A stretch of DNA of 64,000 bases from contig OZ241863.1 in the NCBI GenBank assembly GCA_965203055.1, positions 2,080,001 to 2,144,000 on the forward strand, read 5' to 3'. This DNA comes from Spirochaetia bacterium. Lineage in GTDB: Bacteria > Spirochaetota > Spirochaetia > SZUA-6 > Bin103. The notes under the pieces are model-generated. The model saw nothing but the letters and a program-made list of their open reading frames with translations, did no database searches and had not been told where the DNA came from. The position numbers and the translations under genes are program-made. Of this stretch, positions 1 through 64,000 are shown in pieces; within the stretch, counting starts at the first letter, position 1; each line of letters opens with the position of its first letter.

Positions 1-1
1 G

Positions 2-487
2 GAGGTCGGCATCCGGGTCAACTTCGACCCGATCCCGAACGGCGGCCACTGGGGCATGATTCACAGCGAGACCGGACCGAACGACGAGAAGTTTACCGGC
101 TTGGCGTTTCACAATGCCGGCGGCACGAGCTTCTCGGTCCTGGCCACCCATTTCTGGAACGCGCCCTATCGGCCGTTGTACAGCATGGGTCGGATCCAGG
201 GTTCTCCCGAGGCCCTCGAGGTGGAGCGACTGTTCAACGCGGTCAACTTGCTCGAGGCCAACACTCCCGAGTGGACCGAGGCGCTTCTGGAGCTGGTCTT
301 CTACTGGCAGGAGCAGCTGTGGTTCCTGGACTTCGGCGCCGTTCACGAGTACATGGCATGGCAGCCGTGGGTGAAGGGCAAAGAGGGCATGAGCGGGTTG
401 CAGACCTACCAGTACCACTTCACCAAGTACTTCTGGATCGACGCGGCCCTGAAGAAGGAGCTCAGCGGGCGCGACGCGGACGAATAG
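2..487 (+). CDS. C-terminal part of a peptide/nickel-type (family 5) ABC substrate-binding protein, truncated by the window edge
   Basis: Frame is open from position 2 (EVGIRVNFDP...) and ends ...WQPWVKG...KYFWID; directly upstream of two Dpp/Opp-type permeases. Confidence 0.75.
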   Translation, partial: EVGIRVNFDPIPNGGHWGMIHSETGPNDEKFTGLAFHNAGGTSFSVLATHFWNAPYRPLYSMGRIQGSPEALEVERLFNAVNLLEANTPEWTEALLELVFYWQEQLWFLDFGAVHEYMAWQPWVKGKEGMSGLQTYQYHFTKYFWIDAALKKELSGRDADE

Positions 488-520
488 CGTCTGCCCTGAT
501 CTGATTTGATCTGACCGTTC

Positions 521-552
521 GCGGGGGCCGGGCCGGCTGGTCCGGCCCCCGC
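521..552 (+). terminator. GC-rich stem-loop after the SBP gene (terminator or mRNA-stabilising hairpin)
   Basis: GCGGGGGCCGG (521-531) is the reverse complement of CCGGCCCCCGC (542-552), followed by TTTC. Confidence 0.55.
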
Positions 553-561
553 TTTCGCCCC

Positions 562-1509
562 ATGCAAGCCTACATCATCAGAAGAGTGCTGCTGATCGTG
601 CCGACGATGCTGATCGTCAGCCTCATCGTGTTCCTCTCGATGCGCCTCATCCCCGGGGACGTGCTCGATTACATGGTCTCCGTCAGATACATGGCCGCCG
701 GAGCCATGGAGGCTCTGCGGGAGCAACTGGGCCTGAATCTGCCCGCTCACGTCCAATACGGACGCTGGATCTCCGGCGTGTTTCAGGGCGACTTCGGTGA
801 GACGATGATCACCAGGCTCGCGGTCGAAGAGGTGATCCTCGAGCGGCTGCCGAGGTCGCTGGAGCTGGGCGCCCTGTCCCTGGTGTTCGCGCTGATGATA
901 GCGCTGCCCGTAGGTATCTACTCCGGTCTGAAGCCGGAGTCCGCCGGCGACCAGATACTGCGCAGCATCGCCATTGCTTTCATCTGCATCCCCAGCTTCT
1001 GGCTGGGGACGATGATCCTGGTCCTGCCGGCGGTGTGGTGGCGGTGGTCGCCGCCCATGTTCTGGGTCTCCTTCTGGGAGGATCCGCTCGGCAATCTGGC
1101 CATGTTCATCATCCCCGCCATCGTTCTGGGAATGTGGCTGTCCGGCGTCACCATGCGCCTGACCCGCACGATGATGCTGGAGGTGATGCGGCAGGACTAT
1201 ATCCGCACCGCGTGGGCGAAGGGGCTCAGGGAGCGGGCGGTGGTGGTACGGCACGCGCTGAAGAATGCGCTGAACCCGGTGCTTACCACGATCGGACTGC
1301 AGCTTCCGGTCCTGATCGGCGGCGCGGTCGTGGTGGAGCACATATTCAACATACCCGGCATCGGCTCGCTGGTGGTAAGAACGCTGGAGCAGCGCGACGT
1401 TCCGCTGCTGGCGGGACTGAATCTGATGATGGCGGGATTCGTGTTGCTCGTGAACGTCATCGTCGACATCAGCTACGCCTGGCTCGACCCGCGGATTCAG
1501 TACAAGTGA
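562..1509 (+). CDS. Peptide ABC transporter permease, DppB/OppB-like
   Basis: MQAYIIRR start, EAA-loop region DYIRTAWAKGL, LDPRI end. Confidence 0.92.
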   Translation: MQAYIIRRVLLIVPTMLIVSLIVFLSMRLIPGDVLDYMVSVRYMAAGAMEALREQLGLNLPAHVQYGRWISGVFQGDFGETMITRLAVEEVILERLPRSLELGALSLVFALMIALPVGIYSGLKPESAGDQILRSIAIAFICIPSFWLGTMILVLPAVWWRWSPPMFWVSFWEDPLGNLAMFIIPAIVLGMWLSGVTMRLTRTMMLEVMRQDYIRTAWAKGLRERAVVVRHALKNALNPVLTTIGLQLPVLIGGAVVVEHIFNIPGIGSLVVRTLEQRDVPLLAGLNLMMAGFVLLVNVIVDISYAWLDPRIQYK

Positions 1510-2480
1510 GCGGTTCGGCTGCACCGGAGGCTGCTCCGAAGGCTGCTCCGAGAAAAGGGTCGCTACGCGACCTGCTGCCGCGTCTGTTTCGGGAAAAGAA
1601 GCTGGGCGCCGTCGGCTTGATCATCGTACTGGTGTTCTTCCTGGTGGGCGTGTTTGCTGACGTTATCGCCACCCACGACCTCAGAGACCAGAATCTCAGG
1701 CGCGCGCTCGAAGGACCATCGGCCGAGTTTCCGCTCGGCACCGACCAGTTTGGGCGCGACCTGCTGACCCGCGTCGTCTACGGGGCGCGCGTCTCCATGA
1801 TCGTGGGAGTGGGAGCCGTCGCCATCGGCCTGGTCATCGCCCTCTTCTTCGGTCTGCTGTCCGGTTACTGGGGTGGCACGTTCGACCTGATCGTGCAGCG
1901 ATTCGTCGATGCCTGGCTCACCTTCCCGTGGCTGTTCATCGTGCTGACCGTGATGTCGCTCATCGGTCAGGGGCTGGTGCCAATGGTGATCGTCCTGGGC
2001 GCGTTTACCGGCATCGGCAACATCCGTACCGTGCGGGGCGTGGTGCTGAGCACCAAGCAGGACGCGTACGTGGAGGCGGCGCGGGCGGTCGGCGCGGGGA
2101 CATGGCGCATCCTGCTCCGCCACGTCCTGCCGCAGGTCTGGCCGCCGGTGATCGTCGTGTTCACCATCTCTCTCGGCGCGGTGATCCTGAGCGAGTCGAC
2201 GATCAGCTTCCTCGGCTTCGGCATTCCGCCGCCGCAGCCGAGCTGGGGCGGCATGCTGAGTCTGGAAGGCCGCCGGTTCATGGAGCGGGCGCCGCTGCTG
2301 GCGATCTGGCCCGGTCTGTCGCTGGCGATCGTGGTGTACGGCATCAACATGTTCGGCGATGCCCTGCGCGACCTGCTCGACCCCCGGCTGACCGGCGGCG
2401 CCGGGCGTTTGCGCGCGGCGAAGGTTCGCAAGTCCGCCGGCCGGACGTCCAAGCCGCCGGCCCCGCCAGCAGCTTCGTGA
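1506..2480 (+). CDS. Peptide ABC transporter permease, DppC/OppC-like
   Basis: GTG overlaps the upstream stop; LGTDQFGRDLL, YVEAARAVGA, PSWGGML, GDALRDLLDPR motifs. Confidence 0.92.
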   Translation: MSGSAAPEAAPKAAPRKGSLRDLLPRLFREKKLGAVGLIIVLVFFLVGVFADVIATHDLRDQNLRRALEGPSAEFPLGTDQFGRDLLTRVVYGARVSMIVGVGAVAIGLVIALFFGLLSGYWGGTFDLIVQRFVDAWLTFPWLFIVLTVMSLIGQGLVPMVIVLGAFTGIGNIRTVRGVVLSTKQDAYVEAARAVGAGTWRILLRHVLPQVWPPVIVVFTISLGAVILSESTISFLGFGIPPPQPSWGGMLSLEGRRFMERAPLLAIWPGLSLAIVVYGINMFGDALRDLLDPRLTGGAGRLRAAKVRKSAGRTSKPPAPPAAS

Positions 2481-2538
2481 CTCCGTTCGTTCGTCCGTGA
2501 CGTGGCAACCGTGATGCGGATCAGGCTATAGTCGGAGC

Positions 2539-3477
2539 ATGCGGATCAACCGGAGCATCGAGCTGTTGGCGGACGGGCAGCCGATCTACTACGTGGGCGG
2601 CCACACCGGACTCGCCGGCACCTTTCACCGGCGCCCCAAGGACACGCTCACCGGGTCGCACTCGCCGGTCCTTACCTATGAGCAGGGCGGCACCGACGCC
2701 GGCCACTGGGCCGATTATCTCAACGTCGGCTTCGAGCACGGAGCGTTCAATCTCGCCGGCCTCGACGACTACCTGCACGGCATGGTGGATGCCGGGCCAA
2801 CGCGCAGCGGCCACCGCACGCCGACCATCATCGTCGAGGCGCCGGTCAACGGCATCTCACGCGCGGTGGTGGAGGCCAACGCCTGGCAGTTCCAGCAGAT
2901 TCTGGCGCGCGGCGCGCATGGCGTGATTCTGTGCAAGGCCAACACGCCCGAGGCGGTGGCGGCGTTCGTGGAGGCGTGCCGCTATCCGATCAACCGCCTC
3001 GGGGTGGGAACGGGCCTCGGCGCCGGCCAGCGCGGCTTCGCCTCGGAAGACAGCGCCGGGCACGTGTGGGGCCTGGACACCGAAGCCTATATCGCGCGGG
3101 CCGAGCCGTGGCCGCTGAACCCGGACGGCGAGCTGTTCCTGGGCATCAAGATCGAATCGAAGGCGGCGCTCCCCTACGTCGAGGAGATCATGCAGGTGCC
3201 GGGCGTGGGATTCGCGGAAGTGGGGCCGCGCGACATGGCGCTGACGCTCGGCTACCGGACGCTGTCCGATCCGTGGCCGCAGGAGATGGTGGAAATCGAA
3301 CAGCGCGTCAAGGAGGCGTGCGCGGCTTCGGGCGTCTACTTCCACCCCTACACCGGGTTCTCCGCGCCCGCCGACGCACCGGCGTGGATCGACCGGGGCA
3401 CCATGATCTTTACCGCACCCAGCGAGGAACTGGCCCGCATCGGGCGCGCCCATTCCAAGCGCGTCATGCCGGTCTGA
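2539..3477 (+). CDS. HpcH/HpaI aldolase/citrate lyase family protein
   Basis: LNVGFEHG, ARGAHGVIL, IKIES, EVGPRDM motifs typical of the family. Confidence 0.7.
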   Translation: MRINRSIELLADGQPIYYVGGHTGLAGTFHRRPKDTLTGSHSPVLTYEQGGTDAGHWADYLNVGFEHGAFNLAGLDDYLHGMVDAGPTRSGHRTPTIIVEAPVNGISRAVVEANAWQFQQILARGAHGVILCKANTPEAVAAFVEACRYPINRLGVGTGLGAGQRGFASEDSAGHVWGLDTEAYIARAEPWPLNPDGELFLGIKIESKAALPYVEEIMQVPGVGFAEVGPRDMALTLGYRTLSDPWPQEMVEIEQRVKEACAASGVYFHPYTGFSAPADAPAWIDRGTMIFTAPSEELARIGRAHSKRVMPV

Positions 3478-3508
3478 AGACGCGGCAAGCCCTGAAGGAG
3501 GTAACCAA

Positions 3509-3937
3509 ATGGGGGAATCCGCTACCGGAGTCCGTTTCGACCACGTTCATCTGCTCAGTGAGGACCCGCGCGCCGCGGCGCGCTGGTACGAGGAAATCCT
3601 CGGCGGCAGCATCACCGACCAGTCGGAGGTGCTGGGGGCGCCGCAGTTCGCCGTCCGGCTCGGCGGCATGCGGCTGCTGATCCGCGGCCGCCGGCCCGGC
3701 GAGGCGCCGGCGGCGGCCAACCCGATGCGGCAGTACACCGGCTACGCCAGCCACAACCGGTGGGGCACCGACCACTTCGGCTACGACTACCACGGCGACC
3801 TGCGCGCCTTCTGCGAGGAGATTCGCGCCAAGGGCGCCACCTTCGCCGCCGAACCGTGGGAGTTCAGCCCCGGGAACGTGATCTGCTTCCTGCAGGCCCC
3901 CGACAACGTCAGCATCGAGCTGATGCAGGCCCAATAG
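3509..3937 (+). CDS. VOC/glyoxalase family protein
   Basis: FDHVHL...WYEEILG, DHFG, FLQAPDNVSIELMQ; AAGGAGG RBS. Confidence 0.85.
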   Translation: MGESATGVRFDHVHLLSEDPRAAARWYEEILGGSITDQSEVLGAPQFAVRLGGMRLLIRGRRPGEAPAAANPMRQYTGYASHNRWGTDHFGYDYHGDLRAFCEEIRAKGATFAAEPWEFSPGNVICFLQAPDNVSIELMQAQ

Positions 3938-3978
3938 CATAGCGCGGGCGCGCCGGCCGCTCCCCCCGGCGCGGCGCC

Positions 3979-5166
3979 CTACCCGCGCGCCAGCACGGGC
4001 GGGGCCAAGTCGCCAATCGAGCCGCTGAGGTCGTCGTCCGGCTGCGCGCGGCGGCCGTTGAGATGGCCCGGATTCGCGGTCGCCGGCAGCGGCGTGTCGT
4101 ACTGGTAACCCGGCTCGATCTGCTGGCGCTTCCAGGTGGCGCGCAGCTCCCGGAACGCGCCGAGCGCGCCCTTCGCCGCCGGCAGGTCGAAGGCAATTGC
4201 CCGGCGCAGCTTGCGCAGGTTGTAGCACGGCACGCCGGCGTACATGTGGTGTTCCAGGTGCCAGTTCATGCGCCAGTACATGAACGATGAGAGCGGATCG
4301 AGCCGGATGCTGCGCGTGCACTTGCGGAAGTCGGCCACGTTGTCGCGCAGACCGCAGTGCATCGGCAGGAACACCACGCAGCGCCACCAGTTCATGATGA
4401 AGCGGGACAGCGTGATGAACACCGGCAGCAGCCAGAGCTGAAACACGACCGCGGCCGCGATCACCGCGGCGTGGAACAGCAGGATCTTGCGCGCCCAGCG
4501 CACCGCCTTGATCCGTTCCTCGGGGTGCGCCTGGTACAGCGCCGCCAGCCACTCGCGGGCGGCCGGCGTCAGCGGCTCGCCGTCGGCGGCGGCGGCGTTC
4601 GCGTCCAGCGGCCGGCCCAACGCCGTGCGCACCGTGTCCCGGACGCGGAAGATCAGTCCGTCACTGCCCAGCCCGCCGGTCAGGTTGATGCAGAACATCT
4701 GCAGCACGAACAGCGCGCGCACCGCCGCCGACTGCGGCAGCACCACCTCGCGGTCGCCGTCCGGGTGCAGCGTGTAGCGGTGGTGGTAGGTGTGGCTCAG
4801 GGCGTAGTCGTGAGGGTTGAACCAGGTAATCAGCGAGAACAGCCGCAAAAAGAACCGGTTGAGCGCCTTGGTGCGGAACACCGTGCCGTGATCGAGTTCG
4901 TGCGACGCGGCGCCCAGAAAGCAGGCGAAGGTCCCGTAAGCGAACAGGGAAACGGCAAACGCCGCCCACTGCTGCTGCGCGAAGAAGTGGTAGCTCAGCA
5001 GTGCGGTGCCGGTCAGGTAACCGATCACTCCCAGCGTCTGCCACCAGCCCTGCAGATCGCTGCGCCGCATGAGCTGCCGCAACAGCCCCGGATCGATCGG
5101 GCTCCGATACCACTTGACGCGCAACGTACGGCGCACGTCAGCCAACGGAGGGCGCGTACCGCTCAT
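3979..5166 (-). CDS. Fatty acid desaturase family protein
   Basis: Three His boxes HELDH, HTYHH, HLEHH with hydrophobic segments. Confidence 0.85.
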   Translation of the reverse strand: MSGTRPPLADVRRTLRVKWYRSPIDPGLLRQLMRRSDLQGWWQTLGVIGYLTGTALLSYHFFAQQQWAAFAVSLFAYGTFACFLGAASHELDHGTVFRTKALNRFFLRLFSLITWFNPHDYALSHTYHHRYTLHPDGDREVVLPQSAAVRALFVLQMFCINLTGGLGSDGLIFRVRDTVRTALGRPLDANAAAADGEPLTPAAREWLAALYQAHPEERIKAVRWARKILLFHAAVIAAAVVFQLWLLPVFITLSRFIMNWWRCVVFLPMHCGLRDNVADFRKCTRSIRLDPLSSFMYWRMNWHLEHHMYAGVPCYNLRKLRRAIAFDLPAAKGALGAFRELRATWKRQQIEPGYQYDTPLPATANPGHLNGRRAQPDDDLSGSIGDLAPPVLARG

Positions 5167-5228
5167 GACGACCAGCGTTACCGCTCCCCGCCCCAACCGT
5201 CAAGCCGGCGTCGTACCATCAGCTTAAG

Positions 5229-5666
5229 CTAACGCTGGCCGCCGCCGGCGTTCGAGTGCGAATCGCTCGCGCGTTGCTCCGGCTCGGCCAATCTGACGGC
5301 TGAGCACGAGTCGGCGAACGACACGATCAGGCGAAGGTAGGCGTTGTAGCGCGCATACGCCAAGTCGCCTTCGGTGGAGGAGAGCAACCGATAGAGCCGG
5401 AACTCCGGGTCGGGTTGGGTGTTCGTCACCGGCACGCCCTCACGCCGCAGCCGCGGGGCCGCCAGCGACACCAGCAGGCTCGCGACGCTGGTGCGGCCGC
5501 AAGCCAGGTCAGCCAATCCCTCATCGACCAGGGCGCCGCCCGGCAGCCCGAGGTCGGCAAACCGACTCGCTCCAAATCGCCCGCGCACCCCGCCCGCGCC
5601 GGCCGCGAGGCCCGTCCTCCCATCCGATTCCTTGCTAGCGCTCATACCCGTATACTCCATGGACAT
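5229..5666 (-). CDS. Conserved small hypothetical protein (recalled as a partner of nucleotidyltransferase-type TA genes); start uncertain
   Basis: LPGGALVDEGLADL...SLLVSLAAPRLRR...PEFRLYRLL...AYARYNAYLRLIVSF resembles a recurrent small family. Confidence 0.5.
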   Translation of the reverse strand: MSMEYTGMSASKESDGRTGLAAGAGGVRGRFGASRFADLGLPGGALVDEGLADLACGRTSVASLLVSLAAPRLRREGVPVTNTQPDPEFRLYRLLSSTEGDLAYARYNAYLRLIVSFADSCSAVRLAEPEQRASDSHSNAGGGQR

Positions 5667-5741
5667 ACGCCAAGCCCGATCGCATCTCTGAGCTTGGCCA
5701 CCCTATACAATCATCCCCTGACGGTATATCGTCAAACATTG

Positions 5742-6650
5742 ATGGACGGCACTGGCGCGTACAGCGACTTCACGACCCGCCTGAAGCTGTTGATCGGGAA
5801 GCGGCCTGACCTAATCACCACGACGCTCAGCAATATCTTTACGATGAGGCTGATCGGAAACAAGACCCACGGCGACTTGGCCGAGATCGCGGTATCCGAG
5901 TTCATCAACCAGTATATGTATGACTTTCGCTCCGTCCACGTAGGCAAGGACCGGTATCGAAAAAAAAACTCAGGAGGAAGACATCCTGATCACCAATGAG
6001 ATCACCAAAGCCGAGTTTCCGGTTAGTCTCAAGGCGTATGGCTACGGTGATCTGCAACTATCAACGGACAAGAATCATTTAATGTATACTCGTCTGAAAA
6101 ATGAAGGAAAAAAATTGTCGGTAAAAAGGTTAAGAAGATCCTCGACGAGAAGGTTTTCTCCGGTTTCAATAATATACTTTCTTTGATCTACGACGAGAAG
6201 AATAAACGTTGTAACATTCTAGTGTTCGACTACGCTCGCGCCCGCAGCTCTACCGTAAAGATCATTCGTGAGGAACCTGGACGACGAAGGAAACATCCCG
6301 TGTACCGGTTCTACGATGCGGATAGTCGCTACATATGTGAAGTTCGTTACGGCGGCACAGACGCGAACGCACTTCAGAGAGGACTCTGGACCAACACGAG
6401 GAACGGTATCGAGTATTTCGAAAGCATCACCAACGGCTGGATATGCTACTCCCACAATCACACTCTGGTGAAACTGTTTTCACACGCTCTCGTCGCATCA
6501 GATACCGGCCACACAGCTGCACTTCCGAAGATTAGTGAAGACATTGCTCAATTGAAGCGGGGATTGGGGCCGCGGCCGCGGCGGCGACGGCGCAGGCGGA
6601 AGCGAAGCAGACCGCTGCGGCAGTGCCGGTCAGGGCGGTGGCTGAGGTGA
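5742..6650 (+). pseudogene. Putative type II restriction endonuclease interrupted by two compensating frameshifts
   Basis: Low-GC coding sequence; restoring A9 (5960-5968) and A7 (6108-6114) to A8 each gives one continuous ORF with a PD-(D/E)xK-like EEDI...PVSLKAY segment; stop overlaps the methylase start (GTGA). Confidence 0.6.
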
Positions 6651-7781
6651 GCAACCTGTCGCTGTTTTCGGATATCGTCGTCGATGCTCCCGTCACGGAA
6701 GGGATCAAGTACGCCGGCTCCAAACTCAGGCTGCTCCCGCACATCCTCGAGATGGCGAAACGGACCGAGGCGCGGACCGTCCTCGATGGTTTCTCGGGAT
6801 CGACCCGCGTGTCCCAAGCCTTCACCAAGGCGGGGTATCGGGTCATCAGCAATGACGTGGCCGTCTGGTCGGAGGTCCTCGCGACGTGCTATCTCCTGAA
6901 CCGAAAGCCTGGAGCGCATTACTCCCCGCTGATCGAGCACCTGAATGCCGTTCGACCAAGGGACGGTTGGTTCACGGAACACTACGGCGGCGCCCCGAAC
7001 GGCGGCCTCTCCGTCCAATCGGACGGTCTCAAGAAGCCCTGGCAGATTCACAATACTCGCAAGCTGGATGGCATCCGTGAAGAGATCGACTCACTCGGAC
7101 TATCCTCGACCGAGCGCGCGGTAGTTCTGGCGAGCTTGATGCTGGCGCTGGACCGAGTGGACAAATACCCTCGGTCATTTCGTCTCATATCTCCGCGAGT
7201 GGTCGCCCCGATCATACGACACCTTGCACCTCAGGATACCGGAACTGTTCATCCCGAATGACGGCAATGAAGTGGTGCGCGGGGACGTGTTCGACGTCGC
7301 CGGGCGCAGCGTCGACCTCGCCTACTTCGATCCGCCGTACGGTTCCAACAACGAGAAGATGCCGCCTTCACGGATCCGATACGCGTCCTATTATCATCTT
7401 TGGACTACCGTCTGTCTGAACGACTCGCCGGCGCTGGTCGGCAAGGCGTTGCGGCGCACCGATACGGCGGATGCCGTCGCCGCTTCGGTGTTCGAGGAAT
7501 TCCAGCGGAATCCGTCGTCGGGACGGTTTCTGGCGGTCGAGGCAATCGAACGGCTGATCCGATCCACGGCGGCGCGCTGGATCATCCTCTCGTACAGTTC
7601 GGGAGGCCGCGCGACCGCCGAGGATCTTTACGACCTGCTGCACGCAAACGGCAGAGTCATCGACATCATGGAGCTGGACCACCGGCGCAACGTTACGGCG
7701 GGCATGAAGTGGACCAACGCCTGGCTGCGCGATGCGGGCGCGCCCAACCGCGAGTTCCTCTTCCTGATCGACAGAGGATAG
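6647..7781 (+). pseudogene. D12-class N6-adenine DNA methyltransferase with a +1 frameshift near 7163-7165
   Basis: IKYAGSKLRLL, VLDGFSGS (motif I) in ORF 6623-7261 and YFDPPY (motif IV) in ORF 7224-7781; deleting one A joins them via LDRVDNTLGHFVSYLREWSPRSY. Confidence 0.82.
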
Positions 7782-7899
7782 CCCTCGGCACACATGATCC
7801 GGTTCGCGGCATTGCCGGTCGGGCGGACGGTTGCTTGATGCCAATTCCTACACCCGACCGACCCTACCAGCCGCCAAAGTTCAGGTTAACGCTTATCGG

Positions 7900-8157
7900 T
7901 CACGAGGCGCGGGCAGGCGCCGCAGAGCGAGTCCGTGACAGCCATCGCAGGAGTCGCTGCGCTTCGACGAATCCGCCGCGGTCAGCGCAGGATATGATGC
8001 GGCGCAGCACCATCCGCGCCACCGCTTCCTGTTCCAGGTCGGGATGTTCCTTGAGGTCCCACAGACACTCCTCCCGATAGCGCGTCACGAGAGCCCGCAG
8101 CCGGCGCCGGAAATCGGCAGCGTCATGGAGTTCGCGGTTGGCTGCCGGATCGGGCAT
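7900..8157 (-). CDS. Small hypothetical protein, possible orphan antitoxin of a nucleotidyltransferase TA pair
   Basis: LVTRYREECLWDL...MVLRRI...DRGGFVEAQRLLRWLSR pattern; an overlapping short frame starts MAVTD and stops early. Confidence 0.45.
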   Translation of the reverse strand: MPDPAANRELHDAADFRRRLRALVTRYREECLWDLKEHPDLEQEAVARMVLRRIISCADRGGFVEAQRLLRWLSRTRSAAPARAS

Positions 8158-8282
8158 GGCACCGCTATACCATTATTCCGCCGCGAGGACCAGTACCGGC
8201 AGCGAGCCCTACTCCGCCCTGAACCAGCGCCCGCTGCCTTGCTTGCGGCTCGCCGCGGCCGATGCCACTATGCCGGCGCATG

Positions 8283-9350
8283 ATGCCTCGCACGACCCGA
8301 GTGGCCGCGCTCGACGGCCATGGCCGCGGCACGCTGATCGAACGCGGCGTGCCCGAGCTTGCCGCCGGCCACGTGCTGGTGGCGGTGCGCGCTTCCATGA
8401 TCAGCCCCGGCACCGAGCTGAGCCGCGCCAAGCGGTTCCGCGCCGCGCCTGACCCTGACGTCGCGGCGCGGCCGTTCGGCTACTCCAACGCCGGCACGGT
8501 GGCCGCGGCCGGAGCCGGCGTCACCCGCTTCCGCGCCGGAGACCGGGTTGCCTGCATGGGCGGCGGGATGGCTTTCCACGCCGACTACGCGGTGGTGCCG
8601 CAGAACCTGTGCGCGCCGATTCCGGCGGAGGTGAGCTTCGACCACGCCGCCGCGGTGCACTTGGCCGCCACCGCGCTCAACGCCATCCGCCGCACGGCGC
8701 CGCAGTTCGGCGAGAACGGCATCGTGGCCGGCCTGGGCATCGTGGGCCAGCTCTGCTGCCAGTTGTTCCAGGCGTCGGGCTGTCACGTCATGGCTATGGA
8801 TCCCCTGGCGGGCAGGCGCGCCATCGCGCACCTCGCCGGCGCCGAGGGTGAGGTGGACCCGGCTGCCGAGAACGTGACCGCCGCGGCGCAGCGCTTCTCC
8901 GGCGGCTTCGGGATCGACTTCGGCGTGATCGCCTTTGGCGGCGACGCCTCCGCCGCCTTCCGGCAGCTCTACGAGGCGCTGCGGGAACGGCCCGACAGCC
9001 ACCATACCGGGCGCATCGTCATCGTCGGCGGCGCGCGCGTCAGCCACGGTTTCGGCGCCGCGCTCGGCAACGTCGACGTCCGCAGCGCGGCGCGCACCGG
9101 ACCCGGCTATCATGACGGCCGATGGGAGGCGGGCGCCGACTACCCGCCGGTGCTGGTGGAGTGGAACACCGGGCGCAACATGATGGAGTCGTTGCGGGCG
9201 ATGGCCGACGGGCGCCTGCGCGTGGAACCTTTGATCACCCACCGCTTTCCCCTCGACCGCGTGGCCGAGGCGGTGGACCTGCTGGTCGAGCGGCCGGAGG
9301 CCGCAGTGGGCGTGGTGCTGCAGCCGCAGGTGGCACCGGGAGGCGAATGA
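8283..9350 (+). CDS. Zinc-binding alcohol dehydrogenase (MDR) family protein
   Basis: SMISPGTEL, GYSNAGTV, GDRVAC, GLGIVG Rossmann motif, LITHRFPL. Confidence 0.88.
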   Translation: MPRTTRVAALDGHGRGTLIERGVPELAAGHVLVAVRASMISPGTELSRAKRFRAAPDPDVAARPFGYSNAGTVAAAGAGVTRFRAGDRVACMGGGMAFHADYAVVPQNLCAPIPAEVSFDHAAAVHLAATALNAIRRTAPQFGENGIVAGLGIVGQLCCQLFQASGCHVMAMDPLAGRRAIAHLAGAEGEVDPAAENVTAAAQRFSGGFGIDFGVIAFGGDASAAFRQLYEALRERPDSHHTGRIVIVGGARVSHGFGAALGNVDVRSAARTGPGYHDGRWEAGADYPPVLVEWNTGRNMMESLRAMADGRLRVEPLITHRFPLDRVAEAVDLLVERPEAAVGVVLQPQVAPGGE

Positions 9351-9356
9351 ACCGTG

Positions 9357-10346
9357 ATGGAGCTGCCCCGGCTTACCACCGACCTGGAACGCTGCAAGGC
9401 GGACCTGGAGCGTTGCGGCTACTGCCTGCTGGCGGAGGCGTTGCCGCCGGCGCAGTTGCAGGAGGCGCGCGCACGGCTCAGCGCCCAGGCCGCGGCCGAA
9501 CGCGAGCAGGGCGTGGCCTACATGGACGGCGCGCCCGACCAGCGCTGGGGCGCGTTTACCGACGCCGGCGGCAAGGTGCGCGCGCAGGACTTCGCGGTCG
9601 GCGCCGGCGGCATGAGCCAGCGCCTGTTCATGCTGCTCAACAAGGGCCGGATCTTCGGTGACATCGTGCTCATGGAGCAGGCCCTGGAACTGGTCGGCCA
9701 CGTGCTCGGCGCGCACTACCAGCTCTCCTGCAGCACCGCCAACATCATCGGCACGGGCGCCGCGCCGATGGAACTGCACACCGATGCCTGGTGGATGCCG
9801 CCGCCGGTGCCCCACGGCCGCTTCGGGCTGCCCGTCGGGTCGATTACCCGCGCCGAGGCGGGCGAGGCGCCCTCCCCCGCCCCCATGATCGCGCCGCCGG
9901 CGTGCGTCAACAGCATGTGGCTGCTGGCGGACTTCCACGCCGCCAACGGCGCCACCCGGGTGGTGCCTGGCAGCCACCTGAGCGGGCGCCAGCCGAAGCC
10001 GGCGCTCTATTCCGAAGAAGACCTGGTCGCAATCGAGGCCCCGGCCGGCAGCGCGATGTTCTTCGAAGGCCGGCTGTGGCACGGCTCCGGCACCAACCGC
10101 ACCGACCAACCGCGGATGGGCCTGCTCAACACCTACTGCGGTCCCCAGTTCCGGCCGCAGGAGAACTACACCCTCGGCCTGCTGCCGGAGGTGCTCGCCG
10201 CTGCCCCGTTGCGCCTCAAGGAGCTGGTCGGCCTCAAGGTGTGGAACGGATACGGCCGCTTCGATACCCCGGCGGTCGATCTGATTGACCGTGACCAGCT
10301 CGTCGGCGAACTGACCCCCAGCTCAGCGGCGAGCCTCGCCCGGTAG
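9357..10346 (+). CDS. Phytanoyl-CoA dioxygenase (PhyH) family protein
   Basis: LHTD (HxD), NGATRVVPGSH, LWHGSGTN, FRPQEN. Confidence 0.9.
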   Translation: MELPRLTTDLERCKADLERCGYCLLAEALPPAQLQEARARLSAQAAAEREQGVAYMDGAPDQRWGAFTDAGGKVRAQDFAVGAGGMSQRLFMLLNKGRIFGDIVLMEQALELVGHVLGAHYQLSCSTANIIGTGAAPMELHTDAWWMPPPVPHGRFGLPVGSITRAEAGEAPSPAPMIAPPACVNSMWLLADFHAANGATRVVPGSHLSGRQPKPALYSEEDLVAIEAPAGSAMFFEGRLWHGSGTNRTDQPRMGLLNTYCGPQFRPQENYTLGLLPEVLAAAPLRLKELVGLKVWNGYGRFDTPAVDLIDRDQLVGELTPSSAASLAR

Positions 10347-10354
10347 CGAACGGC

Positions 10355-11935
10355 GTGCGGTTCTTCAACACCACCGGTCCGGTCCGCCGGGACCGGCACT
10401 ATACGGTTCCGCCGTTGAGCCGCCTCGACCTCGACGAAGTGCTCGGCCTGATCCACACCGCGCGCTACTTCGTGCTGCACGCCCCGCGGCAGACCGGGAA
10501 GACTTCCGTGCTGCTGGCACTGCAGAACCTGCTCAACGGCGGCGCCGAGGGCGCCTACCGCTGCCTGTACGTCAACGTGGAGGCCGGTCAGGCGGCGCGT
10601 GAGCGCACCACGCGGGCGATGCGGGCGATCCTCGGCGAACTGGCCCTGCGGGCGCGGCTGGTGCTGGAAGACGACCAGCTCGACGGGACGTGGCCGGAAA
10701 TCCTCGACAGGGCAGGCCCTGACGGAGCGCTCAAGGAGGTGTTGGTGCGCTGGACGCTGGCCGACCCCCGCCCGCTGGTGCTGCTGATCGACGAGATCGA
10801 TTCCCTGGTGGGCGATACCCTGATCTCGGTCCTGCGCCAATTGCGCTCCGGCTATGACCTGCACCCCGACGGCTTTCCGCACAGCGTCGTGCTGTGCGGC
10901 GTACGCGACGTGCGCGACTACCGGATCCGCTCCGGCAGCGAGAACGCCGTCATCACCGGCGGCAGCGCGTTCAACGTCAAGGCGCGGTCGTTGCGCCTCG
11001 GCGACTTCTCGCGCGGCGAGATGCAGGCGCTGCTGGCGCAGCATACCCGGGACACGGGACAGGCGTTCACCGATGGCGCGCTGGAGACCATCTGGACGCG
11101 GACCCGGGGCCAGCCCTGGCTGGTGAACGCGCTGGCGGACGAGACCTGCTTCCGCGACCGGGGCGGCCGCGACCGGGCCCGCCCCGTCACCGCCGGCGCC
11201 GTGCGCGACGCGCAGGAGCAGCTCATCGTGCGCCGCGAGACCCACCTGGATCAGTTGGCGGACAAGCTGAAGGAGGAACGCGTGCGCCGCGTGGTCGAGC
11301 CGCTGCTGAGCGGCGGTGAACGGCGCCACTTCACCGACCGCGATCTCGAATATACGCGCGACCTCGGGCTGGTGGCGCCGGATCCACCGATCCGGATTGC
11401 CAACCCGATCTACGCCGAAGTGGTGCCGCGCGAACTCACCTGGGTGGTGCAGGAGGAGTTCGCGCAGGAGGCCGCCTGGTACGTGGACGCTGACGGCGGG
11501 CTGCAGGTGGACCGGCTGCTGGCGGCATTCCAGGCATTCTTCCGCGAGCACTCAGAACACTGGGTAACCCGGTTCAGCTACCGGGAGGCGGGTCCGCAGC
11601 TTCTCCTGCAGGCGTTCCTGCAGCGCATCGTCAACGGCGGCGGGCGCATCGAACGGGAATTCGGCCTGGGGCGGGGGCGCACCGACCTGCTGGTGGTGTG
11701 GCCGCAGCGCGGGCGGGAGCGCCGGTTCGTGGTCGAGTGCAAGATCCTGCACCGCAGTCTGGAGCGCACCATCAGTCAGGGGCTGGAGCAGACGGCGGCC
11801 TATCTTGACCGCTGCGCCGGCGAGGCGGGCCACCTGGTCATCTTCGACCGCGATGAAGGCAGGCGCTGGGAGGAGAAGATCTTCCACCGGCGGGAGTCGG
11901 CCGGGGGCCGCGCGATCGACGTCTGGGGCATGTAG
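10355..11935 (+). CDS. AAA-like P-loop ATPase with C-terminal PD-(D/E)xK nuclease-like domain
   Basis: Walker A APRQTGKTS, Walker B LLIDEID, C-terminal EREFGLGRGRTDLL...VVECK. Confidence 0.85.
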   Translation: MRFFNTTGPVRRDRHYTVPPLSRLDLDEVLGLIHTARYFVLHAPRQTGKTSVLLALQNLLNGGAEGAYRCLYVNVEAGQAARERTTRAMRAILGELALRARLVLEDDQLDGTWPEILDRAGPDGALKEVLVRWTLADPRPLVLLIDEIDSLVGDTLISVLRQLRSGYDLHPDGFPHSVVLCGVRDVRDYRIRSGSENAVITGGSAFNVKARSLRLGDFSRGEMQALLAQHTRDTGQAFTDGALETIWTRTRGQPWLVNALADETCFRDRGGRDRARPVTAGAVRDAQEQLIVRRETHLDQLADKLKEERVRRVVEPLLSGGERRHFTDRDLEYTRDLGLVAPDPPIRIANPIYAEVVPRELTWVVQEEFAQEAAWYVDADGGLQVDRLLAAFQAFFREHSEHWVTRFSYREAGPQLLLQAFLQRIVNGGGRIEREFGLGRGRTDLLVVWPQRGRERRFVVECKILHRSLERTISQGLEQTAAYLDRCAGEAGHLVIFDRDEGRRWEEKIFHRRESAGGRAIDVWGM

Positions 11936-12015
11936 CGCGCCGGGGCCACGTTCGTAGCCGTTCGCCGGCGGCGCCCTTGCCAGGGAGCGCCGGCCCGCGC
12001 TATGACGCGAAGCGT

Positions 12016-13908
12016 ATGGCAAACGACGTTTCCCTCCACGAGCCGGAGTTTCGGCCCGCGGCCCTGGGCGCGGTTACCCCGCAGGGCTGGCTGGCGGAGC
12101 AGCTCCGCATCCAGGCGCGCGGCCTCAGCGGCCACCTCGACCAGTTCTGGCCCGACATCCGGGACAGCGCCTGGATCGGCGGCGCGGCCGAGGGCTGGGA
12201 GCGGATGCCGTACTGGCTCGACGGCGTCATTCCGCTGGCCTGGCTGCTGCGCGACCGGCCCCTGCAGCAGCGCATCACCGGTTACCTCGATTACGTCATC
12301 GAGCATCAGCAGGCCGACGGCTGGCTCGGCCCGCGCGTGGAGGACCGCCCGGAGGCGGCCGACCTCTGGTCGCAGGCGCTCGCCCTCAAGGCGCTGGTCG
12401 GCTACCACGACGCCACCGCGGACCGCCGCGTCGCCGGCTGCGTGGAGCGCGCGCTGGCCATGTTGGACCGCCGCGTAGACCGCAACCCGCTGGCGCATTG
12501 GGGCCAATACCGCTGGTTCGAGTTCCTGATCTCGATCTGGTGGCTCTACGAACGCAGCGGGGAGCGCTGGTTGATCGACCTCGCGCAGCGCCTGCGCGCG
12601 CAGGGGTTCAACTGGCAGCTCTACTTCGAGCGTTGGCCGCGCACCGGCGCCACTGCCAAGGGCCGCTGGTGCTACGACGCCCACGTGGTGAACAACGCCA
12701 TGGCGCTCAAGGAAGGGGCGCTGTGGTGGCGGCTGACCGGGGCCGCCGGCGACCGCGGGGCGGCGCACCGGATGCTGCAGGCGCTCGACCGGCACCACGG
12801 CATGGCAACCGGCGTGTTCAGCGGCGACGAGTGCCTGGCCGGCACCAACCCCAGCCAGGGCACCGAGCTGTGCGCCGTGGTGGAGTACCTCTACTCGCTG
12901 GAGTGGCTGGTCGGCGTGCTCGGCGACCCGGCGGCCGCGGACCGGCTGGAGAGCATCGCCTTCAACACGCTGCCGGCGACCTTCTCCCCGGACATGTGGG
13001 CGCATCAATACGACCAGCAGGTGAATCAGATCGAATGCAGCGCCCGCGCGGACCGGCTCTGGAATACCAACGGCCCGGAGGCCAACGTCTTCGGCCTGGA
13101 ACCCAACTACGGCTGTTGCACCGCCAACCTCAGCCAGGGATGGCCCAAGTTCGCGGCCCATCAGTGGATGCGCGCGCCTGACGGCGGCATCGTGGCCGCG
13201 GCCTACGCCCCCTCCGCGCTGGACGCGGCGGTCGGCGGCGTGCCGGTGCGCGTCGAGTTGCGGACCGACTACCCCTTCCGGGAAGAGCTGCGGTTCACGG
13301 TCCGGGCGCCGCGCCCGGTGCGCTTCCCGTTGCGGCTGCGCGTTCCCGGCTGGGCGCAGACGGCGGCGCTCACGGTCGATGGCCGCCCCTCCCCGGTGGC
13401 CGCCGCGGGCGCGTTCCACACCATCGAGCGGGAGTGGAACGGCGCCAGCGAGATCGTCCTGTCGCTGCCGATGGCGCCGCGCGTCATCCCGCGGCCGCAG
13501 GGCGCCGTCGCGCTGGCGCGCGGCCCGCTGCGGTACGCGTTGCGGGTCGGCGAACGCTGGCAGCGGATCAATCAGGACCGGCCGCACCGCGAGCCGCCGC
13601 ACGCGGACTGGGAAATCTACCCCACCACGCCGTGGAACTTCGCGCTCGAGTTGGGGGAAGGCGAGCTGAGCGAAGCCGTGCGCTTCGCCGAGCATCCCAT
13701 CGGCTCACCGGTGTTCACGCCCGGCGCGCCGCCGGTCAGCGCCACCGTCCGCGGGCGCCGCGTGCCCGAGTGGACCGCGCGCAACGGCTCCGCCGGCCCG
13801 CCGCCGCCCGCTCCGTTCCGGACCGCCGGCCCGCCCGAGGATCTGACCCTGATCCCCTACGGCTGCAGCAACCTGCGCATCGCCGAGTTCCCGCTGCTGC
13901 GCCGCTGA
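12016..13908 (+). CDS. GH127-family beta-L-arabinofuranosidase-like glycoside hydrolase
   Basis: PQGWL, WERMPYWLDG, HVVN, GTELCAVVE, GCCTAN (Zn/Cys), T-D-YPF, LIPYG. Confidence 0.88.
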   Translation: MANDVSLHEPEFRPAALGAVTPQGWLAEQLRIQARGLSGHLDQFWPDIRDSAWIGGAAEGWERMPYWLDGVIPLAWLLRDRPLQQRITGYLDYVIEHQQADGWLGPRVEDRPEAADLWSQALALKALVGYHDATADRRVAGCVERALAMLDRRVDRNPLAHWGQYRWFEFLISIWWLYERSGERWLIDLAQRLRAQGFNWQLYFERWPRTGATAKGRWCYDAHVVNNAMALKEGALWWRLTGAAGDRGAAHRMLQALDRHHGMATGVFSGDECLAGTNPSQGTELCAVVEYLYSLEWLVGVLGDPAAADRLESIAFNTLPATFSPDMWAHQYDQQVNQIECSARADRLWNTNGPEANVFGLEPNYGCCTANLSQGWPKFAAHQWMRAPDGGIVAAAYAPSALDAAVGGVPVRVELRTDYPFREELRFTVRAPRPVRFPLRLRVPGWAQTAALTVDGRPSPVAAAGAFHTIEREWNGASEIVLSLPMAPRVIPRPQGAVALARGPLRYALRVGERWQRINQDRPHREPPHADWEIYPTTPWNFALELGEGELSEAVRFAEHPIGSPVFTPGAPPVSATVRGRRVPEWTARNGSAGPPPPAPFRTAGPPEDLTLIPYGCSNLRIAEFPLLRR

Positions 13909-14051
13909 GCGGCGCAGCGCCGGCCGCTGCCACCGCCGCCGGCCGGCCGGCGGGCGGTGGCGGGCGGGCGAGCGAGCGAGCGAGTTGACCGCCGGCAGCT
14001 CGTGGGCTATGGTCGCGGTTGGTGCTCGATCGAGACTGCGACACCGGGAGG

Positions 14052-15707
14052 ATGGCTGTGTTGAGGAACCACGGGAAACGCGGATTGCGGCTGGGGGTCG
14101 GGTTGGCGCTGGCAGCGGCGGCGACCGGCGTCTGGGCCGGCGGCGAAGCGGAACAGGCAGCGGCCGGCAGCTCCGCCGAGTCCGGCTACACGCTGCCGAT
14201 CGTGGAGCCGGGCAGCGTGACCTTGAGCTATGCCGGCTGGGAGCATCCCGTCGGGTTCGGCGACGGCCCCGTCTGGCAGCGCATCCATGAGGACACCGGC
14301 GTAACGGTGGACTGGCAGGTCGTGCCGGGCAACGACTACCCCTCCTTCATCAAGACCCGAATCGCCGCCGCGGTCGATCTGCCCGACGTGATGAGCCTCG
14401 GCTGGAACAACGCGGTCGGCAGTGCGGTGGATCTGCATGCCCAGGGGGCCACCATCAAGCTGACCGAACTGGTCAACCAATACGCCCCCAACATCAAGCG
14501 GCTGATGGAGGAATTCACCGCGGTGCGCCCCTACCTGGTGGCGCCCGACGGCGACATCTACGCCACCGCGGCGCGCACCGTGCCGCCGATCAGCAACTAC
14601 AAGAACTGGTACGTCAGAGAAGACTGGCTGGAGCGGCTCGGACTGGAGAAGCCGGCGAGTCTGGAAGAGTGGAAGACCGTCCTGAAGGCGTTCCGCAACG
14701 AGGACCCCAACGGCAACGGCGAGCAGGACGAAGTCCCGCTGGCCCCGCGCACGTTGTGGCAACTGGAGTGGTTCGGCTCGTCCGGCCTCGACCTGGACAT
14801 CTACTACAGCTACGGGTTCTCACTCGACGCCGGCGTGGTCTCCTACGATTACGTCAGTCCCGAGTACCGCGACTATCTCGCGTTTCTGCATGAGATGTAC
14901 GAGGCCGGCGCCCTGTCGCAGGAAGTGACCATGACCGGACAGACCCTCAACTCGCTGCGGGTCGACGACCGCGTGGGAGGGTTCTGGACCGGCATCGGCG
15001 GGGTGTTGTTCGGCAATCGGGTGCTCGCCGAGGCCGGCATCCCCGGACGCTACACCTGGACGCCGCTGCCGGAGAACGCGCAGGGCGTAGCGCGTTACGT
15101 GCACGAGCCGCTGGTCATCGCCGCGTCGGTGATCACCAGCCAGAGCAAGAATCCCGAGGTGGCCATCAAGTGGCTGGACTACGTGTGGGCCAGCCCGCAG
15201 GGCTACCTGTACTCGAACTACGGCCTCGAAGGCGACACCTACAACGTCAATCCGGAACTCAATTCCGACTCGCCGTGGTTGAAGCATTTTCCCGGCCGTC
15301 CCGAGTACAGTGACAGCATCCGCAACAATCCGGAAGGCAAGTCGGTGCAGACGGTGCTGTCCGACATTGGGGCCTTCAACCATCCGCTGTACGCCGATGA
15401 CGACGAGTCGTTCGCGGCGCGCTTCTCGGAAGATCCGTTCTCGGCCGAGCTGACCCGGCTCGCCGCGCCGATCGCGGTAACGCCGTTCCCGCGCTATCTT
15501 TCCTCGCCGGAGCAGGAGCGGCGCCTGCGCGCCCTGCGCGAGGAGGTCCTTCCGACCCAGGAGGAGTGGACCTTCAAGTTCATCACCGGCCAGGAGCCGC
15601 TCGACCGGTTCGCCGATTACGTGGCCACGATGAAGCGCGTCGGCGTCGATGAGCTGGTCGAAATCACGCAGGAACAGCACGACGCGTACACCGCTTCGTC
15701 CCGGTAA
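14052..15707 (+). CDS. Carbohydrate ABC transporter substrate-binding protein (LplA-like)
   Basis: GGAGG RBS, signal peptide ending WAGGEAE, YVREDWLERLGL, DPNGNGEQDEVP. Confidence 0.88.
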   Translation: MAVLRNHGKRGLRLGVGLALAAAATGVWAGGEAEQAAAGSSAESGYTLPIVEPGSVTLSYAGWEHPVGFGDGPVWQRIHEDTGVTVDWQVVPGNDYPSFIKTRIAAAVDLPDVMSLGWNNAVGSAVDLHAQGATIKLTELVNQYAPNIKRLMEEFTAVRPYLVAPDGDIYATAARTVPPISNYKNWYVREDWLERLGLEKPASLEEWKTVLKAFRNEDPNGNGEQDEVPLAPRTLWQLEWFGSSGLDLDIYYSYGFSLDAGVVSYDYVSPEYRDYLAFLHEMYEAGALSQEVTMTGQTLNSLRVDDRVGGFWTGIGGVLFGNRVLAEAGIPGRYTWTPLPENAQGVARYVHEPLVIAASVITSQSKNPEVAIKWLDYVWASPQGYLYSNYGLEGDTYNVNPELNSDSPWLKHFPGRPEYSDSIRNNPEGKSVQTVLSDIGAFNHPLYADDDESFAARFSEDPFSAELTRLAAPIAVTPFPRYLSSPEQERRLRALREEVLPTQEEWTFKFITGQEPLDRFADYVATMKRVGVDELVEITQEQHDAYTASSR

Positions 15708-15759
15708 CGCCCCGGGGCCGCGGCGCGTGAGATCGGCGCCGCGGCCCAACTTGTAACCC

Positions 15760-16677
15760 ATGCCGCCGGCAGTCCGGCGTTCGGCCAAGGCGCTCCTGCA
15801 GGACCGGTATCTCTGGCTGCTGGCGGCGCCTGCCGTCGTCTACTACTTCCTGTTCCACTACCTGCCGATGTACGGGCTGCTGATCGCCTTCAAGGACTTC
15901 AGCCCGTTTCTCGGCATCCTCGGCAGTCCGTGGGCCGGGTTGGTGTGGTTCGAGCAGTTCTTCACTTCGATTCACTTCGTGCGCACGGTGCGCAACACCC
16001 TGCTGCTCAACTTCTACGGCTTCTTCTTCAACTTCACGGTACCGATCATCTTCGCCCTGCTGCTGAACGAGGTGCACCATAGCCTGTTCCGGCGCTGGGT
16101 GCAGACCATCAGCTACGTCCCGCACTTCGTGTCGATCGTCGTCGTGGTGGGGCTGATCAACGCCATGTTCAATTCCGAGAACGGCTTGGTCAACACCGTG
16201 CTCGGCCGGCTCGGCATGGAGCCGGTGCCGTTCCTCATTCTGCCGGGATGGTTTCGGCCGCTGTACATCGGCTCCGACATCTGGCAGCACTTCGGCTGGC
16301 GCGCCATCATCTACCTGGCCGCGCTCACCGCCATCGACCAGGAGCAATATGACGCCGCCTGGGTGGACGGCGCCAACCGCTGGCAGCAGCTTCGCTACAT
16401 CACCCTGCCGGGAATCGCGCCCACCATCATCATCCTGATGATCCTCTACGTCGGCCAGATGATGTCGGTGGGCTTCGAGAAGATCCTGTTGATGTACGGC
16501 CCCGGCACCTACGAGACCGCGGACGTGATCTCCACCTTCGTCTACCGCCGCGGCATTACCGGCGGCGACTACAGCTTCGCCGCCGCGGCCGGGTTGTTCA
16601 ACTCGGTGATCAACCTGTCGCTGATCCTGTTCGTCAACCGCCTGAGCAAGCAGCTCACCGGGACCAGCCTGTGGTAG
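15760..16677 (+). CDS. Carbohydrate ABC permease (LplB-like)
   Basis: YLPMYGLLIAFKDF, YDAAWVDGANRWQ, ADVISTFVY. Confidence 0.93.
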   Translation: MPPAVRRSAKALLQDRYLWLLAAPAVVYYFLFHYLPMYGLLIAFKDFSPFLGILGSPWAGLVWFEQFFTSIHFVRTVRNTLLLNFYGFFFNFTVPIIFALLLNEVHHSLFRRWVQTISYVPHFVSIVVVVGLINAMFNSENGLVNTVLGRLGMEPVPFLILPGWFRPLYIGSDIWQHFGWRAIIYLAALTAIDQEQYDAAWVDGANRWQQLRYITLPGIAPTIIILMILYVGQMMSVGFEKILLMYGPGTYETADVISTFVYRRGITGGDYSFAAAAGLFNSVINLSLILFVNRLSKQLTGTSLW

Positions 16678-17561
16678 GCGGCGCGGCCGTCCGCTATCGC
16701 CGCAGCGCGCTGGAGCGCCTCGCGGAGTTCGTCATCATCGTGGTGCTGGCGGCGGCCGCGCTGGTCACCATCTTCCCGCTGATCTACGTGTTCAACAACT
16801 CGATCAGCGGCAGCGCCGAGATCCTCGGCGGCACGGTGTGGCTGTGGCCCCGCAACGTCACCTGGAACGGCTATTTGACGGTGGTGCAGTCGACCGAAGT
16901 GTGGCGCTCCTACTACAACACGCTGTGGTATACCGGCGTCGGCACGGCGCTCAACGTCTCGATCACGCTCATGGTTGCCTATCCGCTGTCGCGGCGGGCC
17001 TTCAACGGGCGCGGCCTGCTGATGTTCTACATCGCCTTCACCATGTGGTTCAGCGGCGGCATCATCCCGACGTTCATCATCGTGCGCAACCTGGGGCTGT
17101 ACGCCACCCGCTGGGCGATGGTGCTGCCGACCGCCGCGGCGGCCTGGAACATCATCATCACGCGCACCTATCTGCAGAGCAACATCGACGACTCGATCCC
17201 GGAGTCGGCAAAGATCGACGGCGCCAACGACCTGACCATCTTCTTCCGCATTGTCATTCCGGTGTCCAGCACGATCATCGCGGTGAACGTGCTGTTCTAC
17301 GCGGTGGCGCACTGGAATGCCTACTTCCCCGCCCTGATCTACCTGCCCGATCCCGACCTGCACCCGCTGCAGATGATCTTGCGCAAGTTCCTGATCCTGC
17401 CGCCGGAAGAAGAGGAGTTGATGGCGTTCGAGGCGATCGCCGGCGTCACCCGCAACCGCTTCGTGGTGATCATGGTGGGCACGCTGCCGATTCTGGCCGT
17501 CTACCCCTTCCTGCAGCGCTACTTCATCAAGGGCGTGATGATCGGCGCCCTGAAGGGGTGA
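16671..17561 (+). CDS. Carbohydrate ABC permease (LplC-like)
   Basis: FSGGIIP, ESAKIDGAN, YPFLQRYFIKGVMIGALKG. Confidence 0.93.
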   Translation: MVGGAAVRYRRSALERLAEFVIIVVLAAAALVTIFPLIYVFNNSISGSAEILGGTVWLWPRNVTWNGYLTVVQSTEVWRSYYNTLWYTGVGTALNVSITLMVAYPLSRRAFNGRGLLMFYIAFTMWFSGGIIPTFIIVRNLGLYATRWAMVLPTAAAAWNIIITRTYLQSNIDDSIPESAKIDGANDLTIFFRIVIPVSSTIIAVNVLFYAVAHWNAYFPALIYLPDPDLHPLQMILRKFLILPPEEEELMAFEAIAGVTRNRFVVIMVGTLPILAVYPFLQRYFIKGVMIGALKG

Positions 17562-17604
17562 CCGCGGCGATCACACCGCCAAACCGGGGTCAAGCGCGGC
17601 AGCG

Positions 17605-17647
17605 CCGTTACGCCGCCGCCGCGCGGGCGGCGGCGGCGGCGTAACGG
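17605..17647. terminator. 18-bp perfect inverted repeat between convergent genes (probable bidirectional terminator)
   Basis: CCGTTACGCCGCCGCCGC (17605-17622) / GCGGCGGCGGCGTAACGG (17630-17647), 7-nt loop. Confidence 0.65.
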
Positions 17648-17669
17648 ACGTCTGTCGCCGGTGTCCTGT

Positions 17670-19661
17670 CTATTCCTTGTAGAAGAGCTGCTGGGCGTCG
17701 TAGAACAGGCACGCCTGCCACTCCGCCGAGCCGTTGTACGCCGGCGGGATGTTGCCGAGCTTCGAATTGGCCACGTAGAGCGTCGGCGCCAGTCCTACCG
17801 TGCCGACGACCACGACGTTATCGGCGTGCCAGTCCAGCAGTTCCTCGGAAATCTCCGTGTACTCCGGTGATCCCATGACGGTCAGCAGGCGCTGCTCCAG
17901 CGCCAGAAAGAGATTCTTGTATTCCTCCGGAGGTTCCTCGCCCGGCAGGACGCCGTCGGTGAAGTCGGCCAGCGTCGCCAGTCCGGTGCGCACGCGCTGG
18001 TCCGCTGCCAGCCACGTGCCCCACAACGGCGCCCAACCGAAGTCGGATGCCCCCGGCGCCCAGTGGTTGCCGGTCAGGTAGTGCACGGCTTCGAGCGTAT
18101 TCCCATAGATCATGGCGCCCACCATGCGGTCGGTCATGTCCGAGCGTTCGAAGTACAACTCTCGCTGCATCTCGCTGAGCTGCACGCGGATGCCGACGTT
18201 CTCCCAGTACTCTTCGACCAGGTCGTACATTTCCTGTGGTATGTCCGCCTGAAAGAAGTAATCGACGATCAATTCGAAGCGTTCGCCGTCCGGGCGCAGG
18301 CGGAAGCCGTCCCCGTCGCGCTGGGCCATACCGGCTTCGTCGAGCAGCCGGTTCGCTTCCGCGGGGTCGAACTGCGCGTACGCCTCGCCCCACTCCTGCT
18401 TGTAGAAACTGGCGGAGGGGTCGACGGTAGCCTGCCGCGGCGTGGCCAATCCGAAGTATATCGCGTCGTTCATCTCGTCACGATCGATCGCCAGCGACAT
18501 CGCGCGGCGGAAGCGGACGTCCTGGAACAGCGCCCGCAGCGCCGGCTCCTCGTTGTTCAGGTTGAATCCGAACGCAAGCTGGCTGCCGAGTATTCCGGGG
18601 ATGGGATAGACCGTGTAGCCGGCCGTAGCTTCGCTCTCCTTGTACAGCGTGTAGTTGGCGAACGACGTGTTGTACGCCTGCACGTCCGCCTCGCCGGACA
18701 CGATCTTGAGATCGATCGTCTCCTTGCCGGCAAGATTGTTGACGATGGTGTCGATGTAGGGGAGCTGATTGCCGGCCGTGTCCACCTCGTAGTAGTAGGG
18801 ATTCCGCTCGTACAATCGGTAGGAAGTGGTGAACTCCTTCATGAACCACGGCAGCACCACCGGCTTTTCGAGGTCGCCGAGGGGGTTGACCTGCATGTGG
18901 GCGTTGAACGCGTCCACCCAGGTATCGTGGCCCTCCTCCTTGGCCAGCTTGTCGGCGTCCTCATTGTAGTTGATGTGGTACTTCGACAGGTATTTGCTCG
19001 GCGAGAACGAAATCCAGTGACTCCCCGGCCAGTGCGTAAAGAAGACCGGCAGCGCAGCCAGCGACTCATCGCTCTCGTAGCGCACCGTGCGGTCATCGAC
19101 CTTGACGACGCGGTCCACTATGGTGGCCGGCGCGCCGCCGCCCCAGAAGCTGACCTCGTCGATCCAGTTGATCGCTTCCCACCGAAACAGGATGTCGTCC
19201 GCGGTGAACGGGTCGCCGTTGGACCACTTGAGCCCCTCCCTGAGGGTGAGCAGCATGCTCTTGTTGTCCGCCGACATCTCGAAATCGGTTGCTATGTCGG
19301 CCACGACCTCGCCGTCGTAGGAGAACTCCAGGAGGAACGCCGAACCGTTCTCCGGTCCGTCGCTCAGGTCTCCCCAGGGACTGCTGTCGGGGTTGAACGT
19401 GGTGATCGAGCCGCCGTAGCGCCCCACCGTCTCGAACGGGACGACCACCTTCGGCTCGACCGGCAGCCGTTCGTCGACCGGCGGCAGCTCGCCGGCGGCG
19501 ACCCGGGCGGCCAGCATCGGCGCCTCGCGGTACTTGCCGCCGCCGGAGACCATGACCGCTTCCGTCCCTCCTTCCGGTTCCTCCGCTCCGCTCGCCCAGA
19601 CGGCGGTTGCGAGCGCCAGCGTCATGGTCGCCGCCCCGGCGACCGCGAATAGCTTCTTCAT
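17670..19661 (-). CDS. Family 5 ABC substrate-binding protein
   Basis: GGAGGAG RBS, MKKLF signal peptide, EAPMLAARVAAGELPPVDERLP, RNPYYYEVDTAGNQLPYID, FRRAMSLAIDR. Confidence 0.92.
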   Translation of the reverse strand: MKKLFAVAGAATMTLALATAVWASGAEEPEGGTEAVMVSGGGKYREAPMLAARVAAGELPPVDERLPVEPKVVVPFETVGRYGGSITTFNPDSSPWGDLSDGPENGSAFLLEFSYDGEVVADIATDFEMSADNKSMLLTLREGLKWSNGDPFTADDILFRWEAINWIDEVSFWGGGAPATIVDRVVKVDDRTVRYESDESLAALPVFFTHWPGSHWISFSPSKYLSKYHINYNEDADKLAKEEGHDTWVDAFNAHMQVNPLGDLEKPVVLPWFMKEFTTSYRLYERNPYYYEVDTAGNQLPYIDTIVNNLAGKETIDLKIVSGEADVQAYNTSFANYTLYKESEATAGYTVYPIPGILGSQLAFGFNLNNEEPALRALFQDVRFRRAMSLAIDRDEMNDAIYFGLATPRQATVDPSASFYKQEWGEAYAQFDPAEANRLLDEAGMAQRDGDGFRLRPDGERFELIVDYFFQADIPQEMYDLVEEYWENVGIRVQLSEMQRELYFERSDMTDRMVGAMIYGNTLEAVHYLTGNHWAPGASDFGWAPLWGTWLAADQRVRTGLATLADFTDGVLPGEEPPEEYKNLFLALEQRLLTVMGSPEYTEISEELLDWHADNVVVVGTVGLAPTLYVANSKLGNIPPAYNGSAEWQACLFYDAQQLFYKE

Positions 19662-19830
19662 GTGGCTTCTCCTCCCGGACGCGGAATCAGGCCGGCGCGG
19701 CGCGCCTCGCCCGCTCCGCGGCGTTCCCCGCCATGATAACCCCGCAGGGGCCACGGTCAAGGCACTCATCGAGCGTGCGCGCGTGCGTGGGCTCGGCAGG
19801 CGGCGCGCGTGTGGTATAAAGGGGGCGGAC

Positions 19831-20829
19831 ATGCTGAGCTACGTCGTCCGGCGCCTGGCCTACATGATCGTGCTGCTGGTGCTGCTCTCGATGGCCACCT
19901 TCGTCATCATCCAGCTCCCGCCCGGCGACTACCTCACCACCCTCACCATCAACATGCGCCGCGCGGGCGTGGTGCTGGACGAAGAGGCGCTCGAAGTGCT
20001 CTCCGAGCGGTACGGGCTTGGCCGTCCGCTTCACGTTCAGTACCTGACCTGGTTCGCGAATCTGTTGCGGGGAGACATGGGCGAGTCCTTCATCTGGGAG
20101 GCGCCGGTCACCGAGATCATAGGGGAGCGGCTGGCGCTCACCGTGACGCTCTCGATCTCGACGTTGATCCTGACCTATCTGATCGCGATTCCCATCGGGA
20201 TCTACTCGGCGACCCATCAGTACTCGGTCGCCGACTACGGCTTCACCACGCTCGGGTTCGTCGGACTGGCCACGCCCAACTTTCTCCTGGCGCTGATCCT
20301 GATGTTCCTGTTCTACAAGTACTTCAACTGGAGCGTGGGGGGACTGTTCTCGCCCGAGTATCAGTTGGCGCCGTGGAGTCTCGGCAAGGTGATCGACCTG
20401 CTCAAGCACTTTCCGATTCCGCTCCTCGTGATCGGCACCGCCGGCGCCGCCAGTCTGATCCGCATCATGCGGGCAACGCTGCTGGACGAGCTGAGCAGGC
20501 AGTACGTGATCACGGCACGCGCCAAGGGAGTCGCCGAGCGCCGGCTGCTGTTCCGCTACCCGGTGCGGGTAGCGATCAACCCGGTGGTGAGCACCATCGG
20601 CTGGCTGCTGCCGGAGACCATCTCCGGGGCGACCCTCACGGCGATCGTGCTCAGTCTGCCTACCATCGGGCCGCTGCTGCTGCGGGCGCTGGAGGCGCAG
20701 GACATGTTCCTGGCGGGCAGCATGGTGATGCTGCTGAGCGCGCTGGGCATTGTGGGTACGCTGATTTCGGATCTGCTGCTGGTGGTGGTCGATCCCCGGA
20801 TTCGCTTCGAGCGGCAGGCAACGGGATGA
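19831..20829 (+). CDS. Peptide-type ABC permease (OppB-like)
   Basis: MLSYVVRR, IQLPPGDY, QYVITARAKG, QDMFLAG, DPRIR. Confidence 0.93.
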   Translation: MLSYVVRRLAYMIVLLVLLSMATFVIIQLPPGDYLTTLTINMRRAGVVLDEEALEVLSERYGLGRPLHVQYLTWFANLLRGDMGESFIWEAPVTEIIGERLALTVTLSISTLILTYLIAIPIGIYSATHQYSVADYGFTTLGFVGLATPNFLLALILMFLFYKYFNWSVGGLFSPEYQLAPWSLGKVIDLLKHFPIPLLVIGTAGAASLIRIMRATLLDELSRQYVITARAKGVAERRLLFRYPVRVAINPVVSTIGWLLPETISGATLTAIVLSLPTIGPLLLRALEAQDMFLAGSMVMLLSALGIVGTLISDLLLVVVDPRIRFERQATG

Positions 20830-21959
20830 GCGGCGGCGCGCCGATCGGCCGGCGGCGGAAGCGCCAGGATACCGAAGCGTACTACCTGGCATCCAGTTGG
20901 GTGCTGATGAAGCGCAAGTTCCTGCGCCACAAGCTGGCGATTGCCGGCGGCTGCGTGCTGCTGGTGTTCTACGTAACGGGCGCGGCGTTCTCCGGCTTCT
21001 TCTCGACCGCCGACATCGCCCGGCGCCACCCCGACTACGCGCTGGCGCCGCCGCAACGGATCCACTTCTTTCACGACGGAAGGCTGCGCGCGCCGTTCGT
21101 GTACGGTACCGCGGTCAAGGTCAATCCGGAGACCTTTCGGCGCACCTACGTGGAGGAGCGGAGCACGCTTCACCCGCTCCGCTTCTTCACCCGCGGCGAC
21201 CGTTACCGGCTGCTCGGGCTGTGGGACACCACGATCCGCTTCGTGGGGGTGGCGGAGCCCGGTACCCTGTTCCTGTTCGGGACCGACAACCTGGGCCGCG
21301 ACATCTACTCCCGTACCCTGGCCGGCGCCCGCATCTCGCTGACCATCGGCTTGGTGGGGGTGGCGCTGAGCTTCGCCCTCGGCTCGCTGCTCGGAGGGCT
21401 GTCCGGCTACTTCGGCGGCGCCCCGGACATGCTGATCCAGCGGGCGATCGACTTTCTGGTCTCCATACCGACCCTGCCGCTGTGGATGGCGCTCGCGGCC
21501 GCGGTGCCCAGCGACTGGCCCCCGGTGCGCACCTACTTCATGATTACCATCATCCTGTCGGTAGTGGGATGGACCGGGTTGGCGCGGGTAGTGCGCGGCA
21601 AGCTGCTTCAGCTCCGGGTCGAAGACTACGTGCTGGCGGCGAAGATCGCGGGAGCCGGCGAGCTGACCACCATCGTGCGCCACCTGCTGCCGGGGTTCAT
21701 GAGCTACCTGGTGGTGCATCTGACCCTCGCGGTCCCGGCGATGATCCTGGGCGAGACGGCGCTGAGCTTCATCGGCTTCGGTCTGAGGCCGCCGGTCGTC
21801 AGTTGGGGGGTCCTGCTGCAGCAGGCGCAGAACGTCCGTACCCTGGCGGTGAGCCCGTGGCTGCTGATTCCGGCCCTGTTCGTGGTCATCACGGTGCTGT
21901 GCTTCAACTTCCTGGGCGACGGGCTCAGGGATGCAACCGATCCCTACCGCTCAACGTGA
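20826..21959 (+). CDS. Peptide-type ABC permease (OppC-like)
   Basis: ATGA overlap; FGTDNLGRDI, ILGETALSF, LGDGLRDATDPY. Confidence 0.93.
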   Translation: MSGGAPIGRRRKRQDTEAYYLASSWVLMKRKFLRHKLAIAGGCVLLVFYVTGAAFSGFFSTADIARRHPDYALAPPQRIHFFHDGRLRAPFVYGTAVKVNPETFRRTYVEERSTLHPLRFFTRGDRYRLLGLWDTTIRFVGVAEPGTLFLFGTDNLGRDIYSRTLAGARISLTIGLVGVALSFALGSLLGGLSGYFGGAPDMLIQRAIDFLVSIPTLPLWMALAAAVPSDWPPVRTYFMITIILSVVGWTGLARVVRGKLLQLRVEDYVLAAKIAGAGELTTIVRHLLPGFMSYLVVHLTLAVPAMILGETALSFIGFGLRPPVVSWGVLLQQAQNVRTLAVSPWLLIPALFVVITVLCFNFLGDGLRDATDPYRST

Positions 21960-21991
21960 CCGCCGCTGCCTCCGCTGCCGCCCGCGCGCCC

Positions 21992-22019
21992 TTGACAACC
22001 CGGCAACGTCAACTACGGT
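21992..22019 (+). promoter_or_regulatory. Sigma70-type promoter for the second SBP gene
   Basis: TTGACA-16 nt-TACGGT, followed by AAGGAG RBS. Confidence 0.5.
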
Positions 22020-22041
22020 AACTCCCGTCAAGGAGAATGCT

Positions 22042-24081
22042 ATGGACAGACGACTACTGACGGCAGCCGCGGCGCTGGCGCTGATGCCGTGGGCGGCGTT
22101 CGCCGGCGGCAGTGACGAGTCTCCCGCGGCCAGCGCCGCGGAGACCTCGGCGCCGGCGGCCGCGCAGCCAATGCCGGAGGCCGAAGGACTGGTGCCCGGC
22201 ATGGTGAACTTCTACGCCACCGTCACCGAGTACGAGCAGGCCACCGGCAACCGCATCACCGGCTTCCGGGAAGCGCCGCTGCTGGCCGCCCGCGTCGAGG
22301 CCGGCGAGCTGCCGCCGCTTGCGGAGCGCATGCCGGACGACCCGATGGTGATCATTCCCCTCGAGAGCATCGGCTCCTACGGCGGCAGCCTGCGCCATGC
22401 GGCGCTGAGCCCGGTCACCGCCGGCGCGGAGTCGTGGACCGCGCGCACCCAACCGCTGTTGATGGTCCACCCCAGCCTGCAGGCAATCGCCCCGAACGCC
22501 GCCACCGGCTGGGAGTGGAACGACGAGTTCTCGCAGCTCACCGTCTATCTGCGACCGGGTCTGCGCTGGAGCGACGGCGACCCGTTGACGGCCGACGACT
22601 TCACCTTCTGGTACGAGGATTTTCTGGGCAACGAGCTGTTGCTGGCGTCGCTGCCCGCGTCATGGCGCCCGCTCGAACGTCTGGAGCGGATCGATGACTA
22701 CACCGTGCGCTTCGTGTTCAGCAAGCCCTATCCCAGCGTCCTGAACGTGCTCGGCACCGAAGCCCGCCGCTACCATGAAGTGCCGTTCCTGCCCTCCCAT
22801 TTCCTGGCCCGGTTTCACGCCGATCACAACCCGGACGCCGCCGAGCTCGCCAAGTCCGAAGGCTACGAAAGCTGGGCGCAACTGTTCCTCAGCAAGTGGC
22901 CGGTCGACGTGCAGCAGCGCATGGACCCGGCCATTCCCACCATCGACCCCTGGACCATGGTCGAGGTGGACGAACTGGGCAACAAGTTCTTCGAGCGCAA
23001 CCCGTACTACTGGAAGGTGGATCCGGCCGGCAACCAACTGCCCTACATCGACACCCAGGACCGCCTGCTGCACGAAAACCTCGAAGCGGTCACCTCCAAG
23101 ATCATCGCCGGCGAGCTGGACTACGCCCTGCAGTTCACCACGATGGACAACTTCACCCTCTACAAGGAGAACGAGGAGCGCGGCGGGTACCGCACCAAGC
23201 TGTGGTTCGATGGCCGCGGCAACGTGATGCTGGCGATCCGCCCCAACCTCAACCACCGCGATCCGGTGATGCGCGAGCTGTTCCAGGACCTTCGCTTCCG
23301 CGAAGCGCTGTCGCTCGCGCTCGACCGCGACGAAATCAATGAGGTGATCTGGCGCGGGTTGGCGACGCCGCGCGCCGCCACGGTCGATCCGACCGTCAGC
23401 TTCTACGAACCGTGGATGGGCGAGAAGTTCATTGCCTACGACGTGGACCGCGCCAACGCGATTCTGGATGAGCTGGGACTGGCCTGGGACGACCGCCGGG
23501 AGTTCCGCCTGCGGCCGGACGGCGCCGCGCTGACCATCAACATCGACTACTTCCAGTTGGAGGAGAAGATGGAAGTGGGCGTGGAGCTGATCAAGCAGTT
23601 CTGGGAGGAGATCGGCGTCAAGGTGCCGACGCGCGCGGTGGACGGTCCGCTGGTCGGCCAGCGCCGCGCCGCCGGCGAGCTGGACGTCTGGGTGTGGAAC
23701 TTCGATCAGACCACCGAGATCGGCTTTCACGGGCGGCCCACCTTTCACATGCCGCCGCTGGAGAACGCCGTGGATTGGAACGCCTGGTTCAGTTCCGGCG
23801 GGCAACAGGGCGCTGAGCCGCCGGCCGAAGTGGTGCGCTGGATGGAGCTGGCCGCGGAGTTTCAGCAGTACCCGATGGGCCACGCCCGCTACACCGAGAT
23901 CGGCCGCGAGCTGCTCACGGTGGCGGCCAACAACCTGTGGGACATAGGCATTGCCGGCATCACGCCGAAGCCGATGACGGTCAAGGCCAACCTGCGCAAC
24001 GTGAAGGGCGAAGGCGGCCTGTTCATCTATTCCTACCGGTTCTGGATGATCTATCACCCGGAGCAGTGGTACTACGAGTGA
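22042..24081 (+). CDS. Family 5 ABC substrate-binding protein (paralogue of 17670-19661)
   Basis: Signal peptide ending FAGGSDE, EAPLLAARVEAGELPPLAERMP, RNPYYWKVDPAGNQLPYID. Confidence 0.92.
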   Translation: MDRRLLTAAAALALMPWAAFAGGSDESPAASAAETSAPAAAQPMPEAEGLVPGMVNFYATVTEYEQATGNRITGFREAPLLAARVEAGELPPLAERMPDDPMVIIPLESIGSYGGSLRHAALSPVTAGAESWTARTQPLLMVHPSLQAIAPNAATGWEWNDEFSQLTVYLRPGLRWSDGDPLTADDFTFWYEDFLGNELLLASLPASWRPLERLERIDDYTVRFVFSKPYPSVLNVLGTEARRYHEVPFLPSHFLARFHADHNPDAAELAKSEGYESWAQLFLSKWPVDVQQRMDPAIPTIDPWTMVEVDELGNKFFERNPYYWKVDPAGNQLPYIDTQDRLLHENLEAVTSKIIAGELDYALQFTTMDNFTLYKENEERGGYRTKLWFDGRGNVMLAIRPNLNHRDPVMRELFQDLRFREALSLALDRDEINEVIWRGLATPRAATVDPTVSFYEPWMGEKFIAYDVDRANAILDELGLAWDDRREFRLRPDGAALTINIDYFQLEEKMEVGVELIKQFWEEIGVKVPTRAVDGPLVGQRRAAGELDVWVWNFDQTTEIGFHGRPTFHMPPLENAVDWNAWFSSGGQQGAEPPAEVVRWMELAAEFQQYPMGHARYTEIGRELLTVAANNLWDIGIAGITPKPMTVKANLRNVKGEGGLFIYSYRFWMIYHPEQWYYE

Positions 24082-24185
24082 GGCTGCCGCGCCGGAGGCC
24101 GCCGGCGGCGTGACCAGGCGGCCGCGGCGCTCGCGGCCACCGCGGCGGCGCCCGGCCGCGACGGTCCTGCGGCGATGATCCCGCC

Positions 24186-25169
24186 ATGCTGAGGTTCGCC
24201 GTTCGCCGCCTGCTCTACATGTTCATCCTGGTCGCCGCGGTGGCGGTGCTGGGGTTCGTGGTGATCCAGCTCCCGCCCGGCGACTGGCTCAGCACCTACA
24301 TCCTGCAGGTGGAGATGAGCGGCGACCGCGTCGACCAGGAACAGGTCGAGACCCTCAAGCGGATGTACGGCCTGGACCGTTCGCTGATCGACCAGTTCCT
24401 GCACTGGGTGTGGGGCATGCTGCGCGGCAACTTCGGCTATTCCTTCTTCTGGAACCGTCCGGTGGCCGATCTGGTCACCGAGCGCCTGGGGTTCACCCTG
24501 CTGATCAGCGGCTCCACCATCATCTTCAGCTACGTCATGGCGGTCGCCATCGGCGTGTACTCGGCGACCCGGCAGTACGGCATCGGCGACTACGCGGCCA
24601 CGGTGCTGGGATTTCTGGGCCTGTCGACGCCCCCGTTTCTGGTGGCGCTGGTCCTGGTCTGGTTCTTCCTCGTCCTGTTCGACGTCAACGTGGTGGGACT
24701 GTTCTCGCCCGACTATCTCAACGCCGACTGGTCCTTTGCCCGGGTGCTCGATCTGTTGAAGCACCTGCCGGTGCCGGTACTGGTGATCGGGCTGGGCGGC
24801 ATCGCCGGGTTGCAGCGGATCATGCGCGCCACGCTGCTCGATGAGCTGCGCCGGCAGTACGTCATCACGGCGCGGGCCAAGGGGGTGCAAGAGACCACGC
24901 TGCTGTTCAAGTATCCGGTGCGCGTGGCGATCAATCCGATCATCAGCACCGTGGCCTGGGTCTTTCCCGAGCTGGTGTCGGGCGGCGCCATCGTCGCCGT
25001 GGTGCTCAATCTGCCAACCATGGGACCGCTGCTGCTGTCGTCGCTGCGCGGACAGGACATGTTCCTGGCCGGCGCCATCATGACCCTGCTGAGCGTGATG
25101 ACGGTGGTGGGGTTCTTCCTCTCCGACCTGCTGCTGATGGTGATCGACCCGCGCATCCGCATGGAGTAG
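24186..25169 (+). CDS. Peptide-type ABC permease (OppB-like)
   Basis: IQLPPGDW, QYVITARAKG, DPRIRME. Confidence 0.93.
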   Translation: MLRFAVRRLLYMFILVAAVAVLGFVVIQLPPGDWLSTYILQVEMSGDRVDQEQVETLKRMYGLDRSLIDQFLHWVWGMLRGNFGYSFFWNRPVADLVTERLGFTLLISGSTIIFSYVMAVAIGVYSATRQYGIGDYAATVLGFLGLSTPPFLVALVLVWFFLVLFDVNVVGLFSPDYLNADWSFARVLDLLKHLPVPVLVIGLGGIAGLQRIMRATLLDELRRQYVITARAKGVQETTLLFKYPVRVAINPIISTVAWVFPELVSGGAIVAVVLNLPTMGPLLLSSLRGQDMFLAGAIMTLLSVMTVVGFFLSDLLLMVIDPRIRME

Positions 25170-25180
25170 GACGCGCACCG

Positions 25181-26290
25181 ATGGCCCGCGCCGCGCCAGC
25201 CCCGGACGCCGAACGCTACGAGCTGGCCTCGCAGTGGCAGCTCATGCGCCGCAGCTTTCGCCGCCATCGCGCCGCCCTGGTCGGCATGGTGGTGCTGGCG
25301 TTGTTCTATGCGGCGGCGCTGTTCGCCGAGTTCATCGCCCCGCATGACCCCAACCAGCGCAACTCCGGCTTCATCGAGGCGCGCCCGCAACGGGTACGCA
25401 TCTTCCATCAAGGCCGTCTGGTGCGCCCGTTCGTCTACCCCCTGGTCAAGTCGGTGGACCTGGAAACGCTGGCGCGCATCTACACCGACGACGAGGGCCG
25501 GCGGCTGCCCCTGCGGTGGTTCGCGCCCGGCGACGAGTACCGGCTGTGGAACGTGATTCCGGCGCGCCGGCACCTGTTCGGCGCCGGCGAAGGCGAACGT
25601 CTGTTCCTGTTCGGCACCGACAAGCTCGGCCGCGACCTGCTGTCGCGGGTGATCTACGCCACCCGCGTGTCGTTGTCGATCGGGCTGCTGGGGGTGGCGG
25701 TGAGCTTCGTGCTGGGGTCGCTGTGCGGCGGGCTGTCCGGCTACCTGGGCGGGCGCACCGACGTGATCATCCAGCGGATCATCGAGTTCCTGTTGGCGAT
25801 TCCCAAGATCCCGCTGTGGATGGCGCTCGCCGCGGCGCTGCCGCCGGGCTGGGACCCGGTAAAGCTGTACTTCGGCATGACGCTGATCCTGTCCCTGGTA
25901 GGGTGGACCCAGATCGCCCGGGTGGTGCGCGGCAAGATCATCAGCCTGCGGGAGGAAGACTACGTGGCCGCGGCCCGCATCGCCGGCGCGCGCACCGGCG
26001 CCATACTGCTGCGCCACCTGCTGCCCGGCTTCCTGAGCTACCTGATCGTGAGCCTGACGCTGGCGGTGCCGCAGATGATCCTCGCCGAGACCTCCCTGAG
26101 CTTTCTGGGACTGGGCCTGCAGCCGCCGGCGATAAGCTGGGGAGTGCTGCTGCAGGACGCGCAGGCGATCCGCTCCATCGCCCTGCAGCCCTGGCTGCTG
26201 ATCCCGGGGCTGTTCGTGGTGGCCGCCGTGCTCTCCTTCAACTTCGTAGGCGACGGCCTGCGCGACGCCTCCGACCCCTACTCCCAATAA
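25181..26290 (+). CDS. Peptide-type ABC permease (OppC-like)
   Basis: FGTDKLGRDLL, ILAETSLSF, GDGLRDASDPY. Confidence 0.93.
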   Translation: MARAAPAPDAERYELASQWQLMRRSFRRHRAALVGMVVLALFYAAALFAEFIAPHDPNQRNSGFIEARPQRVRIFHQGRLVRPFVYPLVKSVDLETLARIYTDDEGRRLPLRWFAPGDEYRLWNVIPARRHLFGAGEGERLFLFGTDKLGRDLLSRVIYATRVSLSIGLLGVAVSFVLGSLCGGLSGYLGGRTDVIIQRIIEFLLAIPKIPLWMALAAALPPGWDPVKLYFGMTLILSLVGWTQIARVVRGKIISLREEDYVAAARIAGARTGAILLRHLLPGFLSYLIVSLTLAVPQMILAETSLSFLGLGLQPPAISWGVLLQDAQAIRSIALQPWLLIPGLFVVAAVLSFNFVGDGLRDASDPYSQ

Positions 26291-26349
26291 CCCGGCGCCG
26301 CGCGTCTGGTGCTTGACAGCGGCGCCGGCTTGTGGCACGAGACGGGGGG

Positions 26350-27264
26350 ATGCAGAGACCTGACGTTGCCGCGGTGACCGGCGGCCTCGAGGCGGCGAAG
26401 GCGCACCTGGACGAGCACGGCTACTGCGTGGTGGAAGGCGCGATCAGCAGCGCGGCTGCGGCCGCGCTCCGCAAGCGGCTCACCGAGCAGGCCGAAGCGG
26501 AGGCTCAACTCGGCGCGGCCAGCGTGCTCCCGGACAAGAAGCAGCTCATCTACTTTCTCCTGAACAAGGGGCAGGGATTCCGCGACCTGTTGTTCCATCC
26601 GACCATGCGCCAGCTCGTCGGGCACGTCATCGGGCCGCGCTACCTGCTGTCGTCCTACAACGGGCACATCGCCCTTCCCGGCGGTACGACTCGATTCCAC
26701 ACCGATCAGTGGTGGATGCCGCCGCCGACCACCTCCGCCCGGCGCACGCTGCTGCGGCCGGGAGAGATCGCCCGCGACGACCATCGCGGCCACTACCGGC
26801 TCGGCGCGGAGGGCAGCGCTCCGGCAGCCATCGCGCCGGCCTGCGTCTGCAACGTGATGTGGACCGTCGATGACTTCACGGCCGAGAACGGCGCCACCAT
26901 CGTGGTGCCGGGCAGCCACCTGTTCGGGCGCGAGCCCGACCACGAGCTGGACGCGGACGCCGGCTGGAAGCCCGCGGAGGCGCCGGCGGGAAGCTTCATC
27001 GTGCTCGACGGCCGCGTGTGGCACTCGACCGGCGAGAACCGGACCGACCGCGCGCGCATCGGCCTGACCACCAATTTCTGCGCCTGGCAGTTCCGCCAGC
27101 AGGAGAACCTCGCCATGGGGGTCTCCCCCGAAGTCCTGGCGAACGCCTCGACCGAGCTGCTCGATCTGATCGGCTTCCGGCCGACGTTCGGCTACGGGGG
27201 CATCGAGGCGCGGGAGCGCATCGCGCGCGGCCAGTACGCGCTGGGCGAGATGAAGCCCTCGTAG
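26350..27264 (+). CDS. PhyH family dioxygenase (paralogue of 9357-10346)
   Basis: FHTDQWWMPPP, NGATIVVPGSH, VWHSTGEN, FRQQEN. Confidence 0.9.
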   Translation: MQRPDVAAVTGGLEAAKAHLDEHGYCVVEGAISSAAAAALRKRLTEQAEAEAQLGAASVLPDKKQLIYFLLNKGQGFRDLLFHPTMRQLVGHVIGPRYLLSSYNGHIALPGGTTRFHTDQWWMPPPTTSARRTLLRPGEIARDDHRGHYRLGAEGSAPAAIAPACVCNVMWTVDDFTAENGATIVVPGSHLFGREPDHELDADAGWKPAEAPAGSFIVLDGRVWHSTGENRTDRARIGLTTNFCAWQFRQQENLAMGVSPEVLANASTELLDLIGFRPTFGYGGIEARERIARGQYALGEMKPS

Positions 27265-27295
27265 CGTGCAGTCGGAGCACGACAGGAGGATGAAG

Positions 27296-28075
27296 ATGGT
27301 CGACACGGCAACTCCCGCCGGTCTGAAAGATCTGGTGCGAGACGGGTTCGTTCTGGTACCCGGCGCCCTCGATTCCGAAACGGTGGCGGTGTGGAAACGC
27401 ACCCTCTACGACCTGCACCGCCGCGGCCTGAACGAGATCGACAACAGCGTCGGCAACGTGGCCTTCGAGAGTCTGCTGCGGCTGGAGCCGGAGCTGTCGC
27501 GGGGCCTGATCGGCCACGCCAGCACGGCGCCCTATCTCAAGGCGATGCTTGGCCGGCAATGCCAGCTCCGGTCGTTGCGCGCGCACCTCAACCCGCGCGC
27601 CTACCGCCAGGAGTGGCACATGGACTTCGCCGACTACCACTACCAGGAGCGCAACGCCGAGGCCGAGCGGCCGCTGCGCGCCCTGTGCATGAACACAACC
27701 TTCTATCTTACGGACAACACGCCCGAGCGGGGCCGGCTGACGTTCCTGACGAACTACGTCGACCGCCGGCTGCCGGAGGAACTGTTGCCGCACATCCACT
27801 ACACCGACGACCGCAGCAACCCGTTCCAGGCGTGGTGCGACGCGCAGCCGCAGGAGCATCTCTATCCGCGCGCCGGCGACGCCATCGTGTTCCTCGCCCA
27901 CGTCCCGCACCAGGGGGTCAAGTTCGGCGACGACCCGGAAGACGACATCCGCGCCAACTTGGTGCTGCACTACCAGCAGAACCCGATGTATCCGGGCATC
28001 AAATTCGTCAGCACGCCCGACTTCACGCTGCACGCGCTCGGCTACGCCGGCACCTTCCCCTTCGCAACGGAGTAA
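27296..28075 (+). CDS. PhyH-like 2OG/Fe dioxygenase
   Basis: AGGAGG RBS; RDGFVLV, WHMD (HxD), AGDAIVF...HQG. Confidence 0.75.
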   Translation: MVDTATPAGLKDLVRDGFVLVPGALDSETVAVWKRTLYDLHRRGLNEIDNSVGNVAFESLLRLEPELSRGLIGHASTAPYLKAMLGRQCQLRSLRAHLNPRAYRQEWHMDFADYHYQERNAEAERPLRALCMNTTFYLTDNTPERGRLTFLTNYVDRRLPEELLPHIHYTDDRSNPFQAWCDAQPQEHLYPRAGDAIVFLAHVPHQGVKFGDDPEDDIRANLVLHYQQNPMYPGIKFVSTPDFTLHALGYAGTFPFATE

Positions 28076-28149
28076 TCAGGGTTCCTCGCCCATGCCGGGC
28101 CAGAGTCCGCCGCGAGGCAGGCAGGCGGCTGGCAGGCAGCGCCCGCCGG

Positions 28150-28178
28150 TTGACCGACCGACCGCGCCGCCGTAGCGT
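28150..28178 (+). promoter_or_regulatory. Sigma70-type promoter, probably leaderless, for the YfiT-like gene
   Basis: TTGACC-17 nt-TAGCGT, 6 nt before ATG 28185, no SD. Confidence 0.5.
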
Positions 28179-28184
28179 GAGAGC

Positions 28185-28751
28185 ATGCAAGGCCAGTCAC
28201 CTGCCGCCGATGGGAATCACGATAGCGAAGAAGGGCTCCGGTACCCGATCGGTCGGTTTCGCGAGGACCCGCAGCCGACCCCGGAGAAGCGCGAGCGTTG
28301 GATCGACAGCATCGCTGCCCTGCCGGGCGAGGTGCGGACGCTGGTGCAGGGTCTCGCCGACCGGCAGCTCGACACTCCATACCGTCCCGGCGGCTGGACG
28401 GTGCGGCAGGTGGTGCACCATCTGGCCGACAGCCACCTGAATGCCTACTGCCGTACCAAGTTGGCCCTGACCGAAGAGGTACCGACCATCAAGCCCTACG
28501 ACCAGGTAGCGTGGGCGACGCTGCCCGATACCCGCTCGGCGCCGCCGGAGGCGTCGCTGGACCTGCTGCAGGGGCTGCACACGCGTTGGGTAGCGGTGTT
28601 GCGGACCCTGGACGAGACGGCGTTGCAGCGGAAGCTGCACCATCCGGAAGATGGCATGCTCACCGTCAGCCGAATCATCCAGAGCTACGCGTGGCACGGT
28701 CGCCACCACCACGCGCACATCGCCAACCTGCGCTCCCGCAAGGGGTGGTGA
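28185..28751 (+). CDS. yfiT: YfiT/BstA-like DinB-superfamily thiol transferase
   Basis: LRYPIGRF, LDTPYRPGGWTVRQVVHHLADSH, PTIKPYD, YAWHGRHHHAHI. Confidence 0.85.
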   Translation: MQGQSPAADGNHDSEEGLRYPIGRFREDPQPTPEKRERWIDSIAALPGEVRTLVQGLADRQLDTPYRPGGWTVRQVVHHLADSHLNAYCRTKLALTEEVPTIKPYDQVAWATLPDTRSAPPEASLDLLQGLHTRWVAVLRTLDETALQRKLHHPEDGMLTVSRIIQSYAWHGRHHHAHIANLRSRKGW

Positions 28752-28826
28752 CGGGGCCTCACCTCGCATGGACTCCGCACCGGAGGCGCGCCCAGGGGCG
28801 ATGAGCAGTCCCGGGGAGGATTGTCA

Positions 28827-30362
28827 ATGAACGAACCGGCCCTCATTCCGCGACCGATGGCGGTGGAACCCGGTTCCGGGAGCCTGCCGGTGAGCGATCG
28901 TACCGCGGTCCTGGCGGATGCGGCGAGCCGCACCGCCGCGGCGCTGCTCGCCGGGCTGCTGCCGCCGGCAGGCGGCGGGCCGCGGCCGGTGGGATCAGCC
29001 CGGCCGCAGCCCGCCCCCAACACCATCACCGTGGTCACTGACGGCGCTCGCGCCGACCTCGGCGACGAAGGCTACGAACTGGCGATCACGCCGCAGTATG
29101 CCATCGTGACCGGCCGCGAGCCGCGCGGTGTGGCGTGGGGCGTCCAGACGGTGCGCCAGTTGCTCGCCCCCGGCGCGGCTCAGGTCACCACCCTGCCGGC
29201 GTTGACCATCCGCGACCGCCCGCGCTTCGCGTGGCGCGGGCTGCACCTCGACGTGGCGCGCCACTTCTTTCCCGTTGCGTTCATCGAGCGGCTTCTCGAT
29301 CTGATGGCGCTCTACAAGCTCAACACCTTCCACTGGCACCTGACCGACGACCAGGGCTGGCGGCTGGAAGTCCGCTCCCGGCCGCGGCTGACGGAGATCG
29401 GCTCCCGGCGCGCCGCCACTCCCCTGCCCCACGACCGCAACCAATCGGACGGCACGCCGTATCACGGCCATTACTCGCAGGAGGAGGTGCGGCAGGTGGT
29501 GGCCTACGCGGCCGCGCGCGGCATCACGGTAGTGCCCGAAGTCGAGCTGCCCGGCCACTCCCTGGCGGCCCTGGCCAGCTACCCGGATCTCGGCTGCCGC
29601 GGCGCCGGCTACGAGACGGCGGTGAGTTGGGGGATCAAGCGCGACGTGCTATGCGCCGGGCGCGAGTCCACCTTCACCTTCCTGGAGGAGGTGCTGAGCG
29701 AGGTACTGGAGCTGTTCCCCGCCCGCTTCATCCACGTCGGCGGCGACGAGTGCCCCAAGCAGTGCTGGCGCGAGTGCCGGCACTGCCGGGCGCGCCGCGC
29801 GGCCGAGGGGCTGCGCGACGAAGACGAACTGCAGAGCTGGTTCATCCGCCGCATCGGCGCGTGGCTGGCGGCGCGCGGGAGGCGCCTGGTCGGCTGGGAT
29901 GAAATCCTGGAGGGAGGCTTGGCGCCCGGGGCGACGGTCATGAGCTGGCGCGGAATCGACGGCGGAGTGGCCGCAGCCGCCGCCGGCCACGACGTGGTGA
30001 TGACGCCCAACACCCACTGCTACTTCGACTACTATCAGTCGCGCGACGCCGCGGCCGAACCGCCGGCCATCGGCGGCTTCCTGCCGCTGGAGCAGGTCTA
30101 CGACTTCGATCCCGTTCCCCGCGCCATCGGCAGCGCCCGCGCCCGCCACGTGCTGGGCGTCCAGGGCAACATCTGGACCGAGTACATCCCCACCCCGACG
30201 CAGGTCGAATACATGGCGTTTCCCCGCGCCCTGGCGCTGGCGGAAGTAGGCTGGACCCCGGCGCCGCGCCGCTCGGCCGCCCACTTCCGGGACCGCCTGC
30301 AGCGGCACCGCCCCATGCTCGACCACCTCGGCGTCCGCTACCGGCCCTGGCAAGATCCTTGA
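28827..30362 (+). CDS. Beta-N-acetylhexosaminidase, GH20
   Basis: DRPRFAWRGLHLDVARHFF, HWHLTDDQGWR, catalytic HVGGDE, GNIWTEY. Confidence 0.95.
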   Translation: MNEPALIPRPMAVEPGSGSLPVSDRTAVLADAASRTAAALLAGLLPPAGGGPRPVGSARPQPAPNTITVVTDGARADLGDEGYELAITPQYAIVTGREPRGVAWGVQTVRQLLAPGAAQVTTLPALTIRDRPRFAWRGLHLDVARHFFPVAFIERLLDLMALYKLNTFHWHLTDDQGWRLEVRSRPRLTEIGSRRAATPLPHDRNQSDGTPYHGHYSQEEVRQVVAYAAARGITVVPEVELPGHSLAALASYPDLGCRGAGYETAVSWGIKRDVLCAGRESTFTFLEEVLSEVLELFPARFIHVGGDECPKQCWRECRHCRARRAAEGLRDEDELQSWFIRRIGAWLAARGRRLVGWDEILEGGLAPGATVMSWRGIDGGVAAAAAGHDVVMTPNTHCYFDYYQSRDAAAEPPAIGGFLPLEQVYDFDPVPRAIGSARARHVLGVQGNIWTEYIPTPTQVEYMAFPRALALAEVGWTPAPRRSAAHFRDRLQRHRPMLDHLGVRYRPWQDP

Positions 30363-30394
30363 CCAGGGAGGCGGCAAAGCCCAACACGGCCACG

Positions 30395-30742
30395 CTATGG
30401 GCGATTGTCGGCGTCACGGCGCAGGCTTTCGATGTTCGCGCCGTTCCCTCTCACATCGATCGCAACCTCTCCGATCTTCTCGTTCAGGGTGTCGATCTTC
30501 CCGCGGTTCTCTCTCATGTCGATGCGAGTCTCGTCAATCTTCTCGTTTATGCTCGTAACGGTCGCGCTAAGGGTGTCGATCTTCCCGGACAACCTCTCGC
30601 CAAGGGTGTTGATGTTCCCGACGATCCCATCGTGAGCTGCCTTTGCTTCCGCGCGGATGGCCTTACCTTGCATCATCACCATTGGCACCAATACGCCAAG
30701 GATGGCGGCTACGGCAACAGCACCGGCAATCCAAGTCTCCAT
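30395..30742 (-). CDS. Small membrane-anchored coiled-coil hypothetical protein
   Basis: AGGAGG RBS, N-terminal hydrophobic helix, repeated GKIDTL/NEKI segments, lower GC. Confidence 0.7.
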   Translation of the reverse strand: METWIAGAVAVAAILGVLVPMVMMQGKAIRAEAKAAHDGIVGNINTLGERLSGKIDTLSATVTSINEKIDETRIDMRENRGKIDTLNEKIGEVAIDVRGNGANIESLRRDADNRP

Positions 30743-31027
30743 CGGTCCACCTCCTACAGCGGGCCGGGGGCGGCCAATCTGTGGCCGCTTGATTCATGGA
30801 GCCGAGCATACCACGCGGCGCAGCAGGACGACAACGTGCCAGACTGCAGGCCAGACGCTCGCCAAGGCGCACGCTGGCGTCACCCGGTCCCACAAAATCA
30901 CCACCGGGCGCCGTCCCGCCAGTGTAGAGAGCTTCTCGGTCGATTCTGCACGCAACGGGGCCGGAGCGGTCTGCGGGCGGGCATGGTCGCCGCCGGGGGC
31001 GCAATACTCGCGCCGCGTCGCCGCGGC

Positions 31028-31752
31028 TTACCAGGCCAGGCTGATGCCGCGTTGGCGGAGGTCTTCGCGGCGGCGTTGGTAGTCGGGCAGGACGCGGCCG
31101 ACGGCCTGCCAGTAGTCGCGGCCGTGGCCGCGGTGGCGCAGGTGGACCAGCTCGTGGACCACGACGTAGTCGATCAGCCGCATGGGGGCCTGGATGATGC
31201 GCCAGTTCAGGCGGATGGTGCCGTTGCGGTCGCAGCTCCCCCACCGCTTCTGCTGATCGGAGATGACGACGCGCGGCAGCTCGACGCCGGCCTTCGCGCG
31301 CCAGGCCGCCACCCGTTCCGGCAACCGCGCGGCCGCGTGCCGGCGAAACCAGGCGACCAAGGCGGCGCGCACGTGCTCCGTCCGCTCCGCTCCGCGGGGC
31401 GCGGGTACGTGCAGCCAACCGCCGCGCAGCTTGGCGGCGCCGGTCTCCCCCCCATGCACCTTCAGGCGATAATGGCGGCCGAGATAGAGCACGCTCTCGC
31501 CGCTGACGAACTCGCGCGGCGCGGGCGGCGGGTCGTGGGACTGTACGTGACGCCGCCGTTGCGCAATCCACGGCGCCTTGCGCTGCACCAGCGCGTCCAG
31601 CCGGCTGGTGGAAAACTGTTCCGGCGCCACCAGCATCACGCTGCCGTCAGACGCCACCGTGACCGCTACGGTCTTCTTTCGCCGCCGGCTGCGGCGGATG
31701 GCGTACGCGAGCCGGGTCCCGCCCCAGGTAACGGCGGAGGTCTCGGCCGCGG

Positions 31753-31756
<4 letters not shown>
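31028..31756 (-). CDS. M48/YgjP (DUF45) family metallopeptidase-like protein
   Basis: SGESVLYLG, KRWGSC, YVVVHELVHL (HExxH); coupled to the hsdR stop. Confidence 0.9.
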
Positions 31757-34769
<3,013 letters not shown>

Positions 34770-34773
<4 letters not shown>

Positions 34774-35999
34774 GCCGCCTCCGTATCCGGAGTCACGCGA
34801 AGCTCACCAGTGAGGAGCACGGACATCAATGCTCGCTTCAACCGTAGACGGGCGCGGACCTCGGCCCTCGCGGACCGTATAAAGCTATTGAACCCATCTG
34901 CGACGTCGACTATCTTCCGCTGTTCATCCAGAGATGGCAAAGGAACCGGAAGCTGGCCATATTCCGTCGCGTTGATGTTCGGTTGCGCCTGGGCGCGCTG
35001 GCGGACCGCCACCCAACGCCAATATACCGCGGTGTTGAGATATTCCTTCAGAAACGCCGGAAGCAGGACACTGCCTCTGGTGCGGAAGCGGACAAGGTAG
35101 CCGGCGAACGCGCAGCGCAAACCGGTATCGTCGTCAACATGAAGGTATGCTTTTCCGACAGTCCCGCTACGAGCGAACAAAATATCACCCGTTCGTAGCA
35201 AGTAACCGTCAGCATCCTGGTCATCGATTCCAACGGCCTCGTCTTTCAGTGCGCCATCATCGTCAATATCGGTGATGCGAATATAACGGATCCCGCCGGG
35301 CTCAAAGTCCCTCTTGGCGACGTTGGCACCGTATTGTCCGCGTGCAATACAAGCATCAGCGAGTGACCGAACGGTCCACCCGTTCGGAATACTCCCAATC
35401 TCTGTCTGCTTGAATCGCGTGTTCCGTCCCGGCAGTCCTCGCGTGAACAGTTCCTGCATCAGTCCGCGCTTGACGATCTTCGCTTGGTCGATGACCGCCT
35501 GGGTCTTCTCGATAGCGTCGTCCACCGAGGAAAGAATCGCGGCAATCTTACGCTGCTCGGAAAGAGGCGGCAGCAGAAACGTAAACTCGCCAAGCTGTTT
35601 CCACGACGTTCTGGGCATCTTTGTACCAGACGACGTGGCGATCGCATGCCACTGCAATCGATTCCACTGCGCAAGCTGGAGCAGGTAAGGCGAGTCAAGA
35701 CCGTCTTTACCAAATAGTGGCAATATGTCGGTCGAACATACTCCATCAAACGGAGCCGCCGCCGCCTTCCGTAGATTCGGGCGAAGTTTGCCGAACAGTA
35801 TATCTCCGGTGTAAAAGACGGTCTTTGCACTGGTCGCACTGCCGGCTGACGACCAGCCAAGAAGCGCGGGACGCCCCTGCGCGAGATGCTCAAGGGCGAC
35901 ATACGGACGGACATCTCCTGCGGCCGGCGTGACCTTCATCAGTCGCTGGTCGGCACACTCACAGAGCCGTCGATGCACCCATCCTTCAGGAGCCTTCAA
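34770..35999 (-). CDS. hsdS: Type I RM specificity subunit
   Basis: Two low-GC TRDs; LPPLSEQRKIAAIL...GLMQELFTRG...TEIGSIPNGW, LPSLDEQRKI...LMSVLLTGELRV. Confidence 0.95.
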
Positions 36000-36067
36000 G
36001 TGGTTCAGTTCAACTAGTTCGATGCCCTGCGGCTGACAGGGCCGGTCGTGGGTATTGCCGGCGGCCC

Positions 36068-36382
36068 TTATTCGGCGTGGCCGGCGCCATTGTCATCGAG
36101 CTGCTGCTTGAGGCGCCGGAACGTAGCCTCGTCGATGCCGGTGGCCGCCTCTATGATGGACCACGGTACATCGCGTTCCAGGAATCGCTGGATGGTATGC
36201 AACTGTCCCCTCATCTCGCCTTCCTGGCGGCCTTCTTGGCGGCCTTCCTGGCGGCCTTCTTGGCGGCCTTCCTGGCGGCCTTCCTGGCGGGCCTGTTGGC
36301 GGGCCTCCCGGATGCCCTCCCGAATGCCCTCCCGAACACCCTCCCGGATGCCCTCGTCGATCATCTTATGCACGTAGGTCAT
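36068..36382 (-). CDS. Predicted in-frame internal small protein (Rpn-S-like antitoxin), 104 aa
   Basis: AGGAGG at 36395-36390, 7 nt before in-frame ATG 36382. Confidence 0.6.
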   Translation of the reverse strand: MTYVHKMIDEGIREGVREGIREGIREARQQARQEGRQEGRQEGRQEGRQEGRQEGEMRGQLHTIQRFLERDVPWSIIEAATGIDEATFRRLKQQLDDNGAGHAE

Positions 36383-37180
36383 TATCTCTCCTCCTCGGCC
36401 CGGCACGGTCCGCCGCAGCGCGTCCGCGAACGCCTGCTGCTGCTCATTCGACTTCAGCGCCAGCAGCACGTACTCCACATGCAGCGCCACCCCGTCAAAC
36501 CCTGCGACCGGATACAGCTCGTCCACCAACCGTATCATTTGGTTGAGCAAGTCGTCCCAGCCCTCCGAGCCCGCGCGGCGGTACTCGGTCATCATCGCGA
36601 GCTGCGCCAGCCGCGCGCCCAGCGTCCCCTCCACCGACTCCGGGTTCTGCTCGGTCTGGTCGATCAGCAGGTGCTCGAACTGCGGTACCCAACCCAGGGC
36701 GGACTCCGCGCCGGCAACCAACTCCGCGAACTGCCGCGGGAAACGCCACGGTTCGGCTCCCTGATAGAATACCACCGGCACGATCAGCGGCAACCGCGGC
36801 TCCTGCTCGTGCTCGCGGTGCCATTGCATCCAGGCCATCAGGCAGTAATGCAGCAACCGCAGCCGCAGCCAGCGGTCGGGCGTGGACTGATGTTCGAGCA
36901 ACACGAGGACGAGCACCGGAGAGCCGGAGACCTCGCGCTCGACCGAGAACAGCAGGTCGGCCTCGCGGCCGCGCCAGTCGTCACTGACCAAGCGGCTGGG
37001 CAGATGGGTCAGAGTGGTCCACCGCAGCATGCGGGCGAGTTCCTGGGGCAGGCAGGAGCGCAGCAGGCCGGCGGCGTTCTCGCGGTCGGAGAACACGCGG
37101 TAGAAGTACTTGTCGTGCCGCTGGCTGACCGGCGGCGGGTCGGCTGACTGCGGTTGGTCCGATGCGTGATCGTCAGCCAT
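36068..37180 (-). CDS. Rpn family recombination-promoting nuclease (PD-(D/E)xK, YhgA-like)
   Basis: HDKYFYRVFS, EADLLFSV, LLEHQSTPD, LPLIVPVVFYQG, C-terminal EGRQ repeats. Confidence 0.92.
   Translation of the reverse strand: MADDHASDQPQSADPPPVSQRHDKYFYRVFSDRENAAGLLRSCLPQELARMLRWTTLTHLPSRLVSDDWRGREADLLFSVEREVSGSPVLVLVLLEHQSTPDRWLRLRLLHYCLMAWMQWHREHEQEPRLPLIVPVVFYQGAEPWRFPRQFAELVAGAESALGWVPQFEHLLIDQTEQNPESVEGTLGARLAQLAMMTEYRRAGSEGWDDLLNQMIRLVDELYPVAGFDGVALHVEYVLLALKSNEQQQAFADALRRTVPGRGGEIMTYVHKMIDEGIREGVREGIREGIREARQQARQEGRQEGRQEGRQEGRQEGRQEGEMRGQLHTIQRFLERDVPWSIIEAATGIDEATFRRLKQQLDDNGAGHAE
36218..36355 (-). repeat. 12-bp tandem repeats encoding (R/Q)EG(R/I/V) in the Rpn C-terminus
   Basis: CCTTCYTGGCGG-type units (QEGR about six times) and CCCTCCCGRATG-type units (REGI/V about four times). 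Confidence 0.9.
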
Positions 37181-37193
37181 GAACCCGATGGCG

Positions 37194-37222
37194 ACCGTAG
37201 CCCCTCGCTACGCCGGCGTCAA
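37194..37222 (-). promoter_or_regulatory. Sigma70-type promoter for the rpn gene
   Basis: TTGACG-17 nt-TACGGT on the minus strand. Confidence 0.5.
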
Positions 37223-37263
37223 GCCTTGCGTTCGTGTCGTGTCGTGTAGTCGGCGCAGGTCTG

Positions 37264-37503
37264 CTACTCGTCGCGAACAGAGTCCAGGTACAGGGTGTCG
37301 GGACATATATCTTGTCCGTGGGGCCAGACGACGGTTCCATTCACGGCCATTGCTCGCTCGAAGTACCTGTTGTCTTGGAGCTCTTGGAACACGCCAAAAT
37401 CCAACAGGGTCGAACAGTCGTAGACCCGTCGTTCATCGTTATCGAAGAGCATCCTCAGTCTATATCCCTCCATCGCGGCAACTCTCGATATTCTCGGATT
37501 CAT
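37264..37503 (-). CDS. DUF2442 domain protein (antitoxin-like), orphan
   Basis: YRLRMLFDNDERRVYD...GVFQELQD..YF...GTVVWPHGQDICPDTLY. Confidence 0.85.
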   Translation of the reverse strand: MNPRISRVAAMEGYRLRMLFDNDERRVYDCSTLLDFGVFQELQDNRYFERAMAVNGTVVWPHGQDICPDTLYLDSVRDE

Positions 37504-37513
37504 GGCTGAGTCT

Positions 37514-37616
37514 GCTAGCCGCCGTAGCCCAGCTCGGCGAGGTAGCGGTTCATGGTCGCTTCGGCGGCGGCGCGTTCCCGCTCCAGCTCGCGGAGCTTGC
37601 GCACCGCGGCCGCCAC
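37514..37616 (-). repeat. Duplicated 3' end of hsdM (copy of 38963-39065)
   Basis: 102/103 identical by direct comparison; single mismatch 37581 C vs 39030 T. Confidence 0.97.
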
Positions 37617-37709
37617 ACACCGCTGCGCCACCAGCCGGCGCGCTAAGGTCACCTCGTCCTCATCCGTAGGGCAGCGCCGGTGGGGAGAACATCGGAGTGG
37701 CGGTGGGCC

Positions 37710-37979
37710 TCACCATTGGAATGACCAGCCCATGCCGCCGGCGGCCTGCACCAGATCGGCCTCCCCGAGCTCGGCGGAGGGCGGCAGGATCAGGTGACTG
37801 GTAGTCGCCGTTTCCTCGTGCACCTCGATGTTGAACTCGGAGGGCACGGTCAGGCCGATTTCCGCCTTGATCGCGGTCTTGGGGTCCGTCATCAATTGGT
37901 TGCGAAACTCGCGGTCCGCGGTCGCCTTTTCGATCAGCTGCTGGCGCAGAGCGCTGACCGTCATCGTCTTCTCGCCCAT
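37710..37979 (-). CDS. NHLP-leader (proteusin-type) RiPP precursor A, core MGWSFQW
   Basis: LIEKATADREFRNQLMTDPKTAI...IEVHEET...HLILPP...ELGEADLVQAAGG leader ending in a double-Gly; GAGGA RBS. Confidence 0.88.
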   Translation of the reverse strand: MGEKTMTVSALRQQLIEKATADREFRNQLMTDPKTAIKAEIGLTVPSEFNIEVHEETATTSHLILPPSAELGEADLVQAAGGMGWSFQW

Positions 37980-38052
37980 ATTCCTCTCCTTCCGGCAGCT
38001 CGCGCAGCATCGATCACGGCAATGTCTGCGCGCTACTCACATTGTCAGATCA

Positions 38053-38081
38053 AATATAGGCAACGTTGGCCAAAGTGTCGA
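38053..38081 (-). promoter_or_regulatory. Sigma70-type promoter of precursor A
   Basis: TCGACA-17 nt-TATATT. Confidence 0.55.
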
Positions 38082-38182
38082 GCCCGTGCACCGAGACGAG
38101 AGAAAATGAGTTATCAGGAAATTCCCGTGGGTGGCGGCGGTGGGATTCCGGCGCCGCCCCACCCACAGCGCCGTCGATGCAC

Positions 38183-38329
38183 CTATCCATCAGGGAACGG
38201 ATGGTCGCGCGCCAGCGTGCTCAGCCACCGCGACACCTTGGCCAAGTCCGCCGCCATCAGGTTGCGGTCGAACCCGTACAGATACCGCTGCGCCACCAGC
38301 CGGCGCGCGAAGGTCACCTCGTCCTCATC
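38183..38329 (-). pseudogene. Degenerate fragment of a type IIG/Eco57I-like N6-adenine methyltransferase
   Basis: Translates DEDEVTFARRLVAQRYLYGFDRNLMAADLAKVSRWLSTLARDHPF, matching the LYGVDxNPMAVxLAKLSLWL motif of that family. Confidence 0.7.
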
Positions 38330-38612
38330 CGTAGGGCAGCGCCGGTGGGGTGAACGACCAGTCGATGCCGCCGGCGGCCTGCGCCAAGTCGGCTTCCCCG
38401 AGCTCGGCGGAGGGCGGCAGGATCAAGTGACCGGTAGTCGCCGTGTCCTGGTGCACCTCGACGTTGAACTCGGAGGGCACGGTCAGGCCGGTTTCCGCCT
38501 CGATCGCGGTCTTGGGGTCCGCCATCAATTGGTTGCGAAACTCGCGGTCCGCGGTCGCCTTTTCGATCAGTTGCTGGCGCAGAGCGCTGACCGTCATCGT
38601 CTTCTCGCCCAT
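38325..38612 (-). CDS. NHLP-leader (proteusin-type) RiPP precursor B, core IDWSFTPPALPYG
   Basis: Leader 74/82 aa identical to precursor A, ends AAGG; GGAGGAGAGGA RBS. Confidence 0.88.
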   Translation of the reverse strand: MGEKTMTVSALRQQLIEKATADREFRNQLMADPKTAIEAETGLTVPSEFNVEVHQDTATTGHLILPPSAELGEADLAQAAGGIDWSFTPPALPYG

Positions 38613-38692
38613 ATTCCTCTCCTCCCGGCAGCTCGCGCAGCATCAATCACGGCATGTCTGCCGCGGCGCGCGCTACTCACTTTGTCAGATCA

Positions 38693-38721
38693 GATATAGG
38701 ATACCGTTGGCCAAATGTCGA
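38693..38721 (-). promoter_or_regulatory. Sigma70-type promoter of precursor B
   Basis: TCGACA-17 nt-TATATC. Confidence 0.5.
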
Positions 38722-38821
38722 GCCCTTGCACCGAGAAAATGAGTTATCAGGTATTTCCGTGGGTAGCGACGGGCGGACTCCGGCGCCGCCCCACCAGGGA
38801 TGAGCCGGCGGTGACCTCAGT

Positions 38822-38944
38822 CAGGCGGTGTGGGAGTTGACCGCCGGGCAGCCGCGGCTGGTCAACGCGCTGGCCCGGGAGGCGTGCTCCGGCGGCGAAG
38901 CGGGGCGCGACCGCACCCGGACGATCAGCGCCGAGGCGGTCCGT
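38822..38944 (+). pseudogene. Internal fragment of an AAA-like ATPase of the same family as 10355-11935
   Basis: QAVWELTAGQPRLVNALAREACSGGEAGRDRTRTISAEAVR aligns with ETIWTRTRGQPWLVNALADETCFRDRGGRDRARPVTAGAVR. Confidence 0.75.
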
Positions 38945-38963
38945 TGTTCCACGAGCTGATCCG

Positions 38964-40832
38964 CTAGCCGCCGTAGCCCAGCTCGGCGAGGTAGCGGTTC
39001 ATGGTCGCTTCGGCGGCGGCGCGTTCCCGTTCCAGCTCGCGGAGCTTGCGCACCGCGGCCGCCACGTCGATCCGTTCTTCTTCCTCCGCGGTGTCCACGT
39101 AGCGGGTGATGTTCAGGTTCCAGTCGTTGCGCTCGATCTCGGCGACCGGCACCACCCGCGCGTACTTCTCCACGTCGGTCCAGGCGTGGAAGGTCCGGGC
39201 GATGCGCTCCAGGTCGCGGTCGCGCAGGCGATTCTGGTTGGTCCCTTCCTCGAACTCCCCGGAGGCGTCGATGAACAGCACCGCGCCTGCGCGCGCGGGC
39301 GGCTTGGCGCGGTTCAGCACCAGCACGGACGCCGGGATGCCGGTGCCGTAGAACAGGTTGGGCGCAAGGCCGATGACCGCCTCGAACAGGTCTTCTGTGA
39401 GCATGCCCTGGCGAATCTTCCCCTCCGCGCCGCCGCGGAACAGCACCCCGTGCGGCATCACCACGCCGAGCCGTCCGGCAGCGTTCAGTACCGCCACCAT
39501 GTGCTGCACGAACGCCAGGTCGCCCTTGGTCTTCGGCGGCAGGCCGAACCGGAAGCGCCCGTGGCCGTCGCTCTCGGCCACCTCGCGGCCCCACTCGTCG
39601 AGGCTGAACGGCGGATTGGCGATCACCCGGTCGTAGCGCAGCAGCTCGCCTTCATCCACCAGCTTCGGGTCGCGGATCGTGTCGCCCTTCTCGATGCGCG
39701 CGTCCGGCAGCCCGTGGAGCAGCATGTTCATCTTGCAGATCGCCCAGGTGCCGAGGTTCTTCTCCTGACCGTGGAGCGTCAGGTCATTCGGATTGCCGCC
39801 CTGCCGCTCGAGGTGATGGGCGCACTCGATCAGCATGCCGCCGGAGCCCGCGGTCGGGTCGCAGACGCGCATCCCCGCGGCCGGCGCCAGCAGCTCGACG
39901 ATCAGCTTGACGACCATGCGCGGGGTGTAGAACTCGCCGCCCTTCTTGCCGGCGTCGTCGGCGAACTGTTCGATCAGATATTCGTAGGCGCGGCCGAGCA
40001 GATCCGGCTCCGCCAAGCGGTCGTTGCGGAGCGAGACTTCGGAGAAGTGCCGCACCAGGCGCGCCAGCACGGTGTCGCGGTTGCGGGCGTCGCCGAGCTT
40101 GCGCTCGTCGTTGTAGTCGATGCCGGCCAGCACGCCTTCGAGCGCGCTGTTCTGTTCCTCCAGCGCCGCGCACGCCTTGTTGAGGGTCTCGCCGATGTTG
40201 GCGGCCGCTTCCCGGATGGCGCCCCACCGCGCCCGGTCGGGCACGAAGAACTGGTGCTCGTCGGGGTCGGTCCAGGCCACCTCTTGGGACACGCCGCCGG
40301 CAATCAGCTTCTCCGCTTCCTCCTCGAAGCGGTCCGACAGCCGCTTCAGGAACAGCATGCCGAAGATGTAGGTCTTGTAGTCGCTGCTGTCGATCGATCC
40401 GCGCAGGATGTCGGCGGCCGCCCACAGGTACTGTTCGAGCTGCGCCACGCTCAGGATGTCGGCCGCCCGCGCCGGCGCGACGGCCGTGGTCGGGTCCGGC
40501 GGCGGACGGGAGGCGCCGGCGGCGGCCGCCGGCGCGGGCGGCGCGGCGGGGCGGACTTGCATCGCCACCGGGACCGGCGCGGCGAGACGCGCGGCAAGAT
40601 CCGCCTTCCGGCGCCCGGAATCGTCCAGATCGAACGCCCGGCACAGTTCCTTCAGACGGTCTCGGGACAGCTCCTGCAGCAGCGCCGTGACCCGCACCTT
40701 GCGCGCGCGGGCCAGCGCGTCCGCGAGTTGCTCCTTGTCGCCGCGGCCGGCGACCGGCAGCGCGTAGCGGTCGGCGCCGGCGCGCAGCTCGCGGCTCGTC
40801 AGTGCGGAAAGGATGGCGCGTTTCGCCGGCAT
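38964..40832 (-). CDS. hsdM: Type I RM methyltransferase subunit with N-terminal extension
   Basis: LWAAADILRG, GEFYTP, DPTAGSGGML, ANPPF, PHGVLFRG, NLFYGTGIP. Confidence 0.97.
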   Translation of the reverse strand: MPAKRAILSALTSRELRAGADRYALPVAGRGDKEQLADALARARKVRVTALLQELSRDRLKELCRAFDLDDSGRRKADLAARLAAPVPVAMQVRPAAPPAPAAAAGASRPPPDPTTAVAPARAADILSVAQLEQYLWAAADILRGSIDSSDYKTYIFGMLFLKRLSDRFEEEAEKLIAGGVSQEVAWTDPDEHQFFVPDRARWGAIREAAANIGETLNKACAALEEQNSALEGVLAGIDYNDERKLGDARNRDTVLARLVRHFSEVSLRNDRLAEPDLLGRAYEYLIEQFADDAGKKGGEFYTPRMVVKLIVELLAPAAGMRVCDPTAGSGGMLIECAHHLERQGGNPNDLTLHGQEKNLGTWAICKMNMLLHGLPDARIEKGDTIRDPKLVDEGELLRYDRVIANPPFSLDEWGREVAESDGHGRFRFGLPPKTKGDLAFVQHMVAVLNAAGRLGVVMPHGVLFRGGAEGKIRQGMLTEDLFEAVIGLAPNLFYGTGIPASVLVLNRAKPPARAGAVLFIDASGEFEEGTNQNRLRDRDLERIARTFHAWTDVEKYARVVPVAEIERNDWNLNITRYVDTAEEEERIDVAAAVRKLRELERERAAAEATMNRYLAELGYGG

Positions 40833-40848
40833 TGGCGGGTGCCGCCCT

Positions 40849-42177
40849 TCAGCCTGGCCGCGCGCCGTACGGCGCCGCCAAGCGGACGTCGTCTCCCGCG
40901 GCCGCCGCGCCGTCTTCCTGGCCGCCGGAGCCGCTGAACCAGTCCCTCAGCTCCGACCGGTCCTGCTCGGTGACGTCGGCGCCCTGCGCCTGCACCCGGT
41001 CCAGCGTGATGGTGAGCAGCGCGTCGCGAATCTGATCGGCGCTCGGCGCCGGCCGCGCGTCGAGGCGGGCGCCGCCGTACAGGGCGCCGCGCACCACGAA
41101 GCCGACCGCTTGCCGGCCGACGTGAATTCCCTCCTGCTTGAGATCATCCCTGGTCCAGGCCGTGCAATGCGTCAAGTTGAAGTCATAGGCGGCGGCGTAG
41201 CGCGCGAGCGCGGCGAAGGTCGCCTGCCAGGCCTGCGGGTTCAGTCGGGGCAAGTCGGTGACACGGCAGCAGCGCGCGACGAACGCCGGCATGCGGGTCA
41301 GCACGTCGTCGTCTTCGTCCTCGGGCTCCGCATGCTTGGCCATGTTCCACACGTGCAGTCCGTTGGTGCGCAGATCGGAGCTGGCCGCCATCGAACTGAT
41401 CAGGCCGCGCAACGAACCCAACCCGAACCATCTGCTGCGGTCGATCGCCTCATCCAGGCCGGTCGAGCGCAGCATGATGCCGAGCGAGGAGAGATAGGCA
41501 GGTCGGTCCTGCCGGTCGACGTAATCGTGGATCAGCCGCTGGACCCGCTCGCGGTGCCCCTGTTCCGACTCCCGGACGACCGCGGGGTCGGCCGCGGCTT
41601 CGGTCTCCGTTTCGGACGCCCGTTCCGCGCTCAGCAGACCGACCAGATCCTCCGCGTAGATCAGCAGGTCGGCGATGGTGTGATACGCTGGTGAGGTCTG
41701 GCCGGTGGAGATGATCACGGTGCGGCGGTCGTTGGCCCGCAACAGGCGGAGCAGCGGTGCGAAGTCCGCGTCGCTGGACGCCAGGATGAACTCGTCGTAG
41801 CGCGTGTTCGCGTCCTGGGCTTGCAGGGTATCGATGACGATTCTGATATCCGCCGCGTTCTTTTGCCCGGCGGTCAACACCGGGCAATCCACGACCTCGA
41901 AGCCGGCGCGGGTCAGGCGCGGGCGAAACGTCGACAGATACAAACGGCCGCTGTCGTTGCCCCAATCGCGGTCGGCCACCCATCCGGCGGGATTCAGATA
42001 GGCCCGCCGCACCAGCAGGTGCCGCCGGTCGCCGGGCGGCAGGTTCCAGGTGGCAAGCGCGTCGAGCCACCGGCCCGGTTCGTCCGCCAGGACGTAGGCC
42101 GCCTTGCGATCCAGTTGCAGCAAGCCGCTGAAGAAGTTGTCGAAGTCGAGGAACAGCGCGCTCTTGATGCGGTTCAT
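40849..42177 (-). CDS. NYN (LabA/DUF88, PIN-like) domain protein with C-terminal OST-HTH-like region
   Basis: ALFLDFDN, KNAADIRIVID, ILASSDADFAPLL; AAGGA RBS. Confidence 0.85.
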   Translation of the reverse strand: MNRIKSALFLDFDNFFSGLLQLDRKAAYVLADEPGRWLDALATWNLPPGDRRHLLVRRAYLNPAGWVADRDWGNDSGRLYLSTFRPRLTRAGFEVVDCPVLTAGQKNAADIRIVIDTLQAQDANTRYDEFILASSDADFAPLLRLLRANDRRTVIISTGQTSPAYHTIADLLIYAEDLVGLLSAERASETETEAAADPAVVRESEQGHRERVQRLIHDYVDRQDRPAYLSSLGIMLRSTGLDEAIDRSRWFGLGSLRGLISSMAASSDLRTNGLHVWNMAKHAEPEDEDDDVLTRMPAFVARCCRVTDLPRLNPQAWQATFAALARYAAAYDFNLTHCTAWTRDDLKQEGIHVGRQAVGFVVRGALYGGARLDARPAPSADQIRDALLTITLDRVQAQGADVTEQDRSELRDWFSGSGGQEDGAAAAGDDVRLAAPYGARPG

Positions 42178-42188
42178 TTCGGCGTTCC

Positions 42189-43256
42189 TTAGCTTAGCTG
42201 GCCGGCCGCCGGCACGGCCACCGGTTCCGCGCCGATGGCGGCGAGCGCGGCGCGCAGCGCGGCGATGGCAGCGGTGACGTCCGCGGCGGCTATCCCGGAG
42301 TGGGTCACCATCCGCAGGTCCGAGTTCCCGGGGTTGATCAGCACGCCGGCGCGGCGCAGCTCGGCGGCAATTTCGGCGCCGCGGCCCGCGGGCACGCCGA
42401 AGCGGACGATGTTGGTCTGGATCAGGTCGGGGTCCAGCTCGATGGCGGCGAACTGCGCCAAGCCGCGGGCCAGGGCGCGGGCGTTGGCGTGATCCTCGGC
42501 CAGACGCTCGATCATGGTGTCGAGCGCGACCAGCCCGGCCGCCGCCAGCACCCCCACCTGCCGCATGCCGGCGCCCAACAGCTTGCGCCAGCGGGCGGCC
42601 TCGGCGATGAACTCGCGGCTGCCGCACACCACGCTGCCGACCGGGCAGGAGAGCCCCTTCGAGAGGCAGAAGGTGACCGAATCGACCTCGGCCGCCAGCT
42701 CGGCCGCCGCCACCTCGAGCGCCACCGCAGCGTTGAACAGGCGCGCCCCGTCCAGGTGCACGGCCAGCCCGGCGGCGCGCGCGGGCGCGGCCATGGCCGC
42801 GGTCTGCGCCCGGTCCAAGGCCCGCCCCGAGCTGGCGTTGTGGGTGTTTTCGAGGCACAGCAGGCGGGTGCGCGGGCAGTGGTAGTCGTCCGGCTTGACC
42901 GCCGCGGCGATCAGCTCCGGCGCCAGCTCGCCGGCGTGGTTGGTGGCGATCGGATACAGCGCTACCCCGCCCAGCACCGACGCCCCGCCCGCCTCGTTGT
43001 GGAACACGTGGCACTGGTCGCCGACCAGCACCTCGTCGCCGCGCCGGGTGTGCGCCAGCACCGACACCAGGTTGCCCTGGGTACCGGAGGCGACGAACAA
43101 CCCCGCCTCCTTGCCCAGCAGCGCCGCGGCCCGCTCCTGCAGGCGATTGACCGTCGGATCGTCGCCGTAGACGTCGTCACCCAGCTCGGCGTTGTACATG
43201 GCACGGCGCATCCGCTCCGTCGGGAGTGTCACCGTATCGCTGCGCAGGTCGATCAT
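42189..43256 (-). CDS. ltaE: Low-specificity L-threonine aldolase
   Basis: [42 protein letters not shown] (PLP Lys). Confidence 0.95.
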
Positions 43257-43350
43257 CGGCCCGCATTGTGACGCCCGCGCCGCGGCTAGACAAGCCGCTT
43301 GCCAGGCAGGCGGGGCCGCGCCGGAGGACCGCCCGGCGCGGTCTTGCCGG

Positions 43351-43434
43351 CTGCGCAGCGCGGCCAGCAACCCCGCTTCCCGTTCCGGTACGGCGTAGGT
43401 CTTGGAAAGTCCCCGGACGTCGACCGCCGGGATT
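43351..43434 (-). pseudogene. Remnant N-terminus of an ABC-2-type ATP-binding protein
   Basis: [28 protein letters not shown] with no Walker A following. Confidence 0.45.
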
Positions 43435-43453
43435 GCGGGCGCGGGCTCCGGCC

Positions 43454-44725
43454 CTACAGGGCGGCGCGCAGCAATACTCGAATCTCCTGCACCAGCGCCT
43501 GATAGCGGGTCGCCCCCGGCGGCAGGCGGCTGGTCACCAGGCGGCGCCCGTTGACGAATATGGTGGGGGTGCCCTGCACGCCGCCGCGCACGCCTTCGTC
43601 GATGTCGCGCTCCAGGTGGCGCAGCGCGGCATCGCTCTGAATCGCGGCGGTAAATGCCTCCTGATCGGTGATCCCGGCCTCCTCGGCGTTGGCCAGAAGG
43701 CGTTGCGGCGCGTGGTTCTGAAAGTGCTCGTACAGCAGCAGGTGATAGTCCAGGAAGCGGTCCTGCCGATGGGCGGCGTAGGCCGCGGCGGCAGCCAGGC
43801 AGGAGCTGCTTTGCCGCTCCATGTAGCGGTTGCAGGTGGCGTCCAGGGGGAAGAACTTGAACACCACGCGCACGTCGCCGGCGAACTCCTCCGCCAGGCG
43901 CAGCGCCTCCGGGTCGAAGTCGCGGCAGTGGGAGCAGTTGTAATCCCCGAACACCACCACCTGCACGGGGGCGTCCGGCGGCCCTACCGCGGGCGAGTCG
44001 CCGGTGTCGAAGCTGACGGCGCTGCGGCTGAGGTAGCGGGACGCCGGCGCCGCGGAGCTGGCGGCTGCGGCGCCGGCGGCGCGGTCGGCAACTGCCAGGG
44101 CGTTGGCCTCGAAGCCCAACGCCGCGATTGCGGCCGGCACGGCGCCCGCGGCCAGGGCCAGCAGCGCCGCGCCGGCCGCCGGCCCCCAACCCCGCGCTTG
44201 CCGCCCGCCGGCGCCGCGCCCGGCCCGGCTCCGCCGCCAGCGCGCGGCCAGCACCACGAACAAGGCAATGGAGACCGCCTGCAACAACGCGCAGTAGAGG
44301 CACAGCGCGCGGATTTCCAGCGCTGCCACCGCGGCCAGGGCCAGCGCGGCCAGCACGGTCAGCCCGGCCAGTCCGGCGGCGAGGTCCAGGTTGACGGCGG
44401 CCAGGCGGCGCAGCGGGCGCAGCAGCGGCAGAGCCAGCAACACCGCCAGGGCGCCGTACACACCGATCGCCAACGCCGAGATCGGCACCCCGGCCACCGC
44501 CGCGTAGCGCGACTCGCTCACCCGGTCGCAATCCACGTAGGCCGAGATGGAGCAGCCGCTGACCTGGCCGGCCAGCAGGTGCAGGTAGTAGTTGTGGGTC
44601 AGCACTACGGCCAGCGCCAGCCCGGCGGCGACCAGCGCCAGCGCGGCCCACAACCACGGCCCGCCGCCGGCGCCGGCGGCGGGGGTGGAGCGTGCAGCGG
44701 AGCGATGACCGGAACGTTGCGCCAT
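43454..44725 (-). CDS. Vitamin K epoxide reductase (VKOR) fused to a DsbA/thioredoxin domain
   Basis: VKOR loop Cys pair [12 protein letters not shown] and CLYC; DsbA-like DYNCSHC and GTPT. Confidence 0.9.
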
Positions 44726-44830
44726 GTCCCGGACAAAGTCGCAGCCTGACGAATCTCCGTCAAGGGCGCGGCGCGAGAATCGCCGTCCGCGAGGCGCTCC
44801 CGGCGCTCCCGCCCGCCGCCGGCGGGCCGC

Positions 44831-44858
44831 TTGACGGGCGCCCGCACAACGCTACCAT
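44831..44858 (+). promoter_or_regulatory. Sigma70-type promoter for the selenoprotein gene
   Basis: TTGACG-16 nt-TACCAT. Confidence 0.45.
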
Positions 44859-44912
44859 AGGCGCCGGCGCCCGCCGCCCGGCGGCGCCCCAAGACACTCT
44901 CGGGGGAGACTC

Positions 44913-46556
44913 GTGGCGCAACACGTAAAGGTTTATCATCCAAAGGGTTACCCTCCCAAGATCAAGGCCGTGGGAATGGCGCCGCGGCCGCCCGCGTTGA
45001 ACGGGAAAACGGTCTACCTGGTAGACTGCCGGTTCGACGACGCCGACCTCCTGATGGCGCAGATGCGCGACTGGTTCGCCGAGCACCTGCCGGCGGTACG
45101 CACCGTGCTGCGCAGCAAGGCGGGGGTGTACACCGACCGCGACCCGGAGCTGTACGACGAGATCCGCGCGCAGGGGGACGCCGCCATCGTCGGCGTGGGC
45201 CATTGAAGCACCTGCGCGCCGGCGGTCGCCGGCCAATGCTTCATCCTCGAAACCGAGTACGGCGTCCCTACCGCCTGCCTGCAGACCCACGTGTTCGAGC
45301 ACTTGGCGCGCGCCTCCTGCCGGCAGCAGGGCATGCCGCGGCAGCGCTTCGCCTTCGTGCGCCAACCGGTGATGGGCAAGTCGCCGGCCGAGTTGCGCGC
45401 CTACGTGGACGGCGCGGACGTGATCACCGGCCGCCCGCTCATGACCGAGGTGATCGGGGCGCTCACCGATCCGGTGTCCGCCGAGGACGCGGCGCAGGTC
45501 AGCTTCGACCGCGCCACCCCGCGCTTCGTGGAGCCCGCCGGCGAAGCGAGCCTGCAGCGGCTGTTTCGGGAGCAGGGCTGGACCGATCAGCTCCCGATCG
45601 TCCTGCCCACCGAGGAGCGCGTGGCGGCGATGCTGGCCGGCACCAGTCAGCCGGCCGAGCGGGTGGTGGGGCGCATGCGCCCTACCGCGCCCCGCGAAGC
45701 GTGGGAATACACCGTGGAGAAGGTCGCGGTGAACGCCGTCATGGCGGGGGCGGAGCCGGCCTATTTCCCGGTGATCCTGGCGCTGGCGGCGAGCGAGGTG
45801 TCGGCGCGCCACAGCACCACCAGCTCGGCGGCCGGCATGGCGATGGTGAACGGTCCGATCCGCGACGAGATCGGCATGAACTGCGGCATCGGCGCGCTCG
45901 GCCCCTACAATCATGCCAACGCCACGATCGGGCGCGCCTACGGCCTGCTGTCGCAGAACCTGCAGGGCGGGTCCGAACCGCAGGTGACCTATCTCGGCTC
46001 GCAGGGCAACGGCTACGCCTACGGCAGCCTGACCTTCGCCGAGAACGAGGCGGCCAGTCCGTGGGAGCCGTTCCACGTCCAGCACGGCTTCGCGCCGGAG
46101 GCGAGCGCGGTGAGCCTGTTCGCCGGCAATCGCTCCACCTCGTTCCACCTCGGGCTGCGGCAGCGGTATTGGCGCACCCACGTGCGCAATCTGCTGCGCG
46201 GGATGAATCCGCACAGCCCGCCTACCTTTCTGCTGGACCCGATCGCGGCGCGGCTGTTCGTCGACCGCGGCGGCTTCGATACCAAGGAGAAACTGATCAA
46301 TTGGATCTACGACAACGCGCGGATGGAAGCGCAGGTGTACTGGGACTACCAGCTCGTCCAGAACTACGTGTATCCGCGCGCGCTGCAGGGCGAGGAACCC
46401 TATGCCACCTGGTTGGCCGCGGCGGACGACGAACTGATTCCGATCTTTCCGCGCGGCCACATTCACGTGCTGGTGGTTGGCGGCGAAACCAACGGGTACT
46501 GGCGCATCATGGGCAACAGCTATCAGAAGACGGTATCGATCGATGAGTGGCGCTGA
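44913..46556 (+). CDS. UGSC-family (seleno)protein, 547 aa, Sec at TGA 45204-45206
   Basis: ORFs 44913-45206 and 45291-46556 share a frame; read-through gives AIVGVGH-U-STCAPAVAG...LETEYGVPT; SECIS-like hairpin follows. Confidence 0.82.
45204..45243 (+). promoter_or_regulatory. Bacterial SECIS-like element
   Basis: UGA, 11 nt, GCCGGC-GGUC-GCCGGC (45218-45233); lower stem UGAAGCA (45204-45210) pairs with UGCUUCA (45237-45243). Confidence 0.75.
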
Positions 46557-46560
46557 GCGA

Positions 46561-46773
46561 ATGGACGAGAACGTCAACACCAGGGTGCGCGACTGCGTCG
46601 CCCACCTGGAGCAGGCGGCCAAGGATCCCGACCTGATCGTCGATCAACACCTGCTGGATCGGTTGGAAGCGCTGCTCCACTCCTTTGCCAGGCTGCGCCG
46701 CCAGGGTCCGCAACGGCTGCGCCAGGCCCGGTCCGCCCGCACCCGCCGCCGCCCCAGACGCGACGCGAGTTGA
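46561..46773 (+). CDS. Small hypothetical protein
   Basis: 70-aa ORF filling the gap between two same-strand genes. Confidence 0.45.
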   Translation: MDENVNTRVRDCVAHLEQAAKDPDLIVDQHLLDRLEALLHSFARLRRQGPQRLRQARSARTRRRPRRDAS

Positions 46774-46783
46774 CTGAAGGCGC

Positions 46784-48235
46784 GTGAACTTCGCGTGGGC
46801 GCTGTTCATCGACCTGGGGATCATTGCCGCGGCGCTGTGCGCCGCCACGCTGATTCGCGCCCGGGTCCGCTTCTTCCAGGCCTACCTGATCCCCAACGCC
46901 ATCATCGCCGGACTCCTGCTGCTGCCGTTCTACCACTGGCTCGCGCCGCACCTCGGTCTGGGCCGGCAGGGTCTGGAGAACCTCGTGTTCCACCTGCTCA
47001 ACGTCACCTTCATCGCCATCGCCCTGCGCCCCACCCCGCGCCGCCGCCGCCAGTCGCTGGCGGTGCTCGGCACCGCCGCCGTCATCATTTCCCAGTTCAC
47101 GCTGCAGGGCCTGCTCGGCTACGCCGTTACCTTCCTGTTCATCGGGCTGCCGCTGCTGCCGGCGCTGTTTCCGAGCTACGGCTTCCTGGCCGCCCTGGGC
47201 TACACGCTGGGCCCCGGCCAGGCGTTCTCCATCGGTCTGAGCTGGGAAGAGCAGGGATTCGCCGGGGCCGGGGGGCTCGGCCTGATCTTCGGGGCGATCG
47301 GCTTTCTGGTCGCCTGCTTCGGCGGCGTATGGCTGATCAATCTTGGGCTGCGGCGCGGGTACGTCGATCTGAGTCCCGACCAGATCCGCGCGCGCCGCTC
47401 CCGCAGCGGGCTGCTGGCGGCGCAGGACGAGCACCCGACGGGGCTGCGGCTGACGACCCGCAGCGAGGCGATCGACACCCTGTCACTGATGCTCGCCGCG
47501 GTGTTCGGCGTGTACCTGGCGACCTATCTGCTGCTGCGCGCGCTCACCGGGTTGCTGCTGCCGCTGGGCGGCGCCGCGGCGCAGGTCGGGGAAAGCCTGT
47601 GGGGCATCACCTTCGTGTTCGGGCTGCTGGTGGCGCTGGCGTTGAAGGCGGCGCTGCGCGCGGCCGGGCGCGGCTATCTGCTGGAGCCGCGCGGCCTGAC
47701 CCGCATCAGCGGCAGCGCGGTCGACTTCATGGTGGCCGCGGCCCTGGGCGCCATCCCGCTGGCCCTGGTGCGCGCCAACTGGCTGCCGATCGTGGTGTTC
47801 GCCGCGCTGCTGGCCGGCGCCGCGGCGCTCACCATCCTGTGGCTCGGGTCGCGGCTGTTCGCGCACGACCACGCGTTCGAACGCGTGGTGCTGTTCTGGG
47901 GGACCCTCACCGGCACCCTGAGCACCGGTCTGGCGCTGCTGCGCGCCCTCGACCCGGAGTTCAAGACGCCGGCGGCGGCGGATTACCTGTATGCCTCCGC
48001 GGTGACGTTCGTGCTGGTGCTGCCGCTGATCCTGATCATGGGGTTCCCCGCCCTGGCGTACGCTACCGGCGCCCCCAACCTGTACCTCGTCACGCTGGCG
48101 GTGCTGCTGTGCTACTGCGCGCTGGTGGCCGCCGGATTCCTGCTGCTGGCGCGCCGTTCCGGGTTGCGCGGCTCCGGCGCCTTTACCCGCCTGTGGTTCA
48201 CCCCGCCGGCCCCCGGAGATAACGCAAAGTCCTGA
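46784..48235 (+). CDS. Sodium:glutamate symporter (GltS/ESS) family protein
   Basis: FQAYLIPNAIIAG, GYTLGPGQA, GTLTGTLSTGLALLRALDP; many TM helices. Confidence 0.82.
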   Translation: MNFAWALFIDLGIIAAALCAATLIRARVRFFQAYLIPNAIIAGLLLLPFYHWLAPHLGLGRQGLENLVFHLLNVTFIAIALRPTPRRRRQSLAVLGTAAVIISQFTLQGLLGYAVTFLFIGLPLLPALFPSYGFLAALGYTLGPGQAFSIGLSWEEQGFAGAGGLGLIFGAIGFLVACFGGVWLINLGLRRGYVDLSPDQIRARRSRSGLLAAQDEHPTGLRLTTRSEAIDTLSLMLAAVFGVYLATYLLLRALTGLLLPLGGAAAQVGESLWGITFVFGLLVALALKAALRAAGRGYLLEPRGLTRISGSAVDFMVAAALGAIPLALVRANWLPIVVFAALLAGAAALTILWLGSRLFAHDHAFERVVLFWGTLTGTLSTGLALLRALDPEFKTPAAADYLYASAVTFVLVLPLILIMGFPALAYATGAPNLYLVTLAVLLCYCALVAAGFLLLARRSGLRGSGAFTRLWFTPPAPGDNAKS

Positions 48236-48353
48236 CGGCGGCGCGGCGCCTGGGCGCCGGCTGGAGTCCCCGCTGCGCTGCCTGCTGCTGCCTCGCCTGC
48301 CAGCCGGCGCCGCTCGGCTGGCGCGGCGGAACGCCGCGGCGTATGCTGGCGGC

Positions 48354-49403
48354 ATGTCATCCGGATCATCCAAATCATCCAAAATACGGGTCGGCGTGGT
48401 GGGCGCCGGCGCCAACACCGTGAGCCGGCACCTGCCGGGACTGCTGCAGCAGCCGGAGGTGGTGATCGCCAGCGTCTGCAACCGCAGCCGCGAGTCGTCC
48501 GAGCGCGTGGCGCGCCAGTTCGAGATCGGCGCGGTATACGACACCTGGCCGGAGCTGGTGGCCGCGGACGACAGCGACGCCATCGTCATCGGCACCTGGC
48601 CCTATCTGCACTGCCCGATCACGCTGGCGGCGCTCGCCGCGGGCAAGCACGTGTTGTGCGAGGCGCGCATGGCGATGAACGCCGGCGAGGCGCGCGCCAT
48701 GCTGGCGGCCAGCCGCAAGTGTCCCGACCTGGTCACGCAGGTGGTGCCTGCCCCGCACACCCTGGGGGAGGACCGCACCATTCGGCGCTACCTCGCCGGC
48801 GGCCGCCTCGGCGACCTGCTGGCGGTGGAGCTGGTCGACAGCGCCGGCACGTTCCGCAGCGAAGGGCCGCTGCACTGGCGCCACGACCGCGAGCTGAGCG
48901 GACTCAACGTGATGGCCCTCGGCATCTGGTACGAGGCGCTGATGCGCTGGGCCGGCCCCGCCACCCGGGTGGCCGCGTTCGCCCGCACCTTCGTGCCGGT
49001 GCGCCCCGCCGAGGAGGGGATGCTGCGGGCGGTGCCGATCCCGGACCACGTGGACGTGCTGGGCGACCTGGCCTGCGGCGCCCAGCTCCGCCTGCAGGTG
49101 TCGCAGGTCACCGGCCTGCGGCCCGGCGGCGCCTGGCTGTGCGGCAGCGAAGGGACCCTGCACCGCGACGCGGCCGGCGGCCTGCACTACGCCGGGCGCG
49201 GCGACCGCGGCCTCGCCCCGGTCACCATCGAGCCGGGGGACGCCGGCGCGTGGCGCGTGGAAGAGGAGTTCGTCAACGCCATCCGCGGCCGCGAGCAGGT
49301 GACCCATACCCGCTTCGCCGACGGCGTGCAGTACATGGAGTTCACCGCCGCAGTCCACCGCAGCCTGGCCGAGGGCCGGACGGTGGCCGTCGCGGGCTTG
49401 TAG
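48354..49403 (+). CDS. Gfo/Idh/MocA family oxidoreductase
   Basis: RVGVVGAG, IGTWPYLH, AGKHVLCEARMA. Confidence 0.92.
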   Translation: MSSGSSKSSKIRVGVVGAGANTVSRHLPGLLQQPEVVIASVCNRSRESSERVARQFEIGAVYDTWPELVAADDSDAIVIGTWPYLHCPITLAALAAGKHVLCEARMAMNAGEARAMLAASRKCPDLVTQVVPAPHTLGEDRTIRRYLAGGRLGDLLAVELVDSAGTFRSEGPLHWRHDRELSGLNVMALGIWYEALMRWAGPATRVAAFARTFVPVRPAEEGMLRAVPIPDHVDVLGDLACGAQLRLQVSQVTGLRPGGAWLCGSEGTLHRDAAGGLHYAGRGDRGLAPVTIEPGDAGAWRVEEEFVNAIRGREQVTHTRFADGVQYMEFTAAVHRSLAEGRTVAVAGL

Positions 49404-49423
49404 CGCGAACGTGCGCCGCGGCG

Positions 49424-51226
49424 CTACACCGCGGTGACCGGCGCCTCCGCCCGCTCCATCTTGCGCAGCTTGGCGAACTTCTCCCAGAACTTCTTCTGGT
49501 CCGCCGGCTTTATCAGCTTGGTCGGAAACCAGCGCGCCCAGCTCAGGGCGTCGGCCAGGTGGGACAGCGCCTGCGCGCTGCCGATGCGGCGTAGCTGCTC
49601 GCCGGCGAACGCCGCCACGTAGGGCTCGGAGGCGGTCACCGCCCGCCCCAGGGCCGCGGTGGCGGCGTCGCTGCGGGCGTCGACCCGAATCAGCGCCTGC
49701 ACCGCGACGTTCTGCAACTGGCTGCGGCTGATGCCGGGTTCGAACAGGCCGTCCGCGCCGGTTTCGGCGTCCAGTACCGGCAGCAGGGCGTCGATGATCG
49801 GCTGCCGCGGCTCGCCGATCAGTCCCAGCGCCGAAATGACGTGGAACCGCACCGCCGGCGCCGCGTCGTCGAGCGCCGCCACCAGCGCCGGCACCGCGCC
49901 GGCGGCGCGCGCTCCCAGCTCGCCGAGCCCGTAGGCGGCGCTGGCGCGCACGTGTTCCTGATCGGCGCGCAGGGCGTCGACCAGCGCCGGAACCGCGGGT
50001 TCCCCGGCCAGGGCCAGCGCCTCCGCCGCGTGATTGAGGTTGAGCACCGGGTTGGGCGCGAAGTAATCGGCGCCCTCGGCCAGCAGCGGCCGCAGGTGCG
50101 GGACCGCGGCCGCGCCGGCGGCGCCCAGAGCGTAGAGCGCATTCAGCCGTACCGGCTCGCAGCGGTCGCGCAGCGCCGCGCCCAGGGCTTCGGCCACCTC
50201 GTCCGCGGCGGCGCGGCCCTGCGCGGCGGCGAAGCCGAGCTCGCTGGCCGCGCGGGTACGCTCGGCGTCGCCGCCGGAGCGCAGTTGCGCGAGCAGCTCG
50301 GCCGGCGCGGGCCCGCCGCCGCGGCCGGCGCGCGCGAAGCGGTCGCGGTTGCCGCGCAACCAGTTCCAGATCGCGGTCCAGACGATTTCGTTGTCGGGAA
50401 CGTCCGGCGGCAGCTCCGGGTTCTGCCAGTGGACGGCGGTGGAGTTCCAGCTCGGACCGGTCGGGTCGGCGGTGCGCATGAACACGAATTTGTGTCCGTA
50501 GCGCATGCGCTGCAGCAGGTTGGCGAGCACCGAATGGCCGACGTCGAAGTGCATGATCGACACCGTGCCGCGCGGGCAGGCCAGCGGCAGCAGGGTGCGG
50601 TGGACGTAGCTCTCCGGCAGCAGCAGCGAGCCGTCGGCGGCCGGCTGCGGGTGCGGAATCTGCGTCTCGAAGGAGGGGTGCTGGAGGTCGGGATCATGGG
50701 TCAGCAGGTTGTGATACTGGGAGCGCGGGATCATCGCGGTGGGGCCCTGCTCCTGGGGACAGTCCTGCGGGTAGTAGAACAGGATGGCCCAGCGCGGCAC
50801 CCGGTGGCGCGGCTTGGCGCCGTTGGCATGGCCGTCCTTGTGCGGCACCATGGTCAGGCGCGCTTCGCCCGCGGGCGGCGTCCCGTTGCCCTGCTCCTGC
50901 TCGGGTGCGGCCGGATAGTTGGGGTGGCAGTGACGGTGCGGGTGCAGCAGGTAGCCGGGGCCGAGGATGCTGGTGAGCGCGCCGGTCACCTCCGGCGCCT
51001 CCAGCACCTGGCGCAGTTCCGGAATCATCGGCACGATGTTGTTCTGCGGATTGCGGCCAAACTCCGACTTGCGGTCGCGGGCGTCCTGAAACACGCTCTC
51101 GGAGCGGTCGAAGATCGCCTCATGGACGGCCGCGGGCAGGTGGGTCCGCACCTGCACGTAGCCATCGACGATGAAGCCGCGGAGCTGCGCGTCGGTCAAC
51201 AGATGGGAGCGGTCCAATGTACTCAT
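49424..51226 (-). CDS. PhyH-like dioxygenase domain fused to HEAT repeats
   Basis: FIVDGY, PHKDG (HxD), HFDVGH; VRLNALYALG, VRASAAYGLGELG, VRFHVISALG repeats. Confidence 0.85.
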   Translation of the reverse strand: MSTLDRSHLLTDAQLRGFIVDGYVQVRTHLPAAVHEAIFDRSESVFQDARDRKSEFGRNPQNNIVPMIPELRQVLEAPEVTGALTSILGPGYLLHPHRHCHPNYPAAPEQEQGNGTPPAGEARLTMVPHKDGHANGAKPRHRVPRWAILFYYPQDCPQEQGPTAMIPRSQYHNLLTHDPDLQHPSFETQIPHPQPAADGSLLLPESYVHRTLLPLACPRGTVSIMHFDVGHSVLANLLQRMRYGHKFVFMRTADPTGPSWNSTAVHWQNPELPPDVPDNEIVWTAIWNWLRGNRDRFARAGRGGGPAPAELLAQLRSGGDAERTRAASELGFAAAQGRAAADEVAEALGAALRDRCEPVRLNALYALGAAGAAAVPHLRPLLAEGADYFAPNPVLNLNHAAEALALAGEPAVPALVDALRADQEHVRASAAYGLGELGARAAGAVPALVAALDDAAPAVRFHVISALGLIGEPRQPIIDALLPVLDAETGADGLFEPGISRSQLQNVAVQALIRVDARSDAATAALGRAVTASEPYVAAFAGEQLRRIGSAQALSHLADALSWARWFPTKLIKPADQKKFWEKFAKLRKMERAEAPVTAV

Positions 51227-51297
51227 GACGTGCCGTAATCATAGCAGACCGCGGGCGGTCGCGGCGACCCGCCGTTTCCCGGCATGATAGGGGCGTC

Positions 51298-52311
51298 ATG
51301 AGAACCCGCATCTACGTCAGCCGCCAACTCCACAACCCGGAGTTCGCCTCGCCGGCGCGCCGCGCCGGACTGGAACGACTGGCGGCGCTGGCCGCGGTGG
51401 AGGAGCAGCCGGCGGAGCTCACCGCCGCCAACGCGGCCGGCGTGGTCGCCGTAATTGCCGATTCGGCGCCGTTTCGGGACAGCTTCTACGCTGCCGCCGA
51501 GGAGCTGCGCCTGGTCGCGCGCTGGGGCGTCGGCTTCGATCAGGTCAACGTCGCCGCCGCCACCCGGCACGGCGTGCTGATCACCATCACGCCGGTGCAC
51601 ATGGATACGGTGGCGGAGTACACCATCGCGCAGTGGCTGGCCGCCATGAAGCGCACCTGGACCCTGAACCGCAATGCCCACCGCGGCGCCGCGCAGGTGC
51701 TGCGCTGCTACGACGCGCAGGGCTCGACCCTTGGCCTGTACGGCTTCGGCCGGATCGGCCAGGAGGTGGCGCGGCGGGCGCGGCCGCTGCTGGGCGCCGC
51801 GGGCCGGCTGCTGGTGTACGACATCCGCCCCGACGCCGGCGAGCTGGCGGCGCGGTTCGGCGCCGCCGCGGTAGCGGCGCCCGAGGAGTTGTTCCGGCAG
51901 TGCGACACCGTCTCGCTGCACCTCTCCGGCGACGCCACCGTCGTGGGCCGGGAACAACTGGCGCTGATGCAGCCGCACGCGTCGCTGATCAACCCGTCGC
52001 GCGGCAACCTGGTGGATGACGCGGCGGTGCGCGCCGCGCTCGAGGAGCAGCAGTTGTACTGCTACGTGGTGGACGATCCGCTGACCGGGCCGCGCGCCAT
52101 CCATCGCGCTCATCCGCGCGTCATCGCCACCAACCACAGCGCCGGCATCACCGTCGAGTCGTCGGCGCGGCTCGACGCGGCAACGTTCGAACAGGTGACC
52201 GCGGCGGTCGCCGGGCGCCGGCCGGCGCACGTGCTCAACCCGGAAGCGCTGGACCATCCCCGCGTGCGAAGCTGGCTCACAAATCACGAAAATCACGAGG
52301 AACCATCATGA
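51298..52311 (+). CDS. D-isomer-specific 2-hydroxyacid dehydrogenase
   Basis: ARWGVGFDQV, GLYGFGRIG, LINPSRG, TNHSAG. Confidence 0.88.
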   Translation: MRTRIYVSRQLHNPEFASPARRAGLERLAALAAVEEQPAELTAANAAGVVAVIADSAPFRDSFYAAAEELRLVARWGVGFDQVNVAAATRHGVLITITPVHMDTVAEYTIAQWLAAMKRTWTLNRNAHRGAAQVLRCYDAQGSTLGLYGFGRIGQEVARRARPLLGAAGRLLVYDIRPDAGELAARFGAAAVAAPEELFRQCDTVSLHLSGDATVVGREQLALMQPHASLINPSRGNLVDDAAVRAALEEQQLYCYVVDDPLTGPRAIHRAHPRVIATNHSAGITVESSARLDAATFEQVTAAVAGRRPAHVLNPEALDHPRVRSWLTNHENHEEPS

Positions 52312-53606
52312 CCACCATTACCGGCCTGGAAGTGCGCGATGTCCGCTTCCCCACCTCCGCCACCCTGGACGGTTCGGATGCCGTGCACACCGATCCCGAC
52401 TACTCGGCCGCCTACGTCATTCTGCGCACCGATCAGAGCGGACTGGAGGGCCACGGCATCACCTTCACGCTCGGCCGCGGCACCGAGATCTGCGTCGCCG
52501 CCGCGCACGCCCTGCAGCACCTCGTGGTCGGGCGCACGCTGCAGGAGATCGGCGCCGACCTGCGCGGCTTCTGGCGCAGCCTGACCAACGACAGCCAGCT
52601 TCGCTGGATCGGACCGGAGAAGGGCGCGATTCACCTAGCCACCGCGGCGATCGTCAACGCGGTGTGGGACCTGTATGCCAAGCACGAGGGCAAGCCGCTG
52701 TGGCGGCTGCTGTCCGACATGCCCCCGGAGCAACTGGTGGCCGCGGTCGACTTCCGCTACCTCAGCGACGCGCTCACCGCGGAGGAAGCGCTGGCGCTGC
52801 TGCGCGAACACGCGCCCGGCAAGGCGCAGCGCACCGCGGAGCTGCGCCGCGGCGGGCTGCCGAGCTACACCTCGTCCGCCGGCTGGTTGGGCTACGACGA
52901 AAGCAAGGTGCAGGCGTTGTGCCGGCAATACCACGCGGCCGGCTGGCGCGCGTTCAAGATGAAGGTAGGATCGGACGACGCCCAAAACGTGCGCCGCGCC
53001 GCGGTGATGCGCGAAGCGCTCGGCCCCGACTGCCACCTGATGTTCGACGCCAATCAGGTGTGGGACGTCCCGGAGGCGATCGCCCGCATGGCGCCGCTGG
53101 CGCAGTTCGATCCGCTGTGGATCGAGGAGCCGACCTTTCCCGACGACGCGCTGGGCCATGGCGCCATTGCCAAGGCAATTGCCCCGATCGGCGTGGCGAC
53201 CGGCGAGCACTGCGCCAACCGGGTGCTGTTCAAGCAACTGATGCAGGCCGGGGGCATGGCGTTCTGCCAGGTGGATGCCTGCCGCCTCGGCGGCGTGAAC
53301 GAAGTACTGGCGGTGTTGCTGCTGGCCGCCAAGTTCGGCATCCCGGTCTGCCCCCACGCCGGCGGCGTCGGCCTCTGCGAGTACGTCCAACACCTGTCGG
53401 CGTTCAACTACGTCGCGGTGGCGCCGAGCCTGGACGGGGTGCTGATCGAGTACTCCGATCACCTGCACGAGCACTTCGTCGACCCGGTGGTGATGCGCGG
53501 CGCGCGCTACCAACTGCCGGAGGCGCCGGGCTACAGCATTACCATGCGGCCGGCCTCGCTGGAGCGCTACGAATTCCCGAACGGGGCGGCTTGGGCCGAC
53601 CGCTGA
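52308..53606 (+). CDS. fucD: L-fuconate dehydratase (enolase superfamily)
   Basis: DVRFPTS..LDGSDA, LRWIGPEKG, FKMKVG, WIEEPT, ATGEH, CPHAGGVGLCE, HLHEHF. Confidence 0.93.
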   Translation: MTTITGLEVRDVRFPTSATLDGSDAVHTDPDYSAAYVILRTDQSGLEGHGITFTLGRGTEICVAAAHALQHLVVGRTLQEIGADLRGFWRSLTNDSQLRWIGPEKGAIHLATAAIVNAVWDLYAKHEGKPLWRLLSDMPPEQLVAAVDFRYLSDALTAEEALALLREHAPGKAQRTAELRRGGLPSYTSSAGWLGYDESKVQALCRQYHAAGWRAFKMKVGSDDAQNVRRAAVMREALGPDCHLMFDANQVWDVPEAIARMAPLAQFDPLWIEEPTFPDDALGHGAIAKAIAPIGVATGEHCANRVLFKQLMQAGGMAFCQVDACRLGGVNEVLAVLLLAAKFGIPVCPHAGGVGLCEYVQHLSAFNYVAVAPSLDGVLIEYSDHLHEHFVDPVVMRGARYQLPEAPGYSITMRPASLERYEFPNGAAWADR

Positions 53607-53631
53607 GCCGCCGCGGCGGCGCCGTGGCCGC

Positions 53632-54381
53632 TCAGTGAGTGAAGATGGAGCCGCGCACGTAGCGCGCCTCGTCGGAGGCCAGGAAGGCGAACACCGGCGC
53701 GATCCCCTCCGGCGGGACGAGCTGCCGCATGGCCTGCTCGTACGCGGCGCGGTCGCCGCCGCGGCGGTACACCTCCCGCAACTGGGCGACCTTCAACGGG
53801 GTGTCGACGGAACCGGGGCAGACGTCGTGCACGCGGATGCCGTGCGGCGCCAGCCGCTGCGCCAGCACCAGGCCCAAGCCATGAGTCGCGCCCTTGCTGG
53901 AGCCGTAGGCGAACGACGAACTGCCGCCGGTCACCCCGGCGCCGGAGCTGCACAGCACGATCACCCCCGAACCGGCCGCAATCATCGGCCCCGCCACCTG
54001 CTTGCTCATCAGGTAGGAGCCCTTGAGATTCACGTCGATCACCTCGTCCCACACCGCCTCCGGGAACTCGGTGAGGTCCACCGCCGCGCCGTGCAGCACC
54101 CCGGCCAGATGGAGCAGCGCGTCGACGCCGCCGCCCAACCAGTCCACCGCGCCGGCAACGCCGGCCGCCACCTGGTCCGCGCGGCGGACGTCCACGCGCC
54201 AGTAGCGGGCGCGCCCGCCGGCGGCGGCGATCGCGGCGACCGTTGCGGCGCCGGCGCGGTCGTTGCGGTCGATGGCCGCCACCGCGGCTCCCTCGGCCGC
54301 CGCCAGCCGGGCGCTGGCCGCCCCGATGCCGGTGGCGGCGCCGGTTACGATGATCCGTTTGCCTGCAAGTCTCACGCCCAT
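53632..54381 (-). CDS. SDR family oxidoreductase
   Basis: TGAATGIG, YGSSKG (YxxxK), CPGSVDT. Confidence 0.93.
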   Translation of the reverse strand: MGVRLAGKRIIVTGAATGIGAASARLAAAEGAAVAAIDRNDRAGAATVAAIAAAGGRARYWRVDVRRADQVAAGVAGAVDWLGGGVDALLHLAGVLHGAAVDLTEFPEAVWDEVIDVNLKGSYLMSKQVAGPMIAAGSGVIVLCSSGAGVTGGSSSFAYGSSKGATHGLGLVLAQRLAPHGIRVHDVCPGSVDTPLKVAQLREVYRRGGDRAAYEQAMRQLVPPEGIAPVFAFLASDEARYVRGSIFTH

Positions 54382-54483
54382 TCACCTACCATACCGGCCG
54401 CGGCGCCGGCTGACCGCGCGCCGCCCCTGATGGCGTGTGCGACCGGTGACCGGCGCCTGCTCACGGGCGCCCGGTTCGGCCCC

Positions 54484-55266
54484 CTACTCCACGGCCGCCA
54501 ATTGGCGGCGCAGCTCGGCCACTCCGGGCGGAGCTTCGGCAAGCTGGTCCCGCCAGCGGCACTCCAGCGAGTAGGCGCCGGCATAGCCGGTCCGGGCCAG
54601 GGCGCGCAGAAAGGGGCGAAAGTCGTCCCCCGCCACACCCGGCGGCGTGCGCTCGGCCACCTCGGCCACGTGCACGTGGCGGATCAGCGTTCCCGCCCGC
54701 TCGATGGCCGCCGGGCTCTCATCCTCGCGCAGCATGTGGTACAGGTCGGCCAGCAGCATCACGTGCGGATGGCCGGCGGCGCGCACCGCCTCGGCGCCCT
54801 CGGTCACGCTGTTGATGATGTTGCACTCGGCCGTATTGAGCGGCTCCACCACGACGGTGACCCCGGCCGCGGCCGCCGGCGGGCCGACCGTTTGCAGCGC
54901 CTCCACGAACTGCTGCTCGGCGCGCCCCCGGTCGAAGCCCTCCTCGACCTGACGGGAGGCGCCGCTGCCGTACACCACGATGCCGATTCCCACCTGCCGC
55001 GCGCGCCGGAACGCCGCCGCCGCATAGCGCCGCAGCCGCTCCGGGTCCACCTCCGGCCCGGTGGAGCGCAGGTCGCCGGGCAGAAACCCGTTGGCGGCCG
55101 CGATCGGCAACGCCGCCAGCGCCGCCGCCGGCGGCGGCGCGAACGCCGCGTCCGGCTGCTCCGGCACCAACAGCCGCTGCACCCCCTCCTCGGCGAAATC
55201 GATCTCCCCGGCTACCGCGCGCAGCTCCGCGTGCGCGCCGCACACTCCCACCCGCGGCTCGCTCAT
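54484..55266 (-). CDS. Sugar phosphate isomerase/epimerase (TIM barrel)
   Basis: VEPLNTAECN, LADLYHM, HVHVAE, SLEC. Confidence 0.88.
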   Translation of the reverse strand: MSEPRVGVCGAHAELRAVAGEIDFAEEGVQRLLVPEQPDAAFAPPPAAALAALPIAAANGFLPGDLRSTGPEVDPERLRRYAAAAFRRARQVGIGIVVYGSGASRQVEEGFDRGRAEQQFVEALQTVGPPAAAAGVTVVVEPLNTAECNIINSVTEGAEAVRAAGHPHVMLLADLYHMLREDESPAAIERAGTLIRHVHVAEVAERTPPGVAGDDFRPFLRALARTGYAGAYSLECRWRDQLAEAPPGVAELRRQLAAVE

Positions 55267-55444
55267 ACGCCTCATACGCCCCCCGGCCCGCGGGCACTGC
55301 GCGGGGCCATACGCCCATTCGGAAACGGATTGACAAACAGTACCATATGCACCTTATTGTAAGGTAACTACTTCCACATGGCCAGCCTAGGTCGGCGCGG
55401 CGTTTGCGCCCTGCGGCGTTCGGCTCAACTCAGGAGGAAATCAG

Positions 55445-55876
55445 ATGCCCTCAGAAACCCCGGAATATATCGTAGAAGGCGAAGTTACCCCGGAAAACAT
55501 CCGGGACCTGTTTTCCAGAGCGTTCTATAGCACGCACGTGGATGATGACGGCGACGTCGTCGTCAACGCAGAGCCGATGTCGGTCTTCATCTCAATCAAC
55601 AGAGACAATAAACTACTCAAATACTCGACGTACTATCAGGTCGATGAGAATGCGCCGCTGGAATCCAAGCATGCATTCGTGAACAAGATGAACGACGACG
55701 TGATATTCTGCCGCTTCTCAATTCCCGAAAACCACGAAGACACATTGGTCACAGATTACTTTCTGCCCTTTGGAGAGAGCATTCCATCCTTTCAAATTGT
55801 ATCGGCCCTTCGCCTGTTCGCATCGGTCGTGGTCAATGCCATCCGTGATTGCGATGACGACGACTTGGTAAAATGA
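55445..55876 (+). CDS. YbjN / type III chaperone-fold protein
   Basis: AGGAGG RBS, acidic 143 aa, VDDDGDVVV...FVNKMN...FCRF; lower GC. Confidence 0.65.
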   Translation: MPSETPEYIVEGEVTPENIRDLFSRAFYSTHVDDDGDVVVNAEPMSVFISINRDNKLLKYSTYYQVDENAPLESKHAFVNKMNDDVIFCRFSIPENHEDTLVTDYFLPFGESIPSFQIVSALRLFASVVVNAIRDCDDDDLVK

Positions 55877-55924
55877 TGCCAGACGGACGGAAGTTGATTT
55901 TCGCGGGAACAACATGGTTGTATC

Positions 55925-56488
55925 GTGTTGCGAGCGTACGGGCCGCAATCCGATAGGGTTGCGACGAGGACTAATCGTTTGAGTGGACACCACCCTTTCT
56001 CGGAACTGACGAAAGACTTTACCGAGGAGCGTTGGCAGCATGTTGCCACGAAGCGTGCTGAACATCCTGCCGATCCGTTTGACGTTCCATCCCGACTGCG
56101 GGAATTCCGAGCGATGGAGGACGGCTGGTACGAAGGGGAAGGCGTGGCTCCGCGTACGGAAGGACTCGATTGGTTTGCAACCGAATTCACCCGTTACTAT
56201 CCCGATGACATTCCGCTGCCATATACCTGTCCCACACCAGAAGGAGGGATAGAAATGGAGTGGTCCATCGGTGATCAATCGGTCATTCTGGAAGTCGATC
56301 TATCTACCCATCAAGGGGACTACCTTTGGTTCGACGATAAATCTGACGTAGAGAATACACGGACTCTTGATCTTGATTCCGTTGATAGTTGGAGGTGGAT
56401 CACTGACAGTATACGTCAGTTGTCCGAGCCGAAGGGAGGCACGCGGAGAACGGCTTGCCGCGGCGGGGAGACAAGCGGCACCTTATAG
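55925..56488 (+). CDS. Hypothetical protein, probably a 5'-truncated fragment
   Basis: DPFDVPSRLREF..MEDGWYEGEG...LPYTCPTPEGGIEMEWS pattern; no good start; low GC. Confidence 0.5.
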   Translation: MLRAYGPQSDRVATRTNRLSGHHPFSELTKDFTEERWQHVATKRAEHPADPFDVPSRLREFRAMEDGWYEGEGVAPRTEGLDWFATEFTRYYPDDIPLPYTCPTPEGGIEMEWSIGDQSVILEVDLSTHQGDYLWFDDKSDVENTRTLDLDSVDSWRWITDSIRQLSEPKGGTRRTACRGGETSGTL

Positions 56489-56490
56489 GT

Positions 56491-57225
56491 ATGGGCGGGA
56501 AGCGTCATTCCAACTTGCCGGGGCGGGCCGGGGTTGCCGTTCTGGCGGTGTTCCTGGCGGTGCTGGCGGGGTGCGATTCCGACAGTTGGCGCCCCATGAC
56601 CCGCGCCCAGCGCGCCGAGCGGCGCCTGGATTACGCCGTGCACGTCGATCAGGGCGATGCCATGGTGACGAGCTTCGAGGCGTTCCTGCGCGATCCGCAG
56701 CCGCCGCCCGATCCCGATCAGCCCATGAACTGGCGCGGATTGCGCCGGCTGCTGCACTCCTGGCGCGCGCCGGACGAGCGCACCACCGATCAGCAGTTCC
56801 GGTTGGCGCTGCAACGCACCGCCGAGTTGGGTACCGAGCTGAACCTGAAGCCGGTGCGCGGCGATCGGTTTCCGGTCCAGGTGCTCTACTTCGATGACGA
56901 GACCTTCCTGCTGCTGGATCGAGTGGAGGAACGGAACCTCCTGTTCCGGTGCCTGCTGGAGGACCGCGAGGTGATCGCCACCGGCACCCGCCACCCCTGG
57001 CATCCGCGCATCAACGGCCCGGGCGGCGCCGAGCTGTCAATCCGGGTGTACGTGTTCTTCGGCTACGACAGCCCCGACCGCAGTACCCGGATGACGGCGC
57101 AGCACCTGGCCGCCTGCATCGGTTCGTTCGCCGACAACTCGCACCGCGTGCGGCGCCGCGTCGGAGACGCCGAGCAACAGCGGGCGCAGCAAGTACACGA
57201 TCTGTTCTTTCAAGTGACCCGTTGA
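56491..57225 (+). CDS. Hypothetical lipoprotein
   Basis: Hydrophobic signal with LAGC lipobox. Confidence 0.6.
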   Translation: MGGKRHSNLPGRAGVAVLAVFLAVLAGCDSDSWRPMTRAQRAERRLDYAVHVDQGDAMVTSFEAFLRDPQPPPDPDQPMNWRGLRRLLHSWRAPDERTTDQQFRLALQRTAELGTELNLKPVRGDRFPVQVLYFDDETFLLLDRVEERNLLFRCLLEDREVIATGTRHPWHPRINGPGGAELSIRVYVFFGYDSPDRSTRMTAQHLAACIGSFADNSHRVRRRVGDAEQQRAQQVHDLFFQVTR

Positions 57226-57243
57226 TTGCGCCGGGCCGCGCCC

Positions 57244-58806
57244 TCAGCGCATGAATTCGGCGATCCGCTCGCCGATGGCCATGCAGGTGTAGTTGGTGTT
57301 GGCCCGCACGCAATCCGGCATGATGGAGGCATCGGCGATCCGCAGGCCCTCCAGGCCGTGCACGTGCCCCTCCTGATCCACCACGCCGGCCGGGTCGTCA
57401 GCGCGGCCCATGCGACAAGTAGACGACACGTGGTGGCTGGTGGCCACTACCCGCGCCAGCCACTCGTCCAGGGCGGCATCGGTGCGCAGCTCCGCGTCGC
57501 CGGGGCTGACGCGCTGCGCCACCAGCGGCTGGAAACTGCGGTGTCGGACCAGGTCAACGGCGATCCGTATCGCCTCCCGCATCCGCTCCCGGTCGCTCGC
57601 CTCGGCGAAGTAGTGATAATCCAGAAGCGGCGGCGCGTCGGGATTCGGGGAACGCAGCTGGATGCTCCCCGCGCCCGCCGCCAGATAGAGCGCCGGCACC
57701 ACGGTGAAGCCGACCGGCTCCGCCGCCGCGCGCCGGTAGTGGCCCTCCGCGGTCGCGAATCCGGTGGGCGCCATGATCATGTCGTTGCGCAGCGCGGAGC
57801 CGGCGGCGGTGTAGCGCAGCCCGACCTGCAGGCGCGGCTCCGTTCCCGACTGCCGGAAGCCGGCTGCCGTGCGCAGCACCACCGCGGCCTGCGGGTGGTC
57901 GCGCAGGTTGGCGCCGACCCCCGGCAGATCATGCGCCACCGGCACGCCGACCTCCCGCAGATGGGCGGCCGGCCCCACCCCGGAACGGAGCAGCAGATGG
58001 GGGGTGCCGATCGCCCCGGCGCACAGCAGCACCTCCGCGCCGTACACCGCCTCGCTACCCTCCCGATCCCGCACCGCGACGCCCACCGCGCGGCGCCCCT
58101 CCAGCAGCAGGCGCTGCGCCTGGGTGTCGGGCCGGATGGTCAGGTTGGGGCGCCTGCGGGCAGGATCCAGGTAGCCCATGGCGGCGCTCCAGCGGATTCC
58201 TCCGGGGTTGTTGAACGGCAACGGGCCGACCCCCGCCGAGTCGGGCGCGTTGTGGTCGCCGCACTCGGCGTAGCCGGCCTCCAGGCAGGCCTCCAGAAAC
58301 GCGCGTTGCTCCGGCTGCAACTCGCCCTCGCGGAAGCGGTGCACCGGGATTGGACCGTCCGTCCCGTGATAGGGATCGGAAAAGTCGGGATCGGCCTCGA
58401 CGCGCCGCAGGCTGGGCAGCAGCTCGGCGAAGCTCCACCCGGGACACCCGGCAGCGGCCCATCCGTCGTAGTCCTCCGGCACGCCGCGCAGGAAGATCTG
58501 CGCGTTGATGGCGCTGGAGCCGCCCACCACCTTGCCGCGCGGCACGAACATGCGCGGCTGGTGGCGCGTGGCGCGGGCGCGGTAGCCCCAACCGAACGCC
58601 GTATCGTAGCCGAAGGCGCGCGCCCACAGATCGCGGTGGCGGCCATAGCCGTAGCGGATCTCTTCCGGCAACGCGCCGTCAGGAAAGTCAGGGCCGGCCT
58701 CGAGGAGCAGCACGCGGCGCGCCGGATCCTCGGTCAGCCGCGCCGCCAGCACCGCCCCTGCGGCCCCGGCCCCGACGATGATCGTATCGAAGTGCGGCTC
58801 GCCCAT
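57244..58806 (-). CDS. GMC family oxidoreductase (choline dehydrogenase-like)
   Basis: VGAGAAG, GKVVGGSSAINA, GVGANLRDH, HHVSSTCRMG, ADASIMP. Confidence 0.93.
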   Translation of the reverse strand: MGEPHFDTIIVGAGAAGAVLAARLTEDPARRVLLLEAGPDFPDGALPEEIRYGYGRHRDLWARAFGYDTAFGWGYRARATRHQPRMFVPRGKVVGGSSAINAQIFLRGVPEDYDGWAAAGCPGWSFAELLPSLRRVEADPDFSDPYHGTDGPIPVHRFREGELQPEQRAFLEACLEAGYAECGDHNAPDSAGVGPLPFNNPGGIRWSAAMGYLDPARRRPNLTIRPDTQAQRLLLEGRRAVGVAVRDREGSEAVYGAEVLLCAGAIGTPHLLLRSGVGPAAHLREVGVPVAHDLPGVGANLRDHPQAAVVLRTAAGFRQSGTEPRLQVGLRYTAAGSALRNDMIMAPTGFATAEGHYRRAAAEPVGFTVVPALYLAAGAGSIQLRSPNPDAPPLLDYHYFAEASDRERMREAIRIAVDLVRHRSFQPLVAQRVSPGDAELRTDAALDEWLARVVATSHHVSSTCRMGRADDPAGVVDQEGHVHGLEGLRIADASIMPDCVRANTNYTCMAIGERIAEFMR

Positions 58807-58813
58807 CGCGGCG

Positions 58814-58842
58814 AGCATGTGCGCCGGCCGGAACGCTGTCAA
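58814..58842 (-). promoter_or_regulatory. Sigma70-type promoter, probably leaderless, for the GMC gene
   Basis: TTGACA-17 nt-CATGCT, 7 nt before ATG 58806. Confidence 0.55.
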
Positions 58843-58952
58843 CCGCAATCGGTCGGACGGTCGGATCGGACCGCCCGGCGGCCCAGGGGGTTGCGGCGCT
58901 GGCGCACTGGCCGGCAAGGCTGACCGCCTGGCACGGAGCAGGTACTATCGGA

Positions 58953-60044
58953 ATGGTGCGGATTCTGTTTCTGGAGCCGTTCTATGGCGGATCGCACCGC
59001 GAGTTCGCGGACGGGCTGCGGGAACACTCGCGGCATCTGATCGACCTGCAGACCCTGCCGGCGCGGTTGTGGAAGTGGCGGCTGCGCGCCGCCGGGCTGA
59101 CGCTGGCGCAGCGGGTGCGGCAGCCGGAGCGCTACGACCTGGTGGTCGCCACCGGGCTGCTCGATCTGGCGCAGGTGCGGGCGGTGTGGGGCGCGCGCAC
59201 GCCGCCGCTGCTGCTGTACCTGCACGAGAGCCAGATTTCCTATCCGGTTCCGGCCGGCGGAGCGGCGGGCGCCGAGTTGCTGTGGCGCGACGTGACCAAC
59301 GTCTGCGCCGCCGATCGCCTCGTGTTCAACTCGGAGTTCCACCGCGCGGCCTTTCGCGCGCGGCTGCCGGCGGTCATCGAACGGCTCCCCGACGCGCAGG
59401 CGCGGCCGGAGGTGCCGCCGGCTCAGCTGGACGGACGCTCGAGCGTGCTCTATCCCGGCTGCCGGTTCGGCCCCGGCCCGCCGGGGACCCCGCCGCCCGG
59501 GCCGCCGCCCGGGCCGCCGGTCGTGATCTGGAACCACCGCTGGGAGTTCGACAAGGACCCGCAGGCGTTCGTCGCCGCGCTGGCCGAGGTGGCGCGACGC
59601 GGGGTGCCGTTCCGGGTGGCGCTCCTGGGCGAGCGCCTGATTCCGGAACCGGACGCGCTGGTACGGGCGCGCGCGGCGCTGGCCGGCCGCATCGTCCATG
59701 ACGGGTTCCCGGACCGGCCGGAGTACCTGCGGCAACTCGCCGGCGGCAGCGTGGTGGTCTCGACCGCGGTGCAGGAGAACTTCGGGATCGCGGTCATGGA
59801 AGCGGTCCACGCCGGCTGCCTGCCGCTGGCGCCGCGGCGGCTGGTCTACCCGGAACTGATCCCGCCGGAGCTGCATGATCGCTGTCTGTACGAAGACACC
59901 GCCGGCCTGATCGAACGGCTGGCCCGCGAGCTGCAAGCGCCGCCCGCCGAACGCGGCCGCTGGCGCCGGATCGCCGCCCGCTACGCCTGGCCGCGGCTGA
60001 TCGGCGCCTACGACGACCTGTTCGAGACAACGGCGCGCGGCTAG
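58953..60044 (+). CDS. DUF3524-containing GT-B glycosyltransferase (GTDC1/QTMAN-like)
   Basis: LEPFYGGSH, LPARLWKWR, YLHESQ..YP, WNHRWEFDKDP, ENFGIAVMEA. Confidence 0.85.
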   Translation: MVRILFLEPFYGGSHREFADGLREHSRHLIDLQTLPARLWKWRLRAAGLTLAQRVRQPERYDLVVATGLLDLAQVRAVWGARTPPLLLYLHESQISYPVPAGGAAGAELLWRDVTNVCAADRLVFNSEFHRAAFRARLPAVIERLPDAQARPEVPPAQLDGRSSVLYPGCRFGPGPPGTPPPGPPPGPPVVIWNHRWEFDKDPQAFVAALAEVARRGVPFRVALLGERLIPEPDALVRARAALAGRIVHDGFPDRPEYLRQLAGGSVVVSTAVQENFGIAVMEAVHAGCLPLAPRRLVYPELIPPELHDRCLYEDTAGLIERLARELQAPPAERGRWRRIAARYAWPRLIGAYDDLFETTARG

Positions 60045-60130
60045 CGGTATACTTGCCGGCGCCCGGCCCGCCGCGGTGCGGCGGGCTCCCGTCCTCAACC
60101 AAACCAAAGACACGGAGCACCAGCAGATTC

Positions 60131-61225
60131 ATGTCCGACACCTCCGACACCATCAAACTGGCGGTAGTACCCGGCGACGGCACCGGGCCGGAAGTCACCG
60201 CCGAGGCCTGCAAGGTCCTGGAAGCAGTGGCGCCGCTGGAAGGCGTTGCCTGCGAGCGGGTCGAATTCGATTACGGCGGCGACCGCTTTCTGGCCACCGG
60301 CGAGGTGATCAACAAGCGGCAGATCGACGAGCTGCGGCAGTTCGATGCCATCTATCTCGGCGCCATCGGCCACCCCGGGGTGCAGCCGGGGGTCCTCGAA
60401 AAGGGTCTGCTGTTGTCGATCCGGTTCCAGCTCGACCAGTACATCAACCTGCGGCCGGTCAAGCTCTACCCCGGGGTCGACTGTCCGCTCAAGGACAAAG
60501 GCCCGGAGCACATCCGGTTCGACGTGGTGCGCGAGAATACCGAAGACCTGTACTGCGGCGCCGGCGGCTTCCTGCGCAAGGACACGCCGCAGGAGATCGC
60601 CACCCAGGAGATGATCGCCACGCGCTTCGGGGTGGAGCGCTGCCTGCGCTGGGCGTTCGAACACTGCCGGCGCCGCAACGACCGCCGCCGGCTCACCCTG
60701 GTGCACAAGACCAACGTGCTGACCTACGCCGGCGATCTCTGGTACCGCGCCTTCCAGGAGATCGGCGCCGCGGAGTTCCCGGACGTCGAACGCGACTACA
60801 ACCACATCGACGCCGCCTGCATGTGGTTCGTCAAGAATCCCGAATTCTACGACACCATCGTGGTGCCCAACATGTTCGGCGACATCATCACCGACATCGG
60901 CGCCATGATTCAGGGCGGCCTCGGCGTGTCCGCCGGCGGCAACATCAACCCCGACCCGGGCGGCTGCAGCATGTTCGAGTGCATGGGCGGCTCGGCGCCC
61001 AAGTATACCGGCCAGAACGTCATCAACCCGATTGCCGCCATCGCCGCCATGGGGATGCTGCTCACCGTGCTCGGCGATCAGAAGGGACTGCCCAACCTGA
61101 GCCGCGCCGGGCAGCGGGTCGAAGACGCCATCGGCAAGACCACCCCGAAGATGAAGAGCATGTCGGCGGGGCGGATGGGCCATTCGACCAGCGAAGTGGG
61201 CGACCTGGTGGCCGCGGCGCTGTAG
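60131..61225 (+). CDS. leuB: 3-isopropylmalate dehydrogenase
   Basis: PGDGTGPEV, QYINLRP, VRENTE, HKTNVL, NMFGDIITD, GGSAP. Confidence 0.85.
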   Translation: MSDTSDTIKLAVVPGDGTGPEVTAEACKVLEAVAPLEGVACERVEFDYGGDRFLATGEVINKRQIDELRQFDAIYLGAIGHPGVQPGVLEKGLLLSIRFQLDQYINLRPVKLYPGVDCPLKDKGPEHIRFDVVRENTEDLYCGAGGFLRKDTPQEIATQEMIATRFGVERCLRWAFEHCRRRNDRRRLTLVHKTNVLTYAGDLWYRAFQEIGAAEFPDVERDYNHIDAACMWFVKNPEFYDTIVVPNMFGDIITDIGAMIQGGLGVSAGGNINPDPGGCSMFECMGGSAPKYTGQNVINPIAAIAAMGMLLTVLGDQKGLPNLSRAGQRVEDAIGKTTPKMKSMSAGRMGHSTSEVGDLVAAAL

Positions 61226-61245
61226 ACGGCGGGGGTGTTGCCGGC

Positions 61246-62400
61246 GTGAGCGAGCAGCGTCCGCCGCTTGCGGTGGCCCCGCCGGTGCGGCCGATGTTGG
61301 CCAGGCGCGTGGCCGCGCTGCCGGCGGGAGATCACTGGTCGTTCGAGCCCAAGTGGGACGGCTTTCGCACCCTGGTGTTCCGCAACGGCGCGGAGCTGTT
61401 GTTGCAGAGCCGCGACCTCAAGCCGCTGAACCGCTACTTTCCCGAATTGGTCGAGCCGCTGCTGGCGCAGCTCCCGGAGCGCTGCGTGGTGGACGGCGAA
61501 CTGGTGATCGCCGGCGCCGGCGGGCTGGAGTTCGAGTCGTTGCAGCTGCGCATCCATCCCGCGGCCTCGCGGGTGGCGTTGCTGGCCGCCCGCACGCCGG
61601 CGGCGCTGGTGGCGTGGGACCTGCTGTGCCTGGCGGACCGCGACCTGACCGCAGCGCCGTTCGCCGACCGCCGCGGCCTCCTGGAGCAGGCGCTGAGCGC
61701 GGCCCGGGCGCCGCTGCATCTCACGCCCGTCACCCGCGACCGCAGCCGCGCCGAAGACTGGTTCGAGCGCTTCGAAGGCGCCGGCCTGGACGGCATCATG
61801 GCGAAGGACCGCGCCGCAGCCTACCAGCCGGGCAAGCGCGCCATGCTCAAGGTGAAGCACCGGCGCACCGCGGATTGCGTGGTGGCCGGGCTGCGCTGGC
61901 ACCGCGGGGCGCCGGAGGAACGGGTGGGATCGCTGCTCCTCGGACTGTTCGACGACCGGCGGCGGCTGCATCACGTCGGCGTCGCGGGGAGCTTCAGCAC
62001 CGCCCGCCGGCGCGCCCTGGTCGAGGAGCTGCGCCCCTACCGGGAGGTGGACGAGACCCATCCGTGGCACGCCCGGATCAGCGCCGCAGGCGCCGCGGCC
62101 GCGCCGGCCGGTGCGGAGGCGCCGCAGTCCGCGCCCGGGCTGCGCGTTCCGGGCGGCGCCAGCCGCTGGAGCGGCGGCAAGGACCTGAGCTGGGTGCCGT
62201 TGCGGCCGGAACTGGTGGTCGAGGTGAGCTACGACCACATGCAGGGGACGCGCCTGCGCCACACCGCTCAATTCGTGCGCTGGCGCCCCGACAAGCCTCC
62301 CGCCGAGTGCACCTACGACCAGCTCGAAGTCACCCCGCCCTACGAACTGGCGCGCATCTTCGGCATCTCCGGCATATCCGGCATATCCGGCTCCGCTTGA
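61246..62400 (+). CDS. ligC: ATP-dependent DNA ligase, LigC-like
   Basis: RPMLA, EPKWDGFR, VDGEL, GLDGIMAK, MLKVK, RWRPDK. Confidence 0.9.
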   Translation: MSEQRPPLAVAPPVRPMLARRVAALPAGDHWSFEPKWDGFRTLVFRNGAELLLQSRDLKPLNRYFPELVEPLLAQLPERCVVDGELVIAGAGGLEFESLQLRIHPAASRVALLAARTPAALVAWDLLCLADRDLTAAPFADRRGLLEQALSAARAPLHLTPVTRDRSRAEDWFERFEGAGLDGIMAKDRAAAYQPGKRAMLKVKHRRTADCVVAGLRWHRGAPEERVGSLLLGLFDDRRRLHHVGVAGSFSTARRRALVEELRPYREVDETHPWHARISAAGAAAAPAGAEAPQSAPGLRVPGGASRWSGGKDLSWVPLRPELVVEVSYDHMQGTRLRHTAQFVRWRPDKPPAECTYDQLEVTPPYELARIFGISGISGISGSA

Positions 62401-62420
62401 CCCTCTCCGGCGCGGAGTTG

Positions 62421-62429
62421 TGCTATAGT
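62421..62429 (+). promoter_or_regulatory. Extended -10 element upstream of glnA
   Basis: TGcTATAGT; GAGGAGG RBS before TTG 62507. Confidence 0.45.
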
Positions 62430-62506
62430 GCGGTCGGGTACGGGTTCGGCGGCCGGCCGGAGATGGCGCCGGGCGCACTACTCCCGACCCGCGAGGAGGC
62501 ATTCAT

Positions 62507-63916
62507 TTGGCTGACCAGGAATCGGTATTCAAGCTGATCAAGGACCGGCAGGCGGAGTTCGTGGACCTGCGCTTCACCGACCCGCGGGGGCGCTGGCATC
62601 ACCTGACCATGACCGCGGACATGTTCGACGAGGACGCCTTCGAGGATGGCATCATGTTCGACGGCTCCTCCATCGCCGGGTGGAAGAGTATCGATCAGTC
62701 CGACATGGCGCTGTTCCCGGACCCGGCGAGCGCCGGCCTGGACCCGTTCACCGCGGCGCCGACCGTCTACCTGATCTGCGACGTGCACGAACCCACCACC
62801 GGCGAGCGCTACGCCCGCTGCCCGCGCTCCACCGCCCGCGACGCCGTAGCGCACCTGGAGTTCTCCGGGATTGGCGACACGGCCTACTTCGGGCCGGAAC
62901 CGGAGTTCTTCCTGTTCGACGACGTACGTTTCGGGGTGGACGCCAAGCACACCTTCTACCGCCTGGACGACTTCGAGGGCCCCTACAACAGCGCGCGGCG
63001 ATTCGACGGCGGCAACAAGGGGCACCGCCCGCGCGTCAAGGGAGGCTACTTCCCGCTGCCCCCGGTCGACTCCGCGCAGGACATCCGCAGCGACATGCTC
63101 ACCGCGCTGCGCCACGCCGGCGTGGAGGTGGAGAAGCACCATCACGAAGTGGCGGCCAGTCAGCACGAGATCGGGCTCCTGTTCGCACCGCTGCTGACCA
63201 TGGCCGACCGGATCCAGGTGTACCGCTACGTGGTGCTGAACGTGGCGCAGCGCCACGGCAAGTCGGCTACCTTCATGCCCAAGCCGGTGGTCGGCGACAA
63301 CGGCTCCGGGATGCATACCAACCAGTCGCTGTGGAAGGATGGCGACAGCCTGTTCTCCGGCTCCGGCTACGCCGATCTGTCCGACACCGCGCTGCACTAC
63401 ATCGCCGGCATCATGAAGCATGCGCGCGCGATCAACGCCTTCACCAACCCCACGACCAACAGCTACAAGCGTCTGGTGCCCGGCTTCGAGGCGCCGGTGC
63501 TGCTCGCCTACTCGGCGCGCAACCGCTCCGCCTCCTGCCGCATTCCCCACGCCGCGTCGGCCAAGGCGAAGCGGATCGAGATTCGCTTCCCGGACCCGAT
63601 GGCCAACCCCTACCTGGCGTTTTCCGCCATGCTCATGGCCGGACTCGACGGCATCGAGAACCGGACCGACCCCGGCCCGCCGATGGACAAGGACCTGTAC
63701 GCGCTGCCGCCCGAAGAGCTGAAGGACATCCCTACGGTGGCCCATTCGCTGCGCGACGCCCTGCAGTCGCTGGATGCGGACCACGAATTTCTGACCCGCG
63801 GCGACGTGTTCACCAAGGATCAGATCGACGGCTACATCGAGCTCAAGGAGGAAGAGCTGGTGCGCTTCGAGCAGGCGCCGCATCCGATCGAGTACGACAT
63901 GTACTACTCGCCGTGA
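62507..63916 (+). CDS. glnA: Glutamine synthetase type I
   Basis: [48 protein letters not shown], adenylylation-site region DKDLY. Confidence 0.98.
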
Positions 63917-64000
63917 CCGCCGCCGGCGCCGGCGGGCGGAACTGAACGCAAGCGCCATGCCCGAGCAGCAGGGGCCGCGCCCGGACGGCGGGCTCGCGTT

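Follow-up and report, generated by a model that had tools for sequence, protein, structure and literature searches.

How two peptide-precursor genes came to lie between duplicate copies of the end of a restriction-modification gene is the question raised by the type I hsd operon in the window analysed here, a stretch of 64,000 nucleotides from a spirochaetal genome (G000, 4.56 Mb). The initial annotation had noticed that the last 103 bp of hsdM recur, with one mismatch, behind two NHLP precursor cassettes, and had read the arrangement as a module that entered recently through the hsdM tail with a Campbell-type geometry. The repeat was found at the same coordinates and with the same mismatch. 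We propose that the islet most probably owes its place to recombination by the host itself, as an insertion with long target duplication, and not to a recombinase encoded by the element.

The repeat and its support in public assemblies

The repeat consists of the final 102 nt of hsdM, stop codon included, plus 1 nt (Table 1), and its single mismatch, C37581/T39030, is synonymous in the hsdM frame (GAG/GAA). A whole-genome search with the 103-mer, a check proposed in the initial annotation, recovered exactly two copies and thus none beyond the islet, and in 20 shuffles of the 20 kb around the locus the longest exact repeat was 14-18 nt. Judged from one mismatch in 103 positions, the duplication of the tail is young, in agreement with the recent entry first suggested. 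At the mismatch site the gene copy carries the base of the relative G011 and the stranded copy that of G010, a single site being too little to call donor and resident. A donor patch within hsdM was considered and rejected, the sliding identity to G011 being flat at 93-100%.

Both outer joints are bridged by public contigs, the one between hsdM and the cargo in runs X5, X13 and X14, and the one between the cargo and the stranded tail in X6. These runs span three studies (X5 and X14 in P4, X13 in P5, X6 in P1), one of which could have supplied the assembly itself. The bridging piece of X13 measures 673 bp, with 0 differences and a depth of 2; X2, whose pieces mostly show 0 differences, is possibly the source sample and was left out of the support. 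The initial annotation had named an assembly artefact among the findings that would refute its reading. In favour of an artefact are the very repeat-rich genome, the A-B joint of the cassettes (38112-38195), which lies without cover in the contigs showing the outer joints, and the fact that no single listed contig spans the whole islet. However, the bridging of the outer joints in runs of three studies, together with the 85% identity of the two cassettes, which are therefore not collapsed copies, means that the arrangement is almost certainly not artefactual. Cover of the DUF2442 gene is absent in X13, X14 and X15, which is as uninformative as the uncovered A-B stretch (38112-38172).

A mosaic cargo

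The interval between the tails measures 1,346 bp, and the unit including one repeat 1,449 bp. The initial description of two NHLP cassettes with neither integrase nor transposase is borne out, as the ORF list contains no frame of integrase or transposase size in the interval and no recombinase was found within the islet by the ORF list and profile searches. What had been overlooked is how much of the interval recurs in the genome: 1,230 of its 1,346 bp have matches elsewhere at 80% identity or above, and scraps of three further genes are among them. NHLP cassettes are pieced together in the cargo with decayed remnants of type IIG, AAA and hsdS genes, a patchwork that seems to predate the repeat. 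The internal joints look older to judge from divergence: the 137-bp type IIG scrap, which is 9-12 differences away from each of the stretch's 7 further copies, has 6 private changes, and the 121-bp AAA scrap departs from its match at 4 positions, compared with a single one in the 103 bp of the tails. Relative to the locus G000:2065732-2065852, the AAA scrap meets the NHLP upstream region via a deletion of ~750 bp at a 3-nt microhomology (CTG). The sigma70-like match upstream of precursor B (10/12) is the sole one in 37200-39150, where shuffles expect 0.4.

A MITE or another non-autonomous transposon was also considered and rejected, since terminal inverted repeats are missing (at 80% identity or more and at least 40 bits, the islet does not match itself in inverted orientation) and the duplication is 103 bp long, not short. 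Elsewhere in the genome there is an HNH element bounded by terminal inverted repeats and carrying type IIG scraps, to which the islet yielded no match.

Table 1. Features of the islet and of the surrounding hsd operon, in window positions
Feature	Position	Strand	Remarks
YgjP-like metallopeptidase gene	31028..31756	-	
hsdR	31753..34773	-	
hsdS	34770..35999	-	
Rpn/YhgA-like gene	36068..37180	-	multicopy family in genome; outside the repeats
DUF2442 gene	37264..37503	-	52.9% GC; directly after hsdM in G010
Stranded copy of hsdM tail	37514..37616	-	joint with the cargo bridged by X6 record 26
Second scrap of the same type IIG gene, ~50 bp	37617..37666	-	blunt joint to stranded tail
NHLP precursor B, 89 aa	37710..37979	-	TIGR03793 above cut-off; core MGWSFQW
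Cassette B upstream region	37980..38163	-	contains sigma70-like match 38081-38053
hsdS 5'-end piece, 35 bp	38160..38194	-	88.6% identical to the operon's own hsdS at 35956-35990
Scrap of multicopy type IIG (Eco57I/MmeI-like) RM gene, 137 bp	38195..38331	-	6 private changes
NHLP precursor A, 95 aa	38325..38612	-	TIGR03793 above cut-off; core after Gly-Gly = IDWSFTPPALPYG
Cassette A upstream region	38613..38821	-	38356-38786 96% identical to NHLP locus G000:2066611-2067038, ~50 kb off
Internal scrap of AAA-ATPase gene, 121 bp	38822..38942	+	4 differences from G000:2065732-2065852
Filler, 20 bp	38943..38962	.	best match 17/20 to inverted YgjP-like gene piece; too short to assign
hsdM-borne copy of 103-bp tail	38963..39065	-	last 102 nt incl. 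stop + 1 nt
hsdM, type I methyltransferase subunit	38964..40832	-	intact, 622 aa; N6_Mtase, HsdM_N; N-terminal SAP domain

Relatives and a second insertion

An hsdM orthologue is present in four relatives (G010, G011, G012 and G015), and a second tail in none of them. The check for other hsdM tails with different cargo, suggested in the initial annotation, found no such insertion in these four. These single-copy targets are empty sites between species, with hsdM genes 86-97% identical. In G010 hsdM is followed by the DUF2442 gene and in G015 by hsdS; across the five genomes the gap between hsdM and hsdS is filled differently in each, and a second tail occurs only in G000. An empty or donor allele of the same species was not seen in the contigs examined, nor is there a joint skipping the 1,449 bp among the joints listed for 8 runs. 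Two contigs (X2 record 13 and X5 record 29) read from the repeat into hsdM unbroken, and pieces on the DUF2442 side stop in the repeat, a pattern that fits an empty allele and equally a graph simplification, and that was not counted.

The same cassette, with an identical core, is found in G011 at an unrelated gene, between copies of 102 and 101 bp that comprise the last 75 nt of an AAA_14/DUF4143 gene and 27 nt more. In G015 the end of this gene is single within the 3.2-kb locus fetched. In X14 both joints of the G011 type are seen again as loose ends, as is one of the two in X6; locus L052, with a 102-bp repeat, is the same locus and was counted once. The joint between the NHLP gene and the type IIG scrap is common to G011 and the islet, and no other source copy of it exists in G000. 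The 3' ends of the cassette differ in three copies, with 137, ~50 and ~41 nt of type IIG scrap, and in G011 the junction of tail and cassette overlaps the scrap by 9 nt, that at 37616/37617 being blunt. These two are the only clear cases of NHLP cargo among 41 overlapping NHLP loci scanned. In G012 an NHLP gene with a 61-bp repeat (L081) is part of a 1.65-kb tandem duplication and is ambiguous, and JGI metagenomes contain five distant NHLP loci (41-44%), none with flanking repeats.

Other tail copies and the recombination genes of the host

Tail repeats in two copies occur downstream at 4 of 3,152 crude ORF ends, upstream at none and likewise at none of 1,673 control positions within genes, an excess that is small (4 vs 0) and rests on crude ORF calls; a fifth two-copy case lies at G000:2156491/2162108. 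Three other tail cases were inspected, with unrelated cargo throughout and indels in at least two of their stranded copies. Besides the islet, the genome holds four gene-tail copies whose cargo is unrelated. Tails in many copies are unbiased (7 downstream, 6 upstream). A first genome-wide list of at least 442 repeat pairs was too noisy, and stricter filters kept 3 of 364 and 22 of 854.

Genes for RecA, for Ku adjoining an ATP-dependent ligase (Ku/LigD), for ComEC and for DprA are present. In this 95.9% complete genome only two tyrosine recombinases (PF00589) were found, which flank dprA and are probably XerC/D, and the resolvase profile PF00239 has 0 matches, the recombinase search having covered these two profiles. 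One broken and one sub-threshold reverse-transcriptase match were also recorded.

Mechanism of insertion

It can be hypothesised that the islet arose in two steps. In an older one, joints at microhomologies would have fused an NHLP gene to type IIG and other scraps, and the cassette would then have spread between co-resident relatives. In a recent one, an incoming piece of DNA starting 103 bp before the hsdM stop, with the cargo behind, would have been either circularised by end joining and inserted by one RecA crossover, or taken up by recombination at the hsdM end combined with an illegitimate joint stepping back into the gene. The insertion was probably either a single crossover, with a circle formed on one occasion, or an event with one anchor; as far as the sequence goes, both routes would yield the order gene, cargo, tail and cannot be separated. 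The Campbell-type geometry first invoked is in part upheld, in that an intact gene followed by cargo and a stranded tail fits a single crossover with a small circle; the dedicated hsdM-tail module that went with it is unsupported, the target in G011 being unrelated and the ends variable. Recombination by RecA between the repeats could remove the cargo or multiply it, but there is no indication of a regulated excision. Against insertion by host recombination it may be held that selection would leave an intact hsdM under any mechanism, and that classic one-anchor recombination mostly deletes and seldom duplicates (PMC3240628, excerpt).

The in-genome sources of most of the interval are what would be expected from replicative template switching in break or fork repair, in which synthesis, on reaching the hsdM stop, would have switched to a pre-formed cassette region at another place on the chromosome and then resumed 103 bp upstream. 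A single event would in this way account for the two outer joints, with no DNA entering the cell. The AAA scrap, cassette A and a type IIG gene share one locus ~50 kb away, the hsdS piece has its counterpart at a distance of 2.2 kb, and several joints have short microhomologies. Yet the pieces are 3-11% off their in-genome sources, against 1% in the repeat, and the NHLP-IIG joint is common to G011 without a source copy in G000; the cargo was therefore apparently assembled earlier and elsewhere, and we consider template switching unlikely. The location of the second insertion bears on two further explanations. That a non-autonomous integrative module used the hsdM tail as its att site, with a recombinase acting in trans, would account for the restored gene, the displaced tail, the nearly identical repeats and the empty-like site in G010. 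This reading is already weakened by the unrelated target in G011, the varying cassette ends, the lack of an hsdM-tail insertion in all four relatives and a recombinase repertoire of just two probable XerC/D proteins with no PF00239 resolvase, and is now quite improbable; an att site specific to hsdM was rejected on the first and third of these grounds. A remnant of a larger tandem, in which unequal recombination had brought two type I operons or alleles together and deletions had then left only the tail of the second hsdM, would explain the hsdS 5' scrap and possibly the YgjP scrap in the cargo, and it accords with decayed pieces of the same operon at 2.94 Mb and with the frequency of deletions at these loci. 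It nevertheless leaves unexplained the same layout and repeat length at the AAA_14 tail of G011, and the tail pair is far younger than the hsdS scrap (1/103 vs 4/35), which makes such a remnant very improbable.

Relation to described insertions

Campbell-type, integrase-driven elements enter the 3' ends of genes, restoring the gene and displacing its tail, whereas the islet has no integrase, no att common to both insertions and no fixed ends. Insertion with long target duplication, on which Nobusato et al. reportedly worked earlier (in 2000), is a different matter. The class is defined by a recombinase-free insert of <20 kb and a repeat of >30 bp, in many cases of ~100 bp (PMC2853133, excerpt), and the geometry of the islet had already been described. 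The islet has a duplication of 103 bp, an insert of 1,346 bp without any other mobile element, variable targets (the tails of hsdM in G000 and of AAA_14/DUF4143 in G011) and, in comparisons between species, a single-copy empty target in G010, G011, G012 and G015. It shares with the published cases the variable targets, the RM context and, at the level of other species, the single-copy empty site (PMC2853133, excerpt). In those cases, however, RM genes are the cargo, whereas here an RM gene is the target, RiPP precursors and scraps are the cargo, R and M genes are represented only by type IIG scraps of 137 bp and ~50 bp, and the same cargo also sits at the tail of a non-RM gene. The islet works like this class, yet does not belong among its RM units.

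Circular molecules that integrated in E. coli by a single crossover left duplications of varying length, from 109 to 950 bp. The explanation preferred by the authors is that the molecules were linearised (by EcoK or I-SceI), partly degraded and closed into circles again (PMC3240628, excerpt). Homology-facilitated illegitimate recombination (HFIR) has also been proposed to build gene arrays behind conserved genes (PMC3240628 and PMC5361080, excerpts). What these systems have in common with the islet is that they are host-driven, use one stretch of homology and form joints with little or no microhomology; they concern engineered plasmids in E. coli or are inferred for T6SS arrays, and true HFIR mostly deletes target DNA, which is here duplicated.

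The phenomenon is thus published (Furuta 2010, PMC2853133, excerpt), and what is new is that RiPP precursors form the cargo, behind the tails of two unrelated genes, and that a joint supplied the end of a core peptide; no report of RiPP precursors inserted in an hsd locus was found in the literature searched, mostly outside subscription journals. The islet is probably an ordinary scar left by recombination in the cell and does not reveal a new mobile element. The enzymology of the class is unsettled, and here the same cargo lies behind two unrelated gene ends, in two genomes that are related and are represented together in metagenomes. This speaks for a duplication that stems from how the host recombines at the ends of genes, and against one that depends on restriction genes as cargo. 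The 1,449-bp unit, with its near-perfect 103-bp ends, is an easy target for a circle test in existing sponge DNA.

The precursors and their maturation

The two precursors score 62.9 and 68.2 bits with the TIGR03793 profile (cut-off 50.9), and in both the NHLP leader is followed by a Gly-Gly motif and a short core. The last codon and the stop of the core of precursor A are supplied by the type IIG scrap, and this core, IDWSFTPPALPYG, is identical in the G011 insertion. TIGR03793 leader, Gly-Gly motif, short core and origin in sponge-metagenome DNA are shared with the NHLP (proteusin-type) precursors of sponge symbionts (PMC9426513, excerpt), from which the islet differs in having no maturase, cores without Cys and a core A completed by a recombination joint. 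The islet also illustrates concretely how orphan RiPP precursors may multiply and acquire new cores. A more far-reaching proposal, which we regard as doubtful, is that sponge-symbiotic spirochaetes spread stand-alone NHLP cassettes across species by recombinase-free capture behind the ends of genes, with illegitimate joints writing new cores and with shared maturases and an exporter in trans making new products of them, as a selected system of peptide diversification driven by recombination; if so, the core of precursor A, ending in methyltransferase-derived sequence and identical in two species, would exemplify a joint-written core.

The leader of precursor B is nearest to that of the G011 insertion, with 7 of 82 codons different; 1 of these changes is synonymous and 6 are non-synonymous, numbers too small for a conclusion and not indicative of purifying selection. 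The ORF list contains no modifying enzyme inside the islet; the maturation and export of A and B are predicted to depend on enzymes and an exporter that act in trans and have their genes at other places in the genome. An NHLP-type exporter gene scores above the TIGR03796 cut-off at G000:954887-957028. Prenylation of RiPPs can depend on the leader (PMC12715784, excerpt). A candidate maturase of 375 aa, without a Pfam match, follows an NHLP paralog at G000:3856631, 1.7 Mb off; it is a lead only, with prenyltransferase-like neighbours at a score of 0.88-0.90.

Results

The structure of the islet is real. The initial annotation had described the last 103 bp of hsdM as recurring with one mismatch, and this was borne out: the copies differ only at C37581/T39030 and are the only two in the single-contig genome (4.56 Mb, 68.8% GC), while the longest exact repeat in shuffled sequence was 14-18 nt (20/20 shuffles). 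The annotated cargo also held, the 1,346-bp interval encoding two NHLP precursors that both pass the TIGR03793 cut-off, with no recombinase among its ORFs. Reading along the minus strand, the order is hsdM, islet, DUF2442, Rpn gene, hsdS, hsdR and a YgjP-like gene. The Rpn gene contains 12-bp tandem repeats (QEGR-type), and its paralogs occupy dozens of sites in the genome. Public runs contain DNA of this genome, and several of them carry the label sponge metagenome; the nearest NHLP relatives among titled records lie in a Spirochaetia MAG.

The cargo is a mosaic, with 1,230 of its 1,346 bp having matches of 80% or above at other genomic sites. Outward from hsdM come 20 unassigned bp, 121 bp from an AAA-ATPase gene in opposite orientation, cassette A (precursor A and its upstream region), a 137-bp scrap of a multicopy type IIG RM gene, which supplies the final codon and the stop of precursor A, 35 bp resembling the hsdS start, cassette B, about 50 bp from the same type IIG gene, and the stranded hsdM tail. 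One locus ~50 kb away holds counterparts of the AAA scrap and of cassette A (96%) together with a type IIG gene; compared with it, the islet lacks ~750 bp, a deletion with a CTG microhomology at its joint, and has the IIG piece in inverted orientation. The end of the donor-like core and the start of the IIG scrap have GACGAGGTGA in common, an overlap that would be a plausible seed for the NHLP-IIG joint. The IIG scrap carries 6 private changes in 137 bp (9-12 differences from 7 other copies) and the AAA scrap 4 differences from its counterpart, a divergence by which the internal joints look older than the tail pair.

An hsdM orthologue (86-97%) was found in 4 of 23 family genomes. The annotation had asked whether other hsdM tails carry different cargo; what lies behind hsdM does differ (hsdS directly in G015, DUF2442 in G010, Rpn remnants in G011, other genes in G012), but a second tail occurs in none of the four. 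The most telling finding comes from G011, where the same cassette (core IDWSFTPPALPYG, with less of the IIG tail) is enclosed at another site by direct repeats of 102 and 101 bp. The repeat consists of the final 75 nt of an AAA_14/DUF4143 gene with an internal deletion, and a further 27 nt; one base and the stop are missing from the stranded copy. G015 has the whole gene, with such an end once within the locus compared. Joints of the G011 type reappear as loose contig ends, both in run X14 and one in X6. The cargo runs against the host gene in G011 and codirectionally here, and the tail-cassette joint, a 9-nt overlap with the IIG scrap in G011, is blunt here. Flanking repeats were confined, among 41 partly overlapping NHLP loci, to the two of the islet, to G011 and to a single ambiguous case in G012; most NHLP genes are therefore without them.

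Between this genome and G011, listed in a different genus, hsdR, hsdM and an ABC transporter block share 95-97% identity, which suggests recent exchange. The hsdM-hsdS gap of G011 also holds several Rpn remnants beside ORFs that, by their motifs, resemble an IS66 element. In G012 an NHLP gene and the ORF behind it form a 1.65-kb tandem duplication (93%), in which a 61-bp repeat flanks one of the copies.

When ORFs were called crudely, 4 of 3,152 ORF ends had a two-copy tail repeat on their downstream side and none had one upstream; the 1,673 mid-gene controls gave no such repeat. Multicopy tails have no bias (7 downstream, 6 upstream). A separate filter gave a fifth case, an 87-bp duplication with 1 mismatch that stops exactly at the stop codon and encloses 5.5 kb. 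This case and the islet, with one mismatch each, look like the youngest. The other three enclose Rpn genes, a PIN-like gene and an HNH element (named by resemblance), unrelated to the islet; they are older, and at least two have indels in the stranded tail. The excess is small, yet points to a general habit of the genome. Elsewhere, 147-bp direct repeats enclose a degraded remnant of the same type I operon, comprising Rpn, the hsdS start and fragments of hsdR and YgjP.

Coordinates of features (bare numbers, window, which is G000:C1:2080001-2144000; G000, this genome; C1, its contig; L, compared loci)
Feature	Position
hsdM tail, gene-borne	38963-39065
hsdM tail, stranded	37514-37616
Blunt tail-cargo joint	37616/37617
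Precursor A	38325-38612
Precursor B	37710-37979
Contigs over hsdM-cargo joint: X5; X13; X14	38822-38996; 38451-39123; 38845-39037
Contig over cargo-tail joint: X6	37559-37674
Segment lacking contig cover in four runs	38112-38172
12-bp repeats in the Rpn gene	36194-36325
Lone ATP-dependent ligase gene	~61200-62400 (PF04679, G000:2141918)
Blocks 95-97% identical to G011	31259-34829 and 38969-40472 (vs L021); L020:6689-9507
IS66-like ORFs, Rpn remnants (G011)	L021:5171-7578
Locus with tandem duplication (L081, L094)	G012:935753-942134
87-bp tail duplication	C1:2156491-2156577; 2162108-2162194
Other tail cases, ORF ends	C1:795839 (+), 2318803 (-), 2790313 (+)
Decayed type I piece	C1:2936177-2942145
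NHLP exporter	G000:954887
NHLP paralog before 375-aa gene	G000:3856631
Type IIG copies	C1:980244, 1405314, 1769429, 2071060, 2493215, 2594726, 2838833, 4383952
Repeated element, examples	C1:945992, 1108547, 1335757, 2171293, 3268777
NHLP gene adjoining the element	1335947 (genome)

Discussion

The islet is a known kind of insertion, and its new part is the RiPP-precursor cargo; among the papers listed in the literature searches, none describes RiPP precursors carried in this way. In size and repeats it agrees with insertions with long target duplication as set out in PMC2853133, but the cargo there is R and M genes. The islet behaves as members of this class do but does not count among their RM units. 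Set against the features of site-specific elements and of MITEs, it matches neither.

We consider host recombination in two steps the likely origin. A cassette would have been assembled earlier by microhomology joints and then passed between co-resident relatives; a fragment beginning inside the hsdM tail would have integrated recently, either by end joining and then a single crossover, or in a one-anchor event whose joint stepped back into the gene. RecA, ComEC, DprA and Ku beside an ATP-dependent ligase are encoded in the genome; another such ligase gene stands alone in the window. For the circle route there is an experimental precedent: PMC3240628 reports duplications in 56/60 Lac- clones of E. 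coli (109-950 bp among 14 sequenced). One-anchor wording is applied to T6SS arrays in PMC5361080. Template switching is an unlikely source of the arrangement. Of the recombinase families searched, PF00589 and PF00239, the genome has two tyrosine recombinases, on both sides of dprA, and no PF00239 resolvase; a site-specific module is improbable. Since host recombination is favoured over it, the circular module that the annotation proposed to have entered through the hsdM tail survives in part: a circle may once have existed as a by-product, but not as an hsdM-seeking element.

Decay of a tandem operon appears quite improbable. Among contigs from eight public runs, some cross the two outer joints, the X13 contig with 0 differences at depth 2, and the core of precursor B is covered by X6 and X15. 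The studies behind these bridging and covering runs are P1, P4, P5 and P6, and the assembly may stem from one of them. Among the pieces listed, none from the eight runs spans the whole islet, and one segment lacks cover at 96% likeness in four runs. We regard an assembly artefact as extremely improbable.

Regarding function, NHLP matches number 12 in the genome; 7 are close paralogs and one is frameshifted. An NHLP exporter gene scores above cut-off. One paralog is followed by a gene for a 375-aa protein without a Pfam match, whose Atlas neighbours include prenyltransferases (scores 0.88-0.90, low recognition); it could be a candidate prenyltransferase-like partner, as a lead only. NHLP precursors are described as common in sponge symbionts in PMC9426513, and leader-dependent prenylation is known from PMC12715784. 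One promoter-like site is predicted upstream of precursor B.

The type IIG (Eco57I/MmeI-like) RM gene exists in eight full or partly deleted copies with 82-95% DNA identity and divergent C-terminal regions. A repeated element, present at about 25 sites, opens with a conserved end motif and carries pieces of the type IIG 3' end that are deleted to varying extents; a single conserved ORF often comes next. One of the copies adjoins an NHLP gene, and the end motif also lies upstream of at least two type IIG genes.

Follow-up and report, generated by a model that had tools for sequence, protein, structure and literature searches.

The locus described here raises the question of what could be made from two small peptide precursor genes inserted in a Type I restriction-modification (R-M) operon, and by which enzyme. 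The window, that is, the whole stretch of 64,000 nucleotides from a Spirochaetia bacterium that was analyzed (contig OZ241863.1, positions 2,080,001 to 2,144,000), includes the Type I methylase gene hsdM (38964..40832, minus strand; Pfam N6_Mtase, 341.8 bits, and HsdM_N) and hsdS (34770..35999, minus strand) followed by hsdR (31753-34773). The precursor pair sits between hsdM and hsdS, and an Rpn/YhgA-like gene (36068-37180) and a DUF2442 gene (start at about 37503) are located between hsdS and the insert.

Both genes are intact ORFs on the minus strand. Precursor A (37710..37979, 89 aa) consists of an 82-aa NHLP leader ending in AAGG and the core MGWSFQW, and precursor B (38325..38612, 95 aa) has a leader of the same length and ending followed by the core IDWSFTPPALPYG. 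The NCBIfam model TIGR03793 ('leader_NHLP') matched A with 68.2 bits and B with 62.9 bits over profile positions 4-77 of 77, both above the cut-off of 50.9, which confirms an earlier note, made from the sequence alone, that had recognized two NHLP-leader precursors. Both proteins also exceeded the gathering score of Pfam NHase_alpha. The leaders and cores are as described in that note: 74 of the 82 leader residues are identical, and the 8 that differ correspond to 8 non-synonymous changes, accompanied by 5 synonymous ones. By motif criteria taken from the available part of PMC10858898, the leader end, which reads ...LILPPSAELGEADL(V/A)QAAGG, has a Gly-Gly cleavage motif after a Pro-rich stretch and an LxxxxL motif (LGEADL). 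The GC3 of the two genes is 0.87-0.88 (0.87 in A), similar to that of genuine genes in the window. Taken by themselves, A and B are ordinary NHLP precursors. The name proteusin, which had been given to them, is appropriate in the loose sense of a protein with an NHLP leader; in the strict, polytheonamide-like sense it does not apply, as no rSAM epimerase, tailoring rSAM or polytheonamide-type enzyme was seen in the window or in 90 ORFs of seven related loci.

Each unit had also been credited with its own promoter and ribosome binding site (RBS). The RBS, AGGAG, could be read from the sequence 6 nt before each ATG. A sigma-70-like scan flagged one site, against 0.2 expected by chance, which is the promoter-like sequence TCGACA-17-TATATT of unit A (38053..38081, minus strand, 10/12 matches). 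The homologous sequence of unit B, TCGACA-17-TATATC (38693..38721, minus strand), was read from the sequence and was not flagged because the scan demands a T at position 6.

No maturation partner was detected nearby. No match to rSAM, YcaO, LanM/LanC, Trp-halogenase or C39 peptidase families was found in the 64 kb when window-tiling ORFs and gaps were compared to Pfam (scans of 45, 22 and 34 ORF translations, with some ORFs in more than one scan), and the NHLP exporter pair TIGR03796 and TIGR03797, present in a related cluster, was absent from the same scans. There was no match to a polyprenyl synthase or a histidine kinase in the window or the related loci. A six-frame search of the window with the profiles of the precursor and partner enzyme families returned the two precursors only, without any partner enzyme (best E 0.74). 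The claim that the window lacks a RiPP maturase or exporter was thus upheld, and it follows that the maturation of A and B would be possible in trans only.

A total of 28 close homologues of the window precursors were found, and their cores follow the pattern x-[D/G/S/N]-W-x...W(R), with the first core Trp in at least 90% of the alignment rows. Trp was present in all 32 unique machine-parsed family cores and Cys in none of them, and seven more cores from locus L004 that were missed by the script and read by eye also had Trp and no Cys; the absence of Cys from the cores, already noted for A and B, extends to the family. Trp accounts for 11% of the core residues and 0% of the 3649 leader residues. 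The spacing of two Trp residues (W-x3-6-W) is kept in many cores, and core A, with a W-x3-W at its C-terminus, is typical of the family, while single-Trp cores are also found (INWSALTRP, the VSWADPNVRFK type and the B type). A C-terminal Trp is present in core A and absent from core B, and 14 of the 32 parsed unique cores end in W or WR.

Among the seven related loci, three (L001, L005 and L006) are orphans. A related Spirochaetia chromosome, OZ241907.1, includes both the orphan L001 and the clustered locus L002, about 545 kb apart, and this coexistence makes processing in trans of the orphan copies plausible as judged from gene arrangement. Locus L004 has 13 NHLP precursors, two copies of the partner enzyme gene described below, one JmjC protein and NHLP C39/ABC exporters (TIGR03796, 891.7 bits vs 853.3; TIGR03797, 748.4 vs 709.4). 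A squalene-cyclase-like match was observed at L004:16575-17588 and was below the threshold (18.5 bits vs 26.1). The synonymous divergence of the leaders between Spirochaetia and Binatia is 0.25-0.39. A link through NYN genes, one of which adjoins the L005 and L006 precursors and another lies upstream of hsdM in the window, was considered and rejected, the proteins not being specifically related (best E about 5).

The earlier note had proposed that an srp-type pathway uses A and B as dispersed substrates, with a flavin-dependent halogenase acting in trans to brominate the terminal Trp of core A. Core A does end in Trp, and, according to the available part of PMC10858898, SrpI brominates the C-terminal Trp on NHLP leaders, accepts foreign cores and leaders, and reads in SrpE the leader region that includes the Pro-rich stretch and the LxxxxL motif, here LGEADL. 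However, the SrpE core described in the accessible portions of PMC10858898 and bioRxiv 10.1101/2023.06.09.544420 is LCCCW, which undergoes YcaO cyclodehydration and then bromination by SrpI, against Cys in none of the 32 parsed cores of the present family. Furthermore, neither the cyclodehydratase nor the brominase was found in the window, and halogenase, YcaO, rSAM, P450 and LanM were all absent from the 90 ORFs scanned across the seven related loci. Many cores of the family terminate in WR or have no terminal Trp, and the conserved neighbor looks like a prenyltransferase. Then, we abandoned the halogenase link, and an srp-type pathway is considered very improbable; compared to bromination of this kind, prenylation of Trp guided by the leader is the more likely chemistry.

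The conserved neighbor consists of five homologous proteins of 337-407 aa, encoded directly downstream of NHLP precursors in four of the seven loci. The ORFs begin within about 150 nt of the precursor stop codon, and in L003 the start of the longest ORF overlaps the precursor end. When six members were compared to Pfam, there was no match at E<=10 that would place them by sequence in a known prenyltransferase family (Trp_DMAT, PTase_Orf2, cyanobactin PT), and there was no NCBIfam match to the protein. At least 175 homologues exist, and none of the 120 listed has a Pfam domain or a source name. The AF2 model (pLDDT 92.1, pTM 0.89) displays an alternating beta-beta-alpha-alpha pattern, and comparison to the PDB using Foldseek produced 87 matches at E<=0.001. 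Among the matches listed, all were aromatic or indole prenyltransferases, including EpzP, AmbP1, IptA, CymD, PriB, FgaPT2, NphB/Orf2, CloQ and DMATS1, with TM-scores of 0.41-0.55, rmsd of 6.5-9 A and identities of 7-17%. The Atlas leads were DUF5838, Trp_DMAT and PTase_Orf2, with scores of 0.88-0.89. A profile of the enzyme family retrieved no prenyltransferase from the PDB sequences. The model has the repeated alpha-beta-beta-alpha units that define the ABBA (PT-barrel) fold, and, from this predicted fold, the partner enzyme is most likely ABBA prenyltransferase-like. Residues E59, E126, Y127, D128, R215, R270, E274, K336, K348 and Y350 (L002 numbering) are invariant and map to the predicted barrel strands, where such Arg, Lys, Tyr, Glu and Asp residues would fit the expectation for an active diphosphate-binding barrel.

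The fold match is only moderate and the sequence link to active prenyltransferases is absent, and some ABBA-fold proteins of RiPP clusters, such as PatF, are inactive. The neighbor might then be a non-prenylating scaffold or leader binder, or alkylate another residue, and a P450 or rSAM enzyme encoded elsewhere might cross-link the Trp pair, whose spacing is kept in many cores. Nonetheless, P450 and rSAM enzymes were not seen in the seven loci, several cores have one Trp only, and the invariant charged and Tyr residues on the predicted strands are those that an active barrel would be expected to retain. Such other chemistry is regarded as improbable, and a prenyltransferase remains our preferred assignment of the neighbor. 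In a complex prediction, for which we supplied our own alignments, the enzyme with precursor A reached a score of 0.34, against 0.02 for the best control, with at least 65% of the contacts shared between runs and a partner pLDDT of at least 73. Of 157 solved complexes, 116 pass the mark applied to these predictions, as do 2 of 215 mismatched pairs, but scores of 0.60 or less include only 18 of the 157 solved complexes and both mismatched pairs that passed. The prediction lends weak support to the pairing of the enzyme with precursor A.

The origin of the two window genes could be traced in detail. Units A and B form a tandem repeat that includes a 300-nt block with 94% identity between copies spaced by 633 nt, flanked by more blocks upstream and downstream; the mean column identity of the aligned units is 89%, gap columns counted. 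The difference between the two cores is one 32-nt indel and no scattered substitutions. The alignments located this segment at 37691..37722 (minus strand) in A and showed that it is missing from B and from L001. It spans the two final codons (Q and W), the stop codon TGA and the beginning of the 3' UTR, and it is bordered by a short (A/G)TTC repeat. The deletion took the ancestral "QW-stop" from B, so that translation enters the former 3' UTR, which supplies the last 8 residues, and ends in a methylase gene fragment. Core B is a deletion read-through in which the second Trp and the stop were lost, and no designed variant. Therefore, the view of A and B as a library with a constant leader and a variable core was misleading.

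The methylase fragment (38195..38331, minus strand) belongs to an MmeI/Eco57I-type DNA methylase gene, is joined to unit B at the 3' end of the unit and provides its stop codon. It is 92% identical over 137 nt to L001:7706-7842, within a 1494-aa MmeI-like ORF, and the plasmid matches beneath it are annotated as DNA methyltransferase; in the plasmid collection there were matches only to methylase genes under this tail and none to the precursor. A shorter copy of the fragment is found at the 3' end of unit A (37614..37666, minus strand; 91% over 53 nt to L001:7790-7842; repeat D4). Between the unit B tail and unit A there is a fragment resembling the start of hsdS (38155..38194, minus strand, with 85% identity to 35951-35990). 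At its downstream edge, the insert has a second copy of the terminal 106 nt of hsdM (37511..37616), which forms, with the true 3' end of hsdM (38960..39065), the direct repeat D3 (98% identity, spacing 1449). With copies 98% identical and one C/T difference seen by eye, the interpretation of this repeat as a diversity-generating retroelement was dropped. Two small ORFs, at 38183-38317 and 37515-37652, were rejected as N-terminal fragments of the partner enzyme, with a spurious family alignment and an empty tblastn search. The first consists of the methylase and hsdS-start fragments and the second of the methylase fragment and the hsdM 3' copy. The spacer 38796-38959 was likewise rejected as an AAA-ATPase fragment (no Pfam match, and no tblastn match at E<0.03 in the related loci). 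The only Rfam matches over 36-41 kb were two to COG2908, below the threshold (20 bits vs a gathering score of 58.7). The region upstream of unit B shares 92% identity over 109 nt with the intergenic region that precedes the clustered L002 precursor, and this match extends to 38820 (L002:9808). Judging from it, the window copies are orphans that kept a native promoter after leaving a cluster.

Such surroundings of methylase, hsdS and hsdM fragments are also those expected of inert relics, debris of a RiPP cluster that hitch-hiked into an R-M island by duplicative rearrangement and is unexpressed or never matured. The read-through origin of core B, the frameshifted relatives P0025 and P0026, and the lack of enzyme or exporter in the 64 kb point in the same direction. 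So do dN/dS values among the closest copies, 0.50 for the leaders of A and B and 1.9 for those of A and L001, which, on the basis of very few changes, point to weak selection on the leaders. However, both ORFs are intact, and the RBS and the promoter region are conserved. The exact core of A is found again in P0004 (97% identical) on another contig, and that of B in L001 and P0001 in spite of leaders that have 91% identity with B. Besides, the related chromosome retains an orphan copy beside a full cluster, and NHLP precursors were the most transcribed RiPP-cluster genes in sponge symbionts of a different clade, as stated in the available part of bioRxiv 10.1101/2023.06.09.544420. That A and B are relics is thus rather unlikely, albeit a reading to be taken seriously.

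The explanation that we prefer, and to which we give about an even chance, is that A and B are orphan paralogues of a Trp-core, Cys-free NHLP family, and that an unannotated ABBA-fold prenyltransferase is most likely the cognate enzyme of this family. The ABBA-fold enzyme would bind the long NHLP leader and prenylate the indole of a core Trp, after which a C39-peptidase ABC exporter would cleave after GG and export a lipidated peptide of 7-21 residues. The ancestor of A and B would have moved out of a cluster together with its native promoter and become fused to the DNA-methylase gene fragment, and the unit would then have been duplicated in tandem to give the present arrangement between hsdM and hsdS. 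We infer the prenylation, the choice of Trp, the leader dependence, the expression and the supply of the enzyme in trans. Since the relatives adjoin a tryptophan-prenyltransferase-like enzyme, the product is likely to be a small lipid-tagged peptide and not a brominated one. Isoprenoid-supply genes were not seen beside the clusters in the seven-locus scan. A broader proposal, put forward tentatively and with chances somewhat short of even, is that unannotated leader-dependent ABBA prenyltransferases, with at least 175 members, lipidate Trp in linear Cys-free NHLP cores to produce tiny ComX-like signals or toxins; that the genes cross phyla, as the low synonymous divergence of the leaders between Spirochaetia and Binatia would suggest; and that spare, self-promoted precursors scattered in R-M and toxin-antitoxin islands widen the product set in trans.

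The pairing of an NHLP leader and a linear Trp core with an ABBA-fold prenyltransferase-like protein was not found described: a literature search, with most subscription journals outside its coverage, retrieved no paper on an ABBA prenyltransferase paired with an NHLP precursor. As neither Pfam nor NCBIfam has a model for the enzyme family, tools that depend on family models may overlook such clusters. If the chemistry is confirmed, it would represent a third route by which ribosomal peptides are prenylated on Trp, in addition to those of ComQ/PalQ and of the cyanobactin/MppC type, and a leader-guided Trp-lipidating biocatalyst for linear peptides. The window would then offer a concrete test of trans maturation with orphan precursors of base-by-base traceable origin. 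The case of core B also indicates that a 'variable core' may be a deletion artefact, which is relevant to the counting of RiPP 'libraries'.

Several known systems share features with this family. Prochlorosin-type libraries comprise many ProcA precursors and one ProcM enzyme, with some copies far from the enzyme gene. The likeness lies in the several near-constant long leaders with differing cores, as in L004 with its 13 precursors and two enzyme copies; the enzyme class and the chemistry are different, and the window cores, which differ by a single deletion, are no diversified library. ComX pheromones, processed by ComQ, are small secreted peptides with a prenylated Trp, made from a precursor without an NHLP leader. 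The prenylated Trp, as proposed here, would be the shared key feature, and by analogy a signaling role of the products is possible. The enzyme folds are different, and signaling genes were not seen near the present clusters. ComX is also mentioned in the available part of PMC10853753, which describes PalQ, an enzyme of Paenibacillus alvei that attaches a prenyl group to the C-terminal Trp of PalX, an NHLP precursor. According to that part, PalX has an NHLP-type leader that enhances modification and a core (DNVRRFFW) that is short, linear and free of Cys and has a conserved Trp at its C-terminus, in a minimal cluster of a precursor and one lipidating enzyme, all features resembling those of the present loci. 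However, PalQ has the isoprenoid-synthase (ComQ-like) fold and not the ABBA fold, and the Pal cluster includes a histidine kinase, which was not seen here; in the present family, the leaders terminate with GG, and C39 exporters are found in one cluster. The srp system (SrpE, SrpC and SrpI), in the accessible sources, resembles the present family in its NHLP leader with a Pro-rich stretch, LxxxxL and GG, in its core of very few residues, which often ends in Trp, and in its spread over bacterial phyla. The MppE/MppC pair of Moorena producens, as presented in the available part of PMC12715784, is the example with an ABBA enzyme. MppC is a soluble ABBA prenyltransferase that needs the leader and C5-geranylates one specific core Trp of MppE, a lanthipeptide precursor with a long structured leader and a core with two Trp residues. 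The leader is of the Nif11 type there and of the NHLP type here, and MppC prefers a core with lanthionine cycles made by LanM, whereas in the present loci the cores lack Cys and no LanM was seen. The two systems, as described, have in common a long leader, an ABBA enzyme, predicted in the present loci, and a two-Trp core.

The precursor genes A (37710-37979, 89 aa) and B (38325-38612, 95 aa) are minus-strand ORFs arranged head to tail. Compared with NCBIfam TIGR03793 ('NHLP leader peptide family RiPP precursor'; curated cut-off, 50.9 bits) they scored 68.2 and 62.9 bits, respectively, and both also exceeded the Pfam NHase_alpha cut-off. Their leaders have 82 residues with AAGG at the end and differ at 8 positions, the DNA showing 8 non-synonymous and 5 synonymous changes. 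Both genes have AGGAG 6 nt ahead of the ATG and a GC3 of 0.87-0.88, matching that of the window's real genes. The earlier note's observation of two NHLP-leader precursors is confirmed; its label 'proteusin' is appropriate with respect to the leader, which places them in the NHLP precursor family, and not in any wider sense. The core of A is MGWSFQW and that of B is IDWSFTPPALPYG. Repeats shared by the two units are 632-665 nt apart, and the units align with a mean column identity of 89%, gap columns counted. A promoter-like site, TCGACA-17-TATAT(T/C), is found upstream of both; a promoter scan flagged that of unit A (10/12; 0.2 expected by chance) and not that of unit B, where the last position is C.

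ORF translations tiling the 64 kb, including all gaps between confident genes, were scanned against Pfam in sets of 45, 22, and 34, some ORFs being present in more than one scan. The window encodes transporters, sugar and amino acid metabolism, Type I R-M, Rpn/YhgA-like, DUF2442, and NYN proteins, DNA ligase, and similar functions; no rSAM, YcaO, LanM/LanC, Trp halogenase, or C39 peptidase was detected in these scans. Six-frame profile searches of the window found A and B as the only members of the precursor family and did not find the partner enzyme that accompanies related precursors in other genomes (best E 0.74), in agreement with tblastn. These results support the proposal that the precursors are orphans within the 64 kb and, as far as the window goes, their maturation can only be possible in trans. 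Three PhyH-family Fe/2OG dioxygenase genes (9354-10346, 26332-27264, and 27266-28075, plus strand) lie within ABC peptide/sugar transporter operons, and no link between them and the precursors was seen. Elsewhere in the window, a 547-codon frame (44913-46556, plus strand) is broken by a single TGA (45204-45206) inside an H-U-S-T-C motif; with TGA read as U, its Pfam UGSC match improved from 41.2 bits over profile positions 2-92 (of 172) to 84.2 bits over positions 2-160, making it a candidate selenoprotein gene. The ATP-dependent DNA ligase (DNA_ligase_A_M and DNA_ligase_A_C, ~61290-62397, plus strand) is encoded by a frame outside the GC3-filtered gene set.

A protein search identified 28 relatives of A and B (58-99% identity, 86-129 aa) with nearly constant leaders, including two that are frameshifted (P0025 and P0026). 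An extra Pfam accession, PF27793.1, appears in the precomputed domain list for relatives P0018 and P0021; a Pfam search of A and B gave no match to it. The core of A is also carried by P0004 and that of B by P0001. The cores of the family follow a pattern, as in FDWSQVGWR, FDWNSVGWR, FSWENVGW, WSWDEVGWR, IDWGEVGWR, YDWSTFGQNW, YDWSAFATW, IDWSGVGQWEEGRTYDEVMNS, IDWSVPGGGGGGMGDISLDW, and GINWSALTRP. When these relatives were pooled with the precursors of seven related genome loci (L001-L007), all 32 machine-parsed unique cores contained Trp and none contained Cys; Trp amounts to 11% of core residues versus 0 of 3649 leader residues. Seven cores of L004 missed by the parsing pattern were read by eye, and they also have Trp and lack Cys.

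The seven loci were found by a genome scan in MAG chromosomes from Spirochaetia (OZ241907.1, with L001 and L002, and OZ251575.1), Binatia (OZ251459.1 and OY282432.1, the latter with L004), and Gammaproteobacteria (OZ242023.1 and OZ241870.1). Four of them (L002, L003, L004, and L007) encode a protein of 337-407 aa directly after the precursors, beginning no more than ~150 nt from the precursor stop; in L003 its longest ORF start overlaps the precursor end. The five genes for this partner enzyme share 37-82% identity. The protein has no Pfam match even at E<=10, no NCBIfam match, and no PDB relative by profile search. Its homologues number at least 175, and the 120 listed all lack a domain and a source name. 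An AlphaFold2 model built from a 43-sequence alignment (pLDDT 92.1, pTM 0.89) showed paired strands alternating with paired helices. Foldseek returned 87 PDB matches at E<=0.001, and all those listed are ABBA aromatic prenyltransferases (EpzP, AmbP1/AmbP3, IptA, CymD, PriB, FgaPT2, 5- and 6-DMATS, NphB/Orf2, CloQ, FamD1, AnaPT, and DMATS1), many of which act on indole or Trp; TM-scores were moderate (0.41-0.55) and identity was 7-17%. In a protein-atlas search, three prenyltransferase families (DUF5838, Trp_DMAT, and PTase_Orf2) likewise came up as leads of lower rank (0.88-0.89).

In L002, the partner enzyme and two precursors are found together with an ABC-2 exporter set. L004 holds a large cluster (183-17588) with 13 NHLP precursors, 8 of them ending in Trp, whose leaders fall into three types. 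The ABBA-like enzyme is present there in two copies that have diverged to 37% identity, accompanied by JmjC-type and HlyD-like proteins, an uncharacterized 110-aa protein, and both NHLP-specific C39/ABC exporters, which score above their equivalog cut-offs; the cluster may be larger because the locus begins inside it. No halogenase, YcaO, rSAM, P450, or LanM was detected among 90 ORFs scanned across the seven loci. The srp-like Trp halogenation suggested in the earlier note is not supported: the cores are devoid of Cys, and neither a halogenase nor a YcaO was detected in the window or among the ORFs scanned in the seven loci.

The best-supported reading is that an ABBA prenyltransferase, guided by the leader, would alkylate a core Trp. 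The gene adjacency, the fold match, and the presence of Trp in every core are observed, and from them we infer that the prenyl group is transferred, at which site, and in dependence on the leader. The leader would be cut off after GG and a small lipidated peptide exported, steps that the exporters present in L004 fit. Complex prediction for the partner enzyme with precursor A gave a score of 0.34 versus 0.02 for the best control, with contact agreement of at least 65% between runs and partner pLDDT of at least 73 (custom alignments). In the benchmark, scores high enough to pass the mark were obtained for 116 of 157 solved complexes and for 2 of 215 mismatches, and scores <=0.60 comprised only 18 of the 157 solved complexes plus both mismatched pairs that passed; the prediction lends weak support to the pairing.

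The window copies seem to derive from such clusters. Upstream of both units, the sequence is homologous to the intergenic region before the L002 precursor (92% over 109 nt), with similarity extending as far as the point where the preceding ABC-2 permease gene ends, and therefore their 'own promoter' is, by homology, the native cluster promoter. Synonymous divergence between the leader DNA of A/B and that of the L002 Spirochaetia cluster is 0.07-0.15, and only 0.25-0.39 with respect to L003 and L004 from Binatia. Such low divergence between phyla suggests that the precursor genes spread horizontally and recently among distantly related bacteria. Downstream, the three close copies (A, B, and L001) share one junction with part of an MmeI/Eco57I-type DNA methylase gene (137 nt after B, 53 nt after A, ~40 nt in L001). 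This fragment is 92% identical over 137 nt to L001:7706-7842, within a 1494-aa MmeI-like ORF; plasmid matches under the fragment are annotated as DNA methyltransferase. The 1.35-kb precursor block sits between hsdM (38964-40832) and the genes for DUF2442, Rpn, HsdS (34770-35999), and HsdR (31753-34773), with an hsdS-start-like fragment between the units. On either side of the block, 106 nt from the hsdM 3' end occur as a direct repeat (37511-37616 and 38960-39065, 98% identical). Direct repeats also flank the orphan units in L001 (~103 nt, 9741-9842 and 10307-10409) and L006 (194 nt, 9586-9779 and 11604-11797), and the orphan units of the window, L001, and L006 are all in R-M or toxin-antitoxin islands. 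Short microhomology is present at the junctions, e.g., GCCGGCTGG in L001. These target duplications are suggestive of duplication-insertion by template switching. Within the window island, hsdM (minus strand) encodes ~130 additional N-terminal aa, matched by a SAP domain (27.1 bits), ahead of HsdM_N, and the Rpn/YhgA-like (Transposase_31) gene (36068-37180, minus strand) contains a 12-nt tandem repeat (36194-36325; 8 overlapping copies) encoding REGI/RQEG peptide repeats near the C-terminus.

Alignments identified a 32-nt stretch (37691-37722, minus strand) present in A and absent from B and L001. Bordered by a short (A/G)TTC repeat, it spans the Q and W codons, the TGA stop, and the beginning of the 3' UTR; without it, translation reads the former UTR (TPPALPY) and ends at a TGA of the methylase fragment. 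B is the derived, deletion form because the core of A conforms to the family pattern (terminal W...W) and that of B does not. The earlier note's 'library logic' is not supported, the core of B being a deletion read-through. Alternatively, A and B could be relics, a reading that keeps substantial weight because any selection on the copies appears weak: dN/dS is 0.50 between A and B, 0.4-0.6 against more distant copies, and up to 1.9 when computed on 7 changes. With respect to maturation in trans, OZ241907.1 has an orphan B-type copy (L001) ~545 kb from a full cluster (L002), so both can coexist.

The overall interest is moderate and resides chiefly in the unannotated enzyme family to which the precursors point and in the traceable origin of the orphan copies. 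A and B should not be filed with srp, which is defined by its LCCCW core, YcaO enzyme, and SrpI brominase; the window genes differ in these. Literature searches covering few subscription journals gave no paper in which NHLP precursors with linear Trp cores are paired with an enzyme resembling ABBA-fold prenyltransferases. PalQ attaches a prenyl group to the C-terminal Trp of PalX, an NHLP-type precursor with the core DNVRRFFW (PMC10853753), and MppC, an ABBA enzyme that requires a long Nif11 leader, geranylates one of two core Trp residues (PMC12715784). Together, PalQ and MppC provide precedents for both chemical elements of the proposed mechanism.
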